Source of the DNA: a virus | Virus genome (UHGV): UHGV-0142298 | Reading direction: 5' to 3' (one strand) | DNA length: 37,340 bases | Shown: in pieces, positions 1 through 37,340 of the stretch | Position numbering within the stretch: the stretch's first letter is position 1 | Layout of the letters: every line of letters starts with the position of its first letter | The notes under the pieces: model-generated | What the model saw: only the letters and a program-made list of their open reading frames with translations | Told to the model about the DNA's origin: nothing | Database searches by the model: none | Program-made: the position numbers and the translations under genes

Positions 1-43
1 GCTTCCGGCAACTCGTGAGTAAAAAGATTCGGTATCAGAAGAG

Positions 44-1120
44 GTGAGTATGGCTAACGCCTGGCTCAGATTATGGCATGACATGCCAAATGACCCTAAG
101 TGGCGAACAATTGCCAGGGTGTCAGGGCAGCCAATTGCAACAGTGATGGCAGTGTATATCCACCTCCTGGTGAGCGCGTCACGAAATGTCACGCGAGGTC
201 ACATTGATGTCACGACAGAAGATTTGGCAAGTGCGCTCGACGTGACAGAAGAGGTAATTGATTCAATTTTGCAGACGATGCAGGGGCGGGTACTTGATGG
301 TGATTTAATCACTGGATGGGAAAAACGCCAGGTGCTGAAAGAGGACAACGGTAATATTTCGCAAACCGCAAAATCTCCGGCAGAGCGCAAGAGGGCGCAG
401 CGAGAGAGGGAAAGAAAGCGGGAACAAAATGGCGATTGTCACGGCGAGTCACGAAATGTCACGCACATGTCACGACGAGTCACGACAGATAAAGATACAG
501 ATAAAGATACAGATCAAGAAGATCAAAACACTATGGTCCATGGCGTAAAAAACGCCGCGAACCAGGCAGGGGATGTTCAGACCGTCAATCTTGGTCAGCC
601 AGCAGGCACGACACCGGAAGCCGATTCAGCGTATGCGCTGAAAGCCGATTCGGGCGCTGTGCAGCAGGTGATGACCGCAAGGCAGGAGCAATCACACCAA
701 CTTCAGCAGCCTGAAGCCGATTCCGCCATTCAGCGGGAAGCCGATCGGGTAGTCCCGGAAAACACCGGGCAGCCTGTGGGACGAGTGGATTATCCTGATG
801 TGTTCGAACAGGTCTGGCGGGAATACCCGTTGCGTGCCGGGGCAAACCCGAAGAAATCCGCTTTCAGTGCCTGGAAGGCCAGATTACGCGAGGGGGTGCC
901 ACCAGAGGCCATGCTGGATGGCGTGAGGCGTTACGCAAGATACCTGGCGGCTACCGGGAAAACGGGAACGGAATTTGTTCAGCGAGCGACGACGTTTTTT
1001 GGACCGGACCGGAATTTTGAAAACCCCTGGTTGCTCCCGGTAAGCGGTACGAACAACCAGCGTTGTGTGAATCATATTTCTGAACCGGATACCGAAATTC
1101 CACCGGGCTTCAGGGGGTAA
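44..1120 (+). CDS. Phage replication initiator / replisome organizer (O-like), origin iterons inside the gene
   Basis: 358-aa ORF at the left of the late arm; two clusters of GTCACG motifs at about 10-bp spacing lie inside the coding sequence, as ori does inside lambda O; acidic low-complexity linker (DKDTDKDTDQEDQ). Domain family recalled, not searched. Confidence 0.6.
   Translation: MSMANAWLRLWHDMPNDPKWRTIARVSGQPIATVMAVYIHLLVSASRNVTRGHIDVTTEDLASALDVTEEVIDSILQTMQGRVLDGDLITGWEKRQVLKEDNGNISQTAKSPAERKRAQRERERKREQNGDCHGESRNVTHMSRRVTTDKDTDKDTDQEDQNTMVHGVKNAANQAGDVQTVNLGQPAGTTPEADSAYALKADSGAVQQVMTARQEQSHQLQQPEADSAIQREADRVVPENTGQPVGRVDYPDVFEQVWREYPLRAGANPKKSAFSAWKARLREGVPPEAMLDGVRRYARYLAATGKTGTEFVQRATTFFGPDRNFENPWLLPVSGTNNQRCVNHISEPDTEIPPGFRG
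178..214. repeat. Iteron cluster 1 (4 x GTCAC[G/A] at about 10-bp spacing), candidate ori
   Basis: GTCACG at 178, 188, 209 and GTCACA at 198; the 15-mer TCACGAAATGTCACG recurs at 448-462. Confidence 0.55.
438..484. repeat. Iteron cluster 2 (5 x GTCACG at about 10-bp spacing), candidate ori
   Basis: GTCACG at 438, 448, 458, 469, 479, followed by a tandem GATAAAGATACA repeat at 488-512. Confidence 0.55.
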
Positions 1121-1160
1121 GTGTGTATTTCAGGTCATGAGGTAATTTTCAGGAGGACTT

Positions 1161-1586
1161 GTGGCAAAAGTTTTTACACAAGAAGAGCGAGAAAAAATTA
1201 AGGGGCAGGTTGTTGAACTTGTACGTCTGAGTGGTCGCGAGACGTTACGGGCTCTGGAGGCTAAAACCGGTGCATCAAGGTATTACATAAGCACTCTCGC
1301 CAGAGAGCTGGTTGCCAGCGGCGATGTATACAACTCTGGTTACGGATTATTCCCGTCTGAACAGGCTCGTAAGGACTGGCAAAATGCCCGCAAAAAACTC
1401 TCAAGGGCAAAGCTGAAGAAAAAAACATCTGTGGTTGATCCGGACCTTATCTGGTCATTACCTGACGGAGAAATACGTCGCTACGACAGTCGTCTAAACA
1501 TAATCTGTCGCGAGTGCCGGAAGAGCGAAGTTATGCAGCGCATACTGGCATTTTATCAGGGAAATGTTTGGTATTTATTGAAATGA
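1161..1586 (+). CDS. Hypothetical basic protein in the replication module (GTG start)
   Basis: 141-aa ORF beginning at GTG 1161 with AGGAGG 4 nt upstream (1152-1157); occupies the slot where a helicase loader would normally sit but is too small and has no Walker motif. Confidence 0.4.
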   Translation: MAKVFTQEEREKIKGQVVELVRLSGRETLRALEAKTGASRYYISTLARELVASGDVYNSGYGLFPSEQARKDWQNARKKLSRAKLKKKTSVVDPDLIWSLPDGEIRRYDSRLNIICRECRKSEVMQRILAFYQGNVWYLLK

Positions 1587-1826
1587 CGAGATTAAAGAGC
1601 ATTAGTTCAGATATTAATTGACACTTCGGTTGCATAAGACTAGAACTAGTGTGATTGGCATCTTTGTACCAAAAACGGACATTACAGTGTATGGTTAATT
1701 CTGCCTGTCAAATAACTTACATTCATCAAATGATCGAAATTATGACTTAGCTCAACAATTAGGTTTAGCATGGGTCATATGACTAGAGTGTAGCAACTTT
1801 CTGCTATAATTTAATAAGGATAAAAA

Positions 1827-2054
1827 ATGCCAGCTTATGCTAATAAAGGCGGTAATTCGGGTATAGTGTTTTATGAGATTACTCCAGATGCTATCACAGT
1901 ACAGTTTAAAGATGGATGGAAATACGTTTACGATTCTACAAAACCAGGGGCTTCAACGGTCTCTAGGATGAAAGAGTTAGCCCAGGCTGGGCATGGGCTA
2001 AATAGTTTTATTAGTAGTGTGGTTAAGAAAAATTTCTCACGTAAATACCTTTAA
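1827..2054 (+). CDS. Small KTSC-like domain protein (cargo gene)
   Basis: 75-aa ORF in an AT-rich island; TATAAT at 1805-1810 upstream; sequence style (FYEITPDAITVQFKDGWKYVY) recalls KTSC-domain proteins. Confidence 0.45.
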   Translation: MPAYANKGGNSGIVFYEITPDAITVQFKDGWKYVYDSTKPGASTVSRMKELAQAGHGLNSFISSVVKKNFSRKYL

Positions 2055-2207
2055 TTTTAATTGAGGGTGGGAAGGACTATCACCCTCATAATTCTTCACC
2101 ATTCAATCAAGAGCAATTCAAGGTGATTTGCTCTGTACATAGTCGGTTAGTTAGCACTTCGTAATTTATTGAATAGAAGGCTTTTGGAACAGTATCTTCA
2201 CTCGTGC

Positions 2208-2456
2208 TTATCGCCCAGCAGATTTAGCAAGAATAGTCTCGAGCATTTCTGGTACGTTGCCTTTAGCATTGATAGTTGCTGTTCGGTAAGCTAGTTGATT
2301 TTTTGAGAGATTGATTCCTGTAAGTGCTTCAATTTCGTTGCAGGCCTTACCCCATTCTACCCAGTTTTCAGACAAAAAAGATTCAAGATGATCCGCAAAT
2401 ATAGCAATATCATTAGTAACTGTTGCAGCTGGAATATAGACTATGCGAAAAGCCAT
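2208..2456 (-). CDS. Hypothetical protein
   Basis: 82-aa minus-strand ORF in the AT-rich island; no recognised motif; weak RBS. Confidence 0.25.
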   Translation of the reverse strand: MAFRIVYIPAATVTNDIAIFADHLESFLSENWVEWGKACNEIEALTGINLSKNQLAYRTATINAKGNVPEMLETILAKSAGR

Positions 2457-3079
2457 TGGTTGACTACTTCAATGTATCCTGTATCAACAATGAAAATGTC
2501 CGTTCTTCGCTCACAGAATTAGTGCGACAGCTTCGCACCAAGAGCTGACATTGTAATATCCGACAGGCTATTGCCTGTCAGTTAACAGTTACGTGTTATA
2601 AAAGGTCAGGCGGGATCCTGACTAGGTGTGTTTAAAGAAGTGCTGGTGGTGAGCGGGTGTTGTGTCCAATTTCCACAGAAAAAAATCTGAGAAACTATAC
2701 CCAATAGTTGTATTGAATCACTGACGAGACAGCCTCATATTTATCAGGACTGGTGTACTTCCAATTCAGGAGGTTGTCGTGCTGGTTCTCAAATGTGCGC
2801 TAGCTATTGCGGCTGTAATGGCAATTTATTGTCTTGCTGTTGTTCTTACGGATCGCCTTTCTGATTGATTTTATATTGGCGAGGTGACGTGAGTTAAGTA
2901 GAATTGCTGCGGGTGCTTGAGGCTATCTGCCTCAGGCATGAACACCAACGGCAGATAGAGAAAAGCCCCAGTTAACATTACGCGTCCTGCAAGACGCTTA
3001 ACATTAATCTGAGGCCAATTTCATGCTAGACACATGTAGGTTAGCCTCTTACGTGCCGGAAGGCAAGGAGAAGCAGGCT

Positions 3080-3235
3080 ATGAAGCAGCAAAAGGCGATG
3101 TTAATCGCCCTGATCGTCATCTGTTTAACCGTCATAGTGACGGCACTGGTAACGAGGAAAGACCTCTGCGAGGTACGAATCCGAACCGGCCAGACGGAGG
3201 TCGCTGTCTTCACAGCTTACGAACCTGAGGAGTAA
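3080..3235 (+). CDS. hokD: Hok/Gef-family membrane toxin (type I toxin)
   Basis: 51-aa product MKQQKAMLIALIVICLTVIVTALVTRKDLCEVRIRTGQTEVAVFTAYEPEE has the Hok signature (TM helix, LTRK.LCE.R, EVAAF..YE); the ORF track extends it upstream to 3023 (mok-like leader frame); intrinsic terminator follows. Confidence 0.8.
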   Translation: MKQQKAMLIALIVICLTVIVTALVTRKDLCEVRIRTGQTEVAVFTAYEPEE

Positions 3236-3299
3236 GAGACTAGGCGGGGGAGAAATCCCTCGCCACCTCTGATGAGTCAGGCATCCTCAATGCACCCGC

Positions 3300-3326
3300 G
3301 CTTAACCCGCTTCGGCGGGTTTTTCT
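3300..3326 (+). terminator. Intrinsic terminator downstream of hok
   Basis: AACCCGC-TTCG-GCGGGTT hairpin followed by a T-run. Confidence 0.6.
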
Positions 3327-3336
3327 AGCATCTACC

Positions 3337-3376
3337 TGGTTGACAAAGTCGATGTTAAATGGAAATATGGTTGACA
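3337..3376 (+). promoter_or_regulatory. Direct repeat TGGTTGACA x2 (31 bp apart) overlapping -35-like TTGACA boxes; candidate promoter/operator of the 3402-5158 operon
   Basis: TGGTTGACA at 3337-3345 and 3368-3376, immediately upstream of the ATG at 3402. Confidence 0.35.
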
Positions 3377-3401
3377 CCAAAACAACAAGGATATTACGGT
3401 C

Positions 3402-4016
3402 ATGCAGAATTTATCTCAACAGTTGTTAGAAGCATATGACAAGGAGTGCCGCAAAGAGCTTTCGATCGCGTTAGCACAGGCTTATCTTCATTCGCATATG
3501 AAGGCAAAAGAGTTTGGTTCTTTTTGGGCTCAAGCACAGTCATATTTGCGCTGGTTTTATGCCGATGCATTGCTTGAGAATGCGGCTAAGCGTGTGGGGC
3601 TGGATTTTGAAGTCGGTAGCAATGCTGCTAAAAATTGTAAACACATTGCGATTCACTCGAACAACTGGAAAATGACGGCACATCATTTATCGGGTAATGC
3701 GCCACTTCCTAAGCAGGCATTGTATAGAGCTGTTTACGCTAATCAAAATTATGAATTGAATTTTGGGGATGAAAATGCCGACTCCCTGGATGGGAGAGCG
3801 TCTGGTGGACATGTTTATATGTTACATGATGGCAGTAATCAGCACTTGTCCAAACTGAATTTAACTGTTCCTTCTTCGGATAATTACGGGATTCTTTATA
3901 CTGAGTCTTTACCAATTATGACGATGGTAGAAGTTGAAGCAGAAAATGTGGATTCTGAGATTGAAGATAAAATCAAGATTCTTACCGAACAAATAATTAA
4001 ATCACAGCAATCATGA
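3402..4016 (+). CDS. Hypothetical protein, first gene of a two-gene cassette (candidate effector/partner of the HTH-peptidase)
   Basis: 204-aa ORF; its stop overlaps the next start in ATGA (4013-4016), implying translational coupling; no recognisable domain or TM segment. Confidence 0.55.
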   Translation: MQNLSQQLLEAYDKECRKELSIALAQAYLHSHMKAKEFGSFWAQAQSYLRWFYADALLENAAKRVGLDFEVGSNAAKNCKHIAIHSNNWKMTAHHLSGNAPLPKQALYRAVYANQNYELNFGDENADSLDGRASGGHVYMLHDGSNQHLSKLNLTVPSSDNYGILYTESLPIMTMVEVEAENVDSEIEDKIKILTEQIIKSQQS

Positions 4017-5158
4017 GCATGAATATCGCACAAACACCATTTACTGATAAATCGTTTAATCCTCGTCGCCTTGAGGAGGCAAGAGAGGCAAAAGGGTTGA
4101 CGATGGCTGAACTTGCCAGAGTGCTCAATATTTCAAGACAAGCTATTTCGTCATTTGAGAAGGGGTTGAAGTCTCCCTCTGCTGATACACTTTCTGCAAT
4201 AGCCAAGGTGTTAGGATTTCCAGAACGATTTTTCTTAGCCTCCAGTGCTTCTCCATCTCTGGAGGGGGCGATTCATTTTAGAAGTCGTTCAACTGCGACC
4301 AAAAAGGCTCGAGTTACAGGGAAAACACGTGGGCGTTGGGCGGCATTAATATTGGATGAATGTCTAAAATATGCTCAATTACCAGATGTGGTTCTGCCTG
4401 AATTCGATATTATTGATTTTGAGGTTCTGTCTCTATCTGATATTGAGGATATGTCCACCCAATTAAGGCGTTTTTGGGGGTTAGGTGATGGTCCAATACT
4501 CAATTTAACTAGACTTGTTGAAAATAAAGGAATCGTGGTTTCTCATTTACCTTCTGGTGAGAAAGTTGATGCCTTTTCGTTCTGGCATAATGGGCGGCCT
4601 TTAATTATGTTAGATAGCTCGAAGACGGCTGTTCGCATGCGATTTAGTCTTGCTCATGAACTTGGCCATTTAATTATGCATAGGGCAGTGGAGGATGACT
4701 ACCTGAATGATAAAGAATTATTCGACCTGGTGGAGTTGCAGGCCGATTATTTTGCCTCCAGCTTTTTAATGCCAGCCACCACTTTCGGGCGTGAATTTTA
4801 TAGTCCAAATTTATCAGCGTTAGAACGATTAAAACTACGTTGGATTACATCTATCGGTAGTATTGCCATGAGGAGTCATAGCCTTAAGTTAATCAGCGAT
4901 AATCAGAAAAGCTATATATTTAAGCAATTAGCGCCATTCCATCGTAGGGAGCCGTTAGATGATGCAATCCCAAAAGAAGAGCCTGAGTTACTTAATAAGT
5001 TACTTTTACTTCTTGATAAGCATTCAATCATAAAGGTAACTGAGTTAACTGATATCTTTGCTCTTCCCTTAAATGAGTTATCTGCAATTACACGATTTAA
5101 AGAATCAGATATGATTCATTCTGACAATGTTATTTCATTTACCATAAAACAAAAATAA
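4013..5158 (+). CDS. HTH-XRE DNA-binding domain fused to an ImmA/IrrE-type (M78-like) zinc metallopeptidase
   Basis: N-terminal HTH (LTMAELARVLNISRQAISSFEKG); central HEXXH motif in SLAHELGHLIMH with a downstream acidic/aromatic segment (ELQADYFASSFLMP) typical of ImmA/IrrE peptidases. Confidence 0.75.
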   Translation: MSMNIAQTPFTDKSFNPRRLEEAREAKGLTMAELARVLNISRQAISSFEKGLKSPSADTLSAIAKVLGFPERFFLASSASPSLEGAIHFRSRSTATKKARVTGKTRGRWAALILDECLKYAQLPDVVLPEFDIIDFEVLSLSDIEDMSTQLRRFWGLGDGPILNLTRLVENKGIVVSHLPSGEKVDAFSFWHNGRPLIMLDSSKTAVRMRFSLAHELGHLIMHRAVEDDYLNDKELFDLVELQADYFASSFLMPATTFGREFYSPNLSALERLKLRWITSIGSIAMRSHSLKLISDNQKSYIFKQLAPFHRREPLDDAIPKEEPELLNKLLLLLDKHSIIKVTELTDIFALPLNELSAITRFKESDMIHSDNVISFTIKQK

Positions 5159-5167
5159 TTCTCATTC

Positions 5168-5195
5168 ATACCCGCCTCGGCGGGTTTTTGTTTTA
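5168..5195 (+). terminator. Intrinsic terminator after the HTH-peptidase gene
   Basis: CCCGCC-TC-GGCGGG hairpin plus TTTTTGTTTT; same hairpin family as the terminator after hok. Confidence 0.6.
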
Positions 5196-5505
5196 CGTAT
5201 TCTGGTTTACAATCCACAGGCCAGCCTGAACAACTGGCACCTGCTGCGCCAGCAGAGACAACCGATGGCGCACGATACCAAATTACACAATTCTGATGAT
5301 TCTGCCGTCTTTGCCAGCAGGCACGGGCGGCGCTCTCACGCATTTAAATCTGATTGGTACCAGCATCCCCCATGCACTGAAGAACAGGCCGAATGGCTGA
5401 TTCATTCTTACCGCAGGCGCGGGTTCGAGGTTAAGAAAGCTCTCAGTCTCGACTATCGGCACTGGATAATCTCTGTCAGGCTGCCTTATTCCGAACGCCC
5501 ACCAC

Positions 5506-6153
5506 GTGCGTCCCGCACTTTCCAGCAACGGATCTGGAGGTAACGTGCGGGTATTACTTAGACCTGTTCTGGTGCCAGAGCTTGGGCTGGTGGTCCTTAA
5601 ACTAGGCCGTGAATCCATGCCGGTATTCCACAATACCCGGGTACTGGTGGAGCCGGAACCGAAAAGCATGCGTAATCTGCCGTCCGGGGTCGTTCCTGCC
5701 GTTCGCCAGCCGCTGGTGGAAGACAAAACATTGCTGCCGTTTTTCAGTAACGCACGGGTGATTCGTGCTGCTGGTGGTGCTGGTGCATTGTCTGACTGGC
5801 TGTTGCGCCATATTAAATCCTGCCAGTGGCCGCACGGCGATTATCATCACAGCGAAACCGTCATTCACCGTTATGGTACCGGCGCAATGGTGTTGTGCTG
5901 GCACTGCGACAACCAACTGCGTGACCAGACATCCGAATCACTCGAGCAACTTGCTCATCAAAACCTGTCAGCATGGATGATTGACGTCATCGGTCACGCA
6001 ATAAGCGGTACGCAGGAGCGTGAATTATCTCTGGCTGAATTATCCTGGTGGGCGCTCCGCAATCAGGTGGCGGACGCGCTACCGGAAGCGGTATTACGTC
6101 GTTCGCTGGGATTACCAGCGGAAAATTCATACTATATTAGGAATAGTCCATAA
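5506..6153 (+). CDS. Hypothetical Cys/His-rich protein in the position of a late-gene regulator (possible Q-like antiterminator); start uncertain
   Basis: 215-aa ORF from GTG 5506 (alternative ATG 5620); contains HGDYHH...CWHCDNQ; a second frame (5265-5543) overlaps upstream, so a frameshifted or longer gene is possible. Confidence 0.3.
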   Translation: MRPALSSNGSGGNVRVLLRPVLVPELGLVVLKLGRESMPVFHNTRVLVEPEPKSMRNLPSGVVPAVRQPLVEDKTLLPFFSNARVIRAAGGAGALSDWLLRHIKSCQWPHGDYHHSETVIHRYGTGAMVLCWHCDNQLRDQTSESLEQLAHQNLSAWMIDVIGHAISGTQERELSLAELSWWALRNQVADALPEAVLRRSLGLPAENSYYIRNSP

Positions 6154-6243
6154 CAGAAAAATTGTCAGTGATGACGTCAGAAAGGCAATTTATTCCGTGC
6201 ACTACACAGTTTATGTGTTAATGAATTAGTCAAGGGGGAGGAT

Positions 6244-7203
6244 ATGATAAAAAAACCTGTGATTGGAATCAGCGGTTGTTTGGCCGGTTCTGCTGTTCGT
6301 TTTGATGGTGGTCACAAAAGAGCTGACTTTTTAATGGACAAATTAGTGGAATGGGTAACATTCAGACCAGTATGTCCGGAAATGGCTATAGGGCTGCCAG
6401 TTCCGCGTCCTGCTCTACGTCTTGTGCGCTCGAAGCAAGGAAATATACGGATGTGTTTCAGCCACGACCAGAATGAGGATGTGACAGAGAGAATGACAGA
6501 GTTTAGTCGTTCTTATATGCACAAATTAAAGGATGTATCGGGGTTTGTGGTTTGTGCTAAATCTCCCAGCTGTGGCATGGAGCGCGTGCGTGTCTATGAT
6601 GAAAATGGTAATCGAGGTCGTAAAGATGGAGTGGGACTATTTACGAGCACTTTGATGGAAAAGTTTTCCTGGCTACCGGTTGAAGAGGATGGGCGATTAC
6701 ATGATCCAGTGCTTCGTGAGAATTTTGTTGAAAGAGTTTTTGCTTTGCATGAGCTCAATCACCTTTACAAGGAGAAATTATCAAGAAGAGAGTTATTAGC
6801 TTTTCATAGTCGTTATAAGCTTCAGTTGTTGGCGCATAGTCAGGCAGGCTATAAAGATATGGGACCATTTGTGGCTGCAATACACGAGTGGGCGGACCTT
6901 GAATCATACTTTGAGGTGTATCGTGATAAGCTGATGGCGATTCTCAGAAAACCTGCATCACGTAAAAATCACACGAATGTGCTGATGCATATACAGGGGT
7001 ATTTTAGTAATTACTTAAGTACACGCCAGCGTAAAGAGTTGACCGAGGTTATACTTAACTATCGCTTTGGCACATTGCCTCTTCTTGCGCCGTTGACTCT
7101 GCTGAAGCATTATCTGGGTGAGTATCCTAATGATTACTTGCTTACACAGAATTACTTCGATCCCTATCCGGAAGAACTGGCTCTAAGACTGATGGTGAAT
7201 TAA
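6244..7203 (+). CDS. DUF523/DUF1722-like fusion protein (TudS-like thiouracil desulfidase family candidate)
   Basis: 319-aa ORF with RBS GGGGGAGG; N-terminus KPVIGISGCLAGSAVRFDGGHK resembles the DUF523 Cys-containing signature; family assignment is from memory. Confidence 0.6.
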   Translation: MIKKPVIGISGCLAGSAVRFDGGHKRADFLMDKLVEWVTFRPVCPEMAIGLPVPRPALRLVRSKQGNIRMCFSHDQNEDVTERMTEFSRSYMHKLKDVSGFVVCAKSPSCGMERVRVYDENGNRGRKDGVGLFTSTLMEKFSWLPVEEDGRLHDPVLRENFVERVFALHELNHLYKEKLSRRELLAFHSRYKLQLLAHSQAGYKDMGPFVAAIHEWADLESYFEVYRDKLMAILRKPASRKNHTNVLMHIQGYFSNYLSTRQRKELTEVILNYRFGTLPLLAPLTLLKHYLGEYPNDYLLTQNYFDPYPEELALRLMVN

Positions 7204-7600
7204 CTGTATGCGATATCATCTGAAAGTGATGAGTTCCTGTATGCAGGATATTTACAATCGTAAAAACTACACTATGATACCCATAGTGTCAGTTTGTATA
7301 AAAATCCTGTTCACGCTGAAGAAAACATTGAGATGCAATTTAATGTTGGTAAACATACCAGCCCCAAAAGATTTTATTCAATCTGTTTTTATATGAAGAT
7401 ATTTCAAGTGAATATTAAGAGTATATAATATTATTATTGCACGCAGCTATTATAATATAACAGATTAGTTTAATGATTTGTTTTTTGTGAGTTAAACACA
7501 TGGTTTTATAGTTGTGATGCAATGAGATTTTCCTTATTGTTGAACTGGCGAATATTGATTTTCCACCTATACTTACCTGGTGTAACCCCAGTGATATCAG

Positions 7601-8323
7601 GTGGATAATATGCCATACATATGTTCTGTCATTTTGGTGTTGAACTCGTTTGGTGTCCGAATTGGTAAAGAAGATATTTTGTTTAAAAAAGGAAGTGCTG
7701 TCCTCATCGAATACAATTTAAAAGATCTTTTTTCGTCAAATACAGATCATCTAATGATCGTAGATGTTGAGGAGAAAACAGTTAATGATTTCTTTAAAAA
7801 CTACACACTCTCACCTTTTTCTGTAAGAAGGTTTTATCCGTCATACTTGATAGTAGAATGTGAAGATTTTTCATTGTTAAGGAACTTGGTTGCATGCTTG
7901 AATTGTGATAGCAAAACCGTGGATGTAGTTAGAAATCAAATATCACTTGCATGTCTTGCTGTCTTATCTTCAGAGAAAATAGTGCAAAGTTTTTTGTTCG
8001 GAAGTCTTAATAGCTTAGGTTGTAAAGTTAAGGCTATTATTCACTCGGATATCTCAGCGTCATGGAGACTTTGTGATATATCTTCAAGATTATATATGAG
8101 CGAGAGTTTGTTAAAAAGAAAATTAAAAGACGAAGGATTATCGTTTAGTAAATTAATTCTTGAAGAACGAATGATGATGGCGCAAAGATTATTGATCTAC
8201 AGTAACCATACTGTCGGCAAGGTGGCGGGAATATGCGGGTATGACAATGCATCATATTTTGTAAGTGTTTTTAGAGGATATTTTGGTGTGCCTCCGCACC
8301 AATATTTATCAAGATTTTCTTAG
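7601..8323 (+). CDS. AraC-family transcriptional regulator (cargo gene)
   Basis: 240-aa ORF in a very AT-rich island; C-terminal AraC-type HTH (VGKVAGICGYDNASYFVSVFRGYFGVPPHQY). Confidence 0.75.
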   Translation: MDNMPYICSVILVLNSFGVRIGKEDILFKKGSAVLIEYNLKDLFSSNTDHLMIVDVEEKTVNDFFKNYTLSPFSVRRFYPSYLIVECEDFSLLRNLVACLNCDSKTVDVVRNQISLACLAVLSSEKIVQSFLFGSLNSLGCKVKAIIHSDISASWRLCDISSRLYMSESLLKRKLKDEGLSFSKLILEERMMMAQRLLIYSNHTVGKVAGICGYDNASYFVSVFRGYFGVPPHQYLSRFS

Positions 8324-8389
8324 AAGATATGATGTGATGGCATTTTATAAAGTTATTTTTTGAAGTGTAAGATTATACGATATTTTTAG

Positions 8390-8425
8390 CTACGCCAGAA
8401 TAATTGCTGGCGTTTTTCTTTTTGA
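8390..8425 (+). terminator. Intrinsic terminator upstream of the lysis cassette (tR'-like position)
   Basis: ACGCCAG-AATAATTG-CTGGCGT hairpin followed by TTTTTCTTTTT. Confidence 0.55.
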
Positions 8426-8513
8426 ATAGATGTTCGGGCCTTACGCTAATGTAACTTCTTTCCTTCTTCGAACCAAACCGTGTACACCATCCGTTATCTG
8501 CGGAGGTGAGGCT

Positions 8514-8729
8514 ATGAAATCCATGGATAAGTTAACAACGGGCATCGCCTACAGCACCTCTGCAGGCAGTGCTGGCTACTGGTTTTTACAGTTGCTCGAT
8601 AAAGTCACGCCCTCACAGTGGGCGGCAATAGGTGTATTGGGTAGTCTGGTATTTGGCATGCTGACGTATCTGACAAACCTTTATTTCAAGATTAAAGAAG
8701 ACAGGCGTAAGGTTGCGAGAAGAGAGTAA
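8514..8729 (+). CDS. essQ: Class II holin (phage 21 S-type pinholin-like)
   Basis: 71 aa from [10 protein letters not shown] with two TM segments and a charged C-terminus ([13 protein letters not shown]); directly upstream of a SAR endolysin. Confidence 0.75.
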
Positions 8730-8733
8730 TCCA

Positions 8734-9285
8734 ATGACTCAAGACTATGAACTGGTTGTGAAAGGAGTTCGCAATTTTGAGAATAAAGTGGCGGTAACTG
8801 TAGCCTTACGGGACAAAAAACACTTTGACGGTGAAATTTTTGACCTGGACATCTCGCTGGACCGTGTTGAAGGTGCCGCGCTGGAGTTTTATGAGGCAGC
8901 AGCCAGAAGGAGCATCAGACAGGTCTTCCTGGATGTTGCTGCCGGGTTATGTGAAGGGGATGAGCAGTCGCCGGAAAAGCGCCCCATAATTTTAGAGGCG
9001 CAGAATGTGTGGATAACCTACAAAGGAAAGCTACCGGGAAGAATTACTGGTTCTCTGAAGACGCCACCGACGGCATTGCGGTCAGAAAAAGATGATATTG
9101 AATCGCCCATTGAAAAACTGGAGGGCAGCGTCGCTGATCTGAATAAAAAATTGTCGGTGCTGATTCCTTCTGAAGATGAAAAAAAACGCCGCGATGAGCA
9201 GTTTGCGGCGTTTTACGATTATTGCATTGAAGTTACTCGCAGGAATTTTGTGAAGATTTTTGAGGAGGGTAAATCTCTTCAGTAA
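8734..9285 (+). CDS. Hypothetical protein inserted between holin and endolysin (YdfR/DUF1327-like N-terminus, extended C-terminus)
   Basis: ORF from MTQDYELVVKGVRNFENK; sits where ydfR lies in Qin-type lysis cassettes but is about 80 aa longer; start may instead be 8713. Confidence 0.45.
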   Translation: MTQDYELVVKGVRNFENKVAVTVALRDKKHFDGEIFDLDISLDRVEGAALEFYEAAARRSIRQVFLDVAAGLCEGDEQSPEKRPIILEAQNVWITYKGKLPGRITGSLKTPPTALRSEKDDIESPIEKLEGSVADLNKKLSVLIPSEDEKKRRDEQFAAFYDYCIEVTRRNFVKIFEEGKSLQ

Positions 9286-9493
9286 GCTTATTGGCGGACG
9301 CTGCAATTAATTCAGGAAGGTCCGCAAGGTCATCTGTCAGTGGATATGATGAAAAATCGGCGGCAGTTCTGTTAAGAAGCGCTTTAACTAATTCCTTTTC
9401 CTTCTCCGGCAACAAGTTGATTAGAGCTACGACTGCTTGCCTGAGTGCGATTAAATCAGCAAAAGTTTGTTTAGGTAGATTTGTGTAATCCAT
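9233..9493 (-). CDS. Hypothetical small protein, convergent with the 8734-9285 gene
   Basis: 86-aa minus-strand ORF inside the lysis cassette, overlapping the 3' end of the upstream gene; no motif; could be spurious. Confidence 0.2.
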   Translation of the reverse strand: MDYTNLPKQTFADLIALRQAVVALINLLPEKEKELVKALLNRTAADFSSYPLTDDLADLPELIAASANKLTEEIYPPQKSSQNSCE

Positions 9494-9606
9494 AGTCGCC
9501 TCTGTGTTTATCAGATTGACATCCTCCTCCCGCCAGTGCCCATCACTGGTGAGGTAAGATTTAACATATCCGGGGATTTGAAGCCGATAAATCCTGATAA
9601 ATATCC

Positions 9607-10634
<1,028 letters not shown>

Positions 10635-10997
10635 ATTAATATTAAATCGGATTATTTTTAGCGCTGAATGTGAAATTTAAATAAAAAGGACTCTTCCATG
10701 AGTCAAAATCCTTGAAATCTTAAGGGTAAGATAAAAGGTCATTAGACAGAATGACACGTTTTATTAATAAATAAAGCTATTGTTTCATTCGTGTGTTTTT
10801 CTTTACAAAAGTAATCCTTGCTATGGTTGGTTAATCATGCGTTAATGGTGTTCTGGTTTGTTACAAAATTATCTGAAGCAGTCATTGTTATAATTTTATT
10901 ATTTGTACCTCTTGAGATTTCCTTGTTGGTTTTTCTCTCTGATATTTTTTTTCGGACCATTCTGCCCAAGGGCTAACTTCTTCAAAAGGTAATAATG

Positions 10998-11210
10998 ATG
11001 TCTAACAAAATGACTGGTTTAGTGAAATGGTTTAACCCTGAAAAAGGTTTTGGTTTCATCACGCCGAAAGATGGTAGCAAAGATGTGTTTGTCCATTTCT
11101 CAGCTATTCAGAGCAACGATTTCAAAACGTTAACTGAGAATCAGGAAGTCGAATTTGGTATTGAGAACGGACCTAAAGGCCCCGCGGCTGTTCATGTTGT
11201 GGCACTTTGA
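10998..11210 (+). CDS. cspI: Cold-shock protein (CspA family)
   Basis: [23 protein letters not shown]...VFVHFSAIQ contains the RNP1/RNP2 motifs of CspA-family proteins; long AT-rich leader upstream (10640-10995). Confidence 0.8.
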
Positions 11211-11409
11211 GGTAGATAATATTACAAACCATATTCACTTTAGATGCCCGTGTTGCCATGGTTCTCAGTATAGAACATCATCTTTTGATGTTTCTGACAG
11301 GAATCCTTTCGGGGCAAAATGTATCTTTTGTAAATCAATGATGATTACATTTGATAATATTTCACAATACTTAAATGTTAGCCGTCTATCGTTAGATTTA
11401 AGAAAGTGA
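11194..11409 (+). CDS. Possible small zinc-ribbon protein
   Basis: ORF with CPCCHG...CIFC spacing, ending just before a strong terminator; start unclear and overlaps the cspI 3' end. Confidence 0.2.
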
Positions 11410-11411
11410 AA

Positions 11412-11440
11412 ATGAAGGCTCCTTCGGGAGCTTTTTTTCT
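11412..11440 (+). terminator. Intrinsic terminator
   Basis: GAAGGCTCC-TTCG-GGAGCTT hairpin followed by a T7 run. Confidence 0.65.
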
Positions 11441-11481
11441 TAGTGTCTAGTCGATGGATACTCACATAATACGGTAACATT

Positions 11482-11712
11482 ATGAAAAAAATAATAGTTT
11501 TTTTTAACTCTGAACCAGCAATGGTAGTGCCAGTGATGACCGGAGTTAACACCATCATGCGTGAATATCCAAATGGCGAAACAACACACCTCACTGTAAT
11601 GGCTGCAGGGTTTCCATCTCTGACCGGAGATCATAAAGTCATTTATGTAGCAGCGGATCGACATGTAACTTCAGAAGAAATTCTGGAAGCAGCAATGAGA
11701 CTCTTGAATTGA
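11482..11712 (+). CDS. Hypothetical protein
   Basis: 76-aa ORF in the AT-rich post-lysis accessory region; no motif. Confidence 0.35.
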   Translation: MKKIIVFFNSEPAMVVPVMTGVNTIMREYPNGETTHLTVMAAGFPSLTGDHKVIYVAADRHVTSEEILEAAMRLLN

Positions 11713-11884
11713 TTTGATTCTAATGCATTGATAATAAATGATAATCATCTTTATCTGTTTGTGTGAAATTTAGACCGTCGTATGTTGATTATTGCGATGT
11801 TTCATCTTATCTTTTATACGTTTGCTCCATATAATTGACACTACTGTGTACCAGGAAAGTCATAACAGACTAAAAGAGGAAATG

Positions 11885-12058
11885 ATGAACATTGAAGAGT
11901 TAAAAACAAAAACAGAAGCAGATATTTCTGAATATATAACAAAAAAAATCATTGAGCTTAAGAAAAAGACCGGGAAAGAAGTTACCAGTATCCAGTTTAC
12001 TGCACGGGAAAAAATGACTGGTCTTGAAAGCTATGATATCAAGATTGATTTAATCTAG
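11885..12058 (+). CDS. gnsB: Gns-family small protein (GnsA/GnsB-like)
   Basis: 57-aa product MNIEELKTKTEADISEYITKKIIELKKKTGKEVTSIQFTAREKMTGLESYDIKIDLI matches the remembered Gns pattern; RBS AGAGGA upstream. Confidence 0.5.
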   Translation: MNIEELKTKTEADISEYITKKIIELKKKTGKEVTSIQFTAREKMTGLESYDIKIDLI

Positions 12059-12351
12059 TCTGTTTAGTATTAGCATCAATTTCTCATCAGATGCTATTCA
12101 ACAATACAAATTACCCATAAACCTCGTTTTTACGGGGTTTTGTTATATTTAAACATTACCGAATAGGTATAAATCTCGATTGTCGATGGTATTGGTTGTG
12201 TGACAATACCTAGTCTTTCCGGTATGCCTGATGAGAATACAAACGACAGATTATGTAAGGGAAACGCGCTGAATCTTTAACTCTTTCATGCTGAGTGATT
12301 TGACGTTATATTTTTAGCCGTAAGTGAAGAGCAAACGCATGGAGCGACAAA

Positions 12352-12558
12352 ATGCATAAAGATCAATACACTGATGCCCCCTCCCAGGAGCAGGTTCGTG
12401 TAAAAACTATGCTTAATAGCACCATTTCGATGGGTTACCCGGATGTTGTAATTGCATGTATAGAACATCAAGTGTCTCTGGAAGCATTCAGGGCAATTGA
12501 GGCCGCGTTAGTAAAGCACGATAAGAATACGAAGGATTATTCCCTGGTGGTTGACTGA
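12352..12558 (+). CDS. Hypothetical small protein (YbcW/YnfN-like prophage family)
   Basis: 68-aa ORF with RBS GGAG; pattern [20 protein letters not shown]...LVKHD recalled from small lambdoid prophage genes near the lysis/terminase junction. Confidence 0.45.
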
Positions 12559-12914
12559 TCACCATAACTGCTAACCATTCTGACCATTTCACAAGTGACA
12601 GAGTCAATATCGTATTCTGTCACTGTCAGGCTAATACAGCAATGCAATTCAACTACAGCAATGCCTCGTATTTAGGTGAATTTACAATATCGTCCAGTTC
12701 GGATGCCGGCTGCATTTCTGAAGATAAGGCATTTCGGTTCTCGTATTTTCCCCTCATGCTCGTCAGTCCTGCGCGTAGTAAGAAACAGGACACTCACACT
12801 AATTTGTGTGGGCATGCTGTGATGTCCTTCTGAATTATCCCCATGCCATTATGTAAAGCTCTGTTACAGATGCTCGTCACGGTTGTCAGGCTGTCGGGTC
12901 CTCCCAGTGGGGGG

Positions 12915-12950
12915 CCCTGCCACGGGGCGGGAGCGTCGCGGAAAAAGGCT
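12915..12950. other. Candidate cos site (cosN-like GC-rich core upstream of terminase)
   Basis: CACGGGGCGGGAGCGTCGCGG resembles the lambda cosN context (ACGGGGCGGCGACCTCGCGGG); AT-rich cosB-like tract follows up to the terS start. Confidence 0.3.
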
Positions 12951-13108
12951 AGTTTTTGCATTTCCATGGCGGCGGCAGCATGTTTGGTAATTTATTGATA
13001 ATTAAAAGTTATTTCCCTTTTCACCTGTACAATATTTTTTTCTTCCTGTCATTAGACCAGTTTGCAATTAATTGAAATATATAAATAAACCTGATTTTCA
13101 CCTGCCAG

Positions 13109-13648
13109 ATGGAGTTGCTTATGTCAAATGTGAGCGGGATCGGTGATGCTTATTACTGGAGTGTTTTTAAAATCGCCGAGGCCTTTGGGCTTCACCGGGA
13201 CACAGTAAAAAAACGGCTCCTCGCGGCCAACACTCCTGTGGCTGCGACTGTCAGGGGGAACCCCGTTTACGCCCTGCAGCATGTCGGGCCCGCCCTGTTT
13301 AGTGTGAAGCATGAGGCAGCAGACTCTGTTCATGATCCATCCCGTATGGAGCCGAAAGAGAGAAAGGACTGGTACCAGTCTGAAAATGAAAGGATCAAGC
13401 TGGAAAAGGAGCAGCGAAAACTCATCCCAGTTGATGAAGTAGTCATCGTCTATTCGTCCATGAGAAAGGCTGTCGTCCAGGTTCTGGAGACAATTCCGGA
13501 TGTTCTTGAACGCGATTGCGCTCTGACTCCTCAGGCCGTCGGCGTTGTACAGCAGGCCATTGATGACCTGCGATACACTCTTCAGGAAAAATCCTACGAG
13601 GCTTGTGCTGCTGAATTAATTCCTGATGAGGAAGGAGAGAGTCTCTAG
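13109..13648 (+). CDS. Terminase small subunit
   Basis: 179-aa ORF immediately upstream of the large terminase, downstream of the cos-like sequence. Confidence 0.6.
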   Translation: MELLMSNVSGIGDAYYWSVFKIAEAFGLHRDTVKKRLLAANTPVAATVRGNPVYALQHVGPALFSVKHEAADSVHDPSRMEPKERKDWYQSENERIKLEKEQRKLIPVDEVVIVYSSMRKAVVQVLETIPDVLERDCALTPQAVGVVQQAIDDLRYTLQEKSYEACAAELIPDEEGESL

Positions 13649-13656
13649 GAGGAATA

Positions 13657-15756
13657 ATGGGTTTTTCATCAGCCCGAAATTTGGGAAGGGACATATCGGC
13701 AGGATTTTCCCCACCACGTCGCATGCCGATTTCGGAGGCTGTTAAAAAATTCATGCGTGTTCCCAAGGGGGCTGGTAACTCGGTGCCATGGGATCCTGAA
13801 CTGACACCCTACATCATTGAGCCCATGAACTGCCTGGCATCGCGTGAATACGATGCGGTGATTTTTGTTGGTCCTGCGCGAACAGGGAAGACCATTGGTC
13901 TGATCGATGGATGGATTGTCTATACCATCGTTTGCGATCCTTCGGACATGCTCGTTGTGCAGATGACCGAAGATAAGGCCCGCGAGCATTCTAAAAAGCG
14001 CCTCGACAGAACGTTCAGAAGCAGTGCGGCGGTAAAGAAAAGAATGAGTCCACGTCGTAACGACAATAATGTCCATGATAAGACGTTCAGGGATGGCTCG
14101 TTCCTTAAAATTGGTTGGCCCTCGGTCAACATTATGTCGTCGTCGGATTACCGGTTTGTCGCCTTAACCGATTACGACCGTTTTCCGGAGAATATCGACA
14201 GCGAGGGTGATGGTTTCTCCCTGGCCTCAAAACGTACCACCACATTTATGTCCGCCGGGATGACTCTGGTGGAGAGCTCGCCGGGACGTGACATCTGCGA
14301 CAGCAAATGGCGACGTAAGTCGCCTCATGAAGCGCCACCGACGACTGGTATTCTTTCCCTTTACAATCGTGGTGACCGCCGCCGCTGGTACTGGCCATGT
14401 CCGCACTGCGGTGAATATTTTCAGCCAGCTATGGATGCCATGACCGGCTACCGTAATGAACCGGATCCCTTTAAAGCCAGTGAGGCGGCGTATCTACTTT
14501 GCCCGCACTGCAGCGGCATTATCACTGCGGAGAAAAAGCGTGAGCTCAATAGTGCAGGAGTCTGGTTGCGTGAAGGTCAGGTCATTGATCGTAACGGCAA
14601 CGTTTCCGGTGAACCGCGCCGCTCCCGTATCGCCAGTTTCTGGATGGAAGGGCCAGCTGCTGCGTATCAGACCTGGGCGCAACTGGTTTACAAATTACTG
14701 ACTGCAGAACAGGAGTATGAAGCGACAGGAAGCGAAGAAACACTCAGGGCGGTTATCAACACCGACTGGGGATTGCCTTATCTTCCTCGTGCCAGCATGG
14801 AGCAACGAAAAAGTGAACTGCTTGAGCAGCGGGCAGAGCCAGTTCCTTCCTGCAGTGTGCCGGATGGCGTTAATTTCCTTGTGGCGACAGTGGATGTGCA
14901 GGCGGGACGTCATCGCCGTTTTGTGGTTCAGGTAACTGGCTATGGCAGTCGTGGCGAACGCTGGATTATTGATCGTTACAATATCACGCAGTCATTGCGC
15001 AGTGACTGCGACGGGGAGAGCCAGCGAATTGATCCGGCCAGCTATCCGGAAGACTGGGATGTCCTGCTGACGGATGTTTTTCATAAAAGCTGGCCGCTGG
15101 CCTCCGATCCTTCTCAACAAATGCGACTGATGGCAATGGCGGTGGACTCCGGCGGTGAAGACGGGGTCACTGATAATGCCTATAAATTCTGGCGTCGTTG
15201 CCGTCGTGATGGCCTTGGTAAACGTATTTACCTGTTTAAGGGCGACAGCATCCGGCGCGCAAAACTGATCACCCGTACATTCCCTGATAACACCGGACGA
15301 ACGGGCCGACGGGCGCAGGCCGCAGGTGATGTGCCGCTCTGGCTTCTTCAGACGGATGCACTGAAAGACCGGGTGAATAACGCGTTATGGCGTGACTCGC
15401 CAGGTCCCGGCTATGTGCATTTCCCTGACTGGCTGGGGAGCTGGTTTTACGACGAACTGACGTATGAAGAGCGGAGCAGTGACGGGAAATGGAGTAAGCC
15501 GGGTCGCGGTGCCAACGAAGCTTTTGACCTGATGGTGTATGCCGAGGCTCTGGTCATTCTGCATGGATACGAAAAGATCCGCTGGCCGGATGCACCGGAG
15601 TGGGCGAGCCGGGAAACCTGGCTGGAGTGTGTCCCGGACAGTACCGAACCGTCACCCTCACCGGAACCGGTATCCACGCCTGTTAAAAAACAAAAACGGA
15701 AGAAAACAGTAACTGACGATGTTAACCCCTGGCTGACTTCCGGAGGATGGTTATGA
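13657..15756 (+). CDS. Terminase large subunit (lambda gpA family)
   Basis: 699 aa; Walker A-like VGPARTGKT; size and position match gpA. Confidence 0.85.
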   Translation: MGFSSARNLGRDISAGFSPPRRMPISEAVKKFMRVPKGAGNSVPWDPELTPYIIEPMNCLASREYDAVIFVGPARTGKTIGLIDGWIVYTIVCDPSDMLVVQMTEDKAREHSKKRLDRTFRSSAAVKKRMSPRRNDNNVHDKTFRDGSFLKIGWPSVNIMSSSDYRFVALTDYDRFPENIDSEGDGFSLASKRTTTFMSAGMTLVESSPGRDICDSKWRRKSPHEAPPTTGILSLYNRGDRRRWYWPCPHCGEYFQPAMDAMTGYRNEPDPFKASEAAYLLCPHCSGIITAEKKRELNSAGVWLREGQVIDRNGNVSGEPRRSRIASFWMEGPAAAYQTWAQLVYKLLTAEQEYEATGSEETLRAVINTDWGLPYLPRASMEQRKSELLEQRAEPVPSCSVPDGVNFLVATVDVQAGRHRRFVVQVTGYGSRGERWIIDRYNITQSLRSDCDGESQRIDPASYPEDWDVLLTDVFHKSWPLASDPSQQMRLMAMAVDSGGEDGVTDNAYKFWRRCRRDGLGKRIYLFKGDSIRRAKLITRTFPDNTGRTGRRAQAAGDVPLWLLQTDALKDRVNNALWRDSPGPGYVHFPDWLGSWFYDELTYEERSSDGKWSKPGRGANEAFDLMVYAEALVILHGYEKIRWPDAPEWASRETWLECVPDSTEPSPSPEPVSTPVKKQKRKKTVTDDVNPWLTSGGWL

Positions 15757-15965
15757 ACCAGAATGATATCGAAGCCATGATTCAGCGTTATACGGAAGCT
15801 GAAATGGCGGTGCTGGACGGAAAATCCGTCACCTTTAATGGTCAGCAGATGACCATGGAAAACTTATCTGAGATCCGGCAGGGACGGCAGGAGTGGGAGC
15901 GCCGCCTTGCGGCTCTGATTACACGACGACGGGGGCATCCCGGGTACCGGCTGGCGAGGTTCTGA
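15753..15965 (+). CDS. Head-tail joining protein (gpW-like)
   Basis: About 70 aa; start overlaps the terminase stop (ATGA), RBS GGAGG; C-terminal RRRG.PG motif as in lambda W. Confidence 0.65.
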   Translation: MNQNDIEAMIQRYTEAEMAVLDGKSVTFNGQQMTMENLSEIRQGRQEWERRLAALITRRRGHPGYRLARF

Positions 15966-17473
15966 TGGCAATTCTTGATGATGTGATTGGCGTTTTTTCA
16001 CCAGGATGGAAAGCGGCAAGGCTGCGTTCCCGGGCGGTGATCCAGGCTTATGAGGCCGTAAAAACGACGCGGACACACAAAGCCCGGCGGGAAAACCGAA
16101 CTGCCGACCAGTTAAGCCTCTACGGGGCCGTGTCGTTACGTGAGCAGGCCCGTTACCTTGATAACAACCACGATCTGGTCATTGGTGTATTTGACAAGCT
16201 GGAAGAACGGGTGGTGGGGAAAAACGGGATTATTGTCGAGCCACATCCGGTATTACGCAATGGGGCCATTGCCCGTGATCTGGCAGCGGAGATACGCACC
16301 CGATGGAGTGAATGGTCTGTCAGTCCGGAAGTTACCGGGCAGTTTACCCGTCCGATGCTGGAACGTCTGATGCTGCGTACCTGGCTGCGCGATGGTGAGG
16401 TGTTTGCCCAGATGGTTTCCGGGCGCATAAACAGCCTGACGCCTTCTGCCGGTGTTCATTTCTGGCTGGAGGCACTCGAGCCAGACTTTATTCCCATGAC
16501 CAGTGATGAGAGCAACAGGCTGAATCAGGGCGTGTTTGTTGATGACTGGGGGCGTCCCGAAAAATATCTGGTGTATAAAAGTCGTCCTGTATCCGGACGG
16601 CAGATGGAAACCAAAGAAGTGGATGCAGAGCGAATGCTGCATCTTAAATTTGTTCGCCGTCTGCACCAGATGCGCGGGACGTCTTTATTGTCCGGTGTGC
16701 TGATCCGCCTCAGTGCCCTGAAAGAATATGAAGATTCTGAGCTGACTGCAGCAAGGATCGCTGCTGCTCTGGGGATGTACATCCGCAAAGGCGACGGACA
16801 GAGCTATGAAACGGATGGTAATGACAGCAAGGAGAATGAACGCGAGCTTACCATTCAGCCAGGCATTATTTACGACGATCTGAAACCCGGCGAAGAAATC
16901 GGAATGGTGAAGTCGGATCGCCCCAATCCTAACCTTGAAACTTTTCGTAATGGTCAGTTGCGTGCCGTGGCGGCGGGCAGTCGTCTGAGTTTTTCCAGTA
17001 CAGCGCGCAACTATAACGGCACTTACAGCGCCCAGCGTCAGGAGCTGGTTGAATCCACTGATGGCTACCTGATCCTGCAGGACTGGTTTATTGGTGCCGT
17101 CACCCGCCCGATGTATCGTGCCTGGCTGAAACAGGCTGTGGCATCCGGTGTTATCAGGCTACCCCGCGATCTTGACCGTTCTTCACTGTATACCGCGGTG
17201 TATTCCGGACCGGTGATGCCGTGGATTGACCCTGCTAAGGAGGCTGAGGCCTGGAAAATTCAGATTCGTGGTGGAGCGGCGACAGAATCAGACTGGGTAC
17301 GTGCAGGTGGTCGTAATCCGGATGATGTCAAACGTCGGCGCAAGGCAGAAATTGATGAAAACCGCAAGCTGGATCTGGTATTTGATACCGATCCGGCCAG
17401 TGATAAAGGAGGCAGCAGTGCCGCAACGAAACGACAGGAGCCGCAGCACACCGACGACCAGTCCGAAGAATAA
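15965..17473 (+). CDS. Portal protein (gpB family)
   Basis: About 500 aa from MAILDD; start overlaps the W stop (TGATG); size and order as lambda B. Confidence 0.8.
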   Translation: MAILDDVIGVFSPGWKAARLRSRAVIQAYEAVKTTRTHKARRENRTADQLSLYGAVSLREQARYLDNNHDLVIGVFDKLEERVVGKNGIIVEPHPVLRNGAIARDLAAEIRTRWSEWSVSPEVTGQFTRPMLERLMLRTWLRDGEVFAQMVSGRINSLTPSAGVHFWLEALEPDFIPMTSDESNRLNQGVFVDDWGRPEKYLVYKSRPVSGRQMETKEVDAERMLHLKFVRRLHQMRGTSLLSGVLIRLSALKEYEDSELTAARIAAALGMYIRKGDGQSYETDGNDSKENERELTIQPGIIYDDLKPGEEIGMVKSDRPNPNLETFRNGQLRAVAAGSRLSFSSTARNYNGTYSAQRQELVESTDGYLILQDWFIGAVTRPMYRAWLKQAVASGVIRLPRDLDRSSLYTAVYSGPVMPWIDPAKEAEAWKIQIRGGAATESDWVRAGGRNPDDVKRRRKAEIDENRKLDLVFDTDPASDKGGSSAATKRQEPQHTDDQSEE

Positions 17474-17486
17474 TTCCTGGTTCAGG

Positions 17487-19445
17487 ATGCAGGCTGGTCA
17501 CCAGAGTGACGCGGATATTTATATTTATGACGAGATTGGTTTCTGGGGTGTTACAGCGAAGCAGTTTATCAGTGATCTGAATGCACTGGGCGATATCACC
17601 CACATTAATCTCCATATCAATTCACCGGGTGGCGATGTCTTTGAAGGCATCGCCATTTTTAATGCGCTGAAAACACATGGTGCGTCCATTACCGTTTATG
17701 TCGACGGTGTGGCGGCGTCAATGGCGTCGGTCATTGCGATGGTGGGAAACCCGGTCATTATGCCGGAAAACACCTTCATGATGATTCATAAACCATTTGG
17801 CTTTACGGGCGGTGATGCGGAGGACATGCGCACCTATGCCGACCTGCTCGATAAGGTTGAGGCGGTTCTGTTACCCGCTTATGCACAGAAAACCGGGAAA
17901 ACCACCGATGAAATTGCTGCCATGCTGGCGGATGAGACCTGGATGTCCGGTGCCGAATGTCTGGCACATGGATTTGCTGATCAGGTGACGCCAGCCGTTA
18001 AGGCAATGGCATGTATTCAGTCAAAACGTACAGAGGAATTTAAAAAGATGCCGGAATCCATTCGAAACATGATTACTCCGCCACGCAACAGTGCTCCACG
18101 CGTACAGGATGATGAACCTGCAGCCTCCCGGACGCCAGTGCAGGCAGCAGCACCCGTGGTGGATGAAAACAGTATCCGTGCGCAGGTACTGGCAGAGCAA
18201 AAAGCGCGTGTAAACGGTATTAATGATCTGTTTGCCATGTTTGGCGGGCGTTATCAGACGCTGCAGGCTCAGTGTCTTGCCGATCCTGAGTGTTCGCTGG
18301 AGCAGGCCCGCGAAAAGCTGTTGAACGAGATGGGGCGCGAGTCCACGCCATCCAATAAAAATACACCGGCTCATATTTATGCTGGTAACGGTAATTTTGT
18401 GGGGGACGGGATCCGCCAGGCGCTGATGGCGCGTGCCGGATTTGAAAAAACCGAACGTGATAATGTCTACAACGGGATGACCCTGCGTGAATATGCCCGT
18501 ATGTCACTGACTGAACGGGGTATTGGGGTTTCCGGTTATAACCCGATGCAGATGGTCGGTGCGGCGTTCACCCACAGTACGTCTGACTTCGGTAATATTC
18601 TGCTGGATGTTGCGAACAAAGCCATTCTGCAGGGCTGGGAAGATGCTCCTGAAACCTATGAACAATGGACGCGGAAAGGTCAGTTGTCTGATTTTAAAAT
18701 TGCCCATCGTGTGGGTATGGGGGGCTTCAGTGCTCTGCGTCAGGTGCGTGAAGGGGCGGAATATAAATACGTCACCACCGGAGATAAACAGGCCACTATT
18801 GCACTGGCGACCTATGGCGAGCTGTTCAGTATCACCCGTCAGGCCATTATCAATGATGATCTGAATATGCTGACCGATGTCCCGATGAAACTGGGCCGTG
18901 CGGCGAAATCCACTATTGCCGATCTGGTTTATGCCATTCTGACGTCTAACCCGAAAATCTCCACAGATAATGTAAGTCTGTTCGATAAAGCGAAACATGC
19001 AAACGTACTGGAGAGCGCTGCAATGGACGTGGCATCGCTGGATAAAGCCCGCCAGTTGATGCGCGTTCAGAAAGAGGGGGAGCGTCATCTGAATATTCGT
19101 CCTGCGTTCGTACTGGTACCGACGGCGATGGAGTCTGTTGCTAACCAGGTCATTCGCTCCTCAAGTGTCAAGGGGGCTGACATTAACGCCGGTATTATTA
19201 ACCCGGTGAAAGATTTTGCGACCGTTATTGCAGAGCCTCGTCTTGATGATAACAGCCAGACCACCTTCTACCTGGCTGCGTCAAAAGGCTCCGATACGAT
19301 TGAAGTGGCTTATCTCAACGGTGTGGATACGCCATATATTGATCAGATGGAGGGCTTCAGTGTGGATGGCGTGACAACGAAAGTGCGTATTGACGCCGGT
19401 GTCGCGCCAGTTGATCACCGCGGTCTGGTGAAATGTACGGCGTAA
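17487..19445 (+). CDS. Fused prohead protease (ClpP/S14-like) and major capsid protein
   Basis: N-terminal ClpP-like region (IYIYDEIGFWGV...INSPGGDVFEGIAIFNAL...AASMASVIAM) in one ORF with a long C-terminal capsid-sized domain; no separate scaffold or capsid ORF follows. Confidence 0.75.
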   Translation: MQAGHQSDADIYIYDEIGFWGVTAKQFISDLNALGDITHINLHINSPGGDVFEGIAIFNALKTHGASITVYVDGVAASMASVIAMVGNPVIMPENTFMMIHKPFGFTGGDAEDMRTYADLLDKVEAVLLPAYAQKTGKTTDEIAAMLADETWMSGAECLAHGFADQVTPAVKAMACIQSKRTEEFKKMPESIRNMITPPRNSAPRVQDDEPAASRTPVQAAAPVVDENSIRAQVLAEQKARVNGINDLFAMFGGRYQTLQAQCLADPECSLEQAREKLLNEMGRESTPSNKNTPAHIYAGNGNFVGDGIRQALMARAGFEKTERDNVYNGMTLREYARMSLTERGIGVSGYNPMQMVGAAFTHSTSDFGNILLDVANKAILQGWEDAPETYEQWTRKGQLSDFKIAHRVGMGGFSALRQVREGAEYKYVTTGDKQATIALATYGELFSITRQAIINDDLNMLTDVPMKLGRAAKSTIADLVYAILTSNPKISTDNVSLFDKAKHANVLESAAMDVASLDKARQLMRVQKEGERHLNIRPAFVLVPTAMESVANQVIRSSSVKGADINAGIINPVKDFATVIAEPRLDDNSQTTFYLAASKGSDTIEVAYLNGVDTPYIDQMEGFSVDGVTTKVRIDAGVAPVDHRGLVKCTA

Positions 19446-19465
19446 ACGTCGCAGACAACAACTCT

Positions 19466-19492
19466 GATGGCCCGTAAGGGCTTTTTTTGTAC
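19466..19492 (+). terminator. Weak intrinsic terminator after the capsid gene
   Basis: Short GC stem GCCC-GTAA-GGGC followed by a T7 run. Confidence 0.4.
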
Positions 19493-19531
19493 CTGAAATC
19501 AGCCCCTGAACGGGGCTGTGCGGAGACAGTT

Positions 19532-19855
19532 ATGGCAAAGAATTTTGTAGAAGAAGGAAAAACGGTGGCGATTGTTGCCAGTGCAGCCATCAGCAGCGGA
19601 GAGCTGGTGCAGGTGGGTGATGTTTTTGCGGTGGCGCTGACCGATATTCCACAGGGTGAAACAGGCGACGGCATGACCGAAGGTGTGTTTATGCTGCCTA
19701 AGCTGAAAACGGATGACATGAAAACGGGTAAGAAGGTTTATCTGAAGTCCGGAAAAGTTCAGCTGACTAACAGCGGCTCTGATCCGCTGGTCGGGGTTGT
19801 CTGGGCAGATGCCGGAACCAGTGCAGAAGAAGTGCCGGTAAAACTCAATGTCTGA
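19532..19855 (+). CDS. Head completion/decoration-type protein (hypothetical)
   Basis: About 107 aa from MAKNF; between capsid and head-tail joining genes. Confidence 0.45.
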   Translation: MAKNFVEEGKTVAIVASAAISSGELVQVGDVFAVALTDIPQGETGDGMTEGVFMLPKLKTDDMKTGKKVYLKSGKVQLTNSGSDPLVGVVWADAGTSAEEVPVKLNV

Positions 19856-20123
19856 TCCCTTTTCCCGGCTGGCAGCGCGTATGGATGCGATCACGGTCAG
19901 AAAGATGGGAAAGACAGCCTCGATTAATGATGTCGATATGACTGTGATCCCGGGAGAAACACTGGCAGAGCTGAATGCTCTGTCCGGACCTGCGGTCTCT
20001 CTGGTGGTGTTTTCTTCGGGATACCGCCCACGGCGCGGGGATCGCGTTGTTTATGACGGACAACAATGGACGGTCACACGGCATGAACGCTTTAACGGTA
20101 AGCCAATGATCTTTATTGAGTAA
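19848..20123 (+). CDS. Head-tail joining protein (FII-like)
   Basis: 91 aa; C-terminal RRGDRVVYDGQQWTV resembles the FII pattern; position matches. Confidence 0.5.
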   Translation: MSDPFSRLAARMDAITVRKMGKTASINDVDMTVIPGETLAELNALSGPAVSLVVFSSGYRPRRGDRVVYDGQQWTVTRHERFNGKPMIFIE

Positions 20124-20134
20124 AGAGGTGTGGG

Positions 20135-20725
20135 ATGAAGGGGCTTGAGAATGCCATCCGCAATCTGAACAGCCTTGATACCCGTATGGTGCCACAGGCC
20201 AGCGCATGGGCGATAAACCGTGTGGCACAGAAAGCGGTCTCGGTTGCCACCCGGCAGGTTGCCGGGAATACCGTTGCGGGAGATAACCAGGTGAAAGGGA
20301 TCCCCCTGAAACTGGTACGTCAGCGTGTCCGGGTGTTTAAAGCCAGTCCGTCAGGAAAAATGACGGCCAGGATCCGCGTTAACCGGGGCAATCTGCCCGC
20401 CATCAAACTGAACACAACACGGCGGCGTGCTGGTGAAGGACTGAGAGTGGGAAAATACTTTTTCCGGGGGGCATTTGTTCAGCAACTGGCGAATGGCCGC
20501 TGGCATGTTCTGAGGCGTCTTCCTGAAGCGCGTTTTGCAACAGGGCATGACCATCAGGGCAGGCCAAGAAAAAATCGTCTTCCTGTGGAGGTAGTGAAAA
20601 TCCCGCTGTCCGGACCGCTGACACAGGCATTTGAAGATGCCCGCGACCACATCATTGCTGCGGAAATGCCGAAACAGCTGGGGTATGCACTGAAACAACA
20701 ACTGAGGTTATGGCTGACCCGATGA
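20135..20725 (+). CDS. Minor tail protein Z-like
   Basis: 196 aa; size and position as lambda gpZ. Confidence 0.55.
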   Translation: MKGLENAIRNLNSLDTRMVPQASAWAINRVAQKAVSVATRQVAGNTVAGDNQVKGIPLKLVRQRVRVFKASPSGKMTARIRVNRGNLPAIKLNTTRRRAGEGLRVGKYFFRGAFVQQLANGRWHVLRRLPEARFATGHDHQGRPRKNRLPVEVVKIPLSGPLTQAFEDARDHIIAAEMPKQLGYALKQQLRLWLTR

Positions 20726-21123
20726 ACCGACATACACAAATCCGCCAGGTCGTACTGGCACGCCTTCGGGAACAGTGTGGAGACAGCGCCACGTTTTTTG
20801 ACGGGCTTCCGGCATTTATTGATGCGCAGGAACTGCCTGCCGTGGCGGTGTGGCTGAGTGATGCTCAGTACACCGGAAAAATGACGGATGAAGATGACTG
20901 GCAGGCTGTTCTGCATATTGCCGTCTTCATCCGGGCACAGGCACCGGATTCAGAGCTGGATATGTGGATGGAGAGCACCATTTTCCCGGCCCTGAATGAT
21001 GTACCGGCACTTTCCGGACTCATCGACACCCTGAACCCACTCGGTTTTAACTATCAACGTGATAATGAGATGGCCACCTGGGCGATGGCGGAAATCACGT
21101 ACCAGATCACGTACACGAATTAA
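20710..21123 (+). CDS. Tail terminator protein (gpU-like)
   Basis: Strong resemblance to lambda U (ATFFDG.PA..DA.E.PAVAV.L..A.YTG...D.D.WQA.LHI.VF..AQ.PDSELD.WMES). Confidence 0.75.
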   Translation: MADPMNRHTQIRQVVLARLREQCGDSATFFDGLPAFIDAQELPAVAVWLSDAQYTGKMTDEDDWQAVLHIAVFIRAQAPDSELDMWMESTIFPALNDVPALSGLIDTLNPLGFNYQRDNEMATWAMAEITYQITYTN

Positions 21124-21133
21124 GGAGGTGGTA

Positions 21134-21877
21134 ATGACCACACCAAATCCACTGGCAAAGACGAAAGGTGCGGGGACGACGTTCTGGATGTATACCGGCA
21201 ACGGCGATGCGTTTGCGAACCCTTTGTCGGACACTGACTGGCTGCGTCTTGCGATGGTGAAGGATCTGCAACCTGGCGAAATGACCGCTGATGCAGAAGA
21301 TGACACTTATCTCGATGATGAAGATGCAGACTGGAAAACGACAACCCAGGGGCAGAAATCCGTTGGTGATACTTCGGCGACGCTGGCCTGGCGTCCGGGT
21401 GACAGCGGGCAGAAAAAACTGGTTCAGTTGTTCGACTCCGGTGAAGTCTGCGCGTTTCGTATCAAATATCCCAACGGCACTGTTGATGTTTTCCGTGGCT
21501 GGCTGAGCTCACTGGGTAAAACCATTGCCTCAAAAGACGTGATGACCCGCACTGTGAAAATCAGCGGTGTGGGGCGTCCGTATCTGGCAGAGGAAGGCAC
21601 TGAAACCGTGAGCGTTACCGGGCTGACAGTATCACCGGCGTCTGCCAGTGTAAAAGTGGGAGCAACCACCACGCTGACCTTTACAGTAAAACCTGACGGA
21701 GCCAGTGACAAAGCGATCAGTGTGCATTCGTCAGATCCACAGACTGCCACGGTTACCCTGAACGGACTTGTGGCCACGGTAAAAGGCGTGAAGCAGGGCA
21801 GTGTCAGCATTGTGGGCATGACCGCTGACGGGAATTTTGTGGCTGTGACTGCGGTGACTGTCAGCGCAGCAGGTTAA
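21134..21877 (+). CDS. Major tail protein (gpV-like) with C-terminal Ig-like (Big_2-type) domain
   Basis: RBS AGGAGG upstream; C-terminal Thr/Val/Ser-rich beta-strand segment typical of Ig-like decoration domains; followed by a hairpin terminator. Confidence 0.8.
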   Translation: MTTPNPLAKTKGAGTTFWMYTGNGDAFANPLSDTDWLRLAMVKDLQPGEMTADAEDDTYLDDEDADWKTTTQGQKSVGDTSATLAWRPGDSGQKKLVQLFDSGEVCAFRIKYPNGTVDVFRGWLSSLGKTIASKDVMTRTVKISGVGRPYLAEEGTETVSVTGLTVSPASASVKVGATTTLTFTVKPDGASDKAISVHSSDPQTATVTLNGLVATVKGVKQGSVSIVGMTADGNFVAVTAVTVSAAG

Positions 21878-21895
21878 CAGGACGATACTCATCAT

Positions 21896-21922
21896 TTGCC
21901 CCGGTTATGCGGGGCTTTTTTG
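21896..21922 (+). terminator. Intrinsic terminator between V and G
   Basis: GCCCCG-GTTAT-GCGGGGC hairpin plus TTTTTT. Confidence 0.6.
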
Positions 21923-21934
21923 CAGGTGGAGAAC

Positions 21935-22662
21935 ATGATGTTTCTGAAACAGGACACGTTTAATTATGAAAAACAGTCCGTGGTGCTCAGTGAGCTGTCC
22001 GGGCTGCAGAGAATTGAATATCTGACGTTTGTTCAGCAGCGAACGGCAAAGTTTGATGCCGTGGAGGGAGAACTGCCGGAGGCTGAACGACAGATTGCTT
22101 TTCTGCGGATGGGGATGGATATCAATGCCTGGCTGGTTTCCCGCTCACTGTGGAATGCGGATCAGTCTAAGGATGTAGAGACGCTTTGCGCATCCGTTAT
22201 TACAACATGGTCGTATGATGCCCTGGGTGCGGGGGCGGAGATGGTTCTGTCGCTGAGCGGTATGGGGGCCATTGATAATGCCGTGGATGATGAGCATGAG
22301 GCGCTGACGCCGGAAAAGTCCTGACGCGGGAAATGCAGTTTGTCATGCGGCTTGCCCGGGAGTTCCGGCGGGCAGACTGGCGGCGGATGCTGTCGGAAAT
22401 GTCGGCCACTGAGCTTGGTGAGTGGGGCGATTATTTCCGGATGCAGAGCTTCAGTGATGTGTGGATGGATGCGCAGTTTGCCTCGCTGAAGGCATTGATC
22501 GTGAGAATGGTGTCCGGCAGCAGTGATGCTGCGGTGGCTGATTTCAGCCTTTTACCGGAAGAGAACGGGATACCGGAGCGAACGGACGAAGAACTGATGC
22601 ATCTTGGGGAAGGTATTTCCGGAGGTGTGCGTTATGGACCAGATAGCCAACCTGGTCATTGA
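21935..22662 (+). CDS. Tail assembly chaperones G and G-T (T in the -1 frame, expressed by programmed frameshift)
   Basis: G frame MMFLKQDTFNYEKQSVVLSELSGLQRIEYL resembles lambda G and stops at 22324; the -1 frame continues to 22662; GGAAAAG-type slippery stretch at 22312-22318. Confidence 0.65.
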
Positions 22663-25600
22663 TTTGGGGATTGATGCGGCAGAGTTTAAAAATGAAATTC
22701 CCCGTATCAAAAACCTTCTGAATGGTGCAGCCAGCGATGCAGAACGGTCTTCTGCCCGTATGCAGCGTTTTATGGAGCGTCAGACTCAGGCCGCCCGGCA
22801 GACAACGCAGGCAGCTTCTTCGGCTGCAACAGCCGCATCCGTCCATGCGCAGACGGTGGAGAAGAACGCACAGGCTCATGAACGCATGGCCCGCGAGGTG
22901 GAGAAAACCCGCCAGCGCATGGAGGCACTGAGCCAGAAAATGCGCGAGGAACAGGCGCAGGCCATCGCTCTGGCGGAGGCTCAGGATAAAGCGGCTGCTG
23001 CGTTTTATCGTCAGATTGACAGTGTGAAACAGGCCAGTGCGGGGCTGCAGGAATTACAGCGTATTCAGCAGCAGATCCGACAGGCCAGAAACAGTGGCGG
23101 GATTGGTCAGCAGGATTATCTGGCGCTGATTTCTGAGGTTACGGCGAAAACCCGTGTTCTTACGCAGGCTGAGGCAGAGGCTACCCGACAGAAAGTGGCG
23201 TTTATCCGTCAGCTTAAAGAGCAGGCAACCCGCCAGAATCTTTCTTCTTCTGAGTTGCTTCGTGCCAGGGCTGCCCAGCTGGGGGTAAGCAGTGCTGCAG
23301 AAGTGTATATCCGCAAAATGGAGCGGGCAGGAAAAGCCACGCATTCGCTGGGTCTGAAAAGTGCAGCGGCCCGCCAGGAGATAGGCGTTCTGATAGGTGA
23401 ACTGGCCCGCGGCAATTTAGGGGCGCTGAGGGGATCCGGGATAACGCTGGCTAACCGTGCCGGATGGATAGACACACTGATGTCACCGAAAGGCATGATG
23501 CTGGGCGGGGTTATTGGCGGTATTACCGCGGCCGTCTATGGTCTGGGTAAAGCCTGGTATGACGGTCAGAAGGAGGGGGAAGAATTTAACCGCCAGCTGT
23601 CGCTGACGGGGCATTATGCCGGAGTCACTGCCGGGCAGCTGTGGACGCTCAGTCGTGCTATTTCCGGGAATGGTATCACGCAACATGCTGCAGCCGGTGC
23701 GCTGGCTCAGGTGGTGGGGAGTGGTGCATTTCGTGGAAACGATATCGGTATGGTGGCGAGAGCAGCCGCACAGATGGAGCGATCGGTTGGCCAGTCGGTC
23801 AGCGATACCATAAATCAGTTTAAGCGGCTGAAGGATGATCCTGTAAATGCCGCGAAGTCTCTGGACAATGAGCTGCATTTTCTTACTGCCACTCAGCTTG
23901 AGCAGATACGCGTCCTTGGAGAGCAGGGGCGGTCCAGTGATGCGGCACGGATAGCCATGTCTGCACTGGCAGAGGAAACCGGTCGGCGTACTGCGGATAT
24001 TGATAATAACCTCAATGCGCTGGGCAGTACGCTGCAAACTTTGTCTGACTGGTGGAAGCAGTTCTGGGATGCGGCCATGAATATTGGTCGTGAAGATTCG
24101 CTGGATGCGCAGATTGCCACTTTGCAGGAGAAAGTGTCGCGGGCGAAAAGACTCCCCTGGACGGCATCATCTTCTCAGGTTGAATACGATCAGCAGCGTC
24201 TTAACGATCTTCAGGAGAAAAAACGCCAGAAGGATTTGCAGGATGCAAAAGAGCAGGCAGAGCGGAATTATCAGGAGCAACAGAAACGCCGTAATGCTGA
24301 AAATGCTGCACTGAACCGGATGAATGAAACGGAAGCTGCACGACATCAGCGTGAAATTGCGCGTATTAATGCCATGCAGTACGCCGATCAGGCTGTCAGG
24401 GATGCGGCGATACAACGTGAAAATGAACGTTACGAGAAAGCCCTGGCATCCGGTAAGAAAAAAACACGCGAAACCCGTAATGATGAGGCCACCCGGTTAT
24501 TGCTGCAGTACAGTCAGCAACAGGCACAGGTGGAAGGACAGATTGCTGCTGCCAGACAGTCAGCAGGCATTGCCACGGAAAGGATGACAGAAGCGCATAA
24601 ACAGCTCCTGGCTCTGCAGCAGCGCATCAGCGACCTGGACGGGAAAAAACTGACGGCAGATGAAAAGAGTGTGCTGGCCCGTAAAGATGAACTGATTCAG
24701 GCACTGACGCTGCTGGATGTAAAACAGCAGGAGCTTCAGAAACAGACGGCACTCAACGAGCTGAAGAAAAAAACAATTCAGCTGACCAGTCAACTGGCTG
24801 AAGAAGAGCGCGCTCAGCGTCAGCAACATGACCTGGATATCGCCACGGTGGGTATGGGTGATCAGCAGCGACAGCGATATCAGGTACAACTGAGTCTTCG
24901 CCAGAAATACCAGCAACAGCTGGAGCAGTTGAGGCGGGATAGTGAGCAGAAAGGGACATATAACACGGATGACTACAGAAAGGCCGAGCAGGCGCTGACG
25001 GAGAGCCTGAACCGACAACTGAATGAGAATCGCCGTTACTGGCAACAGCTTGAAGTTGTGCAGGGTAACTGGAAAAACGGAGTCCTGCGTGCATTTCAGG
25101 ATTTTACCGTGGATGCAGATAATACGGCAGAAACAGCAGAACAGGTGTTCTCGTCAGCCTTCAGCAACATGGGAAATGGCCTGGCAACTTTTGTCACTAC
25201 CGGCAAACTCAATTTCAAATCCTTCACCTCTTCTGTGCTGTCAGATATGGCGAAAATCCTGGCGCAGGCAACCATGATGAAATCGATAAAAGGGATTGGC
25301 AGTGTACTGGGATTTGATCTCAGCAGCCTTTCCCTGAATGCCAATGGGGGGATTTATCAGTCTGCTGATTTGAGTCGTTACAGTGGCACGGTGGTTAACC
25401 GTCCGACGTTTTTTGCTTTTGCAAAAGGCGCGGGTGTGATGGGGGAAGCGGGACCTGAAGCCATTCTGCCATTGCGTCGTGGTGCTGACGGTAAGCTGGG
25501 GGTTGTGGCGGATATTGGGGGTTCAGGTATGGCGATGTTTTCCCCGCAGTACAACATCGAGATCAATAACGATGGCACGAACGGGCAGATAGGTCCGGCT

Positions 25601-25699
25601 GCCCTGAAGGCGGTTTATGACCTCGGGAAAAAAGCGGCAGCGGACTTTATGCAACAGCAGGCCCGTGATGGTGGTCGGTTAAGTGGAGCATATCGGTAA
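22634..25699 (+). CDS. Tail tape measure protein (gpH-like)
   Basis: About 1020 aa, highly alpha-helical, Gln/Ala/Arg-rich; located between G-T and M. Confidence 0.85.
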   Translation: MDQIANLVIDLGIDAAEFKNEIPRIKNLLNGAASDAERSSARMQRFMERQTQAARQTTQAASSAATAASVHAQTVEKNAQAHERMAREVEKTRQRMEALSQKMREEQAQAIALAEAQDKAAAAFYRQIDSVKQASAGLQELQRIQQQIRQARNSGGIGQQDYLALISEVTAKTRVLTQAEAEATRQKVAFIRQLKEQATRQNLSSSELLRARAAQLGVSSAAEVYIRKMERAGKATHSLGLKSAAARQEIGVLIGELARGNLGALRGSGITLANRAGWIDTLMSPKGMMLGGVIGGITAAVYGLGKAWYDGQKEGEEFNRQLSLTGHYAGVTAGQLWTLSRAISGNGITQHAAAGALAQVVGSGAFRGNDIGMVARAAAQMERSVGQSVSDTINQFKRLKDDPVNAAKSLDNELHFLTATQLEQIRVLGEQGRSSDAARIAMSALAEETGRRTADIDNNLNALGSTLQTLSDWWKQFWDAAMNIGREDSLDAQIATLQEKVSRAKRLPWTASSSQVEYDQQRLNDLQEKKRQKDLQDAKEQAERNYQEQQKRRNAENAALNRMNETEAARHQREIARINAMQYADQAVRDAAIQRENERYEKALASGKKKTRETRNDEATRLLLQYSQQQAQVEGQIAAARQSAGIATERMTEAHKQLLALQQRISDLDGKKLTADEKSVLARKDELIQALTLLDVKQQELQKQTALNELKKKTIQLTSQLAEEERAQRQQHDLDIATVGMGDQQRQRYQVQLSLRQKYQQQLEQLRRDSEQKGTYNTDDYRKAEQALTESLNRQLNENRRYWQQLEVVQGNWKNGVLRAFQDFTVDADNTAETAEQVFSSAFSNMGNGLATFVTTGKLNFKSFTSSVLSDMAKILAQATMMKSIKGIGSVLGFDLSSLSLNANGGIYQSADLSRYSGTVVNRPTFFAFAKGAGVMGEAGPEAILPLRRGADGKLGVVADIGGSGMAMFSPQYNIEINNDGTNGQIGPAALKAVYDLGKKAAADFMQQQARDGGRLSGAYR

Positions 25700-26028
25700 T
25701 GGAGACGTTTCACTGGAAAGTGCGCCCGGATATGAATGTGGTATCAGAGCCGAAAGTGGTGACAGTGAAGCTGGGCGATGGTTATGAACAGCGTCGTGCG
25801 GCGGGACTGAATAACCAGTTGTCGACTTACAGCGTGACGATACGTGTTCGTAAATGTGAACACCCATCTTTAAAAGCCTTTCTGGAACGGCACGGTGGCG
25901 TCCGTGCATTTCAGTGGACGCCACCTTATGACTGGAAACCGATCAGGGTGGTTTGTCGTAAATGGTCGGCAAGCGTGGGGGCGCTGTGGGTAACCATAAC
26001 GGCAGATTTTGAACAGGTCGTGGCATAG
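25699..26028 (+). CDS. Minor tail protein M
   Basis: 109 aa, close to lambda gpM (FRWKV.P.M.V...P.V..V..GDGY.QR...GLN..L.TYSV). Confidence 0.85.
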   Translation: METFHWKVRPDMNVVSEPKVVTVKLGDGYEQRRAAGLNNQLSTYSVTIRVRKCEHPSLKAFLERHGGVRAFQWTPPYDWKPIRVVCRKWSASVGALWVTITADFEQVVA

Positions 26029-26037
26029 GAGGCTCTG

Positions 26038-26736
26038 ATGCAGGATATTCCACAGGAAACACATCATGAGACGACACGCCTCACTCAGTCAGCCCAGGTG
26101 GTGCTCTGGGAAATCGATCTGACAGAGGTCGGTGGTGAACGTTATTTTTTCTGTAATGAGCAGAACGAAAAAGGTGAGCCGGTTACCTGGCAGGGGCGGC
26201 AGTATCAGGCATACCCCATTCAGGGGACGGGATTTGAACTGAACGGCAAGGGCAGTGCTGCCCGTCCGACACTGACGGTTTCTAACCTGCACGGAATGGT
26301 CACCGGGATGGCGGAAGACCTGCAGAGTCTGGTCGGCGGAACGGTGGTCAGGCGTAAGGTTTACGCCCGTTTTCTGGATGCGGTGAACTTCGTCAACGGA
26401 AACAGCGACGCCGATCCGGAGCAGGAGGTGATCAGCCGCTGGCGCATCGAGCAGTGCAGCGAACTGAGTGCGGTCAGTGCCTCCTTTGTACTGTCCACAC
26501 CGACGGAAACGGATGGTGCCGTTTTTCCGGGGCGCATCATGCTGGCTAATACCTGCACCTGGACCTATCGCGGTGATGAGTGCGGTTATCACGGTCCGGC
26601 GGTCGCGGATGAATATGACCAGCCGACGTCCGATATCACGAAGGATAAATGCAGCAAATGCCTGAGTGGTTGTAAGTTTCGCAATAACGTCGGCAACTTT
26701 GGCGGCTTCCTTTCCATTAACAAACTTTCGCAGTGA
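26038..26736 (+). CDS. Minor tail protein L
   Basis: 232 aa, lambda gpL length; Cys cluster near the C-terminus. Confidence 0.85.
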   Translation: MQDIPQETHHETTRLTQSAQVVLWEIDLTEVGGERYFFCNEQNEKGEPVTWQGRQYQAYPIQGTGFELNGKGSAARPTLTVSNLHGMVTGMAEDLQSLVGGTVVRRKVYARFLDAVNFVNGNSDADPEQEVISRWRIEQCSELSAVSASFVLSTPTETDGAVFPGRIMLANTCTWTYRGDECGYHGPAVADEYDQPTSDITKDKCSKCLSGCKFRNNVGNFGGFLSINKLSQ

Positions 26737-27485
26737 ATCCCATGACAGAGACAGAATCAGCGATTCTGGCGCACGCCCGGCGATGTGCGCCAGCGGAGTC
26801 GTGCGGCTTCGTGGTGAGAACACCGGAGGGGGAAAGATATTTTCCCTGCGTGAATATCTCCGGTGAGCCGGAGGAGTATTTCCGGATGTCGCCGGAGGAC
26901 TGGCTGCGGGCAGAGATGCAGGGTGAGATTGTGGCGCTGGTCCACAGCCACCCCGGTGGTATGCCCTGGCTGAGTGAGACCGACCGGCGGCTGCAGGTGC
27001 AGAGTGATTTGCCGTGGTGGCTGGTTTGCCGGGGAGCGATTCACAAGTTCCGCTGTGTGCCACATCTTTCCGGGCGGCGCTTTGAGCACGGGGTGACGGA
27101 CTGTTACACGCTGTTCCGGGATGCTTACCATCTGGCGGGGATTGAGATGCCGGATTTTCATCGCGAGGATGACTGGTGGCGTAACGGTCAGAATCTCTAT
27201 CTGGATAATCTGGAGGCCACAGGGCTGTATCAGGTGCCGTTGTCAGCGGCGCAGCCGGGCGATGTGCTGCTGTGCTGTTTTGGTTCATCGGTGCCGAATC
27301 ATGCCGCCATTTACTGTGGTGACAGCGAGCTGCTGCACCATATTCCTGAACAACTGAGCAAACGAGAGAGGTACACCGACAAATGGCAGCGACGCACACA
27401 CTCCCTCTGGCGTCACCGGGCATGGCACGCATCTGCCTTTACGGGGATTTACAACGATTTGGCCGCCGCATCGACCTTCGAGTGA
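26733..27485 (+). CDS. Tail assembly protein K (JAB/MPN plus NlpC/P60-like)
   Basis: HSHP metal-binding motif and Cys/His of the NlpC/P60 part; overlaps L (ATGA) and I. Confidence 0.8.
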   Translation: MNPMTETESAILAHARRCAPAESCGFVVRTPEGERYFPCVNISGEPEEYFRMSPEDWLRAEMQGEIVALVHSHPGGMPWLSETDRRLQVQSDLPWWLVCRGAIHKFRCVPHLSGRRFEHGVTDCYTLFRDAYHLAGIEMPDFHREDDWWRNGQNLYLDNLEATGLYQVPLSAAQPGDVLLCCFGSSVPNHAAIYCGDSELLHHIPEQLSKRERYTDKWQRRTHSLWRHRAWHASAFTGIYNDLAAASTFE

Positions 27486-28030
27486 AAACGGGGTCCGAAG
27501 CCATCCGGGCGCTGGCCATGCAGATCCCGGCGTTTCGTCAGAAACTGAGCGACGGCTGGTACCAGGTACGCATTGCCGGGCGTGATGCCGGTGAAACCGA
27601 ATTGTCTGCCCGTCTTAATGAGCCGCTGGCAAATGGTGCCGTGATCCACATCGTGCCGCGTCTGGCGGGAGCTAAAAGTGGCGGTGTGTTTCAGGTGGTG
27701 CTGGGGGCGGCGCTGATTGCGGTGGCATGGTGGAACCCTGTGGGCTGGCTGGGAGCCGCGGCTGTATCGGGTATGTATGCGGCAGGGGCCAGTATGATCC
27801 TGGGCGGAGTGGCGCAGATGCTGGCACCGAAAGCCAGGACGCCCACGGCAGCAAGTACAGATAACGGCAAACAGAACACCTATTTCTCCTCACTGGATAA
27901 CATGGTTGCCCAGGGCAATGTTCTGCCGGTTCTGTACGGTGAAATGCGCGTGGGGTCACGCGTGGTTTCTCAGGAGATCAGCACGGCAGACGAAGGGGAT
28001 GGTGGTCAGGTTGTGGTGATTGGTCGCTGA
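27383..28030 (+). CDS. Tail assembly protein I
   Basis: N- and C-termini almost identical to remembered lambda gpI (MAATHTLPLASPGMARICLYGDLQRFGRRIDLRVKTG...QNTYFSSLDNMVAQGNVLPVLYGEMRVGSRVVSQEISTADEGDGGQVVVIGR). Confidence 0.85.
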   Translation: MAATHTLPLASPGMARICLYGDLQRFGRRIDLRVKTGSEAIRALAMQIPAFRQKLSDGWYQVRIAGRDAGETELSARLNEPLANGAVIHIVPRLAGAKSGGVFQVVLGAALIAVAWWNPVGWLGAAAVSGMYAAGASMILGGVAQMLAPKARTPTAASTDNGKQNTYFSSLDNMVAQGNVLPVLYGEMRVGSRVVSQEISTADEGDGGQVVVIGR

Positions 28031-28090
28031 TGAAAAACGTTTTATGTGAAACCGCCTCCGGGCGGTTTTGTCGTTTATGGAGCGTTAGGA

Positions 28091-31000
28091 ATGGGTAAAG
28101 GCAGCAGTAAGGGGCATACTCCGCGCGAAGCGAAGGACAACCTGAAGTCCACGCAGTTGCTGAGTGTGATCGATGCCATCAGCGAAGGGCCGGTTGAAGG
28201 TCCGGTAGATGGATTAAAAAGCGTGCTGCTGAACAGTACGCCAGTGCTGGACATTGAGGGGAATACCAACATCTCCGGCGTCACGGTGGTGTTCCGGGCC
28301 GGTGAGCAGGAGCAAACACCGCCGGAGGGATTTGAATCCTCCGGCTCCGAGACGGTGCTGGGTACGGAAGTGAAATACGACACGCCGATCACCCGGACCA
28401 TCACGTCGGCAAACATTGACCGACTGCGTTTTACCTTCGGCGTGCAGGCACTGGTGGAAACCACCTCAAAGGGGGACAGGAATCCGTCGGAAGTCCGCCT
28501 GCTGGTTCAGATACAACGTAACGGTGGCTGGGTGACGGAAAAAGACATCACCATTAAAGGCAAAACCACCTCACAGTATCTGGCCTCGGTGGTGGTGGGT
28601 AACCTGCCGCCGCGCCCGTTCAATATCCGGATGCGCAGGATGACGCCGGACAGCACCACAGACCAACTGCAGAACAAAACGCTCTGGTCGTCATACACCG
28701 AAATCATCGATGTGAAACAGTGCTACCCGAACACGGCACTGGTCGGCGTACAGGTGGACTCGGAGCAGTTCGGCAGCCAGCAGGTGAGCCGTAATTATCA
28801 TCTTCGCGGGCGCATTCTGCAGGTGCCGTCGAACTATAACCCGCAGACGCGGCAATACAGCGGTATCTGGGACGGAACGTTTAAGCCAGCATACAGCAAC
28901 AACATGGCCTGGTGTCTGTGGGATATGCTGACCCATCCGCGCTACGGCATGGGGAAACGTCTTGGTGCGGCAGATGTGGATAAATGGGCGCTGTATGTCA
29001 TCGGCCAGAATTGCGACCAGTCAGTGCCGGACGGCTTTGGCGGCACGGAGCCGCGCATCACCTGTAATGCGTACCTGACCACACAGCGCAAGGCGTGGGA
29101 TGTGCTCAGTGATTTTTGCTCGGCGATGCGCTGTATGCCGGTATGGAACGGGCAGACGCTGACATTCGTGCAGGACCGACCGTCGGATAAGGTGTGGACC
29201 TATAACCGCAGTAATGTGGTGATGCCGGATGATGGCGCGCCGTTCCGCTACAGCTTCAGCGCCCTGAAAGACCGCCATAATGCCGTTGAGGTGAACTGGA
29301 TTGACCCGGATAACGGCTGGGAGACGGCGACAGAGCTTGTGGAGGACACGCAGGCCATTGCCCGTTACGGTCGTAACGTCACGAAGATGGATGCCTTTGG
29401 CTGTACCAGCCGGGGGCAGGCACACCGCGCCGGGCTGTGGCTGATTAAAACGGAGCTGCTGGAAACGCAGACCGTGGACTTCAGCGTGGGTGCAGAAGGG
29501 CTTCGCCATGTACCGGGCGATGTCATTGAAATCTGTGATGATGACTATGCCGGTATCAGCATCGGTGGTCGCGTGCTGGCGGTGAACAGCCAGACCCGGA
29601 CGCTGACGCTCGACCGTGAAATCACGCTGCCATCCTCCGGTACCACGCTGATAAGCCTGGTTGACGGAAGTGGCAATCCGGTCAGCGTGGAGGTTCAGTC
29701 CGTCACCGACGGCGTGAAGGTAAAAGTGAGCCGTGTTCCTGACGGTGTTGCTGAATACAGCGTATGGGGGCTGAAGCTGCCGACGCTGCGCCAGCGTCTG
29801 TTCCGCTGTGTGAGTATCCGTGAGAACGATGACGGTACGTATGCCATCACTGCCGTGCAGCATGTACCGGAGAAAGAAGCCATCGTGGATAACGGGGCGC
29901 ACTTTGACGGTGACCAGAGCGGCACGGTGAATGGTGTCACGCCGCCAGCAGTGCAGCACCTGACCGCAGAAGTCACTGCAGACAGCGGGGAATATCAGGT
30001 GCTGGCGCGATGGGACACACCGAAGGTGGTGAAGGGCGTGAGCTTCCTGCTTCGCCTGACCGTGGCAGCGGATGACGGCAGTGAGCGGCTGGTCAGCACG
30101 GCCCGGACGACGGAAACCACATACCGCTTCAGGCAACTGGCGCTGGGGAACTACAGGCTGACAGTCCGGGCGGTAAATGCGTGGGGGCAGCAGGGCGATC
30201 CGGCATCGGTATCGTTCCGGATTGCCGCACCGGCAGCGCCGTCGCAGATTGAGCTGACACCGGGGTATTTTCAGATAACCGCCACGCCGCATCTTGCGGT
30301 TTATGATCCGACGGTACAGTTTGAGTTCTGGTTCTCGGAAAAACGGATTGCTGATATCAGGCAGGTTGAAACCAGCGCGCGTTATCTTGGTACGGCGCTG
30401 TACTGGATAGCCGCCAGTATCAATATCAAACCGGGTCGTGATTATTACTTTTATATCCGCAGTGTGAACACCGTCGGCAAATCGGCATTCGTGGAGGCTG
30501 TTGGTCGGGCGAGCGATGATGCGGAAGGTTACCTGGATTTTTTCAAAGGCCAGATAACCGAATCCCATCTCGGCAAGGAGCTGCTGGAAAAAGTCGAGCT
30601 GACGGAGGATAACGCCAGCAGACTGGAGGAGTTTTCGAAAGAGTGGAAGGACGCCAGTGATAAGTGGAATGCCATGTGGGGCGTCAAAATTGAGCAGACC
30701 AAAGACGGCAAACATTATGTCGCGGGTATTGGCCTCAGTATGGAGGATACAGAGGAAGGCAAACTGAGTCAGTTTCTGGTTGCCGCCAATCGTATCGCGT
30801 TTATTGACCCGGCAAACGGGAATGAAACGCCGATGTTTGTGGCGCAGGGCAACCAGATATTCATGAACGACGTGTTCCTGAAACGCCTGACGGCCCCCAC
30901 CATTACCAGCGGCGGTAATCCTCCGGCATTTTCCCTGACACCGGATGGGCGGCTGACGGCGAAAAATGCCGATATCAGCGGTAACGTGAATGCGAACTCC

Positions 31001-31486
31001 GGGACGCTCAACAACGTCACGATTAACGAGAACTGTCGGGTTCTGGGAAAACTGTCCGCGAACCAGATTGAAGGCGATCTCGTTAAAACAGTGGGCAAAG
31101 CTTTCCCCCGGGACTCCCGTGCACCGGAGCGGTGGCCATCAGGGACCATTACCGTCAGGGTTTATGACGATCAGCCGTTTGACCGGCAGATTGTTATTCC
31201 GGCGGTGGCATTCAGCGGCGCTAAACATGAGAGAGAGCATACTGATATTTACTCCTCATGCCGTCTGATAGTGCGGAAAAACGGTGCTGAAATTTATAAC
31301 CGTACCGCGCTGGATAATACGCTGATTTACAGTGGCGTTATTGATATGCCTGCCGGTCACGGTCACATGACGCTGGAGTTTTCGGTGTCAGCATGGCTGG
31401 TAAATGACTGGTATCCCACAGCAAGTATCAGCGATTTGCTGGTTGTGGTGATGAAGAAAGCCACCGCAGGCATCAGTATCAGCTGA
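28091..31486 (+). CDS. Host specificity / central tail fibre protein J
   Basis: About 1130 aa, N-terminus [24 protein letters not shown] as lambda J; followed by a terminator. Confidence 0.9.
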
Positions 31487-31504
31487 ATTTTATAACCCAT
31501 ATAC

Positions 31505-31532
31505 GGGCGCCAGAAATGGCGCCTTTTTTATT
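31505..31532 (+). terminator. Intrinsic terminator after J
   Basis: GGGCGCC-AGAAAT-GGCGCC hairpin plus TTTTTT. Confidence 0.65.
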
Positions 31533-31553
31533 GCAGAAAAGCGAGAGGTAATT

Positions 31554-32153
31554 ATGCGTAAAGTTTGTGCAGCCATTTTGTCCGCAGCCATCTGTCTGTC
31601 CGTATCCGGTGCGCCTGCATGGGCATCTGAACATCAGTCCACGCTGAGCGCGGGGTATCTTCATGCCTCGACGAACGTTCCCGGCAGCGATGATCTTAAC
31701 GGGATTAACGTGAAATACCGTTATGAGTTTACGGACACACTGGGGCTGGTGACGTCATTCAGCTATGCAGGAGACAAGAATCGCCAGCTTACCCGTTACA
31801 GCAATACCCGCTGGCATGAAGATTCCGTGCGTAACCGCTGGTTCAGCGTGATGGTGGGGCCGTCTGTGCGCGTGAATGAATGGTTCAGCGCGTATGCGAT
31901 GGCGGGTATGGCTTACAGCCGTGTGTCGACTTTTTCCGGGGATTATCTCCGCGTAACTGACAATAAGGGGAAAACGCACGATGTGCTGACCGGAAGTGAT
32001 GACGGTCGCCACAGCAACACGTCTCTGGCGTGGGGAGCTGGCGTGCAGTTTAACCCGACCGAATCCGTGGCCATTGATATTGCTTATGAAGGCTCCGGCA
32101 GTGGTGACTGGCGCACTGACGGTTTCATCGTGGGTGTCGGTTATAAATTCTGA
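31554..32153 (+). CDS. lom: Lom/Ail-family outer membrane beta-barrel protein
   Basis: 199 aa with signal peptide, alternating-residue beta-strands, C-terminal GYKF; position after J as in lambda. Confidence 0.85.
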
Positions 32154-32178
32154 TTAGCCAGGTAACACAGTGTTATGA

Positions 32179-32207
32179 CAGCCCGCCGGTTCAGGCGGGC
32201 TTTTTTG
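32179..32207 (+). terminator. Intrinsic terminator after lom
   Basis: GCCCGCC-GGTTCAG-GCGGGC hairpin plus TTTTTT. Confidence 0.65.
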
Positions 32208-32217
32208 TGGAGTGGAT

Positions 32218-34623
32218 ATGGCAGCAGTAAAAATCTCAGGTGTGCTGAAAGATGGTGCGGGAAAACCAATACAGAACTGCACTATTCAACTGAAGGCAAA
32301 GCGTAACAGCACCACGGTACTGGTGAACACGGTGGCTTCTGAAAATCCGGATGAAGCCGGACGTTACAGCATGGATGTTGAGTATGGCCAGTACAGCGTC
32401 ACCCTGCTGGTTGAAGGTTTTCCGCCTTCACATGCCGGGACCATTACCGTCTATGAAGGCTCCAGACCAGGTACGCTGAATGATTTTCTCGGTGCCATGA
32501 CGGAAGATGATGTCATGCCGGAGGCATTGCGTCGTTTTGAGGCAATGGTGGAAGAAGTGGCACGCAACGCCGAAGCCGCCTCTCAGAGCGCAGCGGCGGC
32601 AAAGAAATCCGAAACTGCAGCGGCATCATCAAAGAACGCGGCGAAAACCTCAGAAACGAATGCAGCTAATAGTGCACAGGCGGCAGCGACCTCAAAGACT
32701 GCATCGGCAAACTCCGCGACAGCAGCCAAAAAATCAGAAACCAACGCGAAAAATAGCGAGACAGCCGCAAAGACGAGCGAAACCAACGCAAAGTCCAGCC
32801 AGACGGCAGCGAAAACCAGCGAAACGAATGCCAAAGCCAGTGAAACTGCGGCAAAAAACAGCCAGGTTGCAGCAGCCCAAAGCGAGAGCGCGGCAGCCGG
32901 TTCTGCGACTTCAGCAGCTGGATCAGCAACTGCTGCGGCTAACAGCCAGAAAGCTGCGAAGACGAGTGAAACTAACGCAAAGTCCAGCCAGACGGCAGCG
33001 AAGACCAGCGAAACGAATGCCAAAGCCAGTGAAACTGCGGCGAAAAGCAGTCAGGATGCAGCGGCCCAAAGCGAGAGTGCCGCAGCCAGTTCTGCAAGCG
33101 CGGCGGCTGCTTCTGCCACTGCATCAGCTAACAGTCAAAAAGCAGCAAAAACCAGTGAAACCAACGCAAAGGCGAGCGAGACTGCGGCGGCGAACTCGGC
33201 GCAAGCATCGGCAGCAAGCCAGACAGCAGCTAAAGCAAGTGAAGACGCAGCCAGAGAGTATGCAAGCCAGGCAGCGGAGCCGTATAAACAAGTTTTGCAG
33301 CCGTTGCCCGATGTGTGGATACCGTTTAATGATTCACTGGATATGATTACGGGCTTTTCGCCATCATATAAAAAAATTGTTATTGGCGACGATGAAATAA
33401 CAATGCCTGGCGACAAGATTGTAAAGTTTAAACGCGCATCGAAAGCAACTTACATTAATAAATCTGGTGTGCTGACAGAGGCTGCCATTGACGAGCCACG
33501 ATTTGAACGTGATGGCCTGCTTATTGAGGGGCAAAGAACTAACCTGCTAATCAATTCAACAAATCCGACTAAATGGAACAAGTCGTCAAATATGATCTTA
33601 AGTGCATCAGGTGTAGATGATTTCGGATTCCAGTACGCAAAATTTACATTAAAACCAGAAATGGTAGGGCAAATTTCAGCGATTAACATAGTAACCGTTT
33701 CCGGCAGTAAAGGTTTTGATGTAACAGGCGGAGAAAAGTATGTAACCATATCATGCAGGGTGCAAAGTGGCACTCCAAATTTAAGATGCCGATTACGATT
33801 TGAAAACTATGATGGTTCTACCTACACATTCTTAGGTGACGCTTACTTAAATACGACAGATTTATCTATTGATAAGACGGGTGGTGCCGCTAATCGCATT
33901 ACTGCAAGGGCTGTTAAAGATGAAGCAAGCAAATGGATCTTTTTTGAGGCGACAATTAAGGCACTTGATACAGAAAATATGATAGGTGGAATGGTTCAGT
34001 ATGCCCCGGCAAAAGGAGTGGGCACTGGCGCGGATGATTATATTTATATTGCGACCCCTCAAGTTGAAGGTGGGGCGTGCGCTTCATCGTTTATTATAAC
34101 AGGCGCATCCCCTGTAACACGCGCCAGCGATATTGTAACGGTCCCCATTTCTCTAAATTGGTGCAATCCCGCTATTAGTTCATTAGCAGAAGTTAATACC
34201 AATTGGGATGAATCGCCAAACAAAGAAGGTAGCGCACGTATTCTTAATATTTCCACTACGGGAGATACAACTGAAATTGCAGATGAAAGTTATATGTATT
34301 TGGGGTATACATCTTTGGGAGCACGCGCAATCATTACAAATGGTAAAGGCACTAAAATAGAATATAAAAGCGTTATAGAACGACCAGAGAGAAAAAGTAT
34401 TATCGGCTTTAGATTCACAGAAAGTCGAGAATTGTGTGTTGTGGTTAACGGTAATATTGGTGCTAAGGTAGTTTCTCCTTATAAAAAACACAAATATACA
34501 GGAGGCTTCATTAATATTGGTGGTCAATCATCATCCGGCAACCGTCACCTATTTGGACACGTTCGAAATCTGCGTATTTGGCACAAGGCATTGACTGATG
34601 CTCAGATGGGGGAGTCAATCTAA
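32218..34623 (+). CDS. stf: Side tail fibre protein (Stf-like) with internal repeats and a divergent AT-rich C-terminal receptor-binding region
   Basis: N-terminus MAAVKISGVLKDGAGKPIQNCTIQLKAKRNSTT matches lambda Stf; middle part is imperfect AAKTSETNAKASETAAK repeats; base composition drops sharply from about 33300. Confidence 0.8.
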   Translation: MAAVKISGVLKDGAGKPIQNCTIQLKAKRNSTTVLVNTVASENPDEAGRYSMDVEYGQYSVTLLVEGFPPSHAGTITVYEGSRPGTLNDFLGAMTEDDVMPEALRRFEAMVEEVARNAEAASQSAAAAKKSETAAASSKNAAKTSETNAANSAQAAATSKTASANSATAAKKSETNAKNSETAAKTSETNAKSSQTAAKTSETNAKASETAAKNSQVAAAQSESAAAGSATSAAGSATAAANSQKAAKTSETNAKSSQTAAKTSETNAKASETAAKSSQDAAAQSESAAASSASAAAASATASANSQKAAKTSETNAKASETAAANSAQASAASQTAAKASEDAAREYASQAAEPYKQVLQPLPDVWIPFNDSLDMITGFSPSYKKIVIGDDEITMPGDKIVKFKRASKATYINKSGVLTEAAIDEPRFERDGLLIEGQRTNLLINSTNPTKWNKSSNMILSASGVDDFGFQYAKFTLKPEMVGQISAINIVTVSGSKGFDVTGGEKYVTISCRVQSGTPNLRCRLRFENYDGSTYTFLGDAYLNTTDLSIDKTGGAANRITARAVKDEASKWIFFEATIKALDTENMIGGMVQYAPAKGVGTGADDYIYIATPQVEGGACASSFIITGASPVTRASDIVTVPISLNWCNPAISSLAEVNTNWDESPNKEGSARILNISTTGDTTEIADESYMYLGYTSLGARAIITNGKGTKIEYKSVIERPERKSIIGFRFTESRELCVVVNGNIGAKVVSPYKKHKYTGGFINIGGQSSSGNRHLFGHVRNLRIWHKALTDAQMGESI
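32560..33250 (+). repeat. Imperfect tandem and long direct repeats inside stf
   Basis: About 150-bp near-identical direct repeats (roughly 32770-32920 and 32950-33100) built from shorter repeat units. Confidence 0.7.
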
Positions 34624-34904
34624 TGAAAGATTTAACACTCAAATTTGCCGACAGGGCCGACTTTTCGGCCTTTATGGGAAGTATTGGCTATTATAATGAC
34701 GAGTCGATGCAGGATGATATTCTGATTGATGTGATAGGTAACGTGTACAAAGAAACCGGAGAGCTGACTGAAGATGGCGAACCGGTATGTGTTAAGGAAG
34801 ATGGATATTTTGTAAACGTGCGCATCATTAAGGATACGCAAATATCGTCATTATTCGATGAATACGCGGTTGCTGTTGAGCATCAACTTCGTGGCTGGAT
34901 GTGA
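34623..34904 (+). CDS. Hypothetical small protein coupled to stf (possible fibre chaperone)
   Basis: 93-aa ORF whose ATG overlaps the stf stop (TAATG); acidic; does not resemble lambda Tfa. Confidence 0.4.
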   Translation: MKDLTLKFADRADFSAFMGSIGYYNDESMQDDILIDVIGNVYKETGELTEDGEPVCVKEDGYFVNVRIIKDTQISSLFDEYAVAVEHQLRGWM

Positions 34905-34913
34905 GGTAGAGAA

Positions 34914-35618
34914 ATGGCTACATCAACAGTAATTCCGGGAGACATCACCACGCTGAAGGGAGATGTTAGTAAAGCAAAGGAAGATATTTCCTCTATTAAC
35001 GGAAAAGTATCAACGCTTCAGACTGATATGGCCAGTGCAAAGCAGGATATCAGCACCAGATACACAAAAACTGAAGTTGATAATAAGCTGAAAAACAAAG
35101 TGGAAGTGAACGATCTGGAAAGTGGTCGTTATGGCGGAGATTTTTACCCGCTGACTGGCCGTGAAGCGTTTTATTTATGGGGATTGGGCACAACTACAGC
35201 GGCGGCAAATCTTTATCTTAATCCTGACCCTGCAATTTCGTCTGTGCTGCGGTCAACATCGTCTATCCGCTATAAACATTCAGTAGAGACGATAGATTCA
35301 GAGCACGCCGATCTCATTTTCAGGATGCGCCCTGTGTGGTACAGGTCGCAATGCGAAAATGACAGGCGTGACTGGGGATTCTATGGATTGATTGCCGAGG
35401 AAGTTGGAGAAATTGCCCCTCAGTTTGTTCACTGGCGACCAGCCAACGAAGATGATGCACCGGAAACCATTTCCAGCAATGGCCTTGTTGCCGAAGGTGT
35501 AATGTACGAACGTCTGGTTGTTCCACTGATTCACCATATCCAGAAGCTGACTGAAAGAGTTGATGAACTTGAGTCAGAATTAAAGTTGTTATCCGTTTCC
35601 CGAAGCGATATCGGATAA
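34914..35618 (+). CDS. Fibre-like protein with C-terminal intramolecular chaperone domain (peptidase S74-like)
   Basis: N-terminal coiled-coil; C-terminal segment SSIRYKHSV...WGFYGLIAEEVGEIAPQFV...YERLVVPLIHHIQKLTERVDELESELKLL fits the S-D-x-R-x-K ... IAQEV ... LLIEAIKEL pattern of auto-cleaving fibre chaperone domains. Confidence 0.55.
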   Translation: MATSTVIPGDITTLKGDVSKAKEDISSINGKVSTLQTDMASAKQDISTRYTKTEVDNKLKNKVEVNDLESGRYGGDFYPLTGREAFYLWGLGTTTAAANLYLNPDPAISSVLRSTSSIRYKHSVETIDSEHADLIFRMRPVWYRSQCENDRRDWGFYGLIAEEVGEIAPQFVHWRPANEDDAPETISSNGLVAEGVMYERLVVPLIHHIQKLTERVDELESELKLLSVSRSDIG

Positions 35619-35628
35619 AGGAGGCGTA

Positions 35629-35922
35629 ATGGATATAACACCTTTCCTTCATGCACTTTGTGCTGTGGCTGCGCAGGTACTGGTTGGTCTTTTTACCGGA
35701 AACTGGGCTTACGGGGCGATAGCTGGTTGTACGTTCTTCATTGCGCGTGAACATACCCAGGCAGAATATCGCTGGATTGAAATGTTCGGGCATGGCAAGC
35801 GAATGAATATGCCGTGGTGGGGCGGTTTTGATCCGCGAGCTTGGGATGTGGCAAGCCTGATGGATTTTGCTGTGCCGGTGGTGGCGTGTCTGCTGGTCTG
35901 GCTGTTGGTTAATCGTGGGTGA
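35629..35922 (+). CDS. Small predicted membrane protein
   Basis: 97 aa with hydrophobic segments at both ends; RBS GGAGG upstream. Confidence 0.35.
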   Translation: MDITPFLHALCAVAAQVLVGLFTGNWAYGAIAGCTFFIAREHTQAEYRWIEMFGHGKRMNMPWWGGFDPRAWDVASLMDFAVPVVACLLVWLLVNRG

Positions 35923-36149
35923 AAAAAGGTGAGCTGTATATGCAACGGAGGAAGAAACCTCGTTGCGGGAAGCCTTGAAGAAGTATCGGGTGTTGCTGAA
36001 CCGTGTTGATACGTCAACTGCACAGGATATTGAATGGCCAGCACTGCCGTAGGGTAAAACATATAAATTCTATAATTAGATGTATCTTTCCATTTACGGC
36101 AAGGAAGGGGGCTTGGAAGACGTAAGGCATCTCACACCGAGATTATTTT

Positions 36150-36740
36150 TTATATGTCAGGTGTCTGAAGTTTTGCTTTGGCTCTTAAAATGGTTTGCCG
36201 CGAGGTTTTGAATTCCCGGGCAATGGCACTTATACTTACACCTGACTTAATCCGTTCGAATACCACCTGTTTCTGTTCTTCATTTAACACAGGTGGTCGA
36301 CCAAAACGTTTCCCTGCGCCCCGGGCTCTTACTATCCCGGAATGAGTGCGTTCAAGTAAAAGGTCTCGTTCAAATTCAGCGACTGCTGAAATTACTTGCA
36401 TCATCATTTTTCCTGTTGGACTGGTCAGGTCAATGCCCCCCAATGCTAAGCAATGCACTCTGATACCTGTTTCGGTCAGTTGTTCCACTGTTTTCCTGAT
36501 ATCCATTGCATTACAACCAAGGCGATCCAGTTTTGTCACAATCAATTGATCACCACATTTCAGGCGAGCAAGCAACCGGTTAAAACCAGGACGCTCACTG
36601 GTTGCTGCTGAGCCGCTAATGTGTTCTTCGATTATTTGCTGAGGTTTGATTTTAAAACCTGCACTTTCGATTTCCCGGCGTTGATTTTCGGTGGTCTGAT
36701 CCAGCGTTGATATCCGACAGTAAGCAAAAATTCGAGACAT
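36150..36740 (-). CDS. Serine recombinase (DNA invertase/resolvase family)
   Basis: N-terminal catalytic motif ([12 protein letters not shown]), central conserved block, C-terminal HTH; 196 aa, typical invertase size. Confidence 0.8.
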
Positions 36741-37056
36741 AGTGAGACTCTATACGAAATTGGTGTTCATATCATAATGCATCTCAGAAAATAATTTTGA
36801 TTATTTTTGTGCATGTTTGTATGTACACGTTCGAAAATAAACGAATGCGTATGCAACCCCGTAATTTTGGTGAGACCCAAAATCGATTTTGTGAAAAATG
36901 GCTTTAACTCGGTTTGTTTTTCGAGTTCCGGGCGGACTCAAGGAAGAAGAATAGTGTTGCGTGTTATTTTAACCAGATTTCAAGTTGTTTGGTCGTGGAA
37001 AAGTGGAGCAAAATGTTGTTAAAGTGGAAAAATGATAAAAAAGTAAGTTTATTATA

Positions 37057-37323
37057 TTACATTTTACCATTTAAATTTTGGTTGTCTTTAAGAACTGATA
37101 TCGCTGTTTGTAATAATTCTTTGTTATCCAGCCATGATTTTTTCTTTATGTTTCCTTCAATGTAATCAAGCAATGTTCTGGTATTGATAGGTCTTCCCTG
37201 TTTTGCTACTTCCACTACAGCATCCCCTAGGATAATTCTGACTTCAGGAAGCTGCGCAGGGAACCACTTTAGGGTGTCTTTTGATTTCATGAATATATTC
37301 CTTAAAATATTATTGATTTTCAT
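37057..37323 (-). CDS. Hypothetical small protein upstream of the invertase
   Basis: 88-aa minus-strand ORF (alternative start about 37290) separated from the invertase by a 316-bp AT-rich gap. Confidence 0.3.
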   Translation of the reverse strand: MKINNILRNIFMKSKDTLKWFPAQLPEVRIILGDAVVEVAKQGRPINTRTLLDYIEGNIKKKSWLDNKELLQTAISVLKDNQNLNGKM

Positions 37324-37340
37324 TGCGATATTGTATGTCT

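What the first reader, a model, noticed from the sequence alone, without database searches (positions are those of the whole stretch)
178..520. Two iteron clusters at helical-turn spacing inside the replication gene, plus a tandem 12-bp repeat
GTCACG recurs four times around 178-214 and five times around 438-484 at 10-11-bp intervals, and a 15-mer is shared between clusters. This is the signature of an origin embedded in its initiator gene, as in lambda ori in O. The clusters are about 260 bp apart, so the origin may be bipartite. A tandem GATAAAGATACA repeat encoding DKDTDKDTD lies immediately after.
Basis: partly seen in the sequence, partly recalled or inferred. Interest (0 to 1): 0.45.

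Follow-up and report, generated by a model that had tools for sequence, protein, structure and literature searches.

The report
Two-part replication origin inside initiator gene
Two arrays of a short repeat (GTCACG every 10-11 bases) plus an easily melted A-rich stretch, all inside a prophage replication-initiator gene, are almost certainly the phage's uncharacterised replication origin, because the same layout recurs in about 60 distant relatives and the repeat sequence changes in step in both arrays.

Summary
Array 1 has three exact GTCACG plus one GTCACA (178-214) and an inverted copy at 241-246. Array 2 has five exact copies (438-484). The stretch shared between the arrays is 17 nt, not 15.

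The gene (50-1120) encodes an uncharacterised initiator of an E. coli lambdoid prophage. It sits where lambda O sits but is not an O homologue.

The repeats are selected as DNA:
- The hexamer lies in all three reading frames.
- In 21 relatives (genome GC 34-69%), Val-Thr in array 1 is GTC-ACG 42 times out of 42.

In 80 related loci, an array at the array-2 position was found in about 60, and about 44 of those also have an array at the array-1 position. The repeat core differs between subfamilies (GTCACG, GTAACG, GAACGC, GCAACG, GTGACG) and changes in both arrays together.

A purine-rich, low-GC tract follows array 2 in nearly all loci examined, even in 69%-GC genomes. In the window it is the least stable duplex of the gene (485-529).

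Array 2 plus this tract is therefore a lambda-like core origin. Array 1, encoded in a surface loop of the predicted winged-helix domain, is a selected second binding array whose role is unknown.

Nothing was tested experimentally. Verdict: a new variant of a known kind, of moderate interest.

The parts
50..1120 (+). Replication-initiator gene (356 aa from ATG 50; the ORF opens at GTG 44). It has an N-terminal winged-helix-like DNA-binding domain (aa 1-95), a basic helix (aa 110-126), a disordered linker, and a C-terminal module ending in a DnaT-like tail.
   Evidence: ORF list. PHROG 3729 at E 1e-256. No Pfam family reaches threshold. AlphaFold2 model of aa 1-150. In phage Tritos the 95%-identical gene follows cI, cro and a Rha-type regulator.
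178..214 (+). Array 1: four direct units at 178, 188, 198 (GTCACA) and 209, spaced 10, 10 and 11 bp. They encode aa 44-55 (SRNVTRGHIDVT), a loop between helix 29-45 and helix 56-63 of the DNA-binding domain.
   Evidence: Codon test: Val-Thr = GTC-ACG 42/42, Gly-His = GGT-CAC 21/21 and Ser = TCA 20/21 in 21 relatives. The core co-varies with that of array 2.
241..246 (-). A single inverted copy of the core (CGTGAC on the + strand), encoding D64-V65-T66 in the turn between the two helices of the helix-turn-helix.
   Evidence: In the GTCACG-class relatives whose protein has DVT here, Val is GTG in 17 of 17, against about 30% GTG among Val codons elsewhere in these genes. The full CGTGAC is present in 13 of 23.
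438..484 (+). Array 2: five direct GTCACG units at 438, 448, 458, 469 and 479. They encode aa 130-145 in a predicted disordered linker. This is the proposed core set of initiator-binding sites of the origin.
   Evidence: An array of 3-8 units at 10-11 bp spacing at this position was found in 59 of the 80 related loci by the six-core test and in about 60 overall. The window carries a 21-bp (7-aa) insertion, equal to two extra units, relative to most homologues.
485..535 (+). A-rich, purine-biased tract of about 32% GC. It includes the tandem 12-mer ACAGATAAAGAT (485-519, 2.9 copies) and two GATC sites. This is the proposed DNA-unwinding element.
   Evidence: It holds the least stable 40-mer of nt 1-1300 (485-529, -43.4 kcal/mol against a gene mean of -57.2, SD 3.7). 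An equivalent tract (CAGATAAAGATA..., CAGAGACAGAGA..., GATAAGAGTAGAG...) follows array 2 in nearly all related loci examined, including 66-69% GC genomes, and is read in different frames.

Best explanation
Nt 178-535 hold the vegetative replication origin of this E. coli lambdoid prophage, written into the coding sequence of its own initiator.

Array 2 (five GTCACG units, 10-11 bp apart, 438-484) is the core set of binding sites for the initiator's N-terminal winged-helix domain. Because the units are direct, non-palindromic repeats one helical turn apart, the protein most likely binds head-to-tail along one face of the DNA and bends or wraps it. That strain would be relieved by melting of the adjoining A-rich, purine-biased tract (485-535). 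The C-terminal module would then bring in the host helicase machinery. In this phage that module ends in a DnaT-like tail and no P or DnaC gene follows. In about 40% of close relatives a lambda-P-like loader gene follows instead.

Array 1 (178-214, plus an inverted copy at 241-246) is a second array of the same sites about 230-260 bp upstream. It lies within the codons of a permissive surface loop of the DNA-binding domain. It is kept by selection on the DNA and probably joins array 2 in one looped or wrapped initiator-DNA complex.

Shown here: the repeats, selection on them at the DNA level, their co-variation, the unstable tract and the predicted domain layout. Inferred: who binds the repeats, the melting, the looping and the helicase recruitment.
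For: 1. The repeat is a DNA feature, not a protein repeat. The hexamer is read in all three frames (SR, VT, GH, CH). In 21 relatives of about 60-99% amino-acid identity and 34-69% genome GC, Val-Thr in array 1 is GTC-ACG 42/42 (background GTC 25%, ACG 24%), Gly-His is GGT-CAC 21/21 and Ser is TCA 20/21.

2. The layout is conserved. Arrays at about nt 120-180 and nt 340-450 of the gene recur across gamma-, beta- and alpha-proteobacterial loci.

3. The core co-varies. It differs by subfamily (GTCACG 23 loci, GAACGC 16, GTAACG 9, GTGACG 7, GCAACG 3, GGAACG 1). A locus's own array-2 core occurs on average 2.5 times in its own array-1 region (at least 2 copies in 44 of 59 loci), against 0.12 times in regions of other classes.

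4. A low-GC, 70-90% purine tract follows array 2 in nearly all loci examined, even at 69% genome GC, and is read in different frames (DKDTDK versus PQIREDKK). In the window it is the least stable duplex of the gene.

5. Within 3 kb either side of the 23 GTCACG-class loci analysed for neighbours (a set that overlaps but is not identical to the 23 in point 3), the only gene family common to all is the initiator. C-terminal halves and neighbouring genes are swapped, so the N-domain is the only constant partner of the repeats.

6. The AlphaFold2 model gives a winged helix (H56-63, H67-77, hairpin 78-88). The array-1 peptide is a loop and array 2 lies in a disordered linker.

7. The gene occupies the lambda O position: cI, cro and a Rha-type regulator lie upstream in Tritos, S24 repressors upstream in 11 of 23 relatives and a lambda-P-like gene downstream in 9 of 23.

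8. An unrelated initiator at the same position in phage HannyBb has its own repeats (GGTCAAAATG, four matching copies with a fifth degenerate one) followed by an A-rich tandem repeat. This shows the general design.

9. Three distant relatives carry a second array elsewhere, inverted and near the 5' end of the gene. In L066 it comes with an 8-aa insertion in another loop. This suggests recurrent selection for a second array.
Against: - There is no biochemical or genetic test of binding, unwinding or origin activity for any member of the family, and no paper on it was found.
- The N-domain model is of moderate confidence (pLDDT 74), and the structure search gave only weak winged-helix hits (E at least 0.24).
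- About 12 distant homologues have array 2 only, so array 1 is not essential to the design.
- Its role as part of the origin, rather than as a control element, is not established.
- The distance between arrays is phased only at a 10.0-10.2 bp period (R 0.58). It is weak at 10.5 bp (R 0.31), and the loci are not independent.
- Conservation across relatives is partly shared descent.
Confidence: 0.75

Rival explanations
1. Array 2 plus the A-rich tract is the origin, but array 1 is a control element rather than part of it. Initiator bound inside its own coding sequence could block transcription (autoregulation). It could titrate or pair with array 2 to limit initiation, as the second iteron arrays of plasmids P1 and F do. 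Or it could act as a fork barrier that makes replication unidirectional or triggers the switch to rolling-circle replication, as proposed for gp38 bound at SPP1 oriR.
For: - Array 1 is absent from about 12 distant homologues that keep array 2, so the core origin can do without it.
- It lies in the transcribed region upstream of the tract that would melt.
- In three relatives the second array is inverted and placed elsewhere. That fits a protein-binding block or pairing site better than a fixed origin geometry.
- SPP1 gp38 binds a second repeat set (oriR) that is thought to stall forks (PMC6316719).
Against: - In the large subclade that has it, array 1 keeps the same orientation and a distance from array 2 close to a multiple of 10 bp, which fits one joint complex.
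- Negative copy control is not an obvious need for a lytic-phase phage replicon.
- No sequence test can separate these roles.
Confidence: 0.25
2. The repeats are binding sites for some other DNA-binding protein, either a host factor or another phage regulator such as the CII/Rha-like or DUF977 protein, and not for the initiator itself.
For: Binding was not tested. Lambda CII also recognises direct tetramer repeats 10 bp apart (own knowledge). Regulators are encoded next to the gene.
Against: - The same core class is found in hosts as different as Shigella, Entomomonas, Stenotrophomonas and Pseudothauera, while different classes occur within the Enterobacterales. The core therefore follows the initiator subfamily and not the host.
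- No neighbouring gene family is shared by more than 11 of the 23 GTCACG-class loci.
- DUF977 is absent from most relatives.
Confidence: 0.06
3. The repeats have no function as DNA. They reflect a repeated peptide motif, or slippage-prone sequence tolerated in loops and linkers of the protein.
For: Both arrays encode similar peptides (SRNVT occurs in both). They lie in a loop and a linker, where insertions are tolerated, and copy number varies between relatives.
Against: - The hexamer occupies all three frames, so one DNA word gives different amino acids.
- Synonymous positions are invariant, 42/42 and 21/21, against about 6-10% expected.
- The encoded peptides differ completely between classes, while the 10-11 bp periodicity and the equality of cores between arrays are kept.
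- The A-rich tract is conserved as DNA across reading frames.
Confidence: 0.03

Closest known systems
Phage lambda ori inside gene O, and the Stx-phage variants with six iterons
   Same: - Initiator-binding repeats lie in the middle of the initiator gene and are followed at once by an AT-rich, strand-asymmetric unwinding tract.
- The gene lies in the early rightward operon after cI and cro.
- Extra repeat units add amino acids to the protein: 2 units and 7 aa here, 2 iterons and 13 aa in Stx phage O (PMC7466680).
- The N-domain plus origin form one exchangeable module, joined to different C-terminal modules.
   Different: - The protein shows no detectable homology to lambda O.
- The units are 10-11 bp direct repeats with a non-palindromic core of about 7 bp, not roughly 19-bp dyad-symmetric iterons bound by dimers.
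- A second array lies 230-260 bp upstream, inside the codons of the DNA-binding domain.
- No P gene is present in this phage.
Bacillus phage SPP1 replisome organizer gp38 (G38P) with oriL inside gene 38 and a second site, oriR
   Same: - The origin consists of direct repeats plus an AT-rich unwinding element inside the organizer's own gene.
- The same protein binds a second set of the same repeats elsewhere (PMC6316719).
- NCBI names the window's protein 'phage replisome organizer', and there is a weak match to Pfam PF09681.
   Different: - The Pfam match is below threshold (13 bits against a cut-off of 23.3).
- The second site here is about 250 bp away within the same gene, not about 13 kb away between genes.
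- The host is Gram-negative, and the helicase is recruited through a different module.
Iteron plasmids with a second iteron array (P1 incC/incA, F ori2/incC), and phage P4 ori plus crr
   Same: Two separate arrays of the same initiator-binding repeat are present. One lies next to the unwinding region. The other acts in control (P1, F) or as a required cis enhancer through looping (P4). This comparison rests on my own knowledge.
   Different: - In those systems the arrays flank the initiator gene or lie kilobases away.
- Their repeats are 19-22 bp, or 8 bp in P4.
- Their initiators belong to other families.
- Here both arrays are in coding sequence.
Tandem head-to-tail binding of winged-helix proteins of the OmpR/PhoB type to direct repeats spaced 10-11 bp
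   Same: Short direct repeats one helical turn apart are combined with a winged-helix reader, which implies head-to-tail binding on one face of the DNA. This is an analogy from my own knowledge.
   Different: Those proteins are transcription factors with two sites per dimer. There is no homology and no link to replication.

Membership tests
Lambda-type origin (ori within gene O) | Initiator-binding repeats lie inside the initiator gene, followed directly by an AT-rich unwinding tract | tested here: met
   Array 2 at 438-484, then a 32%-GC tract at 485-535 that holds the least stable duplex of the gene. The arrangement recurs in about 60 of the 80 related loci.
Lambda-type origin (ori within gene O) | The initiator is homologous to lambda O | tested here: not met
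   No Pfam family reaches threshold for the whole protein or for either half. The PHROG matches are to other initiator families.
Lambda-type origin (ori within gene O) | Iterons of about 19 bp with internal dyad symmetry, bound by dimers | tested here: not met
   The units are 10-11 bp. The conserved core (T/A)GTCACG(A/C) is not palindromic, and the flanking positions are weakly conserved.
Lambda-type origin (ori within gene O) | A P-type helicase-loader gene lies immediately downstream | tested here: not met
   In the window the next gene is DUF977. However, 9 of 23 same-class relatives have a lambda-P-like gene (PF06992, E 3e-10) in that position.
Phage replisome organizer, SPP1 G38P type (Pfam PF09681) | The N-terminal domain matches PF09681 above the curated cut-off | tested here: not met
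   Window N-domain: E 0.1, 13.0 bits against a cut-off of 23.3. Only 1 of 31 diverse relatives matches, at E 0.0014. Remote homology remains possible.
Phage replisome organizer, SPP1 G38P type (Pfam PF09681) | The origin (direct repeats plus AT-rich tract) lies within the organizer's own gene, and a second repeat set is bound by the same protein | tested here: inconclusive
   The sequence layout is met. Binding by the protein was not testable.
Iteron replicons with a second control array (P1 or F type) | A second array of the same iterons exerts negative copy-number control by titration or pairing | not testable with these tools
   A second array is present and co-varies with the first. Its effect on initiation cannot be computed.
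DnaT (primosomal protein I) | Homology across the DnaT C-terminal ssDNA-binding domain (PF17948), not only the tail | tested here: inconclusive
   In the window's protein only the last 20-24 aa match the DnaT tail (E 0.019-0.065 against PDB sequences; NCBIfam 18 bits against a cut-off of 201). Many relatives with the same N-domain do carry PF17948.

The most novel reading that the evidence does not exclude
The loop encoded by array 1 (aa 44-55), and the turn encoded by the inverted copy (aa 64-66), may themselves be part of the surface that reads the repeats. Concerted spread of the new unit through both arrays would let an initiator and its origin switch specificity together. This physically coupled 'site encodes its own reader' arrangement would explain how at least five specificity classes arose in one protein family.
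Probability: 0.1. Interest if true: 0.8.

Novelty: new variant of a known kind. Interest (0 to 1): 0.5.

Why it matters
At least 80% of the 1,600-bp query spanning this gene and the DUF977 gene next to it is present in 1,533 of 5,426 complete E. coli genomes. NCBI's pipeline annotates the gene there only as 'hypothetical protein'. Relatives occur in prophages of Pseudomonas, Bordetella, Burkholderia-group bacteria, Sphingomonas and others. Its origin has apparently never been described.

The comparative data give three things:
- a precise, testable origin map (about 360 bp);
- a natural series of at least five repeat specificities, paired with initiator variants, for studying how an initiator and its sites change together;
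- a clear case of regulatory DNA written into a protein's surface loop and linker.

The map also helps in annotating prophage replication modules, and in building lambda-dv-like vectors or predicting replication incompatibility between co-resident prophages.

Tried and rejected
- **Pfam and NCBIfam on the whole protein.** Pfam gave nothing. NCBIfam matched only the DnaT tail.
- **PDB sequence searches.** The single protein matched only the DnaT tail. A 31-sequence profile of the N-domain found no relative.
- **Structure search of the N-domain model against the PDB.** Only weak winged-helix hits (CAP, FixK2, MarR, GntR; best E 0.24), so no named fold relative can be claimed.
- **Literature.** Searches for 'GTCACG' with 'iteron', for replisome organizer with iterons, and for lambdoid replication modules found no description of this origin.
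- **Promoter and terminator scan of 1-1300.** One promoter-like site on the minus strand (462-435), no more than shuffles give, so an operator-and-promoter reading is not supported.
- **Shigella phage 75/02 Stx.** It shares the C-terminal module but has another N-domain. No comparable repeats were seen in its gene, so it gives no information about this origin type.
- **Plasmid collection.** I looked for a natural mini-replicon carrying only this gene. Only large plasmids, chromosome-sized records filed as plasmids, and two 51-kb Pseudomonas circles were found.
- **Helical phasing between the arrays.** Suggestive at a 10.0-10.2 bp period but weak at 10.5 bp, and the loci are not independent. 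It is reported as inconclusive.
- **Protein-repeat explanation.** Rejected on reading frames and codon usage.
Full report
**1. What is in the sequence**

Nt 50-1120 (+) is a 356-aa ORF. Exact GTCACG lies on the + strand at 178, 188 and 209, with GTCACA at 198. A second group lies at 438, 448, 458, 469 and 479. One inverted copy lies at 241-246.

Within each group the units are 10 or 11 bp apart. A 17-mer, GTCACGAAATGTCACGC, is shared between the groups (178-194 and 448-464). Directly after the second group comes ACAGATAAAGAT in 2.9 tandem copies (485-519).

Only 16 other GTCACG occur on both strands in the remaining 36.7 kb. Eight exact plus-strand copies in 307 bp therefore has a Poisson probability of about 1e-14. 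The two-unit pattern GTCACG-N4-GTCAC occurs nowhere else in the window.

One of the 'four' copies in the first group is GTCACA. The shared stretch is 17 nt, not 15. The inverted copy was missed.

**2. What the gene is**

Pfam finds nothing. PHROGs place the protein in family 3729, 'replication initiation protein' (E 1e-256). The two halves match different further families, and the C-terminal half matches families annotated as helicase-loader or primosomal protein.

The window is an E. coli lambdoid prophage. A 1,600-bp query covering this gene and the next is 100% identical in several E. coli chromosomes, and at least 80% of it is present in 1,533 of 5,426 complete E. coli genomes. It is 95-96% identical to phages Tritos, Evi and others.

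In Tritos the gene follows cI, cro and a Rha-type regulator, and is followed by a DUF977 (LygF/Ren-like) gene (Pfam assignment). It therefore occupies the position of lambda O, but no P or DnaC gene follows it.

None of the classical lambdoid phages appears among the tblastn hits of the N-domain in 50,697 phage records. No paper describing this origin was found.

**3. The repeats are selected as DNA**

The hexamer is read in all three frames: G-TCA-CG gives Ser-Arg, GTC-ACG gives Val-Thr, and (G/T)GT-CAC gives Gly-His or Cys-His. It is therefore not a peptide repeat.

A scan of species-representative genomes with an N-domain alignment returned 80 loci from gamma-, beta- and alpha-proteobacteria, with GC from 33% to 69%. 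I tested codon choice in array 1 in 21 loci of the GTCACG class:

- Val-Thr is GTC-ACG in 42 of 42 cases. Elsewhere in the same genes GTC is 25% of Val codons and ACG 24% of Thr codons.
- Gly-His is GGT-CAC in 21 of 21 cases.
- The first Ser is TCA in 20 of 21 cases.
- At the inverted copy, Val is GTG in 17 of 17 loci that have DVT there.

These relatives are about 60-99% identical in protein (most 60-70%) and come from a 34%-GC Entomomonas and a 69%-GC Pseudothauera alike. Shared descent alone cannot explain frozen synonymous sites.

**4. The layout is a family trait and the repeat core co-varies between the two arrays**

In most loci there are arrays of units spaced 10-11 bp at about nt 120-180 and about nt 340-450 of the gene.

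| Repeat core | Loci |
|---|---|
| GTCACG | 23 |
| GAACGC (CGAACGC) | 16 |
| GTAACG | 9 |
| GTGACG | 7 |
| GCAACG | 3 |
| GGAACG | 1 |

Whatever core a locus has in array 2, it also has in array 1. The locus's own core occurs on average 2.5 times in its own array-1 region (at least 2 copies in 44 of 59 loci). It occurs 0.12 times in array-1 regions of other classes (at least 2 copies in 2% of comparisons).

The core follows the initiator subfamily and not the host. Both the GTCACG and the GTAACG class occur within the Enterobacterales. The closely related Erwinia (L029) and Enterobacter (L027) genes differ by one base of the core in essentially all copies of both arrays.

Within 3 kb either side of 23 GTCACG-class loci, the initiator is the only gene family common to all. 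The next most frequent families are in 11 and 9 loci. These are an S24 repressor upstream and a lambda-P-like gene downstream. The C-terminal halves of the proteins are also swapped between relatives. The N-terminal domain is thus the only constant companion of the repeats, and the obvious candidate for the protein that reads them.

**5. The tract after array 2**

In the window, GC falls to 32% at 481-540 with a strong excess of A on the coding strand. The least stable 40-mer of the first 1,300 nt is 485-529, at -43.4 kcal/mol. The gene mean is -57.2 with SD 3.7.

In nearly all related loci examined, the lowest-GC 36-mer of nt 300-575 lies directly after array 2 and is 70-90% purine. It usually begins CAGATA(A/C)AGATA. 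This holds even where the genome is 66-69% GC (L020, L023).

The same DNA words are read in different frames in different subfamilies: ACA-GAT-AAA gives Thr-Asp-Lys, while CAG-ATA-AGA gives Gln-Ile-Arg. This tract too is therefore conserved as DNA. Repeats followed by such a tract are the arrangement of the lambda origin (PMC7466680) and of SPP1 oriL (PMC6316719).

**6. Where the arrays fall in the protein**

An AlphaFold2 model of aa 1-150, built from 69 sequences (mean pLDDT 74; above 87 for aa 11-40 and 51-90), gives:

- helices 4-14, 16-25 and 29-45;
- a loop at 46-55;
- helices 56-63 and 67-77;
- a beta hairpin at about 78-88;
- a basic helix at 110-126;
- disorder from 127 onward.

This is a winged helix. 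The weak structure matches are all winged-helix transcription factors. Pfam gives sub-threshold hits to HTH_Crp_2 (E 0.0097) and to the replisome-organizer N-domain PF09681 (E 0.1).

Array 1 encodes the loop at 44-55. The inverted copy encodes the turn between the two helices of the helix-turn-helix. Array 2 and the A-rich tract encode the disordered linker.

Across subfamilies the loop varies in sequence and in length (by 5 to 13 aa), exactly as the number and type of repeat units require. Only a central Arg-Gly is kept. Homologues without array 1 have a plain 'xxxxRGxLxGW' loop. The repeats have therefore been accommodated in the most permissive parts of the protein.

**7. How general array 1 is**

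About 12 distant homologues have array 2 only, with no other array within 3 kb. Three (L064, L066, L079) instead have an inverted array near the 5' end of the gene. In L066 it comes with an 8-aa insertion in a different loop.

Array 2 plus the tract is therefore the core, widely shared element. A second array has been gained or moved more than once, which argues that it is useful.

The distance between the arrays clusters near multiples of 10.0-10.2 bp (R 0.58 on 23 distinct distances) but not clearly at 10.5 bp (R 0.31). The loci are related, so I treat helical phasing as suggestive only.

**8. Mechanism proposed**

- Shown: the two selected, co-varying arrays, the unstable tract, the domain layout and the genomic position.
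- Inferred: the N-domain binds each unit head-to-tail on one face of the DNA.
- Inferred: the resulting complex, possibly joined by array 1 through a loop of about 250 bp, promotes melting of 485-535.
- Inferred: the C-terminal module recruits the helicase.

On the last step, the final 20-24 aa of the protein match the extreme C-terminus of E. coli DnaT. Many relatives carry a full DnaT-like ssDNA-binding domain. Others are followed by a lambda-P-like gene. DnaT's C-terminal domain docks on PriA and forms filaments on single-stranded DNA (PMC13377028). A plausible route in this phage is therefore recruitment of the host primosome to the melted tract, without a phage-encoded loader. This is a lead and not a result.

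**9. Alternatives**

- Array 1 could be an autoregulatory roadblock, a titration or pairing site, or a fork barrier like SPP1 oriR. I cannot exclude this and give it about 0.25.
- Another protein could read the repeats. This is unlikely because the core tracks the initiator and no other gene is constant (about 0.06).
- A purely protein-level or slippage explanation is contradicted by reading frames, codons and co-variation (about 0.03).

**10. Comparison with known systems, and verdict**

The origin works like lambda ori in O and like SPP1 oriL in gene 38, but it is not a member of either protein family by the tests run. The O-family test is not met, and PF09681 is below threshold.

It differs in three ways. 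Its units are short, direct and spaced one helical turn apart. It has a second array inside the codons of the DNA-binding domain. The family shows a set of repeat specificities that change in both arrays together.

I rate it a new variant of a known kind, with interest 0.5. The principle is textbook. The case is uncharacterised, very common in E. coli, and unusually well suited to studying how an initiator and its sites co-evolve.

Noticed in passing
window 1046-1117 (aa 333-356 of the initiator): The last 20-24 residues (…RCVNHISEPDTEIPPGFRG) match the extreme C-terminal tail of E. coli DnaT (…RDINSVSEPDNHIPPGFRG; PDB 6aep, 2ru8, 9zbt). No P or DnaC gene follows the initiator. Several relatives with quite different C-terminal modules end in the same tail. 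This suggests mimicry of DnaT to engage the host restart primosome.
   Followed up: partly
window 618-745: AAGCCGAT occurs four times (618, 642, 714, 738), always in the same reading frame, giving (E/K)ADS/R. The copies sit at the start of the C-terminal module. That module is shared at 82% identity with Stx phage 75/02, whose initiator has a different N-domain and keeps the same motif (L002 3070-3107). Only 1.3 copies are expected in the whole window. I could not tell whether this is a peptide motif or a DNA site.
   Followed up: partly
window 458-478 (aa 137-143): Relative to most homologues, the window's gene has a 21-bp (7-aa) insertion in array 2 that adds exactly two repeat units. E. albertii L005 has six units in array 1. 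Copy number is evidently variable. This parallels the two extra iterons and 13 extra aa of Stx-phage O proteins (PMC7466680).
   Followed up: partly
window 512-515 and 521-524: Two GATC (Dam) sites lie inside the A-rich tract. AGATCTAAA recurs in the equivalent tract of several enterobacterial relatives (L009, L015, L024, L029) and also in a Pseudomonas and a Sphingomonas locus. A link to Dam or SeqA control was not examined.
   Followed up: no
window 3023-3235 (+): A 70-aa ORF ends in a Hok/Gef-type toxin sequence (MKQQKAMLIALIVICLTVIVTALVTRKDLCEVRIRTGQTEVAVFTAYEPEE). The corresponding gene in phage Tritos is annotated as HokD toxin.
   Followed up: no
L003 2447-2600 (Escherichia phage HannyBb): An unrelated initiator in the same genomic position carries its own repeats, GGTCAAAATG, as four matching copies with a fifth degenerate one, spaced 23-24 bp. 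They are followed by an A-rich tandem repeat, TACAGAGAATA(C/A)AA. This is another apparently undescribed origin of the same design.
   Followed up: partly
plasmid records CP137943.1 and CP124671.1 (Pseudomonas aeruginosa, about 50.9 kb): Two circular 51-kb 'plasmids' encode a 70%-identical N-domain. They resemble Pseudomonas phages phi1 and P7869 and may be episomal phage genomes using this type of origin.
   Followed up: no

Follow-up and report, generated by a model that had tools for sequence, protein, structure and literature searches.

A probable remnant of an arm-bounded cargo cassette that lost its OLD nuclease gene and retained a 75-aa gene in a lambdoid Escherichia coli prophage

Organization of the locus

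We analysed a 37,340-nt stretch of the virus genome UHGV-0142298, here called the window. An original prediction had described positions 1590-3000 as an AT-rich cargo island, and the abrupt drop in base composition past the replication genes that it reported was confirmed: the G+C content falls from 0.514 (44-1586, replication genes) to 0.360 (1587-1661) and 0.377 (1662-2516). The AT-richness of 1662-2516 is matched by just 7.4% of the 855-nt windows of the whole 37 kb. Further AT-rich islets are present elsewhere in the window.

Foreign AT-rich DNA is present in the predicted island, but its right limit had been placed too far downstream. The DNA directly following the DUF977 (Ren-like) gene (1587-1661, 36% GC) is an AT-rich backbone spacer that is ~89% identical in prophages with other cargo (window 1001-1683 corresponds to locus L003 3505-4182). 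The foreign cassette comprises 1662-2516 and has a 22-nt arm at each end, i.e. a left arm of the “GTGCC” type (1662-1683, plus strand, CTTTGTACCAAAAACGGACATT) and a right arm of the “GAGCG” type (2495-2516, minus strand, AATGTCCGTTCTTCGCTCACAG). The left arm is 78% complementary to 2495-2517. The DNA shared with a Yersinia locus extends from 1663 to 2516, and the DNA shared with another allele of the slot, which carries a DUF5677 gene, stops at 1683. The two arms are inverted and lie at the limits of the transferred DNA, which is the arrangement of a Z/fun-type cassette. An 80-nt piece (2517-2597) adjoins the right arm, and the foreign DNA ends at 2597 instead of 2516 if this piece is counted. 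The piece is confined to 28 cassette-bearing E. coli genomes, plus one partial match, and is missing from the Yersinia copy and from the other slot alleles; it contains a degenerate third arm (2531-2552, plus strand) and a palindrome.

Further downstream, 2598-2890 (plus strand) is conserved prophage backbone 5′ of hok, which is common to L003 from position 2620 onwards (94.9% identity) and to the phages Tritos, Evi, and mEp460. It includes a conserved, unannotated ORF for a hydrophobic 29-aa peptide (2779-2868) with an AGGAGG ribosome-binding site. A hok/mok/sok type I toxin-antitoxin locus follows outside of the island (2891-3330, plus strand), with a Hok toxin ORF (3080-3235, identical to HokD; Pfam HOK_GEF, 3e-23), an overlapping mok frame, and the antisense region of sok (2911-3085; Rfam sok, 115.8 bits, cut-off 59). 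The locus closely matches mokW/hokW/sokW of phage 933W (94% identity), and sok alone reached the threshold when positions 1400-3500 were compared with Rfam.

The cassette is 90-94% identical to DNA of a non-phage island of Yersinia enterocolitica. In the DNA comparison, window 1663-2437 and 2436-2516 match the Yersinia locus L009, and the corresponding locus of E. coli SCU-113 (L002, 6164-8742) is 93.7% identical to L009 5836-8420. The sequence comparisons place the cassette in a variable slot of a Qin-like lambdoid E. coli prophage, between the replication/Ren-like genes and hok/sok. In other prophages this position is occupied by a DUF5677 gene, a RelA/SpoT-domain gene, or methyltransferase genes. 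The suggested comparison with related prophages also revealed that most relatives do not have the same genes: of 5,426 complete E. coli genomes, 28 carry the cassette and 4,071 the flanking DUF977 backbone gene. The prediction of horizontally acquired cargo, in a slot between the replication genes and Q, was borne out by the content that differs among prophages and by the Yersinia match.

The AT-rich DNA could instead be native, conserved backbone (a nin-like region) of the phage group, in line with the fact that 1587-1661 and 2598-2890 are likewise AT-rich (36-43% GC) yet belong to the backbone. For 1662-2516 this is refuted by the combination of its rarity (28 of the 4,071 backbone-bearing genomes) and the sequence shared with the non-phage Yersinia island, and the probability of a native origin is negligible. 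Positions 1662-2516 are likely to be the remains of a mobile cargo cassette of 2.6 kb.

Truncation of an OLD-family nuclease gene

The minus-strand ORF of 82 aa that had been predicted is present at 2208-2456, but it is the 3′ stump of a deleted gene and not a gene itself. The explanation was obtained by DNA comparison. At the protein level, the ORF shares 74 of 75 residues with the C-terminus (residues 552-626) of a 626-aa nuclease of the commensal isolate E. coli SCU-113, which PADLOC recognizes as Old in its full-length form (1.3e-55, residues 212-528). The stump (2208-2434, minus strand) consists of codons 552-626 and the stop codon. Neither of the OLD domains is left: the N-terminal ABC-type ATPase was deleted, and the stump begins at residue 552 and has no Toprim domain. 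The remainder of the ORF (2435-2456, minus strand) is former upstream DNA of the nuclease gene that became fused to the stump and provides a chance ATG and 7 codons (MAFRIVY).

Stump and former upstream DNA meet at the deletion junction 2434|2435. Window 1001-2437 corresponds to L002 5502-6938 and window 2435-3323 to L002 8661-9549, and the alignment (BLAST coordinates) shows that 1,722 bp are missing, including the start codon of the nuclease gene and ~70 nt upstream of it. The deletion occurred without microhomology and removed the first 551 codons as well as the promoter-proximal region. The nuclease gene is intact in 3 E. coli genomes, while 25 genomes have the identical deletion junction.

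No Shine-Dalgarno (SD) motif precedes the new ATG in the sequence. The HMM searches that had been proposed for the two small proteins did not name either of them: the 82-aa ORF has no match in Pfam, PADLOC, or PHROG, and the 75-aa protein has none in Pfam. RefSeq labels both ORFs as hypothetical proteins. The 82-aa ORF is likely to be a chance ORF that does not look translatable. Nuclease-based defence would be dead in this prophage, and only the 75-aa gene could still act.

The intact allele of SCU-113 and Yersinia resembles the Class 1 (stand-alone) OLD nucleases, whose prototype is P2 Old, in being a single protein of 626 aa that combines an ABC-type ATPase with an OLD-like Toprim domain and in being prophage cargo. 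In contrast, the window retains only residues 552-626, i.e. the tail beyond the Toprim domain. A DUF2130 gene comes after the close OLD relatives of Citrobacter and E. coli H6, suggesting that the OLD family may not always work alone.

The 75-aa gene and its expression signals

The 75-aa ORF (1827-2054, plus strand) is intact and encodes a small basic protein (pI 9.65) of an unnamed family with a KTSC-like β3-α2-β fold. An SD motif (AAGGA, 1816-1820) is located 7 nt 5′ of the ATG. That this ORF is a real gene, as had been claimed, is supported by a dN/dS of 0.09-0.19, indicative of strong purifying selection, by a confident AlphaFold model (pLDDT 88.5), and by its homologues. There are 29 close homologues, and the family (PHROG 17428) has at least 1,701 cluster representatives.

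The gene is preceded by a conserved non-coding leader and regulatory region (1694-1826, plus strand) with the blocks TTACATTCAT..GAAATTATGACTTAGCTCAACAA and CATATGACTA; seven of the eight homologous loci in the alignment have kept this region. The conserved upstream block of ~110 nt has no clear sigma-70 match in a consensus scan. The original prediction assigned to the gene a promoter of its own with a TATAAT element, and a near-consensus element is indeed present at 1805-1810. It is preceded by TG and forms an extended −10-like element (1802-1810, plus strand, TGCTATAAT). The consensus promoter scan did not report it because there is no −35 element. However, none of the eight homologous loci in the alignment has conserved the element; the Yersinia copy (90% identity) has TGCAGTAAT (CAGTAAT) at this site, and the other loci are unrelated there. 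A transcript starting ~7 nt downstream of TATAAT would begin within the SD motif at 1816-1820.

A G+C-rich hairpin (2062-2088) with a 9-bp stem and an RNAfold energy of −13.9 kcal/mol lies between the 75-aa gene and the convergent stump. A hairpin is retained here by most homologues, although the stems differ (GGGTG/CACCC, AAGGGG/CCCCTT, and GGGCGG/CCGCCC, alignment read by eye). The hairpin is missing from the consensus terminator scan because it has no T run; judged from its position and conservation, it is probably a bidirectional terminator. The cassette would thus possess its own terminator, as is typical of prophage morons, though one without a T run.

The predicted palindrome exists, at 2562-2579 (GACAGGC-TATT-GCCTGTC) instead of 2563-2581, but it does not exceed the chance level and is restricted to this cassette allele. 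By our estimate, chance alone would give ~0.5 stems of 7 bp per 1.4 kb, and similar small dyads are found nearby. The palindrome and a neighbouring hairpin have a joint folding energy of −16 kcal/mol. A role as an operator or terminator was rejected: there is no T run, and the palindrome is allele-specific and lies outside of the transferred cassette.

These results bear on the arrangement that was originally proposed, i.e. an intact two-gene island with a KTSC gene and an 82-aa gene, driven by TATAAT and with the palindrome as operator. Both ORFs and the motifs are found at the places given, and RefSeq annotates both ORFs. Nevertheless, we consider the proposal very improbable: the 82-aa ORF is OLD 552-626 plus 7 chance codons, it has no ribosome-binding site and belongs to no separate family in Pfam, PADLOC, or PHROG, TATAAT is conserved in none of the aligned homologues, and the palindrome is a chance-level, allele-specific sequence beyond the mobile cassette.

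Relatives of the 75-aa protein

The 75-aa ORF had been called KTSC-like, and we found a remote resemblance but not membership in the Pfam family. The protein has no Pfam match up to E = 10, and thus does not reach the gathering score of KTSC (PF13619). For comparison, 17 of 87 relatives match PF13619, all below the threshold (best E 0.0099). A sequence-profile search against the PDB returned only noise and, with the family profile, 7x8c (“KTSC domain-containing protein”) at E 0.36. A central Y-x-Y motif (Y33 and Y35) is invariant in alignments of 28 and of 87 sequences; a conserved central YxY in a domain of ~60-75 residues is also a feature of KTSC.

Foldseek against BFVD retrieved four KTSC-annotated phage proteins (TM 0.56-0.61, probability 0.98-1.0, E 0.014-0.08), and TM values of 0.91-0.94 at 32-38% identity were found for a domain inside virion structural proteins of the Pseudomonas jumbo phages 201phi2-1, PA7, Phabio, and PhiPA3. 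In the PDB, no structure passed E ≤ 0.001 with Foldseek, and the best 50 did not include 7x8c. The 75-aa protein shares with KTSC (PF13619; 7x8c) a similar size, the Y-x-Y motif, and the order of three strands followed by helices, but it has no Pfam match, belongs to an unnamed family of its own, and is nearer by fold to the jumbo-phage virion domain.

Relatives of the 75-aa protein are often encoded next to anti-phage genes within mobile elements, and those with 68-80% protein identity occupy unrelated contexts. Their neighbours include defence genes, namely OLD, DUF2130 together with OLD, a PDC-S06 ATPase, and EcoRII restriction-modification, and also a dCTP deaminase adjoining a 19-aa OLD stump, an AbiJ-like protein, and a NERD nuclease. 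One relative is fused to a TIR domain. In Buttiauxella and Ewingella the gene has no recognizable defence neighbour. The association with defence genes could merely reflect common residence in cargo hotspots. An involvement of the gene in the boundary machinery was rejected, as most homologous loci lack the arms.

Alternatively, the 75-aa protein might serve OLD as a dedicated partner (regulator, sensor, or antidote), in which case the copy in the window would be a functionless orphan that has not yet decayed. Linkage of both genes is seen in E. coli/Yersinia and in Citrobacter, which represent two diverged lineages; in the latter both proteins are ~80% identical to those of E. coli, with a DUF2130 gene between them. 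The E. coli copies of the cassette are near-identical, suggesting that the deletion may be recent. However, the relatives at 68-80% identity adjoin unrelated defence genes or none, an OLD-DUF2130 island of E. coli H6 has no 75-aa gene of this kind annotated next to it, and one locus (L156) kept the 75-aa gene while OLD was replaced by the dCTP deaminase. In addition, the 75-aa and OLD genes are convergent and not co-transcribed. We therefore regard a dedicated partnership as unlikely.

The basic charge, the KTSC-type fold, the strong purifying selection, the diverse defence neighbours, and the TIR fusion would fit best with a small accessory protein of defence islands that binds nucleic acids and does not depend on OLD for its action, although we put this forward with low confidence. 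Nucleic-acid binding is suggested solely by the fold, the charge, and the KTSC literature. In the literature searched, KTSC receives passing mentions only, and a functional test of any member of the 75-aa family was not found; the link of KTSC to nucleic acids was drawn from PMC9503650 and PMC8541194.

Boundary arms and cassette exchange

Arms of both types also bracket other cargo, i.e. the DUF5677 gene (L138, 5497/6759), the RelA/SpoT gene (L139, 5505/7190), and fun(Z) in phage P2 (L159, 1341/3430), with the “GTGCC” type to the left and the “GAGCG” type to the right of each. In P2 the arms are CTCTGTGCCAAAAGCGGACCTT at 15340-15361 and AACTTCCGCTTCTCGCTCAAAG at 17429-17450. The Z/fun variable locus of P2-like coliphages reportedly consists of cargo between inverted repeats. 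As in the window, both arm types have the same relative orientation there and surround AT-rich, non-essential cargo of the defence type. The two loci differ in that the slot described here belongs to the early region of a lambdoid prophage (Ren-like gene to hok/sok), whereas that of P2 is located between the tail genes G and FI, and in that the cassette described here holds two convergent transcription units.

The arms are near-unique in one 5.4-Mb E. coli chromosome, which contains the two cassette arms and one chance-like match; genome-wide E. coli REP elements were excluded on this basis. Among 301 Enterobacterales genomes, ~90 arm matches were found, compared with 6 for a reversed control. 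In Pantoea-like genomes the arms form twin-hairpin units of ~70 nt between ordinary accessory genes (chemoreceptor, efflux pump, GNAT, DsbA), and the units of three loci match no Rfam family. An exact 24-mer occurs in 89 stretches from Pantoea, Erwinia, Enterobacter, Kluyvera, and others.

In the annotated loci that were compared, the cassette is not accompanied by a recombinase gene. The alignments reveal no target-site duplications at its ends, and there is no transposase or integron integrase nearby. The ends of integron attC, Tn3, Tn21, Tn402, and Tn7 were also considered and rejected, as there are no duplications and their core motifs differ from the arms. Both site-specific and homologous exchange could have produced the arm junctions.

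The arms may be copies of a dispersed REP-like intergenic repeat of Enterobacterales, with cargo swapped by ordinary homologous or illegitimate recombination instead of a dedicated site-specific system, and we give this possibility only slightly less than an even chance. It would agree with the twin-hairpin units between ordinary accessory genes, with the occurrence of the exact 24-mer in several genera, and with the lack of a recombinase gene that travels with the cassette. On the other hand, three unrelated cargos of this slot and P2 fun(Z) are all enclosed by a “GTGCC” and a “GAGCG” arm that are oriented alike, homology breaks at most ~20 nt from the arms, and in E. coli the arms are essentially restricted to such cassettes. 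Furthermore, a 2004 study of P2 Z/fun by Nilsson, Karlsson and Haggard-Ljungquist (Mol Biol Evol 21:1-13) reportedly argued for site-specific recombination, to judge by its title. This study is cited in PMC3448106 and PMC13100340.

Discussion

The most convincing explanation of the locus, which we hold to be likely, is an arm-bounded cargo cassette that lost its OLD nuclease by deletion and retained the 75-aa gene. The original cassette would have contained the 75-aa gene as a self-contained unit with its own leader and terminator hairpin and, convergent to it, the gene for a 626-aa ATPase/Toprim nuclease of the OLD family, a known anti-phage type. It would have entered the prophage by exchange at the two inverted 22-nt boundary arms, and the later 1,722-bp deletion would have destroyed the nuclease gene and left the 82-aa chance ORF. 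The result is reminiscent of prophage morons and defence hotspots (lambdoid morons, P2/P4 hotspots), which are likewise AT-rich, self-contained transcription units with variable content in a fixed slot, and the neighbouring slot past hok carries a Rosmerta (RmrT/RmrA) system. In contrast to these, the defence gene has been destroyed here, and the small gene that survives has no known function.

Taken by itself, the locus represents routine turnover of defence genes in a prophage hotspot, i.e. the arrival of cargo from another genus followed by a deletion. For the annotation it means that the 82-aa “hypothetical protein” of RefSeq is a pseudogene fragment.

A more far-reaching proposal joins the two elements of the cassette. 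The 75-aa KTSC-fold family, with at least 1,701 clusters and no Pfam model, might be an unrecognized nucleic-acid-binding sensor or modulator of anti-phage islands, and the 22-nt arms might be sites at which cassettes are exchanged without an integrase between P2-like phages, lambdoid prophages, and genomic islands. As a whole this is speculative and rather improbable. The defence partners named for a sensor or modulator are OLD, dCTP deaminase, PDC-S06, EcoRII, the AbiJ-like protein, NERD, and the TIR fusion.

For the large unnamed family of the 75-aa protein, the cassette offers a natural experiment, with 3 E. coli genomes that have it intact and 25 in which the nuclease is gone. The finding that the arms of P2 fun(Z) also delimit cargo in the early region of lambdoid prophages and in a Yersinia island bears on the shuffling of defence genes between unrelated mobile elements.

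Position, composition and limits of the island

The window is a lambdoid prophage of the Qin-like type from E. coli, and positions 1500-3400 are 100% identical to E. coli Ch1. The annotated gene order in Ch1 is exonuclease, dicB, ydfA, repressor/Cro, YdaT, replisome organiser (window 44-1120), a DUF977 or Ren-like protein (1161-1586), two "hypothetical proteins", hokD, two further genes, DUF968, and antiterminator Q. The island thus sits downstream of the replication genes and upstream of Q, i.e. at the position of the lambda nin region, as originally predicted. The predicted drop in GC content after the replication genes was also recovered: 0.514 (44-1586), 0.377 (1662-2516), 0.433 (2598-2890), and 0.523 in the hok/sok locus.

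The predicted extent of the island, 1590-3000, was too generous. The DNA in common with a genomic island of Yersinia enterocolitica, which also encodes antirestriction, RadC, and CbtA/CbeA proteins, covers 1663-2516, and 2891-3330 is a hok/mok/sok locus of the standard type by Pfam, Rfam, and phage comparison. Against the PCN061 prophage, which has DUF5677 cargo, homology extends up to 1683 and is found again from 2620, or from about 2598 in an alignment by eye. The intact cassette, found in E. coli SCU-113 (locus L002, 6164-8742), is 2.58 kb long and 93.7% identical to the Yersinia DNA.

For comparison, 4,071 of 5,426 complete E. coli genomes have the DUF977 backbone gene, and 28 have the cassette. 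Other sampled prophages carry different cargo at the slot, namely a DUF5677 protein, a RelA/SpoT-domain protein, or methyltransferase genes. Given this rarity relative to the backbone and the alternative occupants of the slot, the result named beforehand as refuting the cargo reading, namely the same genes at this position in most related lambdoid phages, was not obtained. The original observation is real, and its reading as foreign cargo holds.

Positions 2517-2597, which contain a degenerate arm (see below) and a palindrome, are confined, apart from one partial match, to the 28 E. coli genomes with the cassette. The predicted palindrome does exist (GACAGGC-TATT-GCCTGTC, 2562-2579), but its 7-bp stem is close to chance level for 1.4 kb, and comparable small dyads occur nearby.

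The backbone spacer has a perfect TTGACA at 1618-1623, also found in other slot alleles, with TAGAAC following after 17 nt (1618-1646); the pair may be a candidate rightward promoter into whichever cargo fills the slot. The slot encodes a DUF5677 protein in some prophages (L003 and L138) and, in E. coli strain 104 (L139, 5936-6961), a 341-aa RelA/SpoT-domain protein that might be a putative CapRel-like fused toxin-antitoxin.

The 82-aa ORF and the OLD nuclease

Complete genomes of three E. coli strains (SCU-113, N61, and MB06231) carry at this slot a 626-aa "ATP-dependent nuclease", convergent with the 75-aa gene. It matches Old in PADLOC (1.3e-55), and its relatives contain Pfam AAA_15, AAA_21, and OLD-like Toprim domains. 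The window and the SCU-113 DNA are collinear save for 1,722 bases that the window lacks (window 1001-2437 aligns with L002 5502-6938, and 2435-3323 with L002 8661-9549). The lost segment comprises codons 551 to 1 of the OLD gene, start codon included, and about 70 nt in front of it, and this alignment showed no microhomology at the junction 2434/2435. The junction is common to 25 genomes, two of which have an extra IS3 inside the stump.

The original prediction had listed the minus-strand 82-aa ORF (2208-2456) among the small proteins of the island. Its residues 8-82 are identical to OLD residues 552-626 at 74 of 75 positions, codons 1-7 derive from former upstream DNA of the OLD gene, and no Shine-Dalgarno motif precedes its ATG in the window. 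These features mark the ORF as a stump of the OLD gene.

The 75-aa gene

The 75-aa ORF (1827-2054, plus strand) has close homologues across Enterobacterales with 65-95% identity, nearly all of 75 aa, and a profile search yielded 1,701 cluster representatives. Values of dN/dS against eight homologues were 0.09-0.19 where computable. We regard it as a probably live small gene with unassigned function. The protein has a pI of 9.65; its AlphaFold model (pLDDT 88.5) comprises three strands, two helices, and a short last strand.

A resemblance to KTSC (PF13619) had been proposed. The window protein had no match in a Pfam search, KTSC was the commonest weak match among its relatives (17 of 87, best E 0.0099), and Foldseek searches of viral models gave TM values of 0.56-0.61 for KTSC-annotated proteins. 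"KTSC-like" is therefore fair for the fold as a remote resemblance, and membership is not supported. TM values of 0.91-0.94 were obtained for a domain within virion structural proteins from jumbo phages of Pseudomonas. These matches (B3FJW3, I7CN88, A0A1Y0SU98, and F8SJK7; 32-38% identity) have the 75-aa fold as one domain of 230-770-aa proteins of nucleus-forming phages. The protein matches PHROG 17428 (8e-20) and also PHROG 24656, "virion structural protein". One relative is fused with a TIR domain. KTSC has been described as DNA-binding (PMC9503650), and the Pfam suggestion that it binds RNA has been restated (PMC8541194).

A promoter of its own had been predicted from a TATAAT at 1805-1810, which is present, with TG two bases upstream. 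We aligned the gene and its flanks from eight homologous loci. About 110 nt upstream are conserved in seven of the eight, with blocks around 1715-1760 and 1775-1785, but the window TGCTATAAT is conserved in none (Yersinia has TGCAGTAAT). A transcription start 7 nt past TGCTATAAT would land within the Shine-Dalgarno motif of the gene. By our reading, a hairpin follows the stop codon in most loci, with differing stem sequences.

Genomic neighbourhoods of the 75-aa gene

In fourteen or so non-redundant contexts surveyed, the gene sits in mobile elements. Its neighbours are OLD (E. coli, Yersinia), DUF2130 plus OLD (Citrobacter), a PDC-S06 ATPase (Kosakonia), EcoRII restriction-modification within a P2-like prophage (Erwinia), an AbiJ-like protein, a NERD nuclease, D5-type primases of P4-like elements, integrases, and a dCTP deaminase; in Buttiauxella and Ewingella it stands alone. 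The Citrobacter OLD and its 75-aa neighbour are each about 80% identical to their E. coli counterparts, so the linkage is old but not obligatory.

In the dCTP-deaminase case, an IMG/VR contig (L156, 6388-8236), 19 residues left over from the OLD C-terminus separate a 93%-identical copy of the 75-aa gene from the deaminase defence gene after it (PADLOC 5.3e-127); the small gene was kept and the adjoining cargo replaced. OLD proteins 73-80% identical to that of SCU-113 occur in Citrobacter freundii (L042, 5621-9120) and E. coli H6 (L143, 3366-6658). A DUF2130 gene directly after overlaps or abuts OLD in both, which suggests a two-gene OLD-DUF2130 variant; it is not known among the described OLD classes.

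Two further loci lie nearby. Two overlapping genes at 3402-5158, between hok/sok and the 92-aa/DUF968 genes, encode proteins of 204 aa (PADLOC RmrT, 7.5e-10) and 381 aa (HTH-XRE plus M78/ImmA peptidase; RmrA, 5.5e-102). By these matches they constitute a Rosmerta toxin-antitoxin defence system, inserted at this point and absent from SCU-113 and PCN061. Upstream of hok, an unannotated hydrophobic 29-aa ORF (2779-2868; VLVLKCALAIAAVMAIYCLAVVLTDRLSD) starts with GTG, 5 nt past a perfect AGGAGG. Four other prophages have it in their backbone, where most of the changes are conservative, and it may encode a putative small membrane protein or type I toxin-like peptide.

Boundary arms

The cassette ends in two mutually inverted 22-nt arms, CTTTGTACCAAAAACGGACATT on the left (1662-1683, plus strand) and AATGTCCGTTCTTCGCTCACAG on the right (2495-2516, minus strand). 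The same pair, "GTGCC" left and "GAGCG" right, brackets the DUF5677 and RelA/SpoT alleles. Cargo exchange may be site-specific, or the arms may act as portable homology.

One reading of the arm units is as REP-like repeats. By our count, a scan of 301 Enterobacterales genomes gave about 90 matches versus 6 for the reversed control. They were clustered, many as (-)/(+) pairs about 28 nt apart, i.e. two consecutive hairpins (GTCCGCT-loop-AGCGGAC); in Pantoea-like genomes, such twin-hairpin units lie between ordinary accessory genes. An exact 24-mer was found in 89 stretches, mostly from Pantoea, Erwinia, Enterobacter, and Kluyvera. One 5.4-Mb E. coli chromosome has the pattern only at the two cassette ends, plus one weak match. 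In the sequence of phage P2, both arm types are present at 15340-15361 and 17429-17450, oriented as expected, so that fun(Z) is bracketed by the same two types as the prophage cassette. The paper of Nilsson et al. 2004 is reportedly the relevant one on inverted repeats around fun(Z). PMC3448106 and PMC13100340 both cite it.

In E. coli KD0845, the prophage genes stop at the left arm (L140, 5497-5518), which is directly followed by non-phage genes annotated as BCCT transporter, DUF2254, and LysR regulator, with a second arm 3.7 kb further along. The prophage may be truncated at this arm, or the arm may belong to a further large cassette.

The island is best interpreted as a decayed, arm-bounded defence cassette, in which one small gene appears to be live and one nuclease gene dead.

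What the first reader, a model, noticed from the sequence alone, without database searches (positions are those of the whole stretch)
3023..3326. Hok-family type I toxin without the RelBE neighbours that accompany hokD in Qin
The 51-aa product has the Hok signature, with an upstream overlapping leader frame (mok-like, from 3023) and a downstream hairpin terminator. In K-12 Qin, hokD follows relBE; here the upstream neighbour is an unrelated minus-strand ORF, so this locus may be an independent hok/sok-type module. The expected antisense Sok RNA promoter would lie in 2950-3080 on the minus strand.
Basis: partly seen in the sequence, partly recalled or inferred. Interest (0 to 1): 0.5.

Follow-up and report, generated by a model that had tools for sequence, protein, structure and literature searches.

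The report
Ordinary intact hok/sok toxin-antitoxin locus
This is a complete, well-known hok/mok/sok toxin-antitoxin cassette (toxin peptide identical to E. coli HokD) in a lambda-like prophage; the same arrangement occurs in most E. coli genomes, so it is ordinary.

Summary

- **Toxin.** Window 3080-3235 (+) encodes a 51-aa Hok/Gef peptide (Pfam E = 1.2e-23). It carries the same protein accession as K-12 HokD.
- **Regulatory parts.** All hok/sok elements are present:
  - hok promoter at 2876-2904, with the mRNA starting near 2911
  - a 5' element (2911-2922) that pairs with a 3' element (3285-3297), supported by compensatory changes across genera
  - a mok leader frame from 3023 with its own ribosome-binding site
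  - a 71-nt antisense Sok RNA (3031 to 2961, minus strand), whose -10 box (3043-3038) has the same sequence as the box whose mutation abolished sokW antitoxin activity in prophage Sp5
  - a terminator at 3304-3324
- **Closest relative.** The locus is collinear and about 94% identical with mokW/hokW/sokW of phage 933W/Sp5, a tested type I toxin-antitoxin system.
- **Distribution.** At least 80% of the locus is found in 3,926 of 5,426 complete E. coli genomes. The K-12 relE-hokD junction is in 1,164. K-12 homology begins only at window 3066, so K-12 is the truncated form.
- **relBE.** Neither gene is in the window.
- **Side notes.** A Rosmer defence pair lies just downstream, a conserved 29-codon hydrophobic ORF lies just upstream, and the stretch matching the Sok 5' tail is hypervariable.

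The parts
2876..2904 (+). hok promoter: -35 TTGGCG (2876-2881), 17-nt spacer, -10 TAGAAT (2899-2904)
   Evidence: Found by the promoter scan, 9 of 12 matches. A -10-like hexamer (TAGAAT, TATAAT, TAGTAT or TATATT) keeps a fixed distance from the conserved GGGTGC transcript start in loci from several genera.
2911..3324 (+). Full-length hok mRNA. Both ends are inferred.
   Evidence: The Rfam sok model begins at 2911. The alignment with an R1-type hok/sok locus and 29 others starts its conserved block there. The fold has a z-score of -6.1.
2911..2922 (+). tac element: the 5' end GGGUGCUUGAGG, which pairs with fbi
   Evidence: The minimum-energy fold pairs 2911-2922 with 3285-3297. Across 31 loci 91.6% of cells are paired and 4 of 12 pairs show changes on both sides (helix 1).
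2965..2970 (+). Anti-SD (ucb-like) GCCCCA, predicted to pair with the mok ribosome-binding site
   Evidence: Pairs with 3010-3015 in the full-length and the truncated folds. AGCCCC is nearly invariant in the alignment.
2961..3031 (-). Sok antisense RNA, 71 nt: 15-nt single-stranded 5' tail (3031-3017), long hairpin (3016-2964), U run
   Evidence: Mapped from the sokW feature annotated in phage 933W. Folds at -28.7 kcal/mol, z-score -5.1. The hairpin shows changes on both sides at 6 pairs (helix 5).
3038..3066 (-). Sok promoter: -35 TTGCCT (3066-3061), 17-nt spacer, -10 TAACCT (3043-3038)
   Evidence: Read from the minus strand. It aligns with the sequence I recall as the R1 sok promoter (TTGCGC and TATCCT). 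The -10 box has the same sequence as in Sp5, where primer YO-421 changes TAGGTTA to CCGGCTC and sokW antitoxin activity is lost (PMC8621323). The consensus scan missed it.
3011..3014 (+). mok ribosome-binding site GAGG
   Evidence: Lies 8 nt before ATG 3023. GAGG precedes the aligned ATG in all 31 loci, and the ATG itself is kept in 30 of 31.
3023..3235 (+). mok leader frame, 70 codons, in frame with hok and ending at the same stop
   Evidence: Same position as mokW in phage 933W. In related loci the frame relative to hok is 0, 1 or 2 and mok always reaches the hok start, so what is kept is translation across the hok start, not a peptide sequence.
3017..3031 (+). Stretch complementary to the Sok 5' tail; it covers the mok start codon
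   Evidence: Complement of the unpaired Sok tail. It is the most variable transcribed stretch upstream of the hok stop codon among 9 close relatives: mean pairwise difference 0.30-0.36, against 0.04 or less over most of the Sok hairpin (windows starting 2970-3000).
3065..3070 (+). hok ribosome-binding site AAGGAG; its CAA overlaps the -35 TTG of the Sok promoter on the other strand
   Evidence: CAAGGAG is nearly invariant in 31 loci. The fold pairs this stretch and the hok start with 3211-3226.
3080..3235 (+). hok coding sequence, 51 aa, same protein accession as K-12 HokD
   Evidence: Pfam HOK_GEF E = 1.2e-23. WP_000813254.1 in both strain Ch1 and K-12. 47 of 51 residues identical to HokW.
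3285..3297 (+). fbi element CCUCAAUGCACCC, the 3' partner of tac
3304..3324 (+). Intrinsic terminator: stem AACCCGC / GCGGGUU, UUCG loop, T run 3320-3324
   Evidence: Sequence and fold. Conserved in K-12 hokD and several E. coli and Shigella copies.

Best explanation
The locus at about 2876-3326 is an intact hok/mok/sok type I toxin-antitoxin cassette of the hokD/hokW subtype. It sits in a Qin/Rac-like lambdoid prophage of E. coli, between the replication genes and the late-gene region.

**Likely mechanism (inferred from the plasmid R1 model and from sokW experiments)**
1. The hok promoter makes a stable mRNA of about 415 nt.
2. The mRNA's 5' end (tac) pairs with a 3' element (fbi). This closes the molecule and keeps the mok and hok ribosome-binding sites base-paired, so the full-length mRNA is neither translated nor bound by Sok.
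3. Slow trimming at the 3' end removes fbi and lets the 5' end refold.
4. Ribosomes can then start at mok (3023) and read across the hok start, which allows Hok to be made.
5. A constitutive promoter on the opposite strand makes an unstable 71-nt Sok RNA. Its free 5' tail pairs across the mok start codon, blocks mok and therefore hok translation, and marks the duplex for RNase III.
6. When Sok is no longer replenished, Hok inserts into the inner membrane and collapses the membrane potential.

**Shown here:** the peptide, all the sequence elements, the tac-fbi and Sok hairpin structures with covariation, and the near-identity to hokW-sokW.

**Not shown here:** expression, mRNA processing, toxicity in this context, and the biological role. 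The role could be prophage retention, help with lysis at induction as reported for hokW-sokW, or defence against other phages.
For: **Peptide**
- Pfam HOK_GEF at 82.9 bits.
- Same protein accession as K-12 HokD.
- HokD served as a literature-documented toxic control in a recent overexpression assay (bioRxiv 10.1101/2025.08.07.668861).

**Leader and promoters**
- Rfam sok RF01794 at 115.8 bits over 2911-3085.
- hok promoter found by the scan.
- The Sok -10 box has the same sequence as the one whose mutation abolished sokW activity in Sp5.

**Closest relatives**
- Collinear with the annotated mokW/hokW/sokW of phage 933W.
- hokW-sokW was shown to be a type I toxin-antitoxin pair: the toxin localises to the inner membrane and the antitoxin RNA partly depends on RNase III and Hfq (PMC8621323).

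**RNA structure**
- tac-fbi pairing appears in the minimum-energy fold, z-score -6.1.
- On 31 loci from Escherichia, Shigella, Kluyvera, Photorhabdus, Erwinia, Citrobacter and an R1-type plasmid, 83.3% of cells are paired, against 35-43% when partners are slid by 1-3 columns.
- 44 pairs carry changes on both sides, against 14-30 when slid. None of 500 shuffles reached the observed value on four of the five measures.
- Sok folds into a 15-nt free tail plus hairpin, z-score -5.1.

**mok**
- The start codon is conserved in 30 of 31 loci and the GAGG site in all 31. The frame relative to hok is not conserved.
Against: - Nothing here shows expression.
- The Sok -10 box TAACCT matches the consensus at only 3 of 6 positions, and the generic scan did not call it.
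- Minimum-energy folds of 3'-truncated mRNA did not reproduce the open, translatable conformation. The mok ribosome-binding site stays paired with 2965-2970.
- Chromosomal hokA, hokB and hokC loci reportedly did not give post-segregational killing and did not respond to rifampicin (quoted in bioRxiv 10.1101/2025.08.07.668861). An intact sequence therefore does not guarantee the plasmid-style behaviour.
- The structure tested was derived from the window sequence itself, which favours it over the slid controls.
Confidence: 0.9

Rival explanations
1. The locus is intact in sequence but functionally silent or decaying, like the hok copies of K-12. It would be carried along by the prophage with no effect on the cell.
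For: - The K-12 hok homologs other than hokB are suggested to be inactivated by insertion elements or genomic rearrangements (PMC12214031).
- Wild-type chromosomal hokA, hokB and hokC loci did not mediate post-segregational killing (quoted).
- This prophage looks partly defective: it lacks 1,618 bp that in strain Ch1 hold the Q antiterminator.
Against: - Every regulatory element is present, and the structures are kept by compensatory changes.
- The Sok -10 box matches that of the functional sokW.
- The full locus is kept at 90-100% identity in 3,926 genomes.
- The 94% identical hokW-sokW is active in its native prophage (PMC8621323).
Confidence: 0.12
2. The locus is a hok relic fed by read-through from an upstream operon, as in K-12 where hokD is the third gene behind relBE, and has no antisense control of its own.
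For: The peptide has the same accession as K-12 HokD, and the stretch 3066-3324 is 97.7% identical to K-12.
Against: - relB and relE are absent from the window.
- The 155 nt of leader missing from K-12 (2911-3065), together with the hok promoter upstream and the Sok promoter, is present here and matches the Rfam model.
- The nearest upstream annotated gene is on the opposite strand.
Confidence: 0.02
3. The mechanism is the same, but the biological role is not prophage retention. The cassette would be a lysis helper at induction, as proposed for hokW-sokW, or an abortive-infection defence alongside the neighbouring Rosmer system.
For: - Deleting hokW-sokW halved Sp5 phage release, and HokW is produced after mitomycin C in a RecA-dependent way (PMC8621323).
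- R1 hok/sok is reported to reduce T4 plating (cited).
- A Rosmer pair lies 76 nt downstream of the hok terminator.
Against: - A large survey found no enrichment of hok next to defence systems (bioRxiv 10.1101/2025.08.07.668861).
- This prophage copy lacks the Q antiterminator region relative to strain Ch1, so a lysis-timing role may not apply here.
- Nothing in the sequence separates these roles.
Confidence: 0.4

Closest known systems
mokW/hokW/sokW of Stx2 phage 933W and Sakai prophage 5 (Sp5)
   Same: - Collinear from window 2891 to 3307 at 94% DNA identity.
- Same positions for mok, hok and the antisense RNA.
- Same Sok -10 box sequence.
- Toxin identical at 47 of 51 residues.
- Also carried by a lambdoid prophage.
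   Different: - The four toxin differences are at the C-terminus (TAYEPEE here, VDYESEK in HokW).
- The Sok 5' tail and its target differ at several positions: AATTTCATGCTAGAC here, CAATCCATGCTGAAC in 933W.
- The terminator region diverges after about 3305.
- In 933W the locus sits near the right end of the genome, not between the replication and Q regions.
hok/sok (parB) of plasmid R1 and other IncF plasmids
   Same: - Same set of parts in the same order: tac, Sok hairpin, mok site and ATG, Sok promoter overlapping the hok ribosome-binding site, hok, fbi.
- mok is in frame with hok in both.
- Matches the Rfam model built for the family.
   Different: - Much lower sequence identity across the locus. 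HokW, which is 47 of 51 identical to this toxin, shares 44% identity with R1 Hok (PMC8621323).
- The Sok hairpin is about 20 nt longer here, and the 5' hairpin loop is shorter.
- Carried on a prophage, not a plasmid.
hokD (relF) of the Qin prophage in E. coli K-12
   Same: Same toxin accession. 97.7% DNA identity from 3066 to 3324, including the hok ribosome-binding site, fbi and terminator. Same kind of prophage, with a shared downstream gene and DUF968 gene.
   Different: - K-12 lacks everything upstream of 3066: the hok promoter, tac, the Sok RNA gene, the mok start and the Sok promoter. relBE takes their place.
- K-12 has rem where this window has the Rosmer pair.
- The K-12 junction is the minority form: 1,164 genomes against 3,926.

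Membership tests
[quoted passage not shown] | Hok/Gef toxin peptide of about 50 aa | tested here: met
   HOK_GEF at 82.9 bits, E = 1.2e-23, all 42 profile positions. Same protein accession as K-12 HokD.
[quoted passage not shown] | Upstream mok frame with its own ribosome-binding site, translated across the hok start | tested here: met
   GAGG at 3011-3014, ATG at 3023, frame open to 3235. The start codon is conserved in 30 of 31 related loci and the GAGG site in all 31, while the frame relative to hok varies.
[quoted passage not shown] | Antisense Sok RNA gene inside the leader: own promoter, free 5' tail, terminator hairpin | tested here: met
   Sequence level only. -35 TTGCCT and -10 TAACCT with a 17-nt spacer. 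71-nt RNA with a 15-nt tail and hairpin, z-score -5.1. Maps onto the sokW annotated in 933W. The -10 box has the same sequence as the experimentally mutated Sp5 box. The Rfam hit is on the hok-sense strand and spans 175 nt, so it recognises the conserved leader, not the direction of the antisense transcript.
[quoted passage not shown] | Long-range tac-fbi pairing between the 5' and 3' ends that closes the full-length mRNA | tested here: met
   2911-2922 pairs with 3285-3297 in the minimum-energy fold. 91.6% of cells paired, with 4 pairs changed on both sides, across 31 loci.
[quoted passage not shown] | Refolding after 3' trimming (tac-ucb stem) that frees the mok ribosome-binding site and exposes the Sok target | tested here: inconclusive
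   In truncated folds the 5' end switches to a local hairpin (2911-2923 with 2929-2946), but the mok site stays paired with 2965-2970. By eye, a 7-bp tac-ucb pairing with one bulge is possible (GGG-U-GCUU with AAGCCCC).
[quoted passage not shown] | Membrane toxicity of Hok, and neutralisation by Sok | not testable with these tools
   Literature only. HokD was used as a known toxic control (bioRxiv 10.1101/2025.08.07.668861). HokW is toxic and sokW counteracts it (PMC8621323).
K-12-type relB-relE-hokD (relF) operon | hokD directly downstream of relBE, without its own leader or sok | tested here: not met
   No relB or relE in the window (best tblastn E-values 1.3 and 9.1). The full leader is present here, and K-12 homology starts only at 3066.
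hokW/sokW subtype of lambdoid prophages | Collinear, highly similar mok/hok/sok cassette on a lambdoid phage or prophage | tested here: met
   94% identity over window 2891-3307 to 933W and Sp5-type phages. 97% over the whole query to phage Tritos. The flanking genes are prophage genes: Cro/CI, YdaT, DUF977, DUF968 and holin.

The most novel reading that the evidence does not exclude
The 15-nt stretch where the free 5' tail of Sok meets the mok start region (3017-3031) may be under diversifying selection. Each hok/sok copy would then have a private antitoxin 'address', so that several copies in one genome do not silence one another. Among nine close relatives this stretch is the most variable transcribed part upstream of the hok stop codon, while most of the adjacent Sok hairpin and most of the hok coding sequence barely vary. 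At least five different tail sequences occur among those nine loci, including different ones within one genome. E. coli genomes hold up to 10 places that match this locus.
Probability: 0.4. Interest if true: 0.3.

Novelty: already known. Interest (0 to 1): 0.1.

Why it matters
For discovery it matters little. This is a textbook type I toxin-antitoxin cassette, annotated as hokD in thousands of genomes, and a 94% identical copy has been tested experimentally.

Its practical value is for annotation:
- RefSeq marks only the 51-aa gene here, leaving out mok, the Sok RNA and the regulatory structure.
- The name "hokD" hides the fact that K-12's copy is the truncated exception and this full-leader form is the common one.

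Two modest leads remain:
- Variation in the Sok tail may be a way to keep co-resident copies independent.
- The slot just downstream of hok holds different cargo in different strains: Rosmer here and in phage Tritos, rem in K-12.

Tried and rejected
- **Promoter scan.** It found the hok promoter but not the Sok promoter, whose -10 box matches the consensus at only 3 of 6 positions. I placed the Sok promoter by alignment to 933W and an R1-type locus, and by the Sp5 mutagenesis primers.
- **Terminator scan.** It missed the hok terminator and reported only a weak hairpin inside the 29-codon ORF (2803-2822). I took the terminator from the sequence and the fold.
- **Truncated mRNA folds.** Folding mRNAs ending at 3284, 3280 and 3270 was meant to reproduce the open, translatable conformation of the R1 model. 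The 5' end did refold locally, but the mok ribosome-binding site stayed paired. Inconclusive.
- **relB/relE search and second hok copy.** Neither was found.
- **PADLOC on Hok.** No model matched the peptide, which says nothing either way.
- **Minus-strand ORFs 2871-2978 (35 aa) and 3049-3213 (54 aa).** Considered as genes and rejected. They overlap the hok leader and coding sequence and are not annotated in strain Ch1 or phage Tritos.
- **mok frame.** I had recalled that R1 mok lies in a different frame from hok. The R1-type locus examined here shows it in frame, so I dropped that supposed difference.
- **Large searches not run.** The protein-database, representative-library and structure-prediction tools were not used. 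The toxin already carries the same accession as a named protein, so they would add nothing.

Full report
**1. What is at the coordinates**

The plus strand has an ORF at 3080-3235. It encodes the 51-aa peptide MKQQKAMLIALIVICLTVIVTALVTRKDLCEVRIRTGQTEVAVFTAYEPEE. A 70-codon frame opens at ATG 3023 and runs into it in the same frame.

The peptide matches the whole Pfam HOK_GEF model at 82.9 bits, E = 1.2e-23. RefSeq gives it the same protein accession in E. coli strain Ch1 and in K-12, WP_000813254.1, named HokD. The window is 99.97% identical to the Ch1 chromosome over its first 6,125 bases, so it comes from an E. coli prophage.

A terminator follows the gene. The predicted stem is AACCCGC / GCGGGUU with a UUCG loop, and the T run is 3320-3324. 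The stated span 3023-3326 omits about 150 nt of leader and promoter that belong to the locus.

**2. The regulatory anatomy is complete**

The Rfam sok model (RF01794) matches 2911-3085 at 115.8 bits, E = 7e-26, over the full model. The hit is on the hok-sense strand and is 175 nt long. It therefore recognises the conserved leader that contains the sok gene, and is not itself evidence for the antisense transcript.

- **hok promoter.** TTGGCG, 17 nt, TAGAAT at 2876-2904. This puts the transcript start near G2911. A -10-like hexamer keeps the same distance from the conserved GGGTGC in loci from several genera.
- **Sok promoter.** The minus strand reads -35 TTGCCT (3066-3061), a 17-nt spacer, and -10 TAACCT (3043-3038).
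- **Sok RNA.** Transferring the sokW feature annotated in phage 933W through the alignment gives an RNA from 3031 to 2961. It folds into a 15-nt free 5' tail, a long hairpin and a U run: -28.7 kcal/mol, z-score -5.1. The tail is complementary to 3017-3031, which includes the mok start codon. The hairpin region covers the mok ribosome-binding site GAGG (3011-3014).
- **Weak consensus.** The -10 box matches the consensus at only 3 of 6 positions and the generic scan did not call it. It is nevertheless the same sequence as the one Takada et al. destroyed in Sp5: primer YO-421 changes TAGGTTA to CCGGCTC. That mutation abolished sokW antitoxin activity (PMC8621323).

**3. Fold-back elements**

The 416-nt transcript 2911-3326 folds at -171.4 kcal/mol, z-score -6.1. 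Its 5' end (2911-2922, GGGUGCUUGAGG) pairs with 3285-3297 (CCUCAAUGCACCC) just upstream of the terminator. This is the tac-fbi arrangement described for R1 hok mRNA (PMC9841398).

I aligned 31 loci: the window, 933W, an R1-type IncFII locus, and loci from Escherichia, Shigella, Kluyvera, Pseudocitrobacter, Citrobacter, Photorhabdus, Erwinia and Kalamiella. I then counted pairs for the window's predicted structure.

| Measure | Observed | Partners slid by 1-3 columns |
|---|---|---|
| Cells forming a standard pair | 83.3% | 35-43% |
| Pairs with changes on both sides | 44 | 14-30 |

- None of 500 shuffles reached the observed value on four of the five measures.
- The tac-fbi helix is 91.6% paired. 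It shows U-A to C-G in four sequences and G-C to A-U in three.
- The Sok hairpin has six pairs changed on both sides.
- Caveat: the structure was derived from one of the aligned sequences, which favours it over the slid controls.

Folding 3'-truncated mRNAs moved the 5' end into a local hairpin but left the mok ribosome-binding site paired. The later refolding step of the R1 model is therefore not demonstrated here.

**4. The mok frame behaves as a regulatory ORF**

The ATG aligned with 3023 is kept in 30 of 31 loci, and GAGG precedes it in all 31. The frame relative to hok is 0, 1 or 2 in different loci, and mok always ends at or beyond the hok start. What is conserved is translation across the hok ribosome-binding site, not a Mok peptide. 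This fits translational coupling.

**5. Relation to K-12 hokD and to relBE**

No relB or relE is in the window. K-12 matches the window only from 3066 to 3324, at 97.7% identity. The alignment shows relE sequence replacing everything upstream of the hok ribosome-binding site.

K-12 therefore lacks the hok promoter, tac, the Sok RNA gene, the mok start and the Sok promoter. This fits published statements that the K-12 hok homologs other than hokB are inactivated by insertion elements or genomic rearrangements (PMC12214031).

| Arrangement | Complete E. coli genomes (of 5,426) |
|---|---|
| At least 80% of window 2870-3340 (full-leader form) | 3,926 |
| K-12 relE-hokD junction | 1,164 |

A genome holds a median of 2 and up to 10 matching places. 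One strain (fECg99.1) has the intact leader followed by rem, as in Qin but without relBE.

**6. Closest characterised relative**

The locus is collinear with mokW/hokW/sokW of Stx2 phage 933W and its Sp5-type relatives at 94% identity, and with phage Tritos at 97%. HokW differs at 4 of 51 residues.

For hokW-sokW, experiments showed the following (PMC8621323):
- HokW is toxic, and sokW neutralises it.
- Neutralisation partly depends on RNase III and Hfq.
- sokW RNA is lost after mitomycin C, and HokW appears in the inner membrane in a RecA-dependent way.
- Deleting the locus halved phage release.

A recent survey reports hok enrichment in prophages and used HokD as a known toxic control (bioRxiv 10.1101/2025.08.07.668861).

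**7. Verdict**

The supposed oddity comes from using K-12 as the reference. Novelty: already known. Interest: low.

**8. Seen along the way**

- **Variable Sok target.** The stretch matching the Sok tail (windows within 3015-3034) is the most variable transcribed part upstream of the hok stop codon among nine close relatives. Mean pairwise difference is 0.30-0.36, against 0.04 or less over most of the Sok hairpin and most of the coding sequence. This could keep co-resident copies independent. It is the only mildly new idea here, and it is untested.
- **Rosmer pair downstream.** Immediately after the terminator, 3402-4016 and 4013-5158 match RmrT and RmrA of the Rosmer defence system.
- **Small ORF upstream.** A 29-codon hydrophobic ORF with a strong ribosome-binding site (2779-2868) is conserved.
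- **Deletion.** The window lacks 1,618 bp that in strain Ch1 carry the Q antiterminator and blc.

Noticed in passing
window 3402-4016 (+) and 4013-5158 (+): Two overlapping genes just downstream of the hok terminator match the Rosmer anti-phage defence pair. RmrA (HTH plus M78 peptidase) matches at E = 5.5e-102 over its full length, and RmrT at E = 7.5e-10 over part of it. Phage Tritos has the same pair after hokD. K-12 has rem in this slot and strain O111:H2 12A another gene, so the slot downstream of hok holds variable cargo.
   Followed up: partly
window 2779-2868 (+), with conserved upstream block about 2690-2760: An unannotated 29-codon ORF (GTG start, AGGAGG 2770-2775) encodes the hydrophobic peptide MLVLKCALAIAAVMAIYCLAVVLTDRLSD, right before the hok promoter. 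The frame is intact, with several synonymous changes, in phage Tritos and four other loci. The 256-nt block is in 1,673 of 5,426 E. coli genomes, sometimes without hok downstream. It is annotated in only some of them (WP_000960667.1). No Pfam or PADLOC match. It may be a small membrane protein.
   Followed up: partly
window 3015-3034: The stretch complementary to the free 5' tail of Sok is the most variable transcribed stretch upstream of the hok stop codon among nine close relatives. Mean pairwise difference is 0.30-0.36, against 0.04 or less over most of the flanking Sok hairpin. At least five tail variants occur among these loci, including different ones in copies from one genome.
   Followed up: partly
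window 6125/6126: Relative to strain Ch1 the window lacks 1,618 bp (L002 10257-11874). That segment holds the 3' part of the DUF968 gene, the Q antiterminator gene and blc. This prophage copy has therefore lost its late-gene antiterminator, and its DUF968 gene is truncated (weak partial Pfam hit).
   Followed up: partly
window 3218-3223 (hok codon 47, TAC, and following bases): TACGAA is invariant in all 31 aligned hok loci. It lies at the tyrosine codon aligned with Hok position 46, where A-to-I mRNA editing is reported to recode Tyr to Cys in hokC, hokD and hokE (PMC12214031).
   Followed up: no
window 10840-11256 (+): The Rfam cspA thermoregulator matches at 112.8 bits over the full model. 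This indicates a cold-shock protein gene with its 5' UTR inside the prophage. From memory, Qin carries similar genes (cspB, cspF, cspI).
   Followed up: no
L059 (E. coli ETEC4079) and L061 (strain 1506): In these strains the block with the 29-codon ORF is not followed by an annotated hokD gene. In L059 the hok promoter sequence is still present, but the next annotated genes are the 92-aa hypothetical and DUF968 genes. This suggests deletions of hok in some lineages.
   Followed up: no

Follow-up and report, generated by a model that had tools for sequence, protein, structure and literature searches.

What is the two-gene cassette that sits downstream of hokD in a lambda-like Escherichia coli prophage, and does it protect its host from other phages? 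An earlier note, made from the sequence without database searches, had proposed a defence or abortive-infection module. We examined the cassette in its window, the whole 37,340-nt stretch of virus genome UHGV-0142298. At a probability of about 0.7, we read the cassette as a toxin-antitoxin module of the Rosmerta type (RmrT/RmrA), which a Qin/Tritos-like lambdoid prophage carries as a 'moron' that is expressed autonomously. All genes, domains, promoter elements and terminators given below lie on the plus strand.

The cassette is a discrete promoter-to-terminator unit

Two open reading frames, 3402-4016 (204 aa) and 4013-5158 (381 aa), share an ATGA start/stop overlap at 4013-4016, in agreement with the coupled gene pair originally described. 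The upstream neighbor outside the cassette is the type I toxin gene hokD (3080-3235), identified from the open reading frame list and the RefSeq annotation of identical DNA, with its sok RNA at 2911-3085 (Rfam RF01794, 115.8 bits versus a gathering score of 59). The cassette had been placed between two terminators of one hairpin family, and this is what the sequence contains. The first copy, ACCCGCTTCGGCGGGTTTTT (3305-3324, repeat family D3), is the hokD terminator and lies 3′ of that gene, whereas the second, ACCCGCCTCGGCGGGTTTTT (5170-5189), terminates the cassette; the two are identical at 19 of 20 positions. Their predicted folding energies are -13.9 kcal/mol (z -2.6) and -12.1 kcal/mol (z -4.0), respectively. 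Only the second hairpin was flagged by a simple terminator scan.

The hairpins also mark the left and right boundaries of an insertion, since the terminator occurs only once in the empty site. Of 5,426 complete E. coli genomes, 4,246 align without a break to a construct of the empty site, and 41 carry the filled site. Based on the empty-site alignment and GC content, the inserted unit is 1,865 bp long (3325-5189) and comprises the promoter/operator, rmrT, rmrA and its own terminator, with a GC content of 39.9% versus approximately 53% in the flanks. A backbone sequence to the right of the insertion, CTGGTTTACAA (5201-5212), resembles the start of the cassette, CTGGTTGACAA (3335-3346), and in the junction alignment CTGGTTTACAA also lies 3′ of the one terminator copy that the empty site has. 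The cassette forms a single unit running from promoter to terminator and was gained as a discrete, low-GC foreign insertion in a lambda-like E. coli prophage. The suggestion of a cargo hotspot is borne out by this discrete insertion at a site unoccupied in most E. coli.

The second gene encodes a putative Rosmerta-type antitoxin

The 381-aa protein encoded by the second gene (4013-5158) is the putative antitoxin/repressor RmrA, an assignment based on Pfam, PADLOC, identity to a verified RmrA and an AlphaFold2 (AF2) model. The note had predicted an XRE-type helix-turn-helix (HTH) fused to an ImmA-type peptidase. Profile HMM searches that it had proposed (Pfam and PADLOC) returned HTH_3 (2.4e-16; residues 20-73, nt 4070-4231) and a significant match to Peptidase_M78 (9.7e-19; residues 170-287, nt 4520-4873). 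They also returned a full-length match to the PADLOC RmrA profile (E 5.5e-102, residues 11-380), in keeping with the resemblance to Rosmerta that the note had pointed out. The protein is 31% identical over 354 residues to the verified RmrA of E. coli OLC-716 (E 4e-41). It also matches the PADLOC capP and capH profiles, and a sequence search of the PDB returned CapP, ImmR, DdrO and IrrE. The peptidase motif is SLAHELGHLIMH, in which HELGH occupies residues 215-219 (nt 4655-4669). H215, E216 and H219 do not vary among 68 homologues, at least 90% of which keep E241, and by this alignment the predicted catalytic residues of RmrA are intact. The AF2 model is compact (pLDDT 89.9, pTM 0.88), with residues 255-367 predicted as helices only, by this model alone. 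RmrA scored below the NCBIfam equivalog model for the spr1629 repressor/antitoxin (NF052239; 187.2 bits versus a 335-bit cut-off), which by sequence score makes it a relative of this family and not an equivalog.

The first gene encodes a soluble putative toxin

The first gene (3402-4016) was annotated as rmrT, encoding a soluble putative toxin of 204 aa, on the strength of PADLOC RmrT profiles. The match to PDLC03933 is partial (E 7.5e-10, residues 47-161 only) and is accompanied by a second to PDLC03934 (6e-8). All 32 aligned RmrT relatives also match PDLC03933, the best at 5.9e-48, which extends the Rosmerta resemblance to the first gene. This protein had been said to lack a recognizable domain. 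That remains correct for Pfam and NCBIfam, neither of which gave a match, and is incorrect for PADLOC. No Pfam match was consistent across the 32 family members at E values up to 10, and a PDB sequence search of RmrT at the same limit returned no match. There was likewise no similarity to the verified OLC-716 RmrT (BLASTP E above 2; hhalign probability 1.4%). RmrT toxins have been described as diverse (PMC10440598), so this dissimilarity limits the transfer of phenotype more than it does family membership. As a whole, Rosmerta is an already catalogued defence family recognized by standard tools, and judged by these profile matches the cassette is not a new system.

RmrT lacks a hydrophobic segment (Kyte-Doolittle hydropathy over 19 residues peaks at 0.7), and we therefore rejected a transmembrane toxin like that of the Gordonia phage Kita. 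An alpha/beta core is predicted instead, and the C-terminal tail is acidic. The model weakly resembles a restriction-endonuclease fold, which has an alpha-beta-beta-beta-alpha-beta core. A Foldseek search of the model against PDB and BFVD returned nothing significant; the non-significant BFVD matches lean towards PD-(D/E)xK nucleases and are unusable as evidence. The canonical PD-(D/E)xK residues are absent, as strands 80-86 and 89-95 contain neither an acidic residue nor a lysine that is invariant. Positions conserved in the family are N74, N78, H81, T92, H94, R109, N116, H142 and E181, and all of these family-conserved residues are present in the RmrT of this window.

A conserved direct repeat overlaps the promoter

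Two copies of TGGTTGACA, each a putative RmrA operator half-site, lie upstream of rmrT at 3337-3345 and 3368-3376. The first contains a perfect -35 element, TTGACA (3340-3345), and the second overlaps the transcription start, predicted near 3375. An extended -10 (TGG followed by AAATAT, 3360-3368) can be read from the sequence 17 nt past the -35, as can a Shine-Dalgarno sequence for rmrT (AAGGA, 3387-3391). The -10 hexamer is poor, matching the consensus at 3 of 6 positions, which is why a consensus scan missed it. The G.AAA columns of the -10 region are nevertheless invariant in the alignment of the compared loci.

The direct repeat GGTTGACA, with a spacing of 31 bp, covers the -35 element and the predicted start site and is constant in the six loci compared. 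In these six loci GGTTGACAAA of repeat 1 is invariant despite unrelated flanking DNA, as is GTTGAC of repeat 2, and the repeat was also seen in three more IMG/VR loci. No further copy of GGTTGACA was found within the 37-kb window. By count, two copies in the window are not above chance (41 of 100 shuffles), and the weight of the repeat as an operator comes from its position and its conservation in other loci rather than from copy number. On these grounds GGTTGACA is probably the RmrA operator. This agrees with the earlier proposal of a direct repeat as the operator, to which the strict conservation in unrelated contexts lends weight. One correction to that proposal is that repeat 1 also supplies the cassette promoter with its -35 hexamer. 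We considered and rejected a further promoter that would start from repeat 2, since none of the compared loci has a conserved -10 at 16-18 nt downstream.

The two genes travel together and are expressed in lysogens

Phage Tritos of the clinically studied adherent-invasive E. coli (AIEC) strain LF82 carries the cassette at 99.9% identity. In 41 genomes and 12 IMG/VR contigs, both open reading frames are unbroken and have an identity of 99% or more. A tblastn search with RmrT gave no plasmid match, and among 50,697 phage records matched only Tritos. In RmrT relatives of 22-72% identity, the overlapping downstream gene encodes a 380-383-aa HTH and M78 protein. At one locus (L013) the toxin and HTH-M78 genes abut rather than overlap, and at another (L012) the gene after the toxin runs to the contig end, with its HTH and M78 domains unconfirmed. 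The genes rmrT and rmrA always travel together, and the identities of toxin and antitoxin drop in parallel across loci. In LF82 lysogens both cassette genes are transcribed, at 30-fold and 14-fold over the prophage background (PMC9928086).

RmrT/RmrA pairs occupy various prophage slots as well as a chromosomal island. Some relatives are found in classic prophage defence or cargo slots, either beside cI or between Q and the lysis genes, and one distantly related pair lies outside prophages, in a defence island alongside genes for Mrr, BrxR and CBASS. One defence cassette would in this way hop among the lambdoid cargo slots: the nin region after hokD, the position adjacent to cI, and the Q-lysis/stx interval. 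In being a promoter-gene-terminator unit expressed in lysogens and located between backbone genes, the cassette is similar to lambdoid morons of the lambda rexAB type. Its relatives adjoin cI, as does rexAB, but the proteins are unrelated.

For two LF82 morons of 'unknown function' these results provide a predicted function. Rosmerta is widespread, and the action of the toxin, the substrate of the peptidase and the trigger are questions for the whole family, for which the cassette, being small, equipped with its own promoter and naturally expressed in LF82, is a convenient model native to E. coli. The soluble, modellable putative toxin and the sharply defined putative operator add to its utility. 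The general picture of bacterial immunity is unaltered; what is gained is a well-supported annotation and some mechanistic leads.

Comparison with known systems

The verified E. coli OLC-716 RosmerTA (Millman et al. 2022) is, like the cassette, a two-gene operon with the toxin first, and its antitoxin has the same N-terminal XRE HTH and M78 Zn-peptidase, the 31% identity extending over the full length. Its toxin is 239 aa versus 204 aa here and shows no BLASTP or profile similarity, and the genomic contexts differ. The Millman preprint reports phage defence by Rosmerta and intolerance of rmrA deletion. The RmrTA of phage Kita likewise combines a phage-borne ImmA-protease antitoxin with a toxin of no known family, and its defence is narrow (Ernits et al. 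2023, PMC10440598). Unlike the predicted soluble alpha/beta protein here, the toxin of Kita depolarizes the membrane, to which its C-terminus is targeted. Narrow specificity has also been described for the Streptococcus thermophilus RosmerTA (PMC12322248).

Two other modules share an upstream toxin of approximately 200 aa without known domains and a downstream HTH and Zn-peptidase antitoxin. One, Vmi480/Vmi470 of the Vibrio mimicus island MGIVmi1 (Luo 2015), is a proven toxin-antitoxin pair by toxicity and neutralization (PMC4671572). Vmi470 is 362 aa versus 381 aa for RmrA, and the comparison of the toxins is one of architecture. The other, E101_02645/02644 of an E. coli prophage, makes clpP essential and is ClpP-dependent (Rousset 2020 preprint). 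Together with the strict pairing of rmrT and rmrA across loci, the toxicity published for modules built in this way is indirect evidence that RmrT would be toxic and neutralized by RmrA.

The CBASS regulators CapH/CapP, ImmR/ImmA of ICEBs1 and DdrO/IrrE of Deinococcus carry the same XRE HTH and M78 domains as RmrA, and offer a mechanistic analogy through signal-activated repressor cleavage. In these systems two separate proteins control other genes, whereas RmrA is one 381-aa fusion paired with a toxin. The IrrE and CapP proteases have a C-terminal GAF-like alpha/beta sensor domain, unlike the C-terminal region of RmrA, which the model predicts to be all-helical.

Alternative explanations

A module that serves addiction only, stabilizing the prophage or persisting selfishly without protection from other phages, would have the same type II toxin-antitoxin architecture with the toxin gene first. 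We regard it as unlikely. The cassette adjoins another addiction-type module, hok/sok, and Vmi480/Vmi470, on its genomic island, has been characterized solely as a toxin-antitoxin pair (PMC4671572). Some tested Rosmerta homologues blocked few or no phages and were ineffective against most of those tried (PMC12322248); however, tested members of the family gave phage defence. The company of Mrr, BrxR and CBASS genes in the defence island, and the defence or cargo slots that relatives occupy in prophages, also argue for a protective role.

Known repressor/anti-repressor pairs have the same M78 and XRE domains, as the PDB and PADLOC matches indicate, and the HTH-M78 protein could be imagined to steer prophage induction or neighboring genes in the manner of ImmR/ImmA or DdrO/IrrE, with the 204-aa protein as an accessory and not a toxin. 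This prophage already has a LexA-like CI repressor and a Cro of its own, and most otherwise similar prophages do not carry the cassette. For these two reasons we rejected a role as induction switch, and the broader regulatory explanation is very unlikely: the position of the cassette varies among prophages, it also occurs in a defence island and a chromosomal island, and its own terminator seals it off. Least credible of all is the view that the cassette is decaying or already inactive and serves no present function. A 1,618-bp deletion has indeed removed the Q antiterminator of the host prophage in the window, but the cassette itself has two intact reading frames that are nearly identical across all the genomes and contigs carrying them, a complete set of catalytic and family-conserved residues, and transcripts from both genes in LF82 (PMC9928086).

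Proposed mechanism

For the favored Rosmerta-type defence module, we propose that in an uninfected lysogen RmrA would bind the two GGTTGACA sites over the -35 element and the transcription start, causing autorepression of the operon, and would also hold RmrT harmless by binding, proteolysis or both. Certain infecting phages may then inactivate or consume RmrA, possibly by self-cleavage at a conserved F89-R90 linker, comparable to CapH/CapP, ImmR/ImmA and DdrO/IrrE. The freed soluble RmrT, with a possible restriction endonuclease-like core and perhaps a nucleic acid target, would halt growth before the phage cycle ends, resulting in abortive infection. The protection conferred by the cassette likely spans a narrow range of phages.

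A more specific version of this scheme is speculative, and we consider it rather improbable as a whole. The enterobacterial RmrT clade may represent an undescribed toxin type, in which a soluble protein of restriction-endonuclease fold has an active site rebuilt on Asn, His and Glu (N74, N78, H81, H142 and E181) and is checked by proteolysis, not simple binding. RmrA would in that case act as a sensor in the style of a fused CapH/CapP and undergo self-cleavage at the F89-R90 linker strand on a phage cue, and ClpP would help to clear the toxin, a role hinted at by the essentiality of clpP with the similarly built E. coli prophage module.

The RmrT-RmrA cassette is a member of the Rosmerta defence family

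Architecture and profile matches placed the cassette in the Rosmerta family, which supports the kinship that the earlier note had suggested. RmrA (381 aa) contains the Pfam domains HTH_3 (residues 20-73, E = 2.4e-16) and Peptidase_M78 (residues 170-287, E = 9.7e-19), in agreement with the initial reading of an XRE helix-turn-helix joined to an ImmA-type HEXXH peptidase. PADLOC searches gave matches to 14 RmrA profiles, the best (E = 5.5e-102) aligning residues 11-380 with positions 7-381 of a 383-position profile. We compared it with the experimentally verified RosmerTA system of E. coli OLC-716, using sequences supplied as supplementary data to the preprint by Millman et al., and found 31% identity to the OLC-716 RmrA over 354 residues (E = 4e-41). 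The HEXXH residues H215, E216, and H219 are invariant among 68 homologues, and E241, kept in at least 90% of them, is the presumed third zinc ligand, as M78 peptidases in general would suggest. This set of residues suggests that the peptidase is catalytically competent. The predicted structure is a confident, single compact body (pLDDT 89.9, pTM 0.88) with an HTH (residues 17-75), a short strand (88-90), a protease sheet (175-201), the HEXXH helix (206-222), and a C-terminal region that is helical throughout. The short linker strand carries a near-invariant F89 and an invariant R90, and we hypothesize from the model that it could be a pseudo-substrate or self-cleavage site.

The 204-aa partner, the putative toxin RmrT, had been described as having no recognisable domain. 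This held for Pfam and NCBIfam, neither of which gave a match, but not for PADLOC, whose RmrT profiles PDLC03933 (E = 7.5e-10, residues 47-161) and PDLC03934 (E = 6e-8) both matched. When 1.84 billion representative proteins were searched exhaustively with HMMER, only 44 relatives emerged at E ≤ 0.001, nearly all of about 200 aa. PDLC03933 was matched by all 32 aligned relatives (best E = 5.9e-48), among which there was no consistent Pfam family. RmrT and its verified OLC-716 counterpart are unrelated (BLASTP E > 2, hhalign probability 1.4%), which fits published statements that an RmrA-type antitoxin can be paired with a wide variety of toxins (PMC10440598). The verified system has only its antitoxin in common with this cassette.

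RmrT is predicted to be soluble from its Kyte-Doolittle hydropathy (19-residue maximum of 0.7). Structure prediction, proposed in the earlier note, gave a core of beta-beta-beta-alpha-beta-beta-beta topology preceded by a helical N-terminal part (pLDDT 77, pTM 0.75, 22 sequences). The model may weakly resemble the restriction-endonuclease (PD-(D/E)xK) fold. A Foldseek search of PDB and BFVD with it returned no significant match, and the family-conserved residues (N74, N78, H81, T92, H94, R109, N116, H142, P157, and E181) depart from the canonical D...(D/E)xK set. The resemblance is therefore a weak lead and nuclease activity only putative.

The cassette is a discrete insertion in a prophage cargo site

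The ORFs rmrT (3402-4016) and rmrA (4013-5158) lie on the plus strand downstream of hokD (3080-3235) and overlap by ATGA. As first described, the pair sits between two copies of a hairpin terminator, ACCCGCTTCGGCGGGTTTTT (3305-3324, -13.9 kcal/mol) and ACCCGCCTCGGCGGGTTTTT (5170-5189, -12.1 kcal/mol), which match at 19 of 20 positions. CTGGTT(G/T)ACAA follows each copy by about 11 nt. The insert spans 1,865 bp (3325-5189) and has a GC content of 39.9%, versus about 53% on either flank. An artificial empty site, in which the left and right flanks were joined through a single terminator copy, aligned contiguously in 4,246 of the 5,426 complete E. coli genomes, which bears out the proposal that this is a cargo site. 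The filled site was present in 41 E. coli genomes, all at ≥99% identity, and in phage Tritos (99.9% identical). It also occurred in 12 IMG/VR contigs, where the toxin is identical.

A Salmonella-type copy (toxin 93% identical; loci L032 and L033) lies in a different context without hokD. It is bracketed by two copies of another terminator hairpin, ACCCGCTGCGGCGGG (at 3903 and 5946 in L032, and at 1889 and 3932 in L033), whose loop differs from that of the window hairpin. Because this copy is also bracketed by paired terminators, we speculate that the cassette integrates by recombination between its own terminator and a similar resident one.

The two genes travel as one mobile unit. RmrT relatives at 72% down to 22% identity were each followed by a 380-383-aa HTH and M78 gene, except at L012, where the downstream gene extends to the end of the contig and has no confirmed domains. 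The genes usually overlap by 4-23 nt, and toxin and antitoxin identities drop in parallel from locus to locus. Pairs were found directly after the cI-type S24 repressor in a Yersinia prophage (L005, L006), which in lambda is the rexAB slot, in the nin region of another lambdoid prophage (L007), and between the Q antiterminator and lysis genes (L017, L018). Others follow Q, a DNA methyltransferase, and tRNA Ile-Arg-Arg (L013, L019), in the position that stx occupies in Stx phages, or lie in a Cronobacter chromosomal island adjoining proBA-like genes (L015). A distant pair on a metagenomic contig (L008, 1-10654) lies within a dense defence island with a Mrr-type nuclease, BrxR, and Cap15/CD-NTase CBASS genes; HATPase/HD-CE and DUF3800 proteins are also encoded there. 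The L019 pair (E. coli 2013C-3181, 3097-4853) is 56% (RmrT) and 65% (RmrA) identical to that of the window, and its RmrA is shorter in RefSeq owing to a later start codon, a call that is probably mis-started.

A conserved putative promoter/operator precedes rmrT

The direct repeat noticed ahead of the cassette, TGGTTGACA, was located at 3337-3345 and 3368-3376, and GGTTGACA has no further copies in the 37-kb window. Alignment of six loci whose DNA farther upstream is unrelated revealed three invariant blocks, GGTTGACAAA, then G.AAA, then GTTGAC, with variable bases between and after them, and three more IMG/VR loci have the same layout. This putative promoter/operator motif is thus conserved. 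The blocks can be read as a predicted -35 hexamer TTGACA (3340-3345), a 17-nt spacer, and a predicted extended -10 of TGG and AAATAT (3360-3368), with transcription predicted to start near 3375, inside repeat 2; a Shine-Dalgarno sequence, AAGGA, is at 3387-3391. The promoter escaped a simple promoter scan, since its -10 hexamer matches at only 3 of 6 positions. Repeat 2 is unlikely to be a second promoter, because no conserved -10 lies downstream of it. Its conservation is most simply explained if the RmrA HTH binds both repeats (31 bp apart), which would mediate autorepression. Upstream of rmrT in the distant relatives L008 and L009, TTGACA-containing inverted repeats (ATTGTCAA ... TTGACAA) take the place of the GGTTGACA direct repeat, an indication that TTGACA(A) may be an operator core shared by the whole family in variable arrangement.

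Strain LF82 carries, in prophage Tritos, a cassette with 99.9% identity to that of the window. In LF82 lysogens, the hypothetical gene was expressed 30-fold and the ImmA/IrrE gene 14-fold above prophage background, and both were listed as morons in a paper where the words defense and defence are absent (PMC9928086).

Proposed mechanism and relation to known systems

RmrA would repress its own operon and neutralise RmrT until a phage cue inactivates it, whereupon the freed RmrT would arrest the cell. For the verified system, an rmrA deletion was unobtainable, and defence against phage was shown (Millman et al. preprint). Defence by RmrTA of phage Kita is narrow (PMC10440598), and RosmerTA of S. 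thermophilus is effective on only a few phages (PMC12322248). The genes Vmi480/Vmi470, which share this architecture and encode a toxin of 198 aa, have been proven to form a toxin-antitoxin pair (PMC4671572), and a similarly built E. coli prophage module renders clpP essential (Rousset 2020 preprint). The cassette belongs to a known, catalogued defence family and will not surprise a specialist; added here are its insertion anatomy, conserved putative operator, expression evidence, spread over prophage cargo slots, and a weak fold lead for RmrT.

Neighbouring features of the prophage

Directly upstream of the cassette is a complete hok/sok type I toxin-antitoxin locus (2911-3235; sok RNA, Rfam RF01794, 115.8 bits versus a gathering score of 59), which sets two toxin systems back to back. 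In LF82, hokD was the top-expressed prophage gene, 3,792-fold over background (PMC9928086). A weak Rfam match to IsrK, a Salmonella prophage sRNA, is below threshold (3244-3325, 26.1 bits versus a gathering score of 50); it covers the full model length and spans the hok mRNA 3′ end and terminator; it may reflect chance or a common terminator-type structure.

The window matches a prophage of E. coli Ecol_316 at 99.98% identity apart from a clean 1,618-bp deletion in the window at 6125/6126. Lost with it are the 3′ end portion of ydfU (DUF968), the gene for the Q antiterminator, and a lipocalin gene, so this prophage copy may be incapable of turning on late gene expression. Between its early and lysis regions, the prophage carries further cargo (6244-8323) that encodes a YbgA-family protein (2-thiouracil desulfurase domain and DUF1722) and an AraC-type regulator.

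Follow-up and report, generated by a model that had tools for sequence, protein, structure and literature searches.

The antiterminator Q of lambdoid phages joins RNA polymerase at a loading site that overlaps the late promoter, just downstream of the Q gene, and in lambda, 21 and 82 it is needed for read-through of the terminators that lie before the lysis and morphogenesis genes. In the intact sister prophages of the element described here, a 125-aa antiterminator of the Q21/QuuD type (PF06530), with a presumed late promoter beside it, directly follows the gene ydfU. The DUF968/YdfU family has been placed together with YbcO (PDB 3g27) in group 7 of the His-Me finger proteins, and RusA and Q are typical neighbours of genes of this group (PMC5714182). 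Curtis et al. linked the DUF968 proteins, as fusions with HNH, to recombination functions, and proposed that they consist of Orf-like DNA-binding domains fused to HNH (PMC4118853). The same slot of the nin region, beside RusA and Q, is taken in prophage DLP12 by YbcO (DUF1364), the His-Me finger relative with a solved structure, and by YbcN (Orf/NinB family). Escherichia coli K-12 carries ydfU (b1560) in the cryptic prophage Qin which, like DLP12 and Rac, is a grounded lambdoid prophage, with regulatory or lytic functions deleted and cargo retained.

We analysed positions 5265-6153 of a 37,340-nucleotide stretch of viral DNA (UHGV virus genome UHGV-0142298; the whole stretch is referred to as the window). 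The interval is best explained as the early-right ('nin') region of a Qin-like lambdoid prophage at the E. coli ydfJ/ydfK locus. We put the probability of this reading at about 0.9, a figure that covers the whole explanation: two genes, no frameshift, a deletion that removed Q together with part of ydfU, and a prophage left without its late switch. The likeness to K-12 Qin is close: 172 of the 193 retained YdfU residues are identical to those of b1560, and the start context, the 92-aa open reading frame (ORF) upstream and the early-right position ahead of Q are the same. The difference is that the K-12 protein and all other intact copies have 349-352 aa and a CxxC...HH...CxxHH motif, which the window copy does not contain. 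On the left, the block is bordered by an intrinsic-terminator-like hairpin found by terminator scan (5170..5185, plus strand; ACCCGCCTCGGCGGGT followed by a T-run), which closes the upstream Rosmerta cassette (RmrT/RmrA at 3402-5158, identified with PADLOC). On the right, a gene of the RudS/YbgA type (2-thiouracil desulfurase plus DUF1722; 6244..7203, plus strand) now lies 91 nt behind the remnant of ydfU, and the terminator scan finds no terminator-like site between the two. A search against Rfam found no RNA family in 5100-6300.

A preliminary description of this DNA had reported a GC-rich region in which overlapping frames on both strands left the true gene ambiguous. The GC content of 5265-6153 is 53.7 %; the whole window averages 49 %, and the cargo stretches on its two sides have 40 % and 37 %, so that the region is rich only relative to its surroundings; given this contrast, the antisense frames would be open by chance. 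The mechanical ORF list does reproduce all the frames described: two on the plus strand in different frames, 5265..5543 (92 aa, ATG start) and 5506..6153 (215 aa, GTG start), and two on the minus strand, 5283..5726 (147 aa) and 5602..5916 (104 aa). The ambiguity, however, stems from the mechanical ORF calling itself, and the 38-nt overlap of the two plus-strand ORFs (5506-5543) arises because the program takes the first upstream GTG (5506) as a start. In LF82 and Ecol_316, PGAP calls a 92-aa hypothetical protein and a 349-aa ydfU as separate coding sequences, with the ydfU start at the position corresponding to GTG 5545 of the window. This start belongs to a junction of the form GGAGG-TAA-C-GTG (5535..5547, plus strand), in which the Shine-Dalgarno sequence (5535-5539) sits within the 3' end of the upstream gene (hereafter ORF-A) and the GTG (5545-5547) lies one base past the ORF-A stop codon (TAA, 5541-5543) and 5 nt past the GGAGG. 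Such an arrangement is standard for translational coupling, and ORF-A and ydfU are probably coupled. Since positions 5100-6125 are 100 % identical in E. coli LF82, phage Tritos and at least 18 other complete genomes, resequencing of 5500-5545 is needless.

We aligned the window with six homologues (K-12 Qin and phages Evi, 689R5, HannyBb, Stx2_14040 and mEp460_ev081) that share 88-92 % DNA identity. Variable columns fall on codon positions 1, 2 and 3 in the numbers 18, 19 and 49 in ORF-A, and 23, 18 and 88 in ydfU; this excess at third positions supports both plus frames as coding. The 12-nt boundary motif GGAGGTAACGTG is unchanged in all seven sequences. As far as sequence comparison can tell, the interval thus consists of two separate, adjacent and ordinary prophage genes, ORF-A and ydfU, without a frameshift. 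A fusion of ORF-A with the downstream frame, by way of a -1/+1 frameshift, programmed or mutational, within 5506-5543, is suggested by the 38 nt that the two same-strand ORFs share in different frames; its probability is virtually negligible. The ORF-A stop and the ydfU Shine-Dalgarno sequence and GTG are invariant in 7/7 sequences, whereas the GTG at 5506, within the overlap, is missing in four of the six homologues. Variation within the overlap tracks the ORF-A frame only (1/1/5 by ORF-A codon position) and, in the other frame, lands on position 2. All full-length homologues of YdfU, the most distant at 23 % identity, start at the equivalent of MRVLL and have no N-terminal extension, which is not the picture of a programmed frameshift, and each ORF has clean single-frame homologues that are everywhere annotated as two genes. 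The notion that one of the large minus-strand ORFs is the expressed gene draws on the fact that both are open in the window and that the longer one (5283..5726) matches PHROG 2734 (E 1.1e-28). The homologues argue against it. The 147-aa frame has one to four internal stops in 6/6 of them and the 104-aa frame is interrupted in 5/6, so that neither is conserved. Variation is concentrated on codon position 1 of both antisense frames (33/14/14 in 5283..5726 and 57/10/12 in 5602..5916), which corresponds to the wobble position in the plus-strand genes, and the codon changes are overwhelmingly non-synonymous in both; in the five stop-bearing homologues, 5602..5916 shows 3-4 synonymous against 28-35 non-synonymous changes. 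Neither antisense ORF matches Pfam or NCBIfam, 5602..5916 has no match among the PHROGs either, and PHROG 2734 appears to be a family of antisense miscalls of this same kind. We regard a minus-strand gene as exceedingly improbable and treat both frames as shadow ORFs, returning to the two plus-strand genes as the content of the interval.

Similarity to every ydfU ends abruptly at window position 6125. Compared with the Ecol_316 prophage, window positions 1-6125 are 99.98 % and positions 6126-31687 are 99.82 % identical, and 1,618 bp (3227-4844 of the Ecol_316 locus L003) are missing between them, which places the deletion junction at 6125..6126. The junction shows no microhomology. The absent DNA comprises ydfU codons 194-349, including the CxxC...HH...CxxHH His-Me finger (HNH); the gene for the Q21/QuuD-type antiterminator (PF06530 Phage_antitermQ, E 3e-50); the 155-bp stretch that separates the Q and lipocalin genes, in which a promoter-like match and a strong hairpin of terminator type occur; and, on the opposite strand, a lipocalin gene (174 aa) together with 74 bp upstream of it. 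The part deleted beyond Q amounts to 754 bp. In our reading, an illegitimate 1,618-bp deletion took, in one piece, the nuclease half of YdfU, Q, the DNA just downstream of Q and the lipocalin cargo gene. The only other structural difference from Ecol_316 over 37 kb is an ISEc10 element in lom, present there and absent from the window. Both the abrupt end at 6125 and the deletion had gone unnoticed in the preliminary description.

What remains of ydfU (5545..6153, plus strand; DUF968 family, delimited by alignment to Ecol_316) has a predicted product of 202 aa, made up of 193 authentic residues and nine junction-derived ones (NSYYIRNSP); intact copies have 349-352 aa. The read-through tail of nine codons and a TAA (6126..6153, plus strand) comes from DNA that normally lies between genes, ahead of the RudS/YbgA gene. 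Up to 6125 the DNA is 100 % identical to ydfU of LF82, and residues 1-193 share 89-98 % protein identity with YdfU of K-12 and phages. The family matches reflect the truncation. The product matches phrog_96 ('HNH endonuclease') over positions 1-194 of 334 only (E 7e-91), and PF06147 over model positions 1-36 of 171 only, at 27.4 bits and thus under the cut-off of 27.8; the intact sister YdfU scores 256.8 bits against PF06147 over positions 1-171 (E 1.3e-76). The intact protein also matches several HNH PHROGs and reaches 24.2 bits against PF16784 (HNHc_6), below the cut-off of 26.6. Its His-Me finger motif lies at residues ~270-330 of 349, beyond the end of the authentic part at 193, and tblastn of the window with the C-terminal part of YdfU found nothing. 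By these matches, the gene in the window represents a fragment of a DUF968/YdfU member rather than a complete member. As the deletion removes the 3' 45 % of ydfU, we read the gene as a 3'-truncated pseudogene that would yield, at most, a 202-aa nuclease-less N-terminal fragment, and it is worth flagging as such in annotation. The preliminary description had offered, besides the frameshift, an intact gene with a non-canonical start and a frameshifted pseudogene. The non-canonical start is real, although the GTG is at 5545 rather than 5506 and the gene lacks its 3' part; the word pseudogene likewise applies, with the 1,618-bp deletion and not a frameshift as its cause. Judged by its family and gene neighbourhood, intact YdfU is most likely a phage nuclease that acts in DNA processing or recombination.

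The retained part of YdfU contains the Cys/His cluster that had been called compatible with a zinc-binding regulator, with HGDYHH encoded at 5833-5850 and CWHCDNQ at 5896-5916. We counted the conservation of its Cys and His residues among 37 YdfU homologues (23-89 % identity). C93 and C118 are present in 37/37, and H or C occupies position 101 in 33/37 (20 H and 13 C) and position 121 in all 37 (21 H and 16 C), whereas H97, H102 and H120 are not conserved. The resulting set C93/H101/C118/C121 (5821..5907, plus strand; C93 at 5821-5823 and C121 at 5905-5907) forms the pattern typical of structural zinc sites, and we consider it a putative one. The zinc-type pattern of four ligands therefore holds up, but the term 'regulator' does not, the family being one of His-Me finger (HNH) nucleases. 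We also considered whether the cluster arose as a degenerate copy of the C-terminal HNH; the motifs do not align and BLASTP gives E 0.27, and the idea was dropped as unsupported. An AlphaFold2 model of YdfU residues 1-193, built from the 37-sequence alignment, has a pLDDT of 91 and a pTM of 0.76, with a beta-hairpin (105-118) followed by a helix (119-125) at pLDDT >90. Foldseek comparison of this model gave a best E of 3.0 with TM ≤0.17 in the PDB and a best E of 0.7 in BFVD; the lambda Orf structure (PDB 1PC6) was not recovered in the PDB search. Residues 1-135 have no Pfam match, NinB/Orf included, at E values up to 10, and a PDB sequence search with full-length YdfU returned only noise (E > 0.4). 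On the strength of the model, the proposed Orf-like N terminus (PMC4118853) is not confirmed for the enterobacterial YdfU clade. The confident model, the conserved C/[HC]/C/[HC] site and the lack of a match in the PDB or BFVD raise the tentative and rather doubtful idea that the ~190-residue N terminus is an undescribed zinc-binding fold, which may direct the HNH nuclease to one kind of DNA structure and may pair with the always-adjacent ORF-A in a two-gene recombination or anti-defence module of lambdoid phages. If so, the natural truncation in the window would be a ready-made 'domain-only' allele.

The reality of the deletion, the fate of its product and the position of Q can be weighed together. 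The exact junction occurs in ENA assembly ERZ652107 (a 147-kb contig) and in the Logan assemblies of SRR8090572 and SRR4408104, all 100 % identical to the window; the exact 202-aa product is recorded on five contigs. The recurrence in assemblies of three different samples indicates that the deletion is real. In none of the 5,426 complete E. coli genomes is the junction 6125|6126 spanned, and hence the deletion is restricted to a single clone or narrow lineage; the three samples may represent one clone sequenced repeatedly rather than a spreading lineage. Read differently, the lack of microhomology and the absence of the junction from all complete E. coli genomes in the collection would point to an assembly artefact in a strain whose ydfU-Q segment is intact. 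We hold this to be very improbable, for the junction and the 202-aa product come from three samples, five contigs and different pipelines (an ENA SPAdes-style NODE contig and two Logan assemblies), and the junction is flanked by unique sequence and not by repeats. Given a real deletion, the fragment could act as a stand-alone module, for example in DNA binding or as a dominant-negative form, with RudS and the AraC regulator placed under read-through from the early operon. The compact, confidently modelled domain and the missing terminator-like site ahead of rudS are in keeping with this, and short proteins of this region alone do exist (phrog_11007, with 134 positions, and representatives of 130-220 aa). 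Many of the short homologues are, however, contig-end fragments or other truncations, the last ~10 residues of the product are of low confidence in the model and look like junk, and an allele found in one clone only leaves no time for selection to show; a functional fragment is unlikely, and a truncated pseudogene remains our reading of the gene. Some automated annotations make YdfU the late-gene antiterminator itself, or else a transcription regulator that binds zinc. RAST-annotated phages label ydfU 'Phage antitermination protein Q', and the Cys/His cluster is real; yet the same phages have a genuine Q downstream of ydfU, after rusA, and the label on ydfU is thus a mislabel. The literature classes YdfU as a nuclease family (PMC5714182). 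When the frames of 5265-6153 were checked against the Q and DUF968 families, the downstream ORF gave the N-terminal DUF968-family match and neither plus-strand ORF a Q-family one, and no ORF of the interval matched a Q family in Pfam, PHROGs or NCBIfam (families tested: PF06530, Q21 type; PF03589, lambda type; PF06323, 82 type), HNH/His-Me families being matched instead by YdfU. For NCBIfam, the absence of a YdfU match should be read alongside the fact that even the intact Q gives none there. A Q function of YdfU is accordingly very unlikely, as tblastn with three Q types also found nothing in the window, the ydfU remnant included.

The expectation of a Q gene at this place was well founded, because Q lies directly downstream of ydfU in intact relatives; in the window it has been deleted and has not diverged. 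A tblastn search of the whole window with the Q21-type Q, YdfT/QuuQ and two further phage Q proteins gave a best E of 0.18, and one with Q proteins, RusA, the lipocalin and the YdfU C terminus found nothing (best E 0.03); Q is therefore gone and not hidden in an unusual frame. With Q and the following 754 bp gone, and with terminator-like hairpins still in place before the holin gene (7269-7289, 8283-8302 and 8392-8413), the late genes should stay off. By analogy with the lambdoid Q switch, the prophage would probably be without late-gene control, its lysis and morphogenesis genes no longer being activated on induction. A compatible Q may be supplied in trans by another prophage. A promoter scan of the deleted DNA gave, as its best hit, a weak 9/12 match, and match counts were no higher than in shuffled sequence. 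In phages of the 434/mEp332 type, homology stops within Q itself, and the comparison therefore gives no indication of where the late promoter lies.

The genes for lysis, head and tail have all been retained in full, with 99.8 % identity to those of inducible-type relatives. Their near identity to the intact relatives indicates that the deletion is recent and lineage-specific. Like Qin, DLP12 and Rac, the prophage has lost a regulatory function and kept its cargo (Rosmerta, hok/sok, RudS and the AraC regulator); unlike them, it retains complete structural and lysis genes and carries a single inactivating lesion. To judge from its gene content, it is at an early step of prophage grounding. Prophage-completeness tools that count structural genes would call it intact; its structural module does look complete, but the prophage is to be scored as lacking Q and as probably not inducible for lysis. 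For the cargo beside it (Rosmerta, RudS and the AraC regulator), this would mean confinement to a locked prophage. In the isolated phages 1H12 and IdasGreatGrand, the Q-lipocalin-RudS-AraC module occurs in functional form. Neither gene is new, nor are the family, the gene order and the decay of prophages by deletion; the outcome is a clarified annotation, a lineage-specific pseudogene and the loss of Q.

ORF-A (5265..5543, plus strand) encodes a conserved 92-aa hypothetical protein (WP_015912508; PHROG 1212, E 1.2e-35) and is intact in 7/7 loci, K-12 included. Its constant adjacency to ydfU and the predicted coupling suggest that the protein works with YdfU. In the structural model, the first ~24 aa are variable and predicted to be disordered; after them come a small beta-alpha-beta-beta core, modelled with moderate confidence (pLDDT ~85), and a basic tail. 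Foldseek with this model retrieved only generic small alpha/beta sandwiches (E ≥0.13), a PDB sequence search gave noise only (E > 0.4) and NCBIfam no match; PADLOC found no defence-system match for ORF-A or the ydfU remnant. An identity of ORF-A with Rem was rejected, as Rem is a separate 83-aa gene farther upstream in K-12 and in Stx/PPompW phages. The position of rem is taken in the window by the Rosmerta cassette. In K-12 MG1655, ORF-A is intact and unannotated, between rem and ydfU.

In the window, the slot that rem takes in E. coli K-12 and in the Stx/PPompW phages is occupied by the two-gene Rosmerta defence cassette (RmrT/RmrA, 3402-5158), which a strong terminator closes at 5170-5185. 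An intact copy of ORF-A, the 92-aa protein gene directly 5' of ydfU (5265-5543, plus strand), is present in E. coli K-12 MG1655 between rem (b1561) and ydfU (b1560), although the NC_000913.3 record leaves it unannotated. The K-12 protein is identical to that of the window at 78 of 92 residues, and its junction with ydfU is the same, SD-TAA-C-GTG.

On the opposite strand, the ORF at 5283-5726 (minus) matches PHROG 2734 ('unknown function') with an E value of 1e-28. Because its reading frame is disrupted in all six homologues examined, PHROG 2734 appears to collect antisense ORFs miscalled on the strand opposite to the gene for the 92-aa protein.

Residues 1-193 of YdfU (5545-6123) have a confident predicted fold (pLDDT 91), and the C/[HC]/C/[HC] site that they contain is conserved. 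We found no significant structural match to this model in PDB and BFVD, and no Pfam model exists for these residues; the domain is common to about 188 representative clusters of a 1.8-billion-protein library. In RAST-type annotation, ydfU is called 'Phage antitermination protein Q' in phage Evi (1879-2928) and in mEp460_ev081 (1798-2847). Both phages carry a genuine Q gene downstream of ydfU, after rusA. The label is a propagating error and could misdirect homology-based annotation.

Between the truncated ydfU and the RudS/YbgA gene (6154-6243), a terminator-like site is absent after the deletion. Transcription of the cargo genes may thus have shifted from the late promoter to read-through out of the early-right operon.

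In the Ecol_316 sister prophage, ISEc10 (IS21 family) sits inside the lom (Ail/Lom) gene, as seen by comparison with 31682-31687 of the window. No such insertion breaks the lom gene of the window, so that the two lineages differ in the one lesion that each of them has.

Follow-up and report, generated by a model that had tools for sequence, protein, structure and literature searches.

A probable tRNA 4-thiouridine desulfidase (RudS) in a mobile cargo module of Escherichia coli lambdoid phages, in a prophage copy that lacks Q

We analyzed UHGV virus genome UHGV-0142298 (37,340 nucleotides; "the window") and found that the gene at 6244..7203 (+ strand) very likely encodes RudS, a tRNA 4-thiouridine (s4U) desulfidase. 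This assignment rests on the protein's domains, its functional residues, its predicted fold, and orthology. For the locus as a whole, we consider it highly probable that a functional-looking RudS is carried in a mobile phage cargo module and would lower the s4U content of tRNA in the host, and that the Q gene of the module has been deleted from this copy.

The gene is a single uninterrupted open reading frame of 319 codons plus a stop codon, and it begins with ATG. The first-pass annotation had described a 319-amino-acid gene with a strong ribosome binding site, and the open reading frame, the RefSeq annotation, and the upstream DNA all agree with this. A 100% identical copy in E. coli Ecol_316 is annotated by RefSeq with the same coordinates (WP_001587086.1), under the label "YbgA family protein". 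Just upstream of the gene, we read a purine-rich Shine-Dalgarno region from the sequence, AAGGGGGAGG (6232..6241, + strand). Its GGAGG core ends 2 nt from the start codon, or, in the AAGGGGG register, the spacing is 5 nt. This region is largely kept between rudS alleles.

The protein has two domains, both of which match Pfam models far beyond chance and above the Pfam cutoffs. Amino acids 7–149 (6262..6690, + strand) form the TudS catalytic domain, or PF04463 ("2-thiouracil desulfurase", formerly DUF523; E = 5.5e-40). The score is 137.1 bits, compared to a cutoff of 34.7 bits, and the alignment covers model positions 1–141 of 141. Amino acids 192–309 (6817..7170, + strand) form a DUF1722 domain (PF08349; E = 9.4e-40), with 136 bits compared to a cutoff of 22.5 bits, and with model positions 1–117 of 117 aligned. 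The N-terminal cysteine motif that was noticed on first reading is present as GISGC12L, VC44PE46, and KS107PS109C110G. The suggestion that this is a desulfidase-like protein related to tRNA modification was therefore correct: it belongs to the RudS family, which includes an experimentally tested phage ortholog at 92% identity.

Fusions of TudS and DUF1722 were shown to be tRNA s4U desulfidases and were named RudS by Jamontas et al. (2024, NAR 52:10543; PMC11417400). The phage ortholog, RudS_vir, was among six RudS proteins that reduced the s4U content of E. coli tRNA by 4.7- to 26-fold when overexpressed. RudS_vir was apparently less active than the other orthologs, despite high protein levels (PMC11417400). 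Neither TudS alone nor YbgA alone lowered tRNA s4U (PMC11417400). In RudS_KT, from Pseudomonas putida, mutating C17, C49, C114, E51, S111, S113, or R60 abolished activity (PMC11417400). For RudS_vir and RudS_ST, the cluster ligands are listed as Cys12, Cys44, and Cys110 (PMC11417400, Table 1).

The window's protein carries the putative [4Fe-4S] ligands C12, C44, and C110, along with the catalytic residues E46, R55, S107, and S109. All seven of these residues are invariant among 24 close homologs, as well as in a set of 17 sequences that includes distant representatives. S239 and R240, in the DUF1722 domain, are also invariant among close homologs. They align with S243 and R244 of P0142, a proxy that shares the numbering of RudS_KT (C17/C49/C114 and C241/S243/R244). 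P0142 is the best proxy that we have for RudS_KT: it matches 19 of 36 published positions, and the mapping of RudS_KT positions 152–205 is approximate. The full-length domains, the 92% identity to RudS_vir, and the presence of a counterpart for every residue whose mutation inactivates RudS_KT together support the enzyme assignment.

An AlphaFold2 (AF2) model of the protein has a mean pLDDT of 77 and a pTM of 0.77; it was built from an alignment without the phage 1H12 sequence, and its confidence is low for residues 13–27, which adjoin C12. When the model was compared to known structures, the only significant matches were five crystal structures of TudS (including 6z92, 6z93, 6z96, and 6zw9), each with a probability of 1.00 and with target TM scores of 0.64–0.69. 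None of the solved structures matched by the model covers the DUF1722 half. Searching the PDB by sequence found only TudS, with a weak E-value of 1.5e-4.

Between the window's allele and the allele from phage 1H12, dN/dS is 0.13, which indicates purifying selection. The protein matches phrog_3275 from end to end (E = 5.4e-225). The RudS family is large: clustering at 50% identity leaves 6,554 representatives with E ≤ 1e-3, and 1,164 with E ≤ 1e-30. We rejected two other assignments, YbgA and stand-alone TudS. The YbgA equivalog model (NCBIfam NF007549) covers only amino acids 160–315, and at 190.4 bits the protein scores below its cutoff of 237 bits. In addition, YbgA is a stand-alone DUF1722 protein of about 169 amino acids, while the window's protein has 319 amino acids and an additional catalytic domain. 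A stand-alone TudS is a single domain of about 150–166 amino acids, not a two-domain fusion. We also found no match in PADLOC for RudS or for the AraC-like protein encoded next to it, so a role in a known defense system is not supported.

In related phages and prophages, rudS lies in a constant gene order: Q (125 amino acids, QuuD-type), a terminator-like hairpin, blc (on the − strand), rudS, a gene for an AraC-family regulator, holin, endolysin, and spanin. This order is shared by the phages Lambda_2E9, 1H12, and IdasGreatGrand and by prophages with different backbones. The gene is found in the genome records of phages as well (IdasGreatGrand, 1H12, and the Lambda_ev series). In E. coli, many lambdoid phages and prophages carry rudS as part of a mobile cargo module (a QuuD-type Q, blc on the − strand, rudS, and the araC-like gene), which is placed between Q and holin. 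In these relatives, the position between Q and holin is the slot that Stx phages use for toxin genes. The window's gene had been placed in this kind of slot, between a presumed late regulator and the lysis cassette. This is accurate for the intact relatives, but not for the window, where the Q region has been deleted. The upstream neighbor, which had been taken for the late regulator, is instead a truncated DUF968/YdfU gene.

Specifically, the window lacks 1,618 bp that are present in all close relatives, and the deletion junction lies at 6125..6126 (no strand). We compared the window by blastn to a prophage that retains Q (L001). Positions 1–6125 of the window correspond to 802–6926 of L001, and positions 6126–15300 correspond to 8545–17719, with 99.96–99.98% identity. 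The lost segment holds the last 469 nt of ydfU and all of Q (the QuuD-type antiterminator) and blc. It also holds a promoter-like site (L001 7762–7791) and a terminator-like site (L001 7889–7912), which are located where pR' and tR' would be expected, and the first 74 nt of the spacer between blc and rudS, including another promoter-like site (L001 8494–8521). Using tblastn against the entire window (37,340 bases), we found only noise for homologs of Q and Blc. Because Q and the sites downstream of it are deleted and no Q homolog is present, Q-dependent late transcription of rudS, the lysis genes, and the structural genes cannot operate. The window's rudS is not downstream of Q, a late promoter, or the terminator-like site, as all of these were deleted.

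The truncated ydfU gene (5545..6153, + strand; DUF968/HNH-type) encodes residues 1–194 of the 349 in the full-length protein from L001, followed by 8 foreign codons. It matches phrog_96 only over positions 1–194 of 334, and it has a fragment of Pfam's DUF968; the C-terminal part that is rich in cysteine and histidine is absent from its product. There is no obvious microhomology at the junction. The junction was not found in 5,426 complete E. coli genomes (using a 160-nt query), in IMG/VR (using a 39-mer), or in JGI metagenomes. The window's copy is apparently a recent and unusual derivative, although the junction could instead be an assembly artifact. Given the near-identity of its flanks to a Q-positive prophage, the deletion appears to be young, and so the intact reading frame of rudS is a poor guide to whether selection acts on it in this strain.

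Downstream of rudS, the module continues as it does in the relatives. The second cargo gene (7610..8323, + strand; coordinates from L001) stands between rudS and the holin gene and encodes an AraC-family regulator that resembles YdeO, GadX, and AppY (Pfam HTH_18 and HTH_AraC). NCBIfam's YdeO model gives it 112 bits, which is below the cutoff of 348 bits. We considered whether this regulator might be PatE, PsrA/B, or AppY, but we found no basis for identifying it as any of these, so we describe it only at the family level, as YdeO/GadX-like. The gene is flanked by a promoter-like site (7251–7278) and a terminator-like site (8392–8413). The lysis cassette begins with a class II holin of the essQ type (8514..8729, + strand; Phage_holin_2_1, E = 8.9e-34), and this gene is identical in L001, where the annotation by RefSeq agrees. 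Lysozyme (9607..10140, + strand) and Rz (10137..10634, + strand) follow. rudS, the araC-like gene, and these lysis genes are all in the same (+) orientation, with rudS upstream of the lysis genes. Unlike the slot in Stx phages, the window does not contain any tRNA genes (as checked with ARAGORN). Near rudS and in the deleted segment, searches with Rfam found nothing relevant, just sub-threshold matches that we attribute to chance. Further downstream of rudS, Rfam identifies a cspA thermoregulator.

GC content falls across this region: it is about 55% in ydfU, about 44% in rudS, and 31–33% in the AraC-family gene. This is typical of morons. A comparison of chromosomal loci suggests where part of the module came from. 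In Enterobacter mori, a lipocalin gene (− strand) is followed by a MerR/MlrA-like regulator (+ strand) and rudS, and phage Blc shares 79% identity with this lipocalin. Based on this arrangement and this similarity, phages probably acquired the blc-rudS pair from a light-response locus of enterobacteria (lipocalin on the − strand, MerR, and rudS), with loss of merR. In Citrobacter braakii, rudS follows genes for CFA synthase, DUF2878, and DUF3833.

The module is common in E. coli. Among 5,426 complete genomes, 1,064 (about 20%) contain at least 80% of rudS, and 1,011 contain at least 80% of the block from Q through blc to rudS. In Nico21(DE3), which is a derivative of BL21(DE3), only a 49-codon stump of rudS remains.

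How would this enzyme act? By homology to TudS and RudS_KT, C12, C44, and C110 would hold a [4Fe-4S] cluster, whose free iron would bind the sulfur of s4U at position 8 (or 9) of the tRNA. E46, positioned by R55, S107, and S109, would then activate a water molecule, so that s4U is converted to uridine and sulfide is released. In RudS_KT, DUF1722 is the domain that binds the anticodon arm of the tRNA (PMC11417400), and the C-terminal domain of the window's protein is predicted to dock the anticodon arm as well. The catalytic steps are established for TudS and RudS_KT, and we infer that they hold for the window's allele. The likeliest effect in an E. coli host, where the core genome encodes YbgA alone and this stand-alone protein is inactive, would be a lower tRNA content of s4U, the near-UV chromophore.

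The physiological role is much less certain than the enzymatic activity, and we infer it from a growth-delay experiment. UVA crosslinks s4U, which stalls translation, and overexpressing RudS relieves the growth delay caused by UVA (PMC11417400). One candidate role is to relieve the crosslinking of tRNA and the stringent response that UVA would induce in a host with YbgA only. Another candidate is to support late translation after induction by UV. That prophage RudS has a physiologically relevant function of either kind, in lysogenic conversion or in support of induction, is a tentative proposal.

Any such role depends on expression. In the intact relatives, rudS is in the sense orientation downstream of Q and the terminator-like site, so late transcription that is antiterminated by Q should include it. 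It might also have its own promoter in the conserved upstream region. In the window, expression would have to come either from read-through of early transcription of the truncated ydfU or from a promoter in what is left of the spacer between blc and rudS, a stretch of 118 nt (6126..6243, + strand). These 118 nt, which we examined in an alignment of six copies, may be regulatory. At their start is TTCATACTATATTAGGAATAGTCCA, a motif similar to the DNA between blc and merR in Enterobacter mori. The 118 nt hardly vary between alleles, even though the coding sequences of these alleles differ by 8%, and this suggests that they contain a functional element. No sigma-70-like promoter passed our scan of 6126–6243, but scans for consensus promoters provide weak evidence of absence. 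We also looked by hand for a MerR-type promoter with a 19-nt spacer upstream of rudS and found nothing conserved. The palindrome TGACGTCA was rejected as a regulatory site because it is absent from other alleles. With no promoter-like site in the scanned stretch, and with Q and its downstream sites gone, the window's copy may be poorly expressed.

An extreme version of poor expression is that rudS is a silent passenger in a decaying prophage, with an intact but essentially unexpressed gene that has been kept only because the deletion is recent. We think that this is unlikely. It would fit with the loss of Q, both upstream promoter-like sites, and the terminator-like site in a deletion that is young, and with the lack of a promoter-like site in what remains upstream. 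The module has also decayed elsewhere: in another copy of the module (L005), blc contains an IS3 element and the araC-like gene is frameshifted, and in the BL21(DE3) derivative, an IS3 element cuts rudS at codon 49. On the other hand, with the terminator-like site gone, transcription through the truncated ydfU can enter rudS directly, and the near-invariance of the retained 118 nt argues for a functional element there. At the other extreme, RudS might be made late, under the control of Q, and strip s4U from the host's tRNA during lytic growth as part of host takeover, for instance to keep translation going after induction by sunlight or UV. This is possible but doubtful. The intact relatives place rudS in the sense orientation between Q (with its terminator-like site) and holin, as for stx; the gene is found in the genomes of phages and not just in prophages; and the effects of UVA on s4U and of RudS overexpression on growth (PMC11417400) are in line with such a role. 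But in the window, the route through Q no longer exists. Also, morons that act in lysogenic conversion would account just as well for the module's lower GC content and for the promoter and terminator that the araC-like gene appears to have.

A different concern is the substrate. Since TudS and the catalytic domain are homologs, the main substrate might be free 4-thiouracil or a 4-thio nucleotide, in salvage or detoxification, rather than tRNA. Indeed, in a complementation assay with a pyrF deletion strain, the lag on 4-thiouracil was shorter with RudS_vir than with any other RudS protein (PMC11417400). However, none of the RudS proteins supported growth as TudS did, and none of them supported growth on 2-thiouracil (PMC11417400). 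Conversely, all of the RudS proteins lowered tRNA s4U, and stand-alone TudS did not (PMC11417400). The window's protein also retains DUF1722 and the residues that align with the tRNA-binding S243 and R244. We therefore consider a free thiopyrimidine to be a very improbable main substrate, and tRNA s4U remains our preferred substrate for the window's RudS.

Much of this is already known: the RudS family, its mechanism, and the phage ortholog at 92% identity have been published. When we searched the literature for more recent studies of phage RudS, or of s4U during phage infection, we found only reviews that cite the 2024 paper. What is modestly new is that prophages carry rudS in about 20% of complete E. 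coli genomes, despite what was reported (PMC11417400); that the phage blc-rudS pair is linked to a chromosomal MerR locus; and that the window's copy is without Q. The published statement is that E. coli does not have RudS (PMC11417400). This is true of K-12 and of Nico21(DE3), but it is not true of roughly a fifth of the complete genomes. This dependence on the strain matters for near-UV physiology, for the stringent response, and for s4U in natural isolates. There is also a consequence for annotation. The gene, which is a "YbgA family protein" in RefSeq, "hypothetical" or COG1683 in phage records, and of "unknown function" in PHROGs v4 (phrog_3275), can be named as RudS.

If prophage RudS does have a physiological function, then about a fifth of E. 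coli strains would gain an eraser of tRNA s4U that is missing from the core genome of the species, and their growth delay under near-UV light and their stringent response would be altered. In phages with Q, RudS would protect late translation under sunlight, which induces the prophage and at the same time crosslinks s4U in tRNA. In the copy without Q, rudS and the lysis genes could have come to depend on read-through from early transcription once the terminator was lost. To understand why temperate phages carry an enzyme that removes a tRNA modification, the right systems are the intact relatives, such as 1H12 and IdasGreatGrand, rather than the copy that has lost Q.

YbgA from E. coli K-12 (b0707) is a stand-alone DUF1722 protein, encoded upstream of phr, and it is 49% identical to amino acids 164–315 of the window's protein. 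Given this C-terminal similarity and the score below the equivalog cutoff, the name "YbgA family protein" describes only half of the protein. Unlike RudS, YbgA has no catalytic domain and does not affect s4U (PMC11417400). TudS (PDB 6Z92, 6Z93, and 6Z96) has the same fold and the same active-site motifs as the N-terminal domain, at about 27% identity. But TudS is a single domain of about 150–166 amino acids, and it acts on free thiouracil and 4-thio-UMP.

The mechanistic reference, RudS_KT (PP_0741), is a fusion of TudS and DUF1722, as is the window's protein. The window's protein shares about 42% identity with representatives that resemble RudS_KT in length and in residue numbers. C17, C49, C114, E51, S111, S113, R60, R24, S243, and R244 of RudS_KT all have counterparts in the window's RudS. 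The loop R24/Y25/N26, which contacts U45 in RudS_KT, corresponds to R19/F20/D21, so two of its residues differ. The Y25F variant of RudS_KT was indistinguishable from wild type (PMC11417400). The change from asparagine to aspartate could still matter, although aspartate is the majority state at the position of N26 in our 17-sequence alignment of the family. The genetic context is different as well. The gene for RudS_KT is in a light-inducible operon with LitR and PhrB (PMC11417400), while the window's rudS is phage cargo without a MerR or LitR gene.

The chromosomal RudS proteins of Enterobacterales, including RudS_ST (ORF319; STM1389 of Salmonella), are more similar. They have 319 amino acids and are 70–76% identical to the window's protein. 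We compared proteins from Citrobacter, Serratia, Klebsiella, Enterobacter, and Salmonella; the closest was from Citrobacter (76%), and a Salmonella protein was 73% identical. These chromosomal genes adjoin either a MerR-family regulator or the cluster of CFA synthase, DUF2878, and DUF3833, whereas the phage copy has no MerR gene and has an AraC-family neighbor.

The closest characterized relative is RudS_vir, which is gp66 of Escherichia phage 1H12 (YP_009909557.1). It also has 319 amino acids, and it aligns to the window's protein without gaps, with 92% identity, 97% similarity, and 24 amino-acid differences; the two genes are 91.9% identical at the DNA level. The AraC-family neighbor is more divergent, as the protein from 1H12 is just 75.7% identical to the window's. 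The backbones of the two phages differ: the window's is Qin-like, unlike that of 1H12, and the window has lost Q, the sites downstream of Q, and blc. In 1H12, the module is arranged as it is in the window's relatives (Q, blc on the − strand, rudS, the araC-like gene, and holin), and RudS_vir shares Cys12, Cys44, and Cys110 with the window's RudS.

Relative to the near-identical, Q-positive prophage locus of E. coli Ecol_316 (L001), the window lacks 1,618 bp at 6125|6126, corresponding to positions 6927-8544 of that locus. The missing stretch includes the 3' half of ydfU (a DUF968 gene), the QuuD-type antiterminator gene Q, the lipocalin gene blc, and the promoter-like and terminator-like sites that follow Q. 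No second copy of this junction was found in 5,426 E. coli genomes, IMG/VR, or the JGI metagenomes. Q-dependent late transcription should not be possible in the prophage as sequenced.

The spacer between the junction and rudS (6126..6243) hardly varies across alleles, although their coding regions show 8% divergence. Both ACTAT-N7-ATAGT and TATATT, a -10-like sequence, occur in this spacer, which may serve as a regulatory element or as the divergent promoter of blc.

On the other side of rudS, there is always an AraC-family gene of the YdeO/GadX/AppY type (7610..8323, + strand; low GC content of 31-33%; flanks at 7251-7289 and 8392-8413). This gene has a promoter-like site that overlaps an inverted repeat; its terminator-like hairpin lies immediately before the holin gene. 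The AraC-family protein is 75.7% identical to its counterpart in phage 1H12, as compared to 92% for RudS, so by this measure the regulator is diverging much faster than its companion.

In the nin-like region of the prophage, an overlapping gene pair on the + strand (3402..4016 and 4013..5158) matches RosmerTA, a defence/toxin-antitoxin system: the match is to RmrA (5.5e-102) for the 381-aa protein, which has HTH and M78-peptidase domains, and to RmrT (7.5e-10) for the 204-aa protein. Directly 3' of the holin gene is an ORF of the DUF1327/YdfR family (8713..9285, +); the identical region in Ecol_316 is an incomplete pseudogene according to RefSeq. Downstream of the lysis genes, the leader of cspI contains a cspA thermoregulator (Rfam; 10840..11256, +; 112.8 bits, above the gathering score), and it is followed by the Qin-type cargo genes cspI, ynfN, and gnsB, as annotated in L001.

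We also noticed a database entry from E. coli (P0002, 403 aa) in which a RudS-like sequence (98% identity across 92% of the query) is joined to a GGDEF domain (PF00990). Its source is one 19-kb contig, and it may be either a fusion or an artefact of assembly.

In the RudS study (PMC11417400), BL21(DE3) served as expression host. The BL21(DE3)-derived genome of E. coli Nico21(DE3) (NZ_CP053600.1) has the same Q-blc-rudS module, but an IS3 element has left only the first 49 codons of rudS (L007 3501-3647). Thus, BL21(DE3) appears to be RudS-free because of the IS disruption and not because it lacks the module.

Chromosomal rudS genes have other neighbors. In Citrobacter braakii, rudS is found with a CFA-synthase/DUF2878/DUF3833 cluster (L008 2234-5960), while in Enterobacter mori it is accompanied by a divergent lipocalin gene and a MerR/MlrA-like regulator (L017 3021-5960). 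The E. mori lipocalin is 79% identical to the phage Blc, which suggests that a phage captured blc-rudS and left the regulator behind.

Follow-up and report, generated by a model that had tools for sequence, protein, structure and literature searches.

The DNA analyzed here, a 37,340-nucleotide stretch filed as UHGV virus genome UHGV-0142298 and referred to below as the window, is a Qin-type lambdoid prophage of Escherichia coli. At positions 7610 to 8323 on the plus strand, it encodes an intact 237-residue regulator of the AraC/XylS family, identified by comparison with Pfam, PHROG, and NCBIfam, by an AlphaFold model with Foldseek searches, and by its homologs. This protein is a colinear full-length member of the subgroup that comprises GadW, YdeO, AppY, PatE, and the Psr proteins and is, judging from its sequence, a moderately probable activator of the GadE-centered acid-resistance circuit (gadE/hdeA) of its host. 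The initial annotation put the gene forward as a candidate regulator of lysogenic conversion, comparable to PatE and to Rns/ToxT-like proteins; homology, selection, and the literature on the subgroup all support it as a candidate of this kind.

Domain organization and family placement

The open reading frame ends at position 8323 (plus strand) and could start either with a GTG at 7601 or with an ATG at 7610. The ATG is the likely start, in agreement with the RefSeq start at an identical locus. It is preceded, at a distance of 5 nt, by the Shine-Dalgarno sequence AGGTGG (positions 7599 to 7604, plus strand), which does not vary among the aligned upstream regions. In one strain, an IS2 element lies 3 nt upstream of this ATG.

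The AraC-type C-terminal HTH module noted in the initial annotation is recognized by two Pfam models, HTH_18 (59.9 bits; cutoff, 33.6) and HTH_AraC (42.6 bits; cutoff, 26.6), both of which match residues 158 to 234. The DNA-binding domain as a whole covers residues 135 to 235 (nucleotides 8012 to 8314, plus strand) and is preceded by an N-terminal domain of approximately 130 residues (nucleotides 7610 to 7999, plus strand). The C-terminal domain of ~100 residues with two HTH motifs places the protein in the AraC/XylS family, and the structural model predicts that it is joined to a companion domain at the N terminus, the other hallmark of this family, where such a domain is not conserved and serves dimerization or ligand binding. 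In the PHROGs database, the protein falls into phrog_1450 (E value, 1.8e-96), which is listed as having an “unknown function.” Truncation relative to its homologs had been named as an observation that would speak against a functional regulator; the protein proves to be full length, as its homologs consist of 237 to 247 residues and its own 90% cluster includes 1,532 members of 237 residues. Shortened variants are also common, and a single cluster of 195-residue proteins has 623 members.

The AlphaFold model (mean pLDDT, 76.6) combines a β-rich N-terminal domain with a seven-helix C-terminal domain. Residues 1 to 130 are modeled as a β-rich domain plus helices, with a pLDDT of about 80 for residues 1 to 60. 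The modeled DNA-binding domain superimposes on that of GadX (PDB ID 3mkl) with a TM score of 0.90 and a root mean square deviation of 1.5 Å. Foldseek searches show a full-length match of the predicted fold to CsvR, Rns, and ToxT (E values, 1e-12 to 1e-8), but a different domain orientation and low-confidence linkers hold the full-length TM score down to 0.47. A sequence search of the PDB agrees with the fold search, the matches to Rns and ToxT being mainly within the DNA-binding domain. Unlike its likeness in predicted fold, the identity to Rns, CsvR, and ToxT in structural alignments is just 17 to 19%, and the window regulator has no adhesin or toxin operon nearby.

For comparisons within the subgroup, the O157 regulator WP_000246059.1 of prophage CP-933H (at ~309 kb) served as the PatE reference and the EDL933 regulator WP_000301797.1 of CP-933O/OI-57 as the PsrB reference; these were called PatE/z0321 (in OI-8) and PsrB/z2104, respectively, by their genomic positions and not by locus tag, and are therefore referred to as putative. 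The window protein aligns without gaps over 237 residues with putative PatE (48% identity) and over the full length with putative PsrB (38%), GadW (34%), AppY (31%), and YdeO (29%), whereas the similarity to GadX (41% identity) is limited to the DNA-binding domain. With all subgroup members except GadX, the alignments are gap-free or nearly so over residues 1 to 232 or more, and all full-length members, i.e., all but GadX, share an N-terminal MxxxCSVI start. The full-length family is narrow: a search of 1.84 billion representative clusters returns 8 at an E value of 1e-30 or better.

The homology search and phylogeny called for in the initial annotation place the protein within the GadW/YdeO/AppY/PatE/Psr subgroup. 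In a neighbor-joining tree, the window clade is sister to the PatE clade, followed by Psr, then by AppY/GadW, YdeO, and GadX. The best NCBIfam model is that of YdeO, with residues 1 to 231 aligned to positions 1 to 229 of the 253-position profile. However, the score against the YdeO equivalog NF007407 (112.5 bits) is far below its cutoff of 348, and that against the GadX equivalog NF007432 (90 bits, with residues 76 to 235 aligned) is far below its cutoff of 500. These scores rule out that the window protein is YdeO or GadX itself; it is a paralog.

The two domains differ in their conservation. Identity to putative PatE reaches 65% in the DNA-binding domain but 35% in the N-terminal domain, which shares 17 to 26% with the K-12 paralogs. 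The first recognition helix, SESLLKRKLKDE, has the same residue as putative PatE in 11 of 12 positions and is nearly invariant across the subgroup. Lys169 of the window protein is the conserved counterpart of Lys170 of AppY, which is needed for DNA binding, the K170E replacement abolishing it (PMC10057817).

The window gene thus resembles patE (z0321, carried by CP-933H/OI-8 of O157:H7) in being prophage-borne and AT-rich (34% GC versus 35% in patE) but belongs to a separate clade and has a divergent N-terminal domain. PsrA and PsrB (z1789 and z2104), the prophage-encoded secretion regulators of O157:H7, which act via gadE and yhiF (PMC10877973), are likewise AraC-like proteins of ~237 residues encoded downstream of an antiterminator in lambdoid prophages. 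In contrast to the window regulator, Psr is more distant than PatE, its genes have a higher GC content (44%), and they are linked to tRNA genes, stx or effector loci, and Pch regulators, none of which is found in the window. A search for psrA (z1789), by annotation and tblastn, found no AraC-type gene in prophage Sp6 of the Sakai strain or in CP-933N of the resequenced EDL933. According to a review, the clade of Sakai lacks psr genes, and further Psr homologs are present in the pangenomes of enteropathogenic and neonatal meningitis E. coli, EPEC and NMEC (PMC10877973). With AppY (encoded in DLP12), GadW, and YdeO of K-12, the window protein shares the two-domain layout and, with AppY in particular, a prophage-borne, AT-rich gene (32% GC in appY); the genomic locations and upstream signals of these three genes differ from those of the window gene. 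A literature search for this orthologous group, which used the combination of AraC, YbgA, and lipocalin and the RefSeq accession numbers, found nothing specific.

The AT-rich island and its transcription signals

The regulator gene was initially described as part of a very AT-rich island, and the base composition agrees. The block from 7204 to 8429 has a GC content of 32.6%, the minimum among all 1,226-bp segments of the 37-kb stretch (mean, 49.4%; standard deviation, 6.7%). Within it, the gene has 34.0% GC, the 5′ spacer 31.3%, and the 3′ spacer 28.3%. The span originally delineated, 7400 to 8425, takes in the gene, the terminator, and the portion of the 5′ spacer that holds the candidate promoter. 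An Rfam search of the island finds zero RNA families.

The 5′ spacer, defined by its composition, occupies 406 bp between ybgA and the regulator gene (positions 7204 to 7609, plus strand) and is presumed to be a regulatory region. AT-rich acquired DNA is generally bound by H-NS, and the composition of this spacer makes it a likely H-NS target. A candidate promoter of the regulator was recognized from its conservation: a −35-like CTGGCG (7545 to 7550) and a −10-like TATACT (7568 to 7573), separated by 17 nt, on the plus strand. The ~70 nt that precede the ATG are kept across contexts, with the arrangement TGGC(A/G)A, 17 to 18 nt, and TATACTT, followed by AGGTGG. The element also precedes PatE-type genes in unrelated contexts, and putative patE shares both the TGGCA-N17/18-TATACTT element and the Shine-Dalgarno sequence. 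In the window allele, the candidate −35 hexamer is weak, with 3 of 6 matches, and a generic promoter scan returned promoter-like sites at no excess over shuffled sequence, with the element at 7545 to 7573 below its threshold. We infer from the conservation that this element may be the regulator's own promoter.

Downstream of the gene, an intrinsic terminator is located at positions 8392 to 8423 (plus strand). It consists of a 7-bp stem, ACGCCAG/CTGGCGT, with 5 G-C pairs and an 8-nt loop (8392 to 8413), followed by TTTTTCTTTTT. The hairpin is kept in the orthologs, and in locus L016, the PatE-type gene likewise has a comparable hairpin and T-run behind it. The terminator reported in the initial annotation is therefore real and conserved, but its description as strong is not upheld: with a folding energy of −11.3 kcal/mol (z = −2.2 versus shuffled sequences), it is a credible, decent terminator.

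The published 8-bp AppY motif ATGSCWGM occurs 28 times in the window, compared to 13.8 expected, and 0 times in the island, and is too short for these counts to be interpreted.

Prophage context, distribution, and selection

The window shares 99.9 to 100% identity with a lambdoid prophage that is integrated at the Qin position, next to rspB/ynfA, in E. coli Ecol_316 as well as in further isolates from humans and animals. The gene order in the Ecol_316 prophage is a DUF968 gene, the Q antiterminator gene, a lipocalin gene (on the minus strand), ybgA, the AraC-type gene, and the genes for holin, lysozyme, and Rz. In the window, the YbgA-family gene (6244 to 7203, plus strand; PHROG 3275), assigned from its Pfam matches and its contexts, codes for a 2-thiouracil desulfurase-like domain and DUF1722. 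As initially annotated, the regulator gene is just upstream of the holin gene: the first gene of the lysis cassette, which encodes an essQ-like class II holin (8514 to 8729, plus strand; Pfam Phage_holin_2_1, with the RefSeq essQ start), begins about 190 bp after the end of the regulator gene. The regulator, YbgA, and lipocalin have no match among the PADLOC defense models at an E value of 0.01 or better.

Compared with the otherwise 99.9% identical Ecol_316 prophage, the window has a 1,618-bp deletion with its junction at 6125/6126, defined by blastn and the junction sequence. The DUF968 gene loses its 3′ half to the deletion, and Q (identified by Pfam Phage_antitermQ; E value, 3e-50) and the lipocalin gene are missing entirely; the junction is found in 0 of 5,426 complete genomes. 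The late promoter, expected just downstream of Q by analogy, is probably also gone. Since Q is deleted, late Q-dependent transcription cannot drive the cargo or lysis genes of this copy, and ybgA and the regulator gene depend on promoters of their own. The regulator's own promoter would thus be the only plausible route to its expression here, and this prophage copy is probably locked in. The loss of Q was absent from the initial annotation. The lipocalin gene is lost in the window, and the regulator gene is intact.

At least 80% of the regulator gene is present, at the DNA level, in 996 of 5,426 complete E. coli genomes (about 18%). Orthologs with 76 to 86% identity always lie in the interval between Q and the holin gene, both in prophages (DLP12-type and lambda-like) and in phages that have been isolated. 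The block of lipocalin, ybgA, and regulator genes is found there in DLP12-type prophages (85% protein identity) and lambda-like prophages (76%), as well as in the isolated temperate phages IdasGreatGrand (86%) and the Lambda_ev series, Lambda_2G7a, and 1H12 (76%). Carriers of this group include Qin-, DLP12-, and lambda-type prophages of commensal and extraintestinal strains. A scan of species-representative genomes with narrow peptide patterns turned up a single close relative; its 3.2-kb contig is assigned to “Candidatus Nanosynbacter” but almost certainly represents a fragment of an E. coli phage placed in the wrong bin.

The neighbors of the gene vary. In related prophages, the interval between Q and the holin gene contains lipocalin, ybgA, and the regulator, the regulator alone, or other cargo. 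Two more distant relatives, P0013 (60% identity) and P0016 (51%), are encoded directly between Q and the holin gene, without ybgA or lipocalin, and their Q genes are of different families. The ybgA gene accompanies the orthologous group with 76 to 100% identity and is absent beside the wider family. The P0016 protein is 84% identical to putative PatE, so a PatE ortholog occupies the same slot as the window gene. PatE-type copies are also found at the tail-fiber/integrase end, which, unlike the position of the window gene, is where the O157 patE gene resides in its remnant prophage, and Psr-type copies adjoin tRNA and stx genes. This variety of neighbors indicates that the regulator moves independently and is not tied to a neighboring target. 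Variable presence between backbone genes, deviant base composition, a terminator of its own, and a promoter candidate fit the description of a stand-alone “moron.”

The regulator is under purifying selection. Among the orthologs, dN/dS is 0.20 to 0.22, with 0.11 to 0.12 in the DNA-binding domain and 0.35 to 0.52 in the N-terminal domain.

Probable targets and alternative functions

GadW and YdeO converge on gadE. PatE activates gadE, gadBC, and hdeAB and lowers the expression of LEE, according to reviews, and PsrA and PsrB raise GadE and YhiF, leading to repression of type III secretion; for PsrB, the reviews also describe binding to the promoters of hdeA and gadE and better survival in acid (PMC10877973, PMC8565820). 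The promoters bound by the prophage-borne AppY include those of gadE (P3), gadY, and slp, and AppY enables cells to survive acid in a gadE-dependent manner; the authors of that study cite PatE and PsrB as parallel cases (PMC10057817). The window protein falls within this subgroup, and its recognition helices are near-identical to those of the other members, which makes activation of the GadE circuit the best-supported mechanism. The targets could nevertheless differ, given that the identity to characterized members is at most 48% and that in the N-terminal domain it is 35% to putative PatE.

On this mechanism, the regulator gene would be a cargo inserted between the Q/late promoter region and the lysis genes of a Qin-type prophage. 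In the lysogen, it would be transcribed from the promoter-like element at 7545 to 7573, probably against H-NS silencing and probably in response to stationary phase, and the terminator at 8392 to 8423 would keep the transcript from reading into the holin gene, thereby protecting the lysogen. The protein would then bind AT-rich sites at the promoters of the acid-fitness island (gadE, hdeA, and their neighbors), as do PatE, PsrB, and AppY. The predicted outcome is an increase in GadE-dependent acid resistance and, in strains with LEE, an indirect decrease in type III secretion.

It is conceivable, if unlikely, that the protein regulates host genes but has a regulon other than the GAD genes and the acid-fitness island: adhesins or fimbriae (compare Rns and CsvR), the anaerobic hya and app operons or biofilm or motility genes, which AppY also targets, or a ligand-controlled regulon. 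The N-terminal domain of Rns and ToxT binds fatty acids, and the predicted full-length fold match to CsvR, Rns, and ToxT, together with the divergence of the N-terminal domain from putative PatE and the K-12 paralogs, might point in this direction, as might the direct targets of AppY beyond acid resistance, such as nhaR (PMC10057817). However, all characterized full-length members of the subgroup (GadW, YdeO, AppY, PatE, and PsrB) converge on gadE, and recognition helices hardly vary among subgroup proteins, whereas Rns and ToxT are far more distant, the sequence matches to them being mostly in the DNA-binding domain.

A local role, in which the protein would act not on host genes but on the ybgA and lipocalin cargo or on phage functions, e.g., the lysis cassette, appears quite improbable. 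AraC-family regulators are often encoded beside their targets, and ybgA is always adjacent in the orthologous group with 76 to 100% identity. Against such a role, the relatives with 60% and 51% identity lack both ybgA and lipocalin, the neighbors of the PatE-type and Psr-type genes are different again, a terminator separates the regulator from the holin gene, and the regulator is intact in the window, where lipocalin has been deleted. The gene might also be a silent, H-NS-repressed cargo on a defective prophage, with no physiological effect in the host. The very AT-rich DNA, the weak −35 hexamer of the window allele, the loss of Q from the prophage, and the IS insertion and truncated alleles seen elsewhere would be consistent with silence, but purifying selection across the orthologs, the presence of the intact frame at no less than 80% coverage in those 996 complete genomes, and its retention on isolated phages make this interpretation very unlikely.

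Activation of the GadE circuit is also compatible with a more specific, and rather doubtful, proposal, that the orthologous group represents a distinct PatE/Psr branch, very common outside enterohemorrhagic E. coli, in which the N-terminal domain senses a gut signal, e.g., a fatty acid, and relays it to this circuit. If so, prophage carriage would amount to a widespread signal-dependent input into the GadE circuit, and in prophages that have lost Q, such as this one, the regulator would in effect have been domesticated as a gene of the host.

AraC-like regulators that control acid resistance from within a prophage already form an established class, to which this orthologous group adds a new member. 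As it stands, the gene codes for a paralog of known regulators in a familiar type of location, a result that is useful for annotation and cloning and is not surprising. If the proposed function holds, approximately one in five sequenced E. coli strains would have an extra, phage-delivered input into the GadE network, which controls whether cells survive the stomach and, in attaching-effacing strains, also governs type III secretion. Such phage input has so far been documented only for O157 (PatE and PsrA/PsrB) and K-12 (AppY). Lambdoid phages would then spread regulatory cargo, in addition to toxins, in the slot that is occupied by stx in Shiga toxin phages.

Possible recombination and a shorter C terminus in the regulator allele

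The AraC/XylS-family regulator gene (positions 7610 to 8323, plus strand) displays an uneven level of synonymous divergence along its length. In comparisons with the orthologues at loci L002 and L004, dS is 0.11 to 0.12 over codons 1 to 132 and 0.75 over codons 133 to 237. Because of this unevenness, the sequence comparison suggests that the allele in the window is an intragenic recombinant, with a 3' half, encoding the DNA-binding domain, of a different origin. Its product ends 6 residues short of the 243-residue orthologues and carries Gly at position 223, where the closest orthologues and the putative PatE and PsrB proteins have Arg.

At locus L004 (positions 4679 to 5907), from strain NMBU_W05E18, an IS3-family element (IS2-like, ~1.33 kb) is found 3 nucleotides upstream of the regulator ATG and displaces its Shine-Dalgarno sequence and promoter. 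This insertion has either inactivated the regulator or rewired its expression.

Deletion and neighboring genes

Compared to the otherwise 99.9% identical prophage at locus L001, the window lacks 1,618 bp at positions 6125/6126 (L001 positions 17309 to 18926). The missing segment includes the 3' half of a DUF968 gene, the Q antiterminator gene, and a lipocalin gene. The resulting junction is found in none of the 5,426 complete Escherichia coli genomes, and late-gene expression of this prophage has probably been lost. The YbgA-family gene at 6244 to 7203, which travels together with the regulator as cargo, encodes a 2-thiouracil desulfurase-like domain and DUF1722 and belongs to PHROG 3275, a family of unknown function.

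In the early region, a sok antitoxin RNA (positions 2911 to 3085; Rfam, 115.8 bits) is part of a hok/sok (hokD) type I toxin-antitoxin locus. Positions 3402 to 5158 hold a pair of open reading frames (ORFs): one for a 381-residue protein with HTH_3 and Peptidase_M78 (IrrE/ImmA-like) domains and, ahead of it and overlapping it, one of 204 residues that has no Pfam match. Together they may represent a derepression module of the ImmA/IrrE type or a defense-related pair.

The 190-residue ORF that overlaps the end of the holin gene (positions 8713 to 9285) combines a DUF1327 (YdfR) domain at residues 8 to 119 with a long unrelated tail; its counterpart in the identical locus is listed in RefSeq as an incomplete YdfR pseudogene. 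A second AT-rich island (~35% GC; positions 10450 to 11600) lies 3' of the Rz gene and contains a CspI-like cold-shock gene (10995 to 11210), preceded by a cspA thermoregulator (10840 to 11256; Rfam, 112.8 bits), and small genes annotated in the identical locus as ynfQ, ynfN, and gnsB.

Relatives on other elements

According to reviews, psrA (z1789) is located in OI-50/CP-933N. Annotation and tblastn searches show no AraC-type gene in CP-933N of the resequenced EDL933 genome (NZ_CP008957.1, positions 1625000 to 1674900) or in Sakai Sp6. The discrepancy could stem from the assembly, from the strain, or from misnumbered islands in the reviews.

The regulator has an orthologue with 85% identity on a 3.2-kb contig (JARKOR010000151.1) assigned to "Candidatus Nanosynbacter"; this contig is, almost certainly, a piece of an E. 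coli phage placed in the wrong bin. Phage phiSTEC1575-Stx2k encodes a Psr-type AraC regulator (positions 4001 to 4714 of locus L014) with 92% identity to the EDL933 CP-933O protein, located directly 5' of tRNA genes and stx2k. Thus, this regulator family and the Shiga toxin genes use one late-region cargo slot.

Follow-up and report, generated by a model that had tools for sequence, protein, structure and literature searches.

The repeat-rich centre of the side tail fibre gene (stf) in the window, that is, in the whole stretch of 37,340 nucleotides that was analysed, very probably encodes the proximal coiled-coil rod of a lambda-type Stf protein, with repeats that allow an occasional in-frame change of rod length. 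The rod is a structural repeat that recombines now and then; measured against sequence divergence these events are rare, and the region does not qualify as hypervariable.

The window is a lambdoid prophage of Escherichia coli. In strain Ch1 the stf locus is identical to that of the window and adjoins pinQ, ydfK, ynfT and a truncated ydfJ, which is the attachment region of the Qin prophage; several complete E. coli genomes contain the exact stf gene, 124 genomes contain 80% or more of it, and the number of stf-related places per E. coli genome has a median of 2 and reaches 13. The genes and domains concerned are the following.

28046-31486: J-like open reading frame, upstream of lom
31554-32153: Ail/Lom (lom), PF06316 (E 2.7e-120), between J and stf
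32218-34623, plus strand: stf, side tail fibre gene, 801 amino acids from the ATG at 32218, stop at 34621-34623
32224-32502, plus strand: N-terminal collar domain, amino acids 3-95, the tail anchor of the fibre
32536-33270, plus strand: heptad-repeat rod, a presumed trimeric alpha-helical coiled coil, amino acids ~107-351, 34-35 unbroken heptads

In the program-made list of open reading frames stf starts at an upstream GTG (32212); the ATG at 32218 is used for numbering because the N-terminus there (MAAVKISGVLKDG...) matches that of lambda Stf. The prophage tail fibre N-terminal domain (Pfam PF08400) covers amino acids 5-134 of the protein (E 5.5e-67), a PHROG search found phrog_1419 to cover the whole of Stf, end to end, and the gene order J-lom-stf is also that of the PGAP annotation of the identical locus. 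The collar shares ~88% identity with its counterpart in Ur-lambda Stf, chain 9e7m_Ta (phmmer E 2.3e-49), which is the top Foldseek match as well. Ur-lambda gpStf has PF08400 and the J-lom-stf order in common with the window, and its long Ala/Ser/Thr/Lys/Glu-rich heptad region starts at the matching position. To judge from its sequence, then, stf is a lambda-type side tail fibre gene: the N-terminal domain, the position of the gene and a heptad rod at the matching place all agree. By homology to Ur-lambda (PMC12617516), Stf would be assembled as a trimer on the virion.

The rod follows the heptad pattern A-[K/A]-x-S-[E/A/Q]-T-[A/N], and its phase is nowhere interrupted. Of 34 heptads, 30 have Ala at position 1, 32 have Ser at position 4 and 25 have Ala at position 7. 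Ala at position 1 and Ser at position 4, the most conserved residues, probably occupy the core, and such an Ala/Ser core is unusual beside canonical hydrophobic coiled coils. In an AF2 monomer model amino acids 100-351 are helical, with pLDDT mostly below 50 and a chain that folds back on itself. Low confidence of this kind is as expected of a single chain taken from a trimeric rod; because of it, a Foldseek search was uninformative for this segment. In lambda gpStf, which consists of a collar, a proximal trimeric coiled coil, a hinge and a distal domain, the coiled coil is assigned to residues 102-393 (PMC12617516; cryo-EM structure PDB 9e7m), and it is this assignment, together with the heptads, the collar homology to Ur-lambda and the helical AF2 model, that leads us to interpret the repeats as encoding the proximal coiled-coil rod. 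With ~245 amino acids in the window Stf as against 292 in lambda, and including a recent-looking tandem duplication of 63 amino acids, the rod would span ~36 nm if each residue adds 0.148 nm, and a unit of 9 heptads would account for ~9.3 nm. It would link the N-terminal collar to the lectin-like distal domains. Trimeric heptad-based shafts which set the distance from the virion to the receptor-binding tip are familiar from the proximal rod of T7 gp17 and the tail needle of P22, gp26.

The DNA encoding the rod is repetitive at two scales. Tandem Repeats Finder reports an array of period 189 at 32755-33189, with 2.3 copies, 83% matches, 0 indels and nested periods of 21 and 42 nt; a separate repeat search returned a 189-nt pair at 32713-32901 and 32902-33090 (83% identity).

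32755-32943, plus strand: repeat unit 1, 189 nt, 63 amino acids, 9 heptads
32944-33132, plus strand: repeat unit 2, 189 nt
33133-33189, plus strand: partial third copy, the first 57 nt of the unit, in line with the 2.3 copies above and with the repeat-family D1 member at 33130-33189 (77% identity)
32815-32852, plus strand: longest exact run shared by the units, 38 nt, recurring at 33004-33041

The first-pass annotation had described the centre of stf (32560-33250) as built from imperfect repeat units, two segments of which, roughly 150 bp long, would be about 90% identical. Both statements are borne out: its coordinates cover the repeat-bearing heptad region (~32536-33270), and an ungapped diagonal scan of the whole of stf gave as best 150-nt pair 32755-32904 and 32944-33093, at an offset of 189 and 90.0% identity, far above the maximum of 49.3% in codon-shuffled stf controls (n=30). 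The remaining strong diagonals of self-similarity in stf all lie at multiples of 21 nt. Units 1 and 2 are 85.2% identical over 189 nt, with 90.7% over the first 118 nt and 76.1% over the last 71 nt. Stf contains exactly two copies of the peptide AAKTSETNAKASETAAK, at amino acids 197-213 and 260-276. The minimum for efficient RecA-dependent recombination is roughly 25 bp, which the 38-nt run exceeds, and this run is a likely seed of recombination. It falls within 32784-32862, the crossover interval deduced for four alleles with one unit only, and mismatch maps narrow the crossover in two loci, L092 and L083, to ~32776-32784, just upstream of the run.

Alleles that differ in rod length are indeed found among relatives. 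The Stf of phage IdasGreatGrand is ~98% identical to that of the window over the N-terminal half and misses exactly 63 amino acids, or one unit. When the distance between two conserved anchors was taken in the best 120 protein clusters, the spacing of the window (248 amino acids) was found in 47 and a spacing of 185 (-63) in 50; a spacing of -13, which represents -7 plus a divergent junction, occurs in 11 clusters, that of -14 in two, at different places, and those of -4, -7, -12, -28, -30, -41, -49, -68 and -77 in one cluster each. In one cluster, P0108, the deletion of 63 amino acids has different endpoints. At the level of DNA the allele of -189 nt (63 amino acids, 9 heptads) is present at five loci (L001, L083, L089, L091, L092), its carriers being IdasGreatGrand, an IMG/VR contig (L083) and the complete E. 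coli genomes CB209, AVS0655 and MSB1_4I (L092); CB209 has both a two-unit and a one-unit allele. Other alleles are -147 nt (L084), -123 nt (L086) and -21 nt (L062), and -84 nt occurs in EFF60 (L090), where stf is otherwise a decayed pseudogene. Comparing the length of stf among related prophages thus yields in-frame alleles of -189 (five loci), -147, -123 and -21 nt whose endpoints lie within the repeats, as the first-pass annotation had led one to expect. Seven of the 12 indel classes are multiples of 7 amino acids (binomial P = 5e-4 against 1/7 per class), a bias that fits the 21-nt periodicity of the DNA, selection for keeping the register, or a combination of the two. Register is lost in some classes, among them -4, -12, -30 and -41 amino acids; mostly represented by partial proteins on short draft contigs, these may include assembly errors. 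A literature search found no paper on length polymorphism of the Stf rod.

The 21-nt and 189-nt periods of the DNA would allow units to pair out of register, either by homologous recombination or by slippage, and either inside a single phage or between lambdoid prophages of the same host cell; the recombinants would stay in frame and mostly in heptad register, with shorter or longer rods. We infer such a recombination pathway, along with the physical change in rod length; each event may have been a deletion or else a duplication or insertion. At the diagnostic sites every length variant displays a single left-to-right switch of register, with no reversals in L001, L083, L089, L092, L084 and L090, one each in L091 and L086, and five in L062. 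The crossover interval is 32784-32862 in four of the -189 loci and 32862-32889 in IdasGreatGrand, which a single diagnostic site sets apart from the other four, so that this is not a firm sign of a separate event; the intervals in further variants are 33024-33043, 32680-32690, 32868-32871 and 32856-32866.

L092 and L083 are the best resolved. Relative to the window both are 95.1% identical left of the junction and 99.5% identical right of it, with 0 mismatches over 32974-34076, and the step in divergence falls at 32776-32784 in the left register, which is 32965-32973 in the right register. The genes downstream of stf in MSB1_4I (L092) and in L083 are those of the window, for MSB1_4I down to identical PGAP protein accessions; from 32941 on, over what remains of stf and over the genes that follow it, the alleles of the window and of MSB1_4I are 99.5% identical, and their rods differ by 63 amino acids. 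Because identity steps from 95.1% to 99.5% at the repeat junction, the one-unit alleles of L092 and L083 are, on the evidence of this step, joins of two prophage lineages inside the repeat. They may have originated either by out-of-register exchange or from a pre-existing one-unit allele which paired with unit 2 of a window-like allele. An exchange between prophages is plausible, since there are several stf-related places per genome and CB209 carries two alleles. Towards the 3' end of the unit, where units 1 and 2 diverge, the sequence of the one-unit alleles agrees with unit 2 at all of ~20 diagnostic sites, which argues against a simple ancestral single unit; P0108 retains the unit-1 version, and for this reason the two-unit form could also be the product of an unequal exchange that involved a pair of one-unit alleles. 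Of the proposal that the repeats are substrates for recombination or slippage which change the length of the shaft in frame, the part concerning in-frame, repeat-bounded alleles therefore holds; what has to be modified is their frequency, for they are rare, and their source, as the best-resolved one-unit alleles look like inter-lineage exchange rather than slippage within one molecule.

How rare such changes are is seen from the distance between anchors in nucleotides, which is 881 nt in 79 of 81 related loci (IMG/VR) at a nucleotide diversity of ~4%, and 877-881 nt in all 27 full-coverage rows from an even sample of E. coli genomes. Units 1 and 2 of one genome are 80-88% identical, far less than orthologous units (96-97%), and hence there is no homogenisation of the units. 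At 18 of the sites where units 1 and 2 differ, the base of the other unit occurs as a polymorphism, a pattern only weakly suggestive of occasional gene conversion, as at two-fold sites the sole transition is to the other unit's base. Purifying selection is seen in the stf frame alone: of the 160 variable sites, 95 lie at codon position 3, and stops are found in 0 of 66 homologues.

These figures could also be taken to mean that the duplication is an old neutral relic and that the length alleles represent a small number of ancient lineages, which owe their spread to ordinary horizontal exchange and not to recombination at the repeats. Units diverged to 85% when orthologues are 96-97% identical, a length kept in 79 of 81 loci and the crossover interval common to four of the five -189 alleles, for which a single event could suffice, all speak in favour of such a relic. 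Nevertheless we consider it unlikely: there are at least six different junctions, all of them repeat-bounded and in frame, P0108 supplies a second allele of -63 amino acids with other endpoints, and the divergence step in L092 and L083 falls exactly at the repeat junction; the 18 conversion-like sites point the same way, if weakly. The preferred reading, that of a rod whose repeats recombine occasionally, accommodates these junctions.

The gene is a mosaic beyond the rod as well. The distal part of Stf starts after ~amino acid 430 and comprises a GTA_spike_fiber domain and lectin, CBM40 or LamG-like jelly rolls, unlike lambda Stf, in which the tip is T4 gp37-like and binds OmpC; downstream, where lambda has tfa, the window has an open reading frame of 93 amino acids and a short S74-chaperone protein.

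33507-33543, plus strand: main mosaic junction, the site of exchange of distal receptor-binding modules, defined by homology endpoints in relatives

In 17 loci homology to the window stops at 33507, and in another 42 it extends to 33543 (59 in total); the latter site (gene position 1332) is also a homology endpoint in phage matches, and further discrete breakpoints lie inside the rod at 32687, 32702, ~32796, 32844 and 33108. One rod type is joined to many distal modules, and the window-type distal module is found with both rod lengths, so rod length and tip assort independently. Mosaic evolution of tail fibres via recombination at shared motifs is well documented for lambda, P2, T4 and Mu, and the combination of a conserved N-terminal anchor with exchangeable distal modules recurs in the stf of the window. 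The difference from known tail-fibre mosaics is that some exchanges in stf appear to be out of register by one repeat unit, which would alter the length of the rod besides, or instead of, specificity.

One might go further and regard rod length as an adaptive, tunable trait, with the 9-heptad cassette as a spacer that is gained or lost by out-of-register recombination between co-resident prophages. We judge such a scheme improbable. If it were true, the reach of the fibre would be matched to the thickness of the O-antigen or capsule without regard to the receptor-binding tip; a natural pair for testing it are the alleles of the window and of L092.

Far less probable still is a programmed hypervariable or contingency locus, at which slippage, or else PinQ, the invertase encoded nearby, would often switch the length or specificity of the fibre and so serve a host-range strategy. 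Invertases are well known to act on tail-fibre genes, a serine invertase gene (pinQ-type recombinase, 36150-36740) lies 1.5 kb downstream of stf, and length alleles do exist. However, the array consists of 2.3 copies of a long unit at 85% identity and is not a short homogeneous tract, and with a length constant in 79 of 81 loci a VNTR subject to high-frequency slippage was rejected. An invertase-switched fibre of the Mu Gin, P1 Cin or e14 Pin type was rejected too: a repeat search found no inverted repeats bracketing the repeat region or the fibre genes, there is no hix-like AAACCNNGGTTT core near stf (a single match, at chance level, lies at 12119), and according to PGAP the sole remnant of tfa is a truncated fragment beside pinQ. 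No tRNA is present, nor was a relevant Rfam family found near stf.

The heptad region also contains a long open reading frame in another frame, which the first-pass annotation had attributed to the repeats.

32507-33346, plus strand: off-frame open reading frame of 279 amino acids, ATG-initiated, a compositional artefact

It is a non-coding artefact, and in this the earlier statement was right; its cause is a different one. Codon shuffles that destroy the repeats keep the off-frame open for 273 +/- 10 codons, as against 281 observed, and it is for this reason that the frame is ascribed to the T-poor composition of Ala, Ser, Thr, Lys and Glu codons (the T content of the repeat region is 8.6%) and not to the repeats; the minus-strand open reading frames 32583-33023 and 33135-33416 have a compositional origin likewise. 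That it might be a real overlapping gene for a basic, Arg/Lys/Gln-rich protein, as its 279 ATG-initiated codons and the 'hypothetical protein' genes sometimes called by PGAP in this region of other genomes could suggest, was rejected and deserves practically no credence, there being neither a Pfam nor a PHROG match, nor conservation, nor purifying selection in its own frame: among 66 distinct homologues the ratio of synonymous to non-synonymous changes is 162:1204 in this frame, with variation falling on its second codon positions, versus 1029:339 in the stf frame, an internal stop is present in 24 of the 66 and the ATG is lost in 6, and shuffled codons give an equally long open frame.

Repeated coiled-coil rods and mosaic recombination of tail fibres are established features of lambdoid phages and already known; the in-frame alleles of rod length catalogued here illustrate them neatly but are no discovery, and carry little weight for basic biology. 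Their uses are mainly practical. The T-poor heptad region gives rise to spurious open reading frames in several frames, which are sometimes called by annotation pipelines and are best ignored, and the repeats may hamper short-read assembly; in public databases many homologous proteins are partial and lie on short contigs. Engineered lambda Stf chimeras exist (PMC11338833), and the natural junctions mark in-frame joins that are tolerated and could serve in engineering chimeric Stf proteins. One-unit and two-unit alleles on near-identical backgrounds, finally, are a ready pair with which the length of the side fibre can be related to adsorption.

The side tail fibre gene stf carries a sharp mosaic junction at window 33507-33543; among relatives with a common N-terminal half, homology ends at 33507 (17 loci) or at 33543 (42 loci), shortly before the part of the gene that encodes the GTA_spike_fiber domain (aa 435-636). 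The segment just past the junction (gene positions 1053-1928) is common to T1-like, siphovirus-sized phages (~50 kb) and T5-like phages (~108 kb).

In strain Ch1, at L002 6007-8010 (corresponding to window 32218-34221), PGAP labels the gene a pseudogene with a "missing C-terminus", while the reading frame is intact and identical to that of the window, and in strain EFF60, at L090 3104-3460, a "hypothetical protein" is called on the minus strand within the T-poor, heptad-encoding repeat region. Both the label and the minus-strand reading frame look like annotation artefacts of this low-complexity segment.

Two reading frames and a recombinase gene with its neighbour lie downstream of stf:
34621-34904 (ATG at 34623), 93-aa ORF of phrog_1361
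34914-35618, 234-aa ORF with a short N-terminal coiled-coil and a Peptidase_S74 domain
~35940-36050, truncated tail fibre assembly gene (PGAP call), adjoining the invertase
36150-36740, minus strand, PinQ-type serine DNA invertase

The start codon of the 93-aa ORF is overlapped by the TAA stop codon of stf (34621-34623), and the ORF is conserved after stf in all related loci examined; it has no Pfam or NCBIfam match and may be a fibre assembly factor, translationally coupled to stf. In the 234-aa ORF the intramolecular chaperone domain (PF13884) occupies aa 116-172, and the ORF's match to the long-fibre family phrog_3299 is confined to the final ~240 positions of that family; the counterpart in E. 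coli strain CB209 has 346 aa. The product is a self-cleaving fibre protein that is unusually short, or else what remains of such a protein. Neither inverted crossover sites nor alternative fibre segments were found, so that the invertase looks like an orphan whose invertible fibre cassette has been lost.

Two Rfam matches fall elsewhere in the prophage:
2911-3085, plus strand, sok antitoxin RNA (RF01794, 115.8 bits)
10840-11256, plus strand, cspA thermoregulator leader (RF01766, 112.8 bits)

The former match implies that the early region of the prophage carries a putative toxin-antitoxin module of the hok/sok type; the latter, in a stretch devoid of long ORFs, is probably the 5′-nontranslated region of a prophage cold-shock protein gene, like that of Qin.

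While lambda Stf ends in an OmpC-binding tip, the predicted structure of the distal half of the window protein (window 33520-34620) shows jelly rolls similar to lectins of the CBM40, galectin and LamG types, with pLDDT values of 80-93 over aa ~450-620. These modelled lectin-like folds suggest that its receptor is a glycan.
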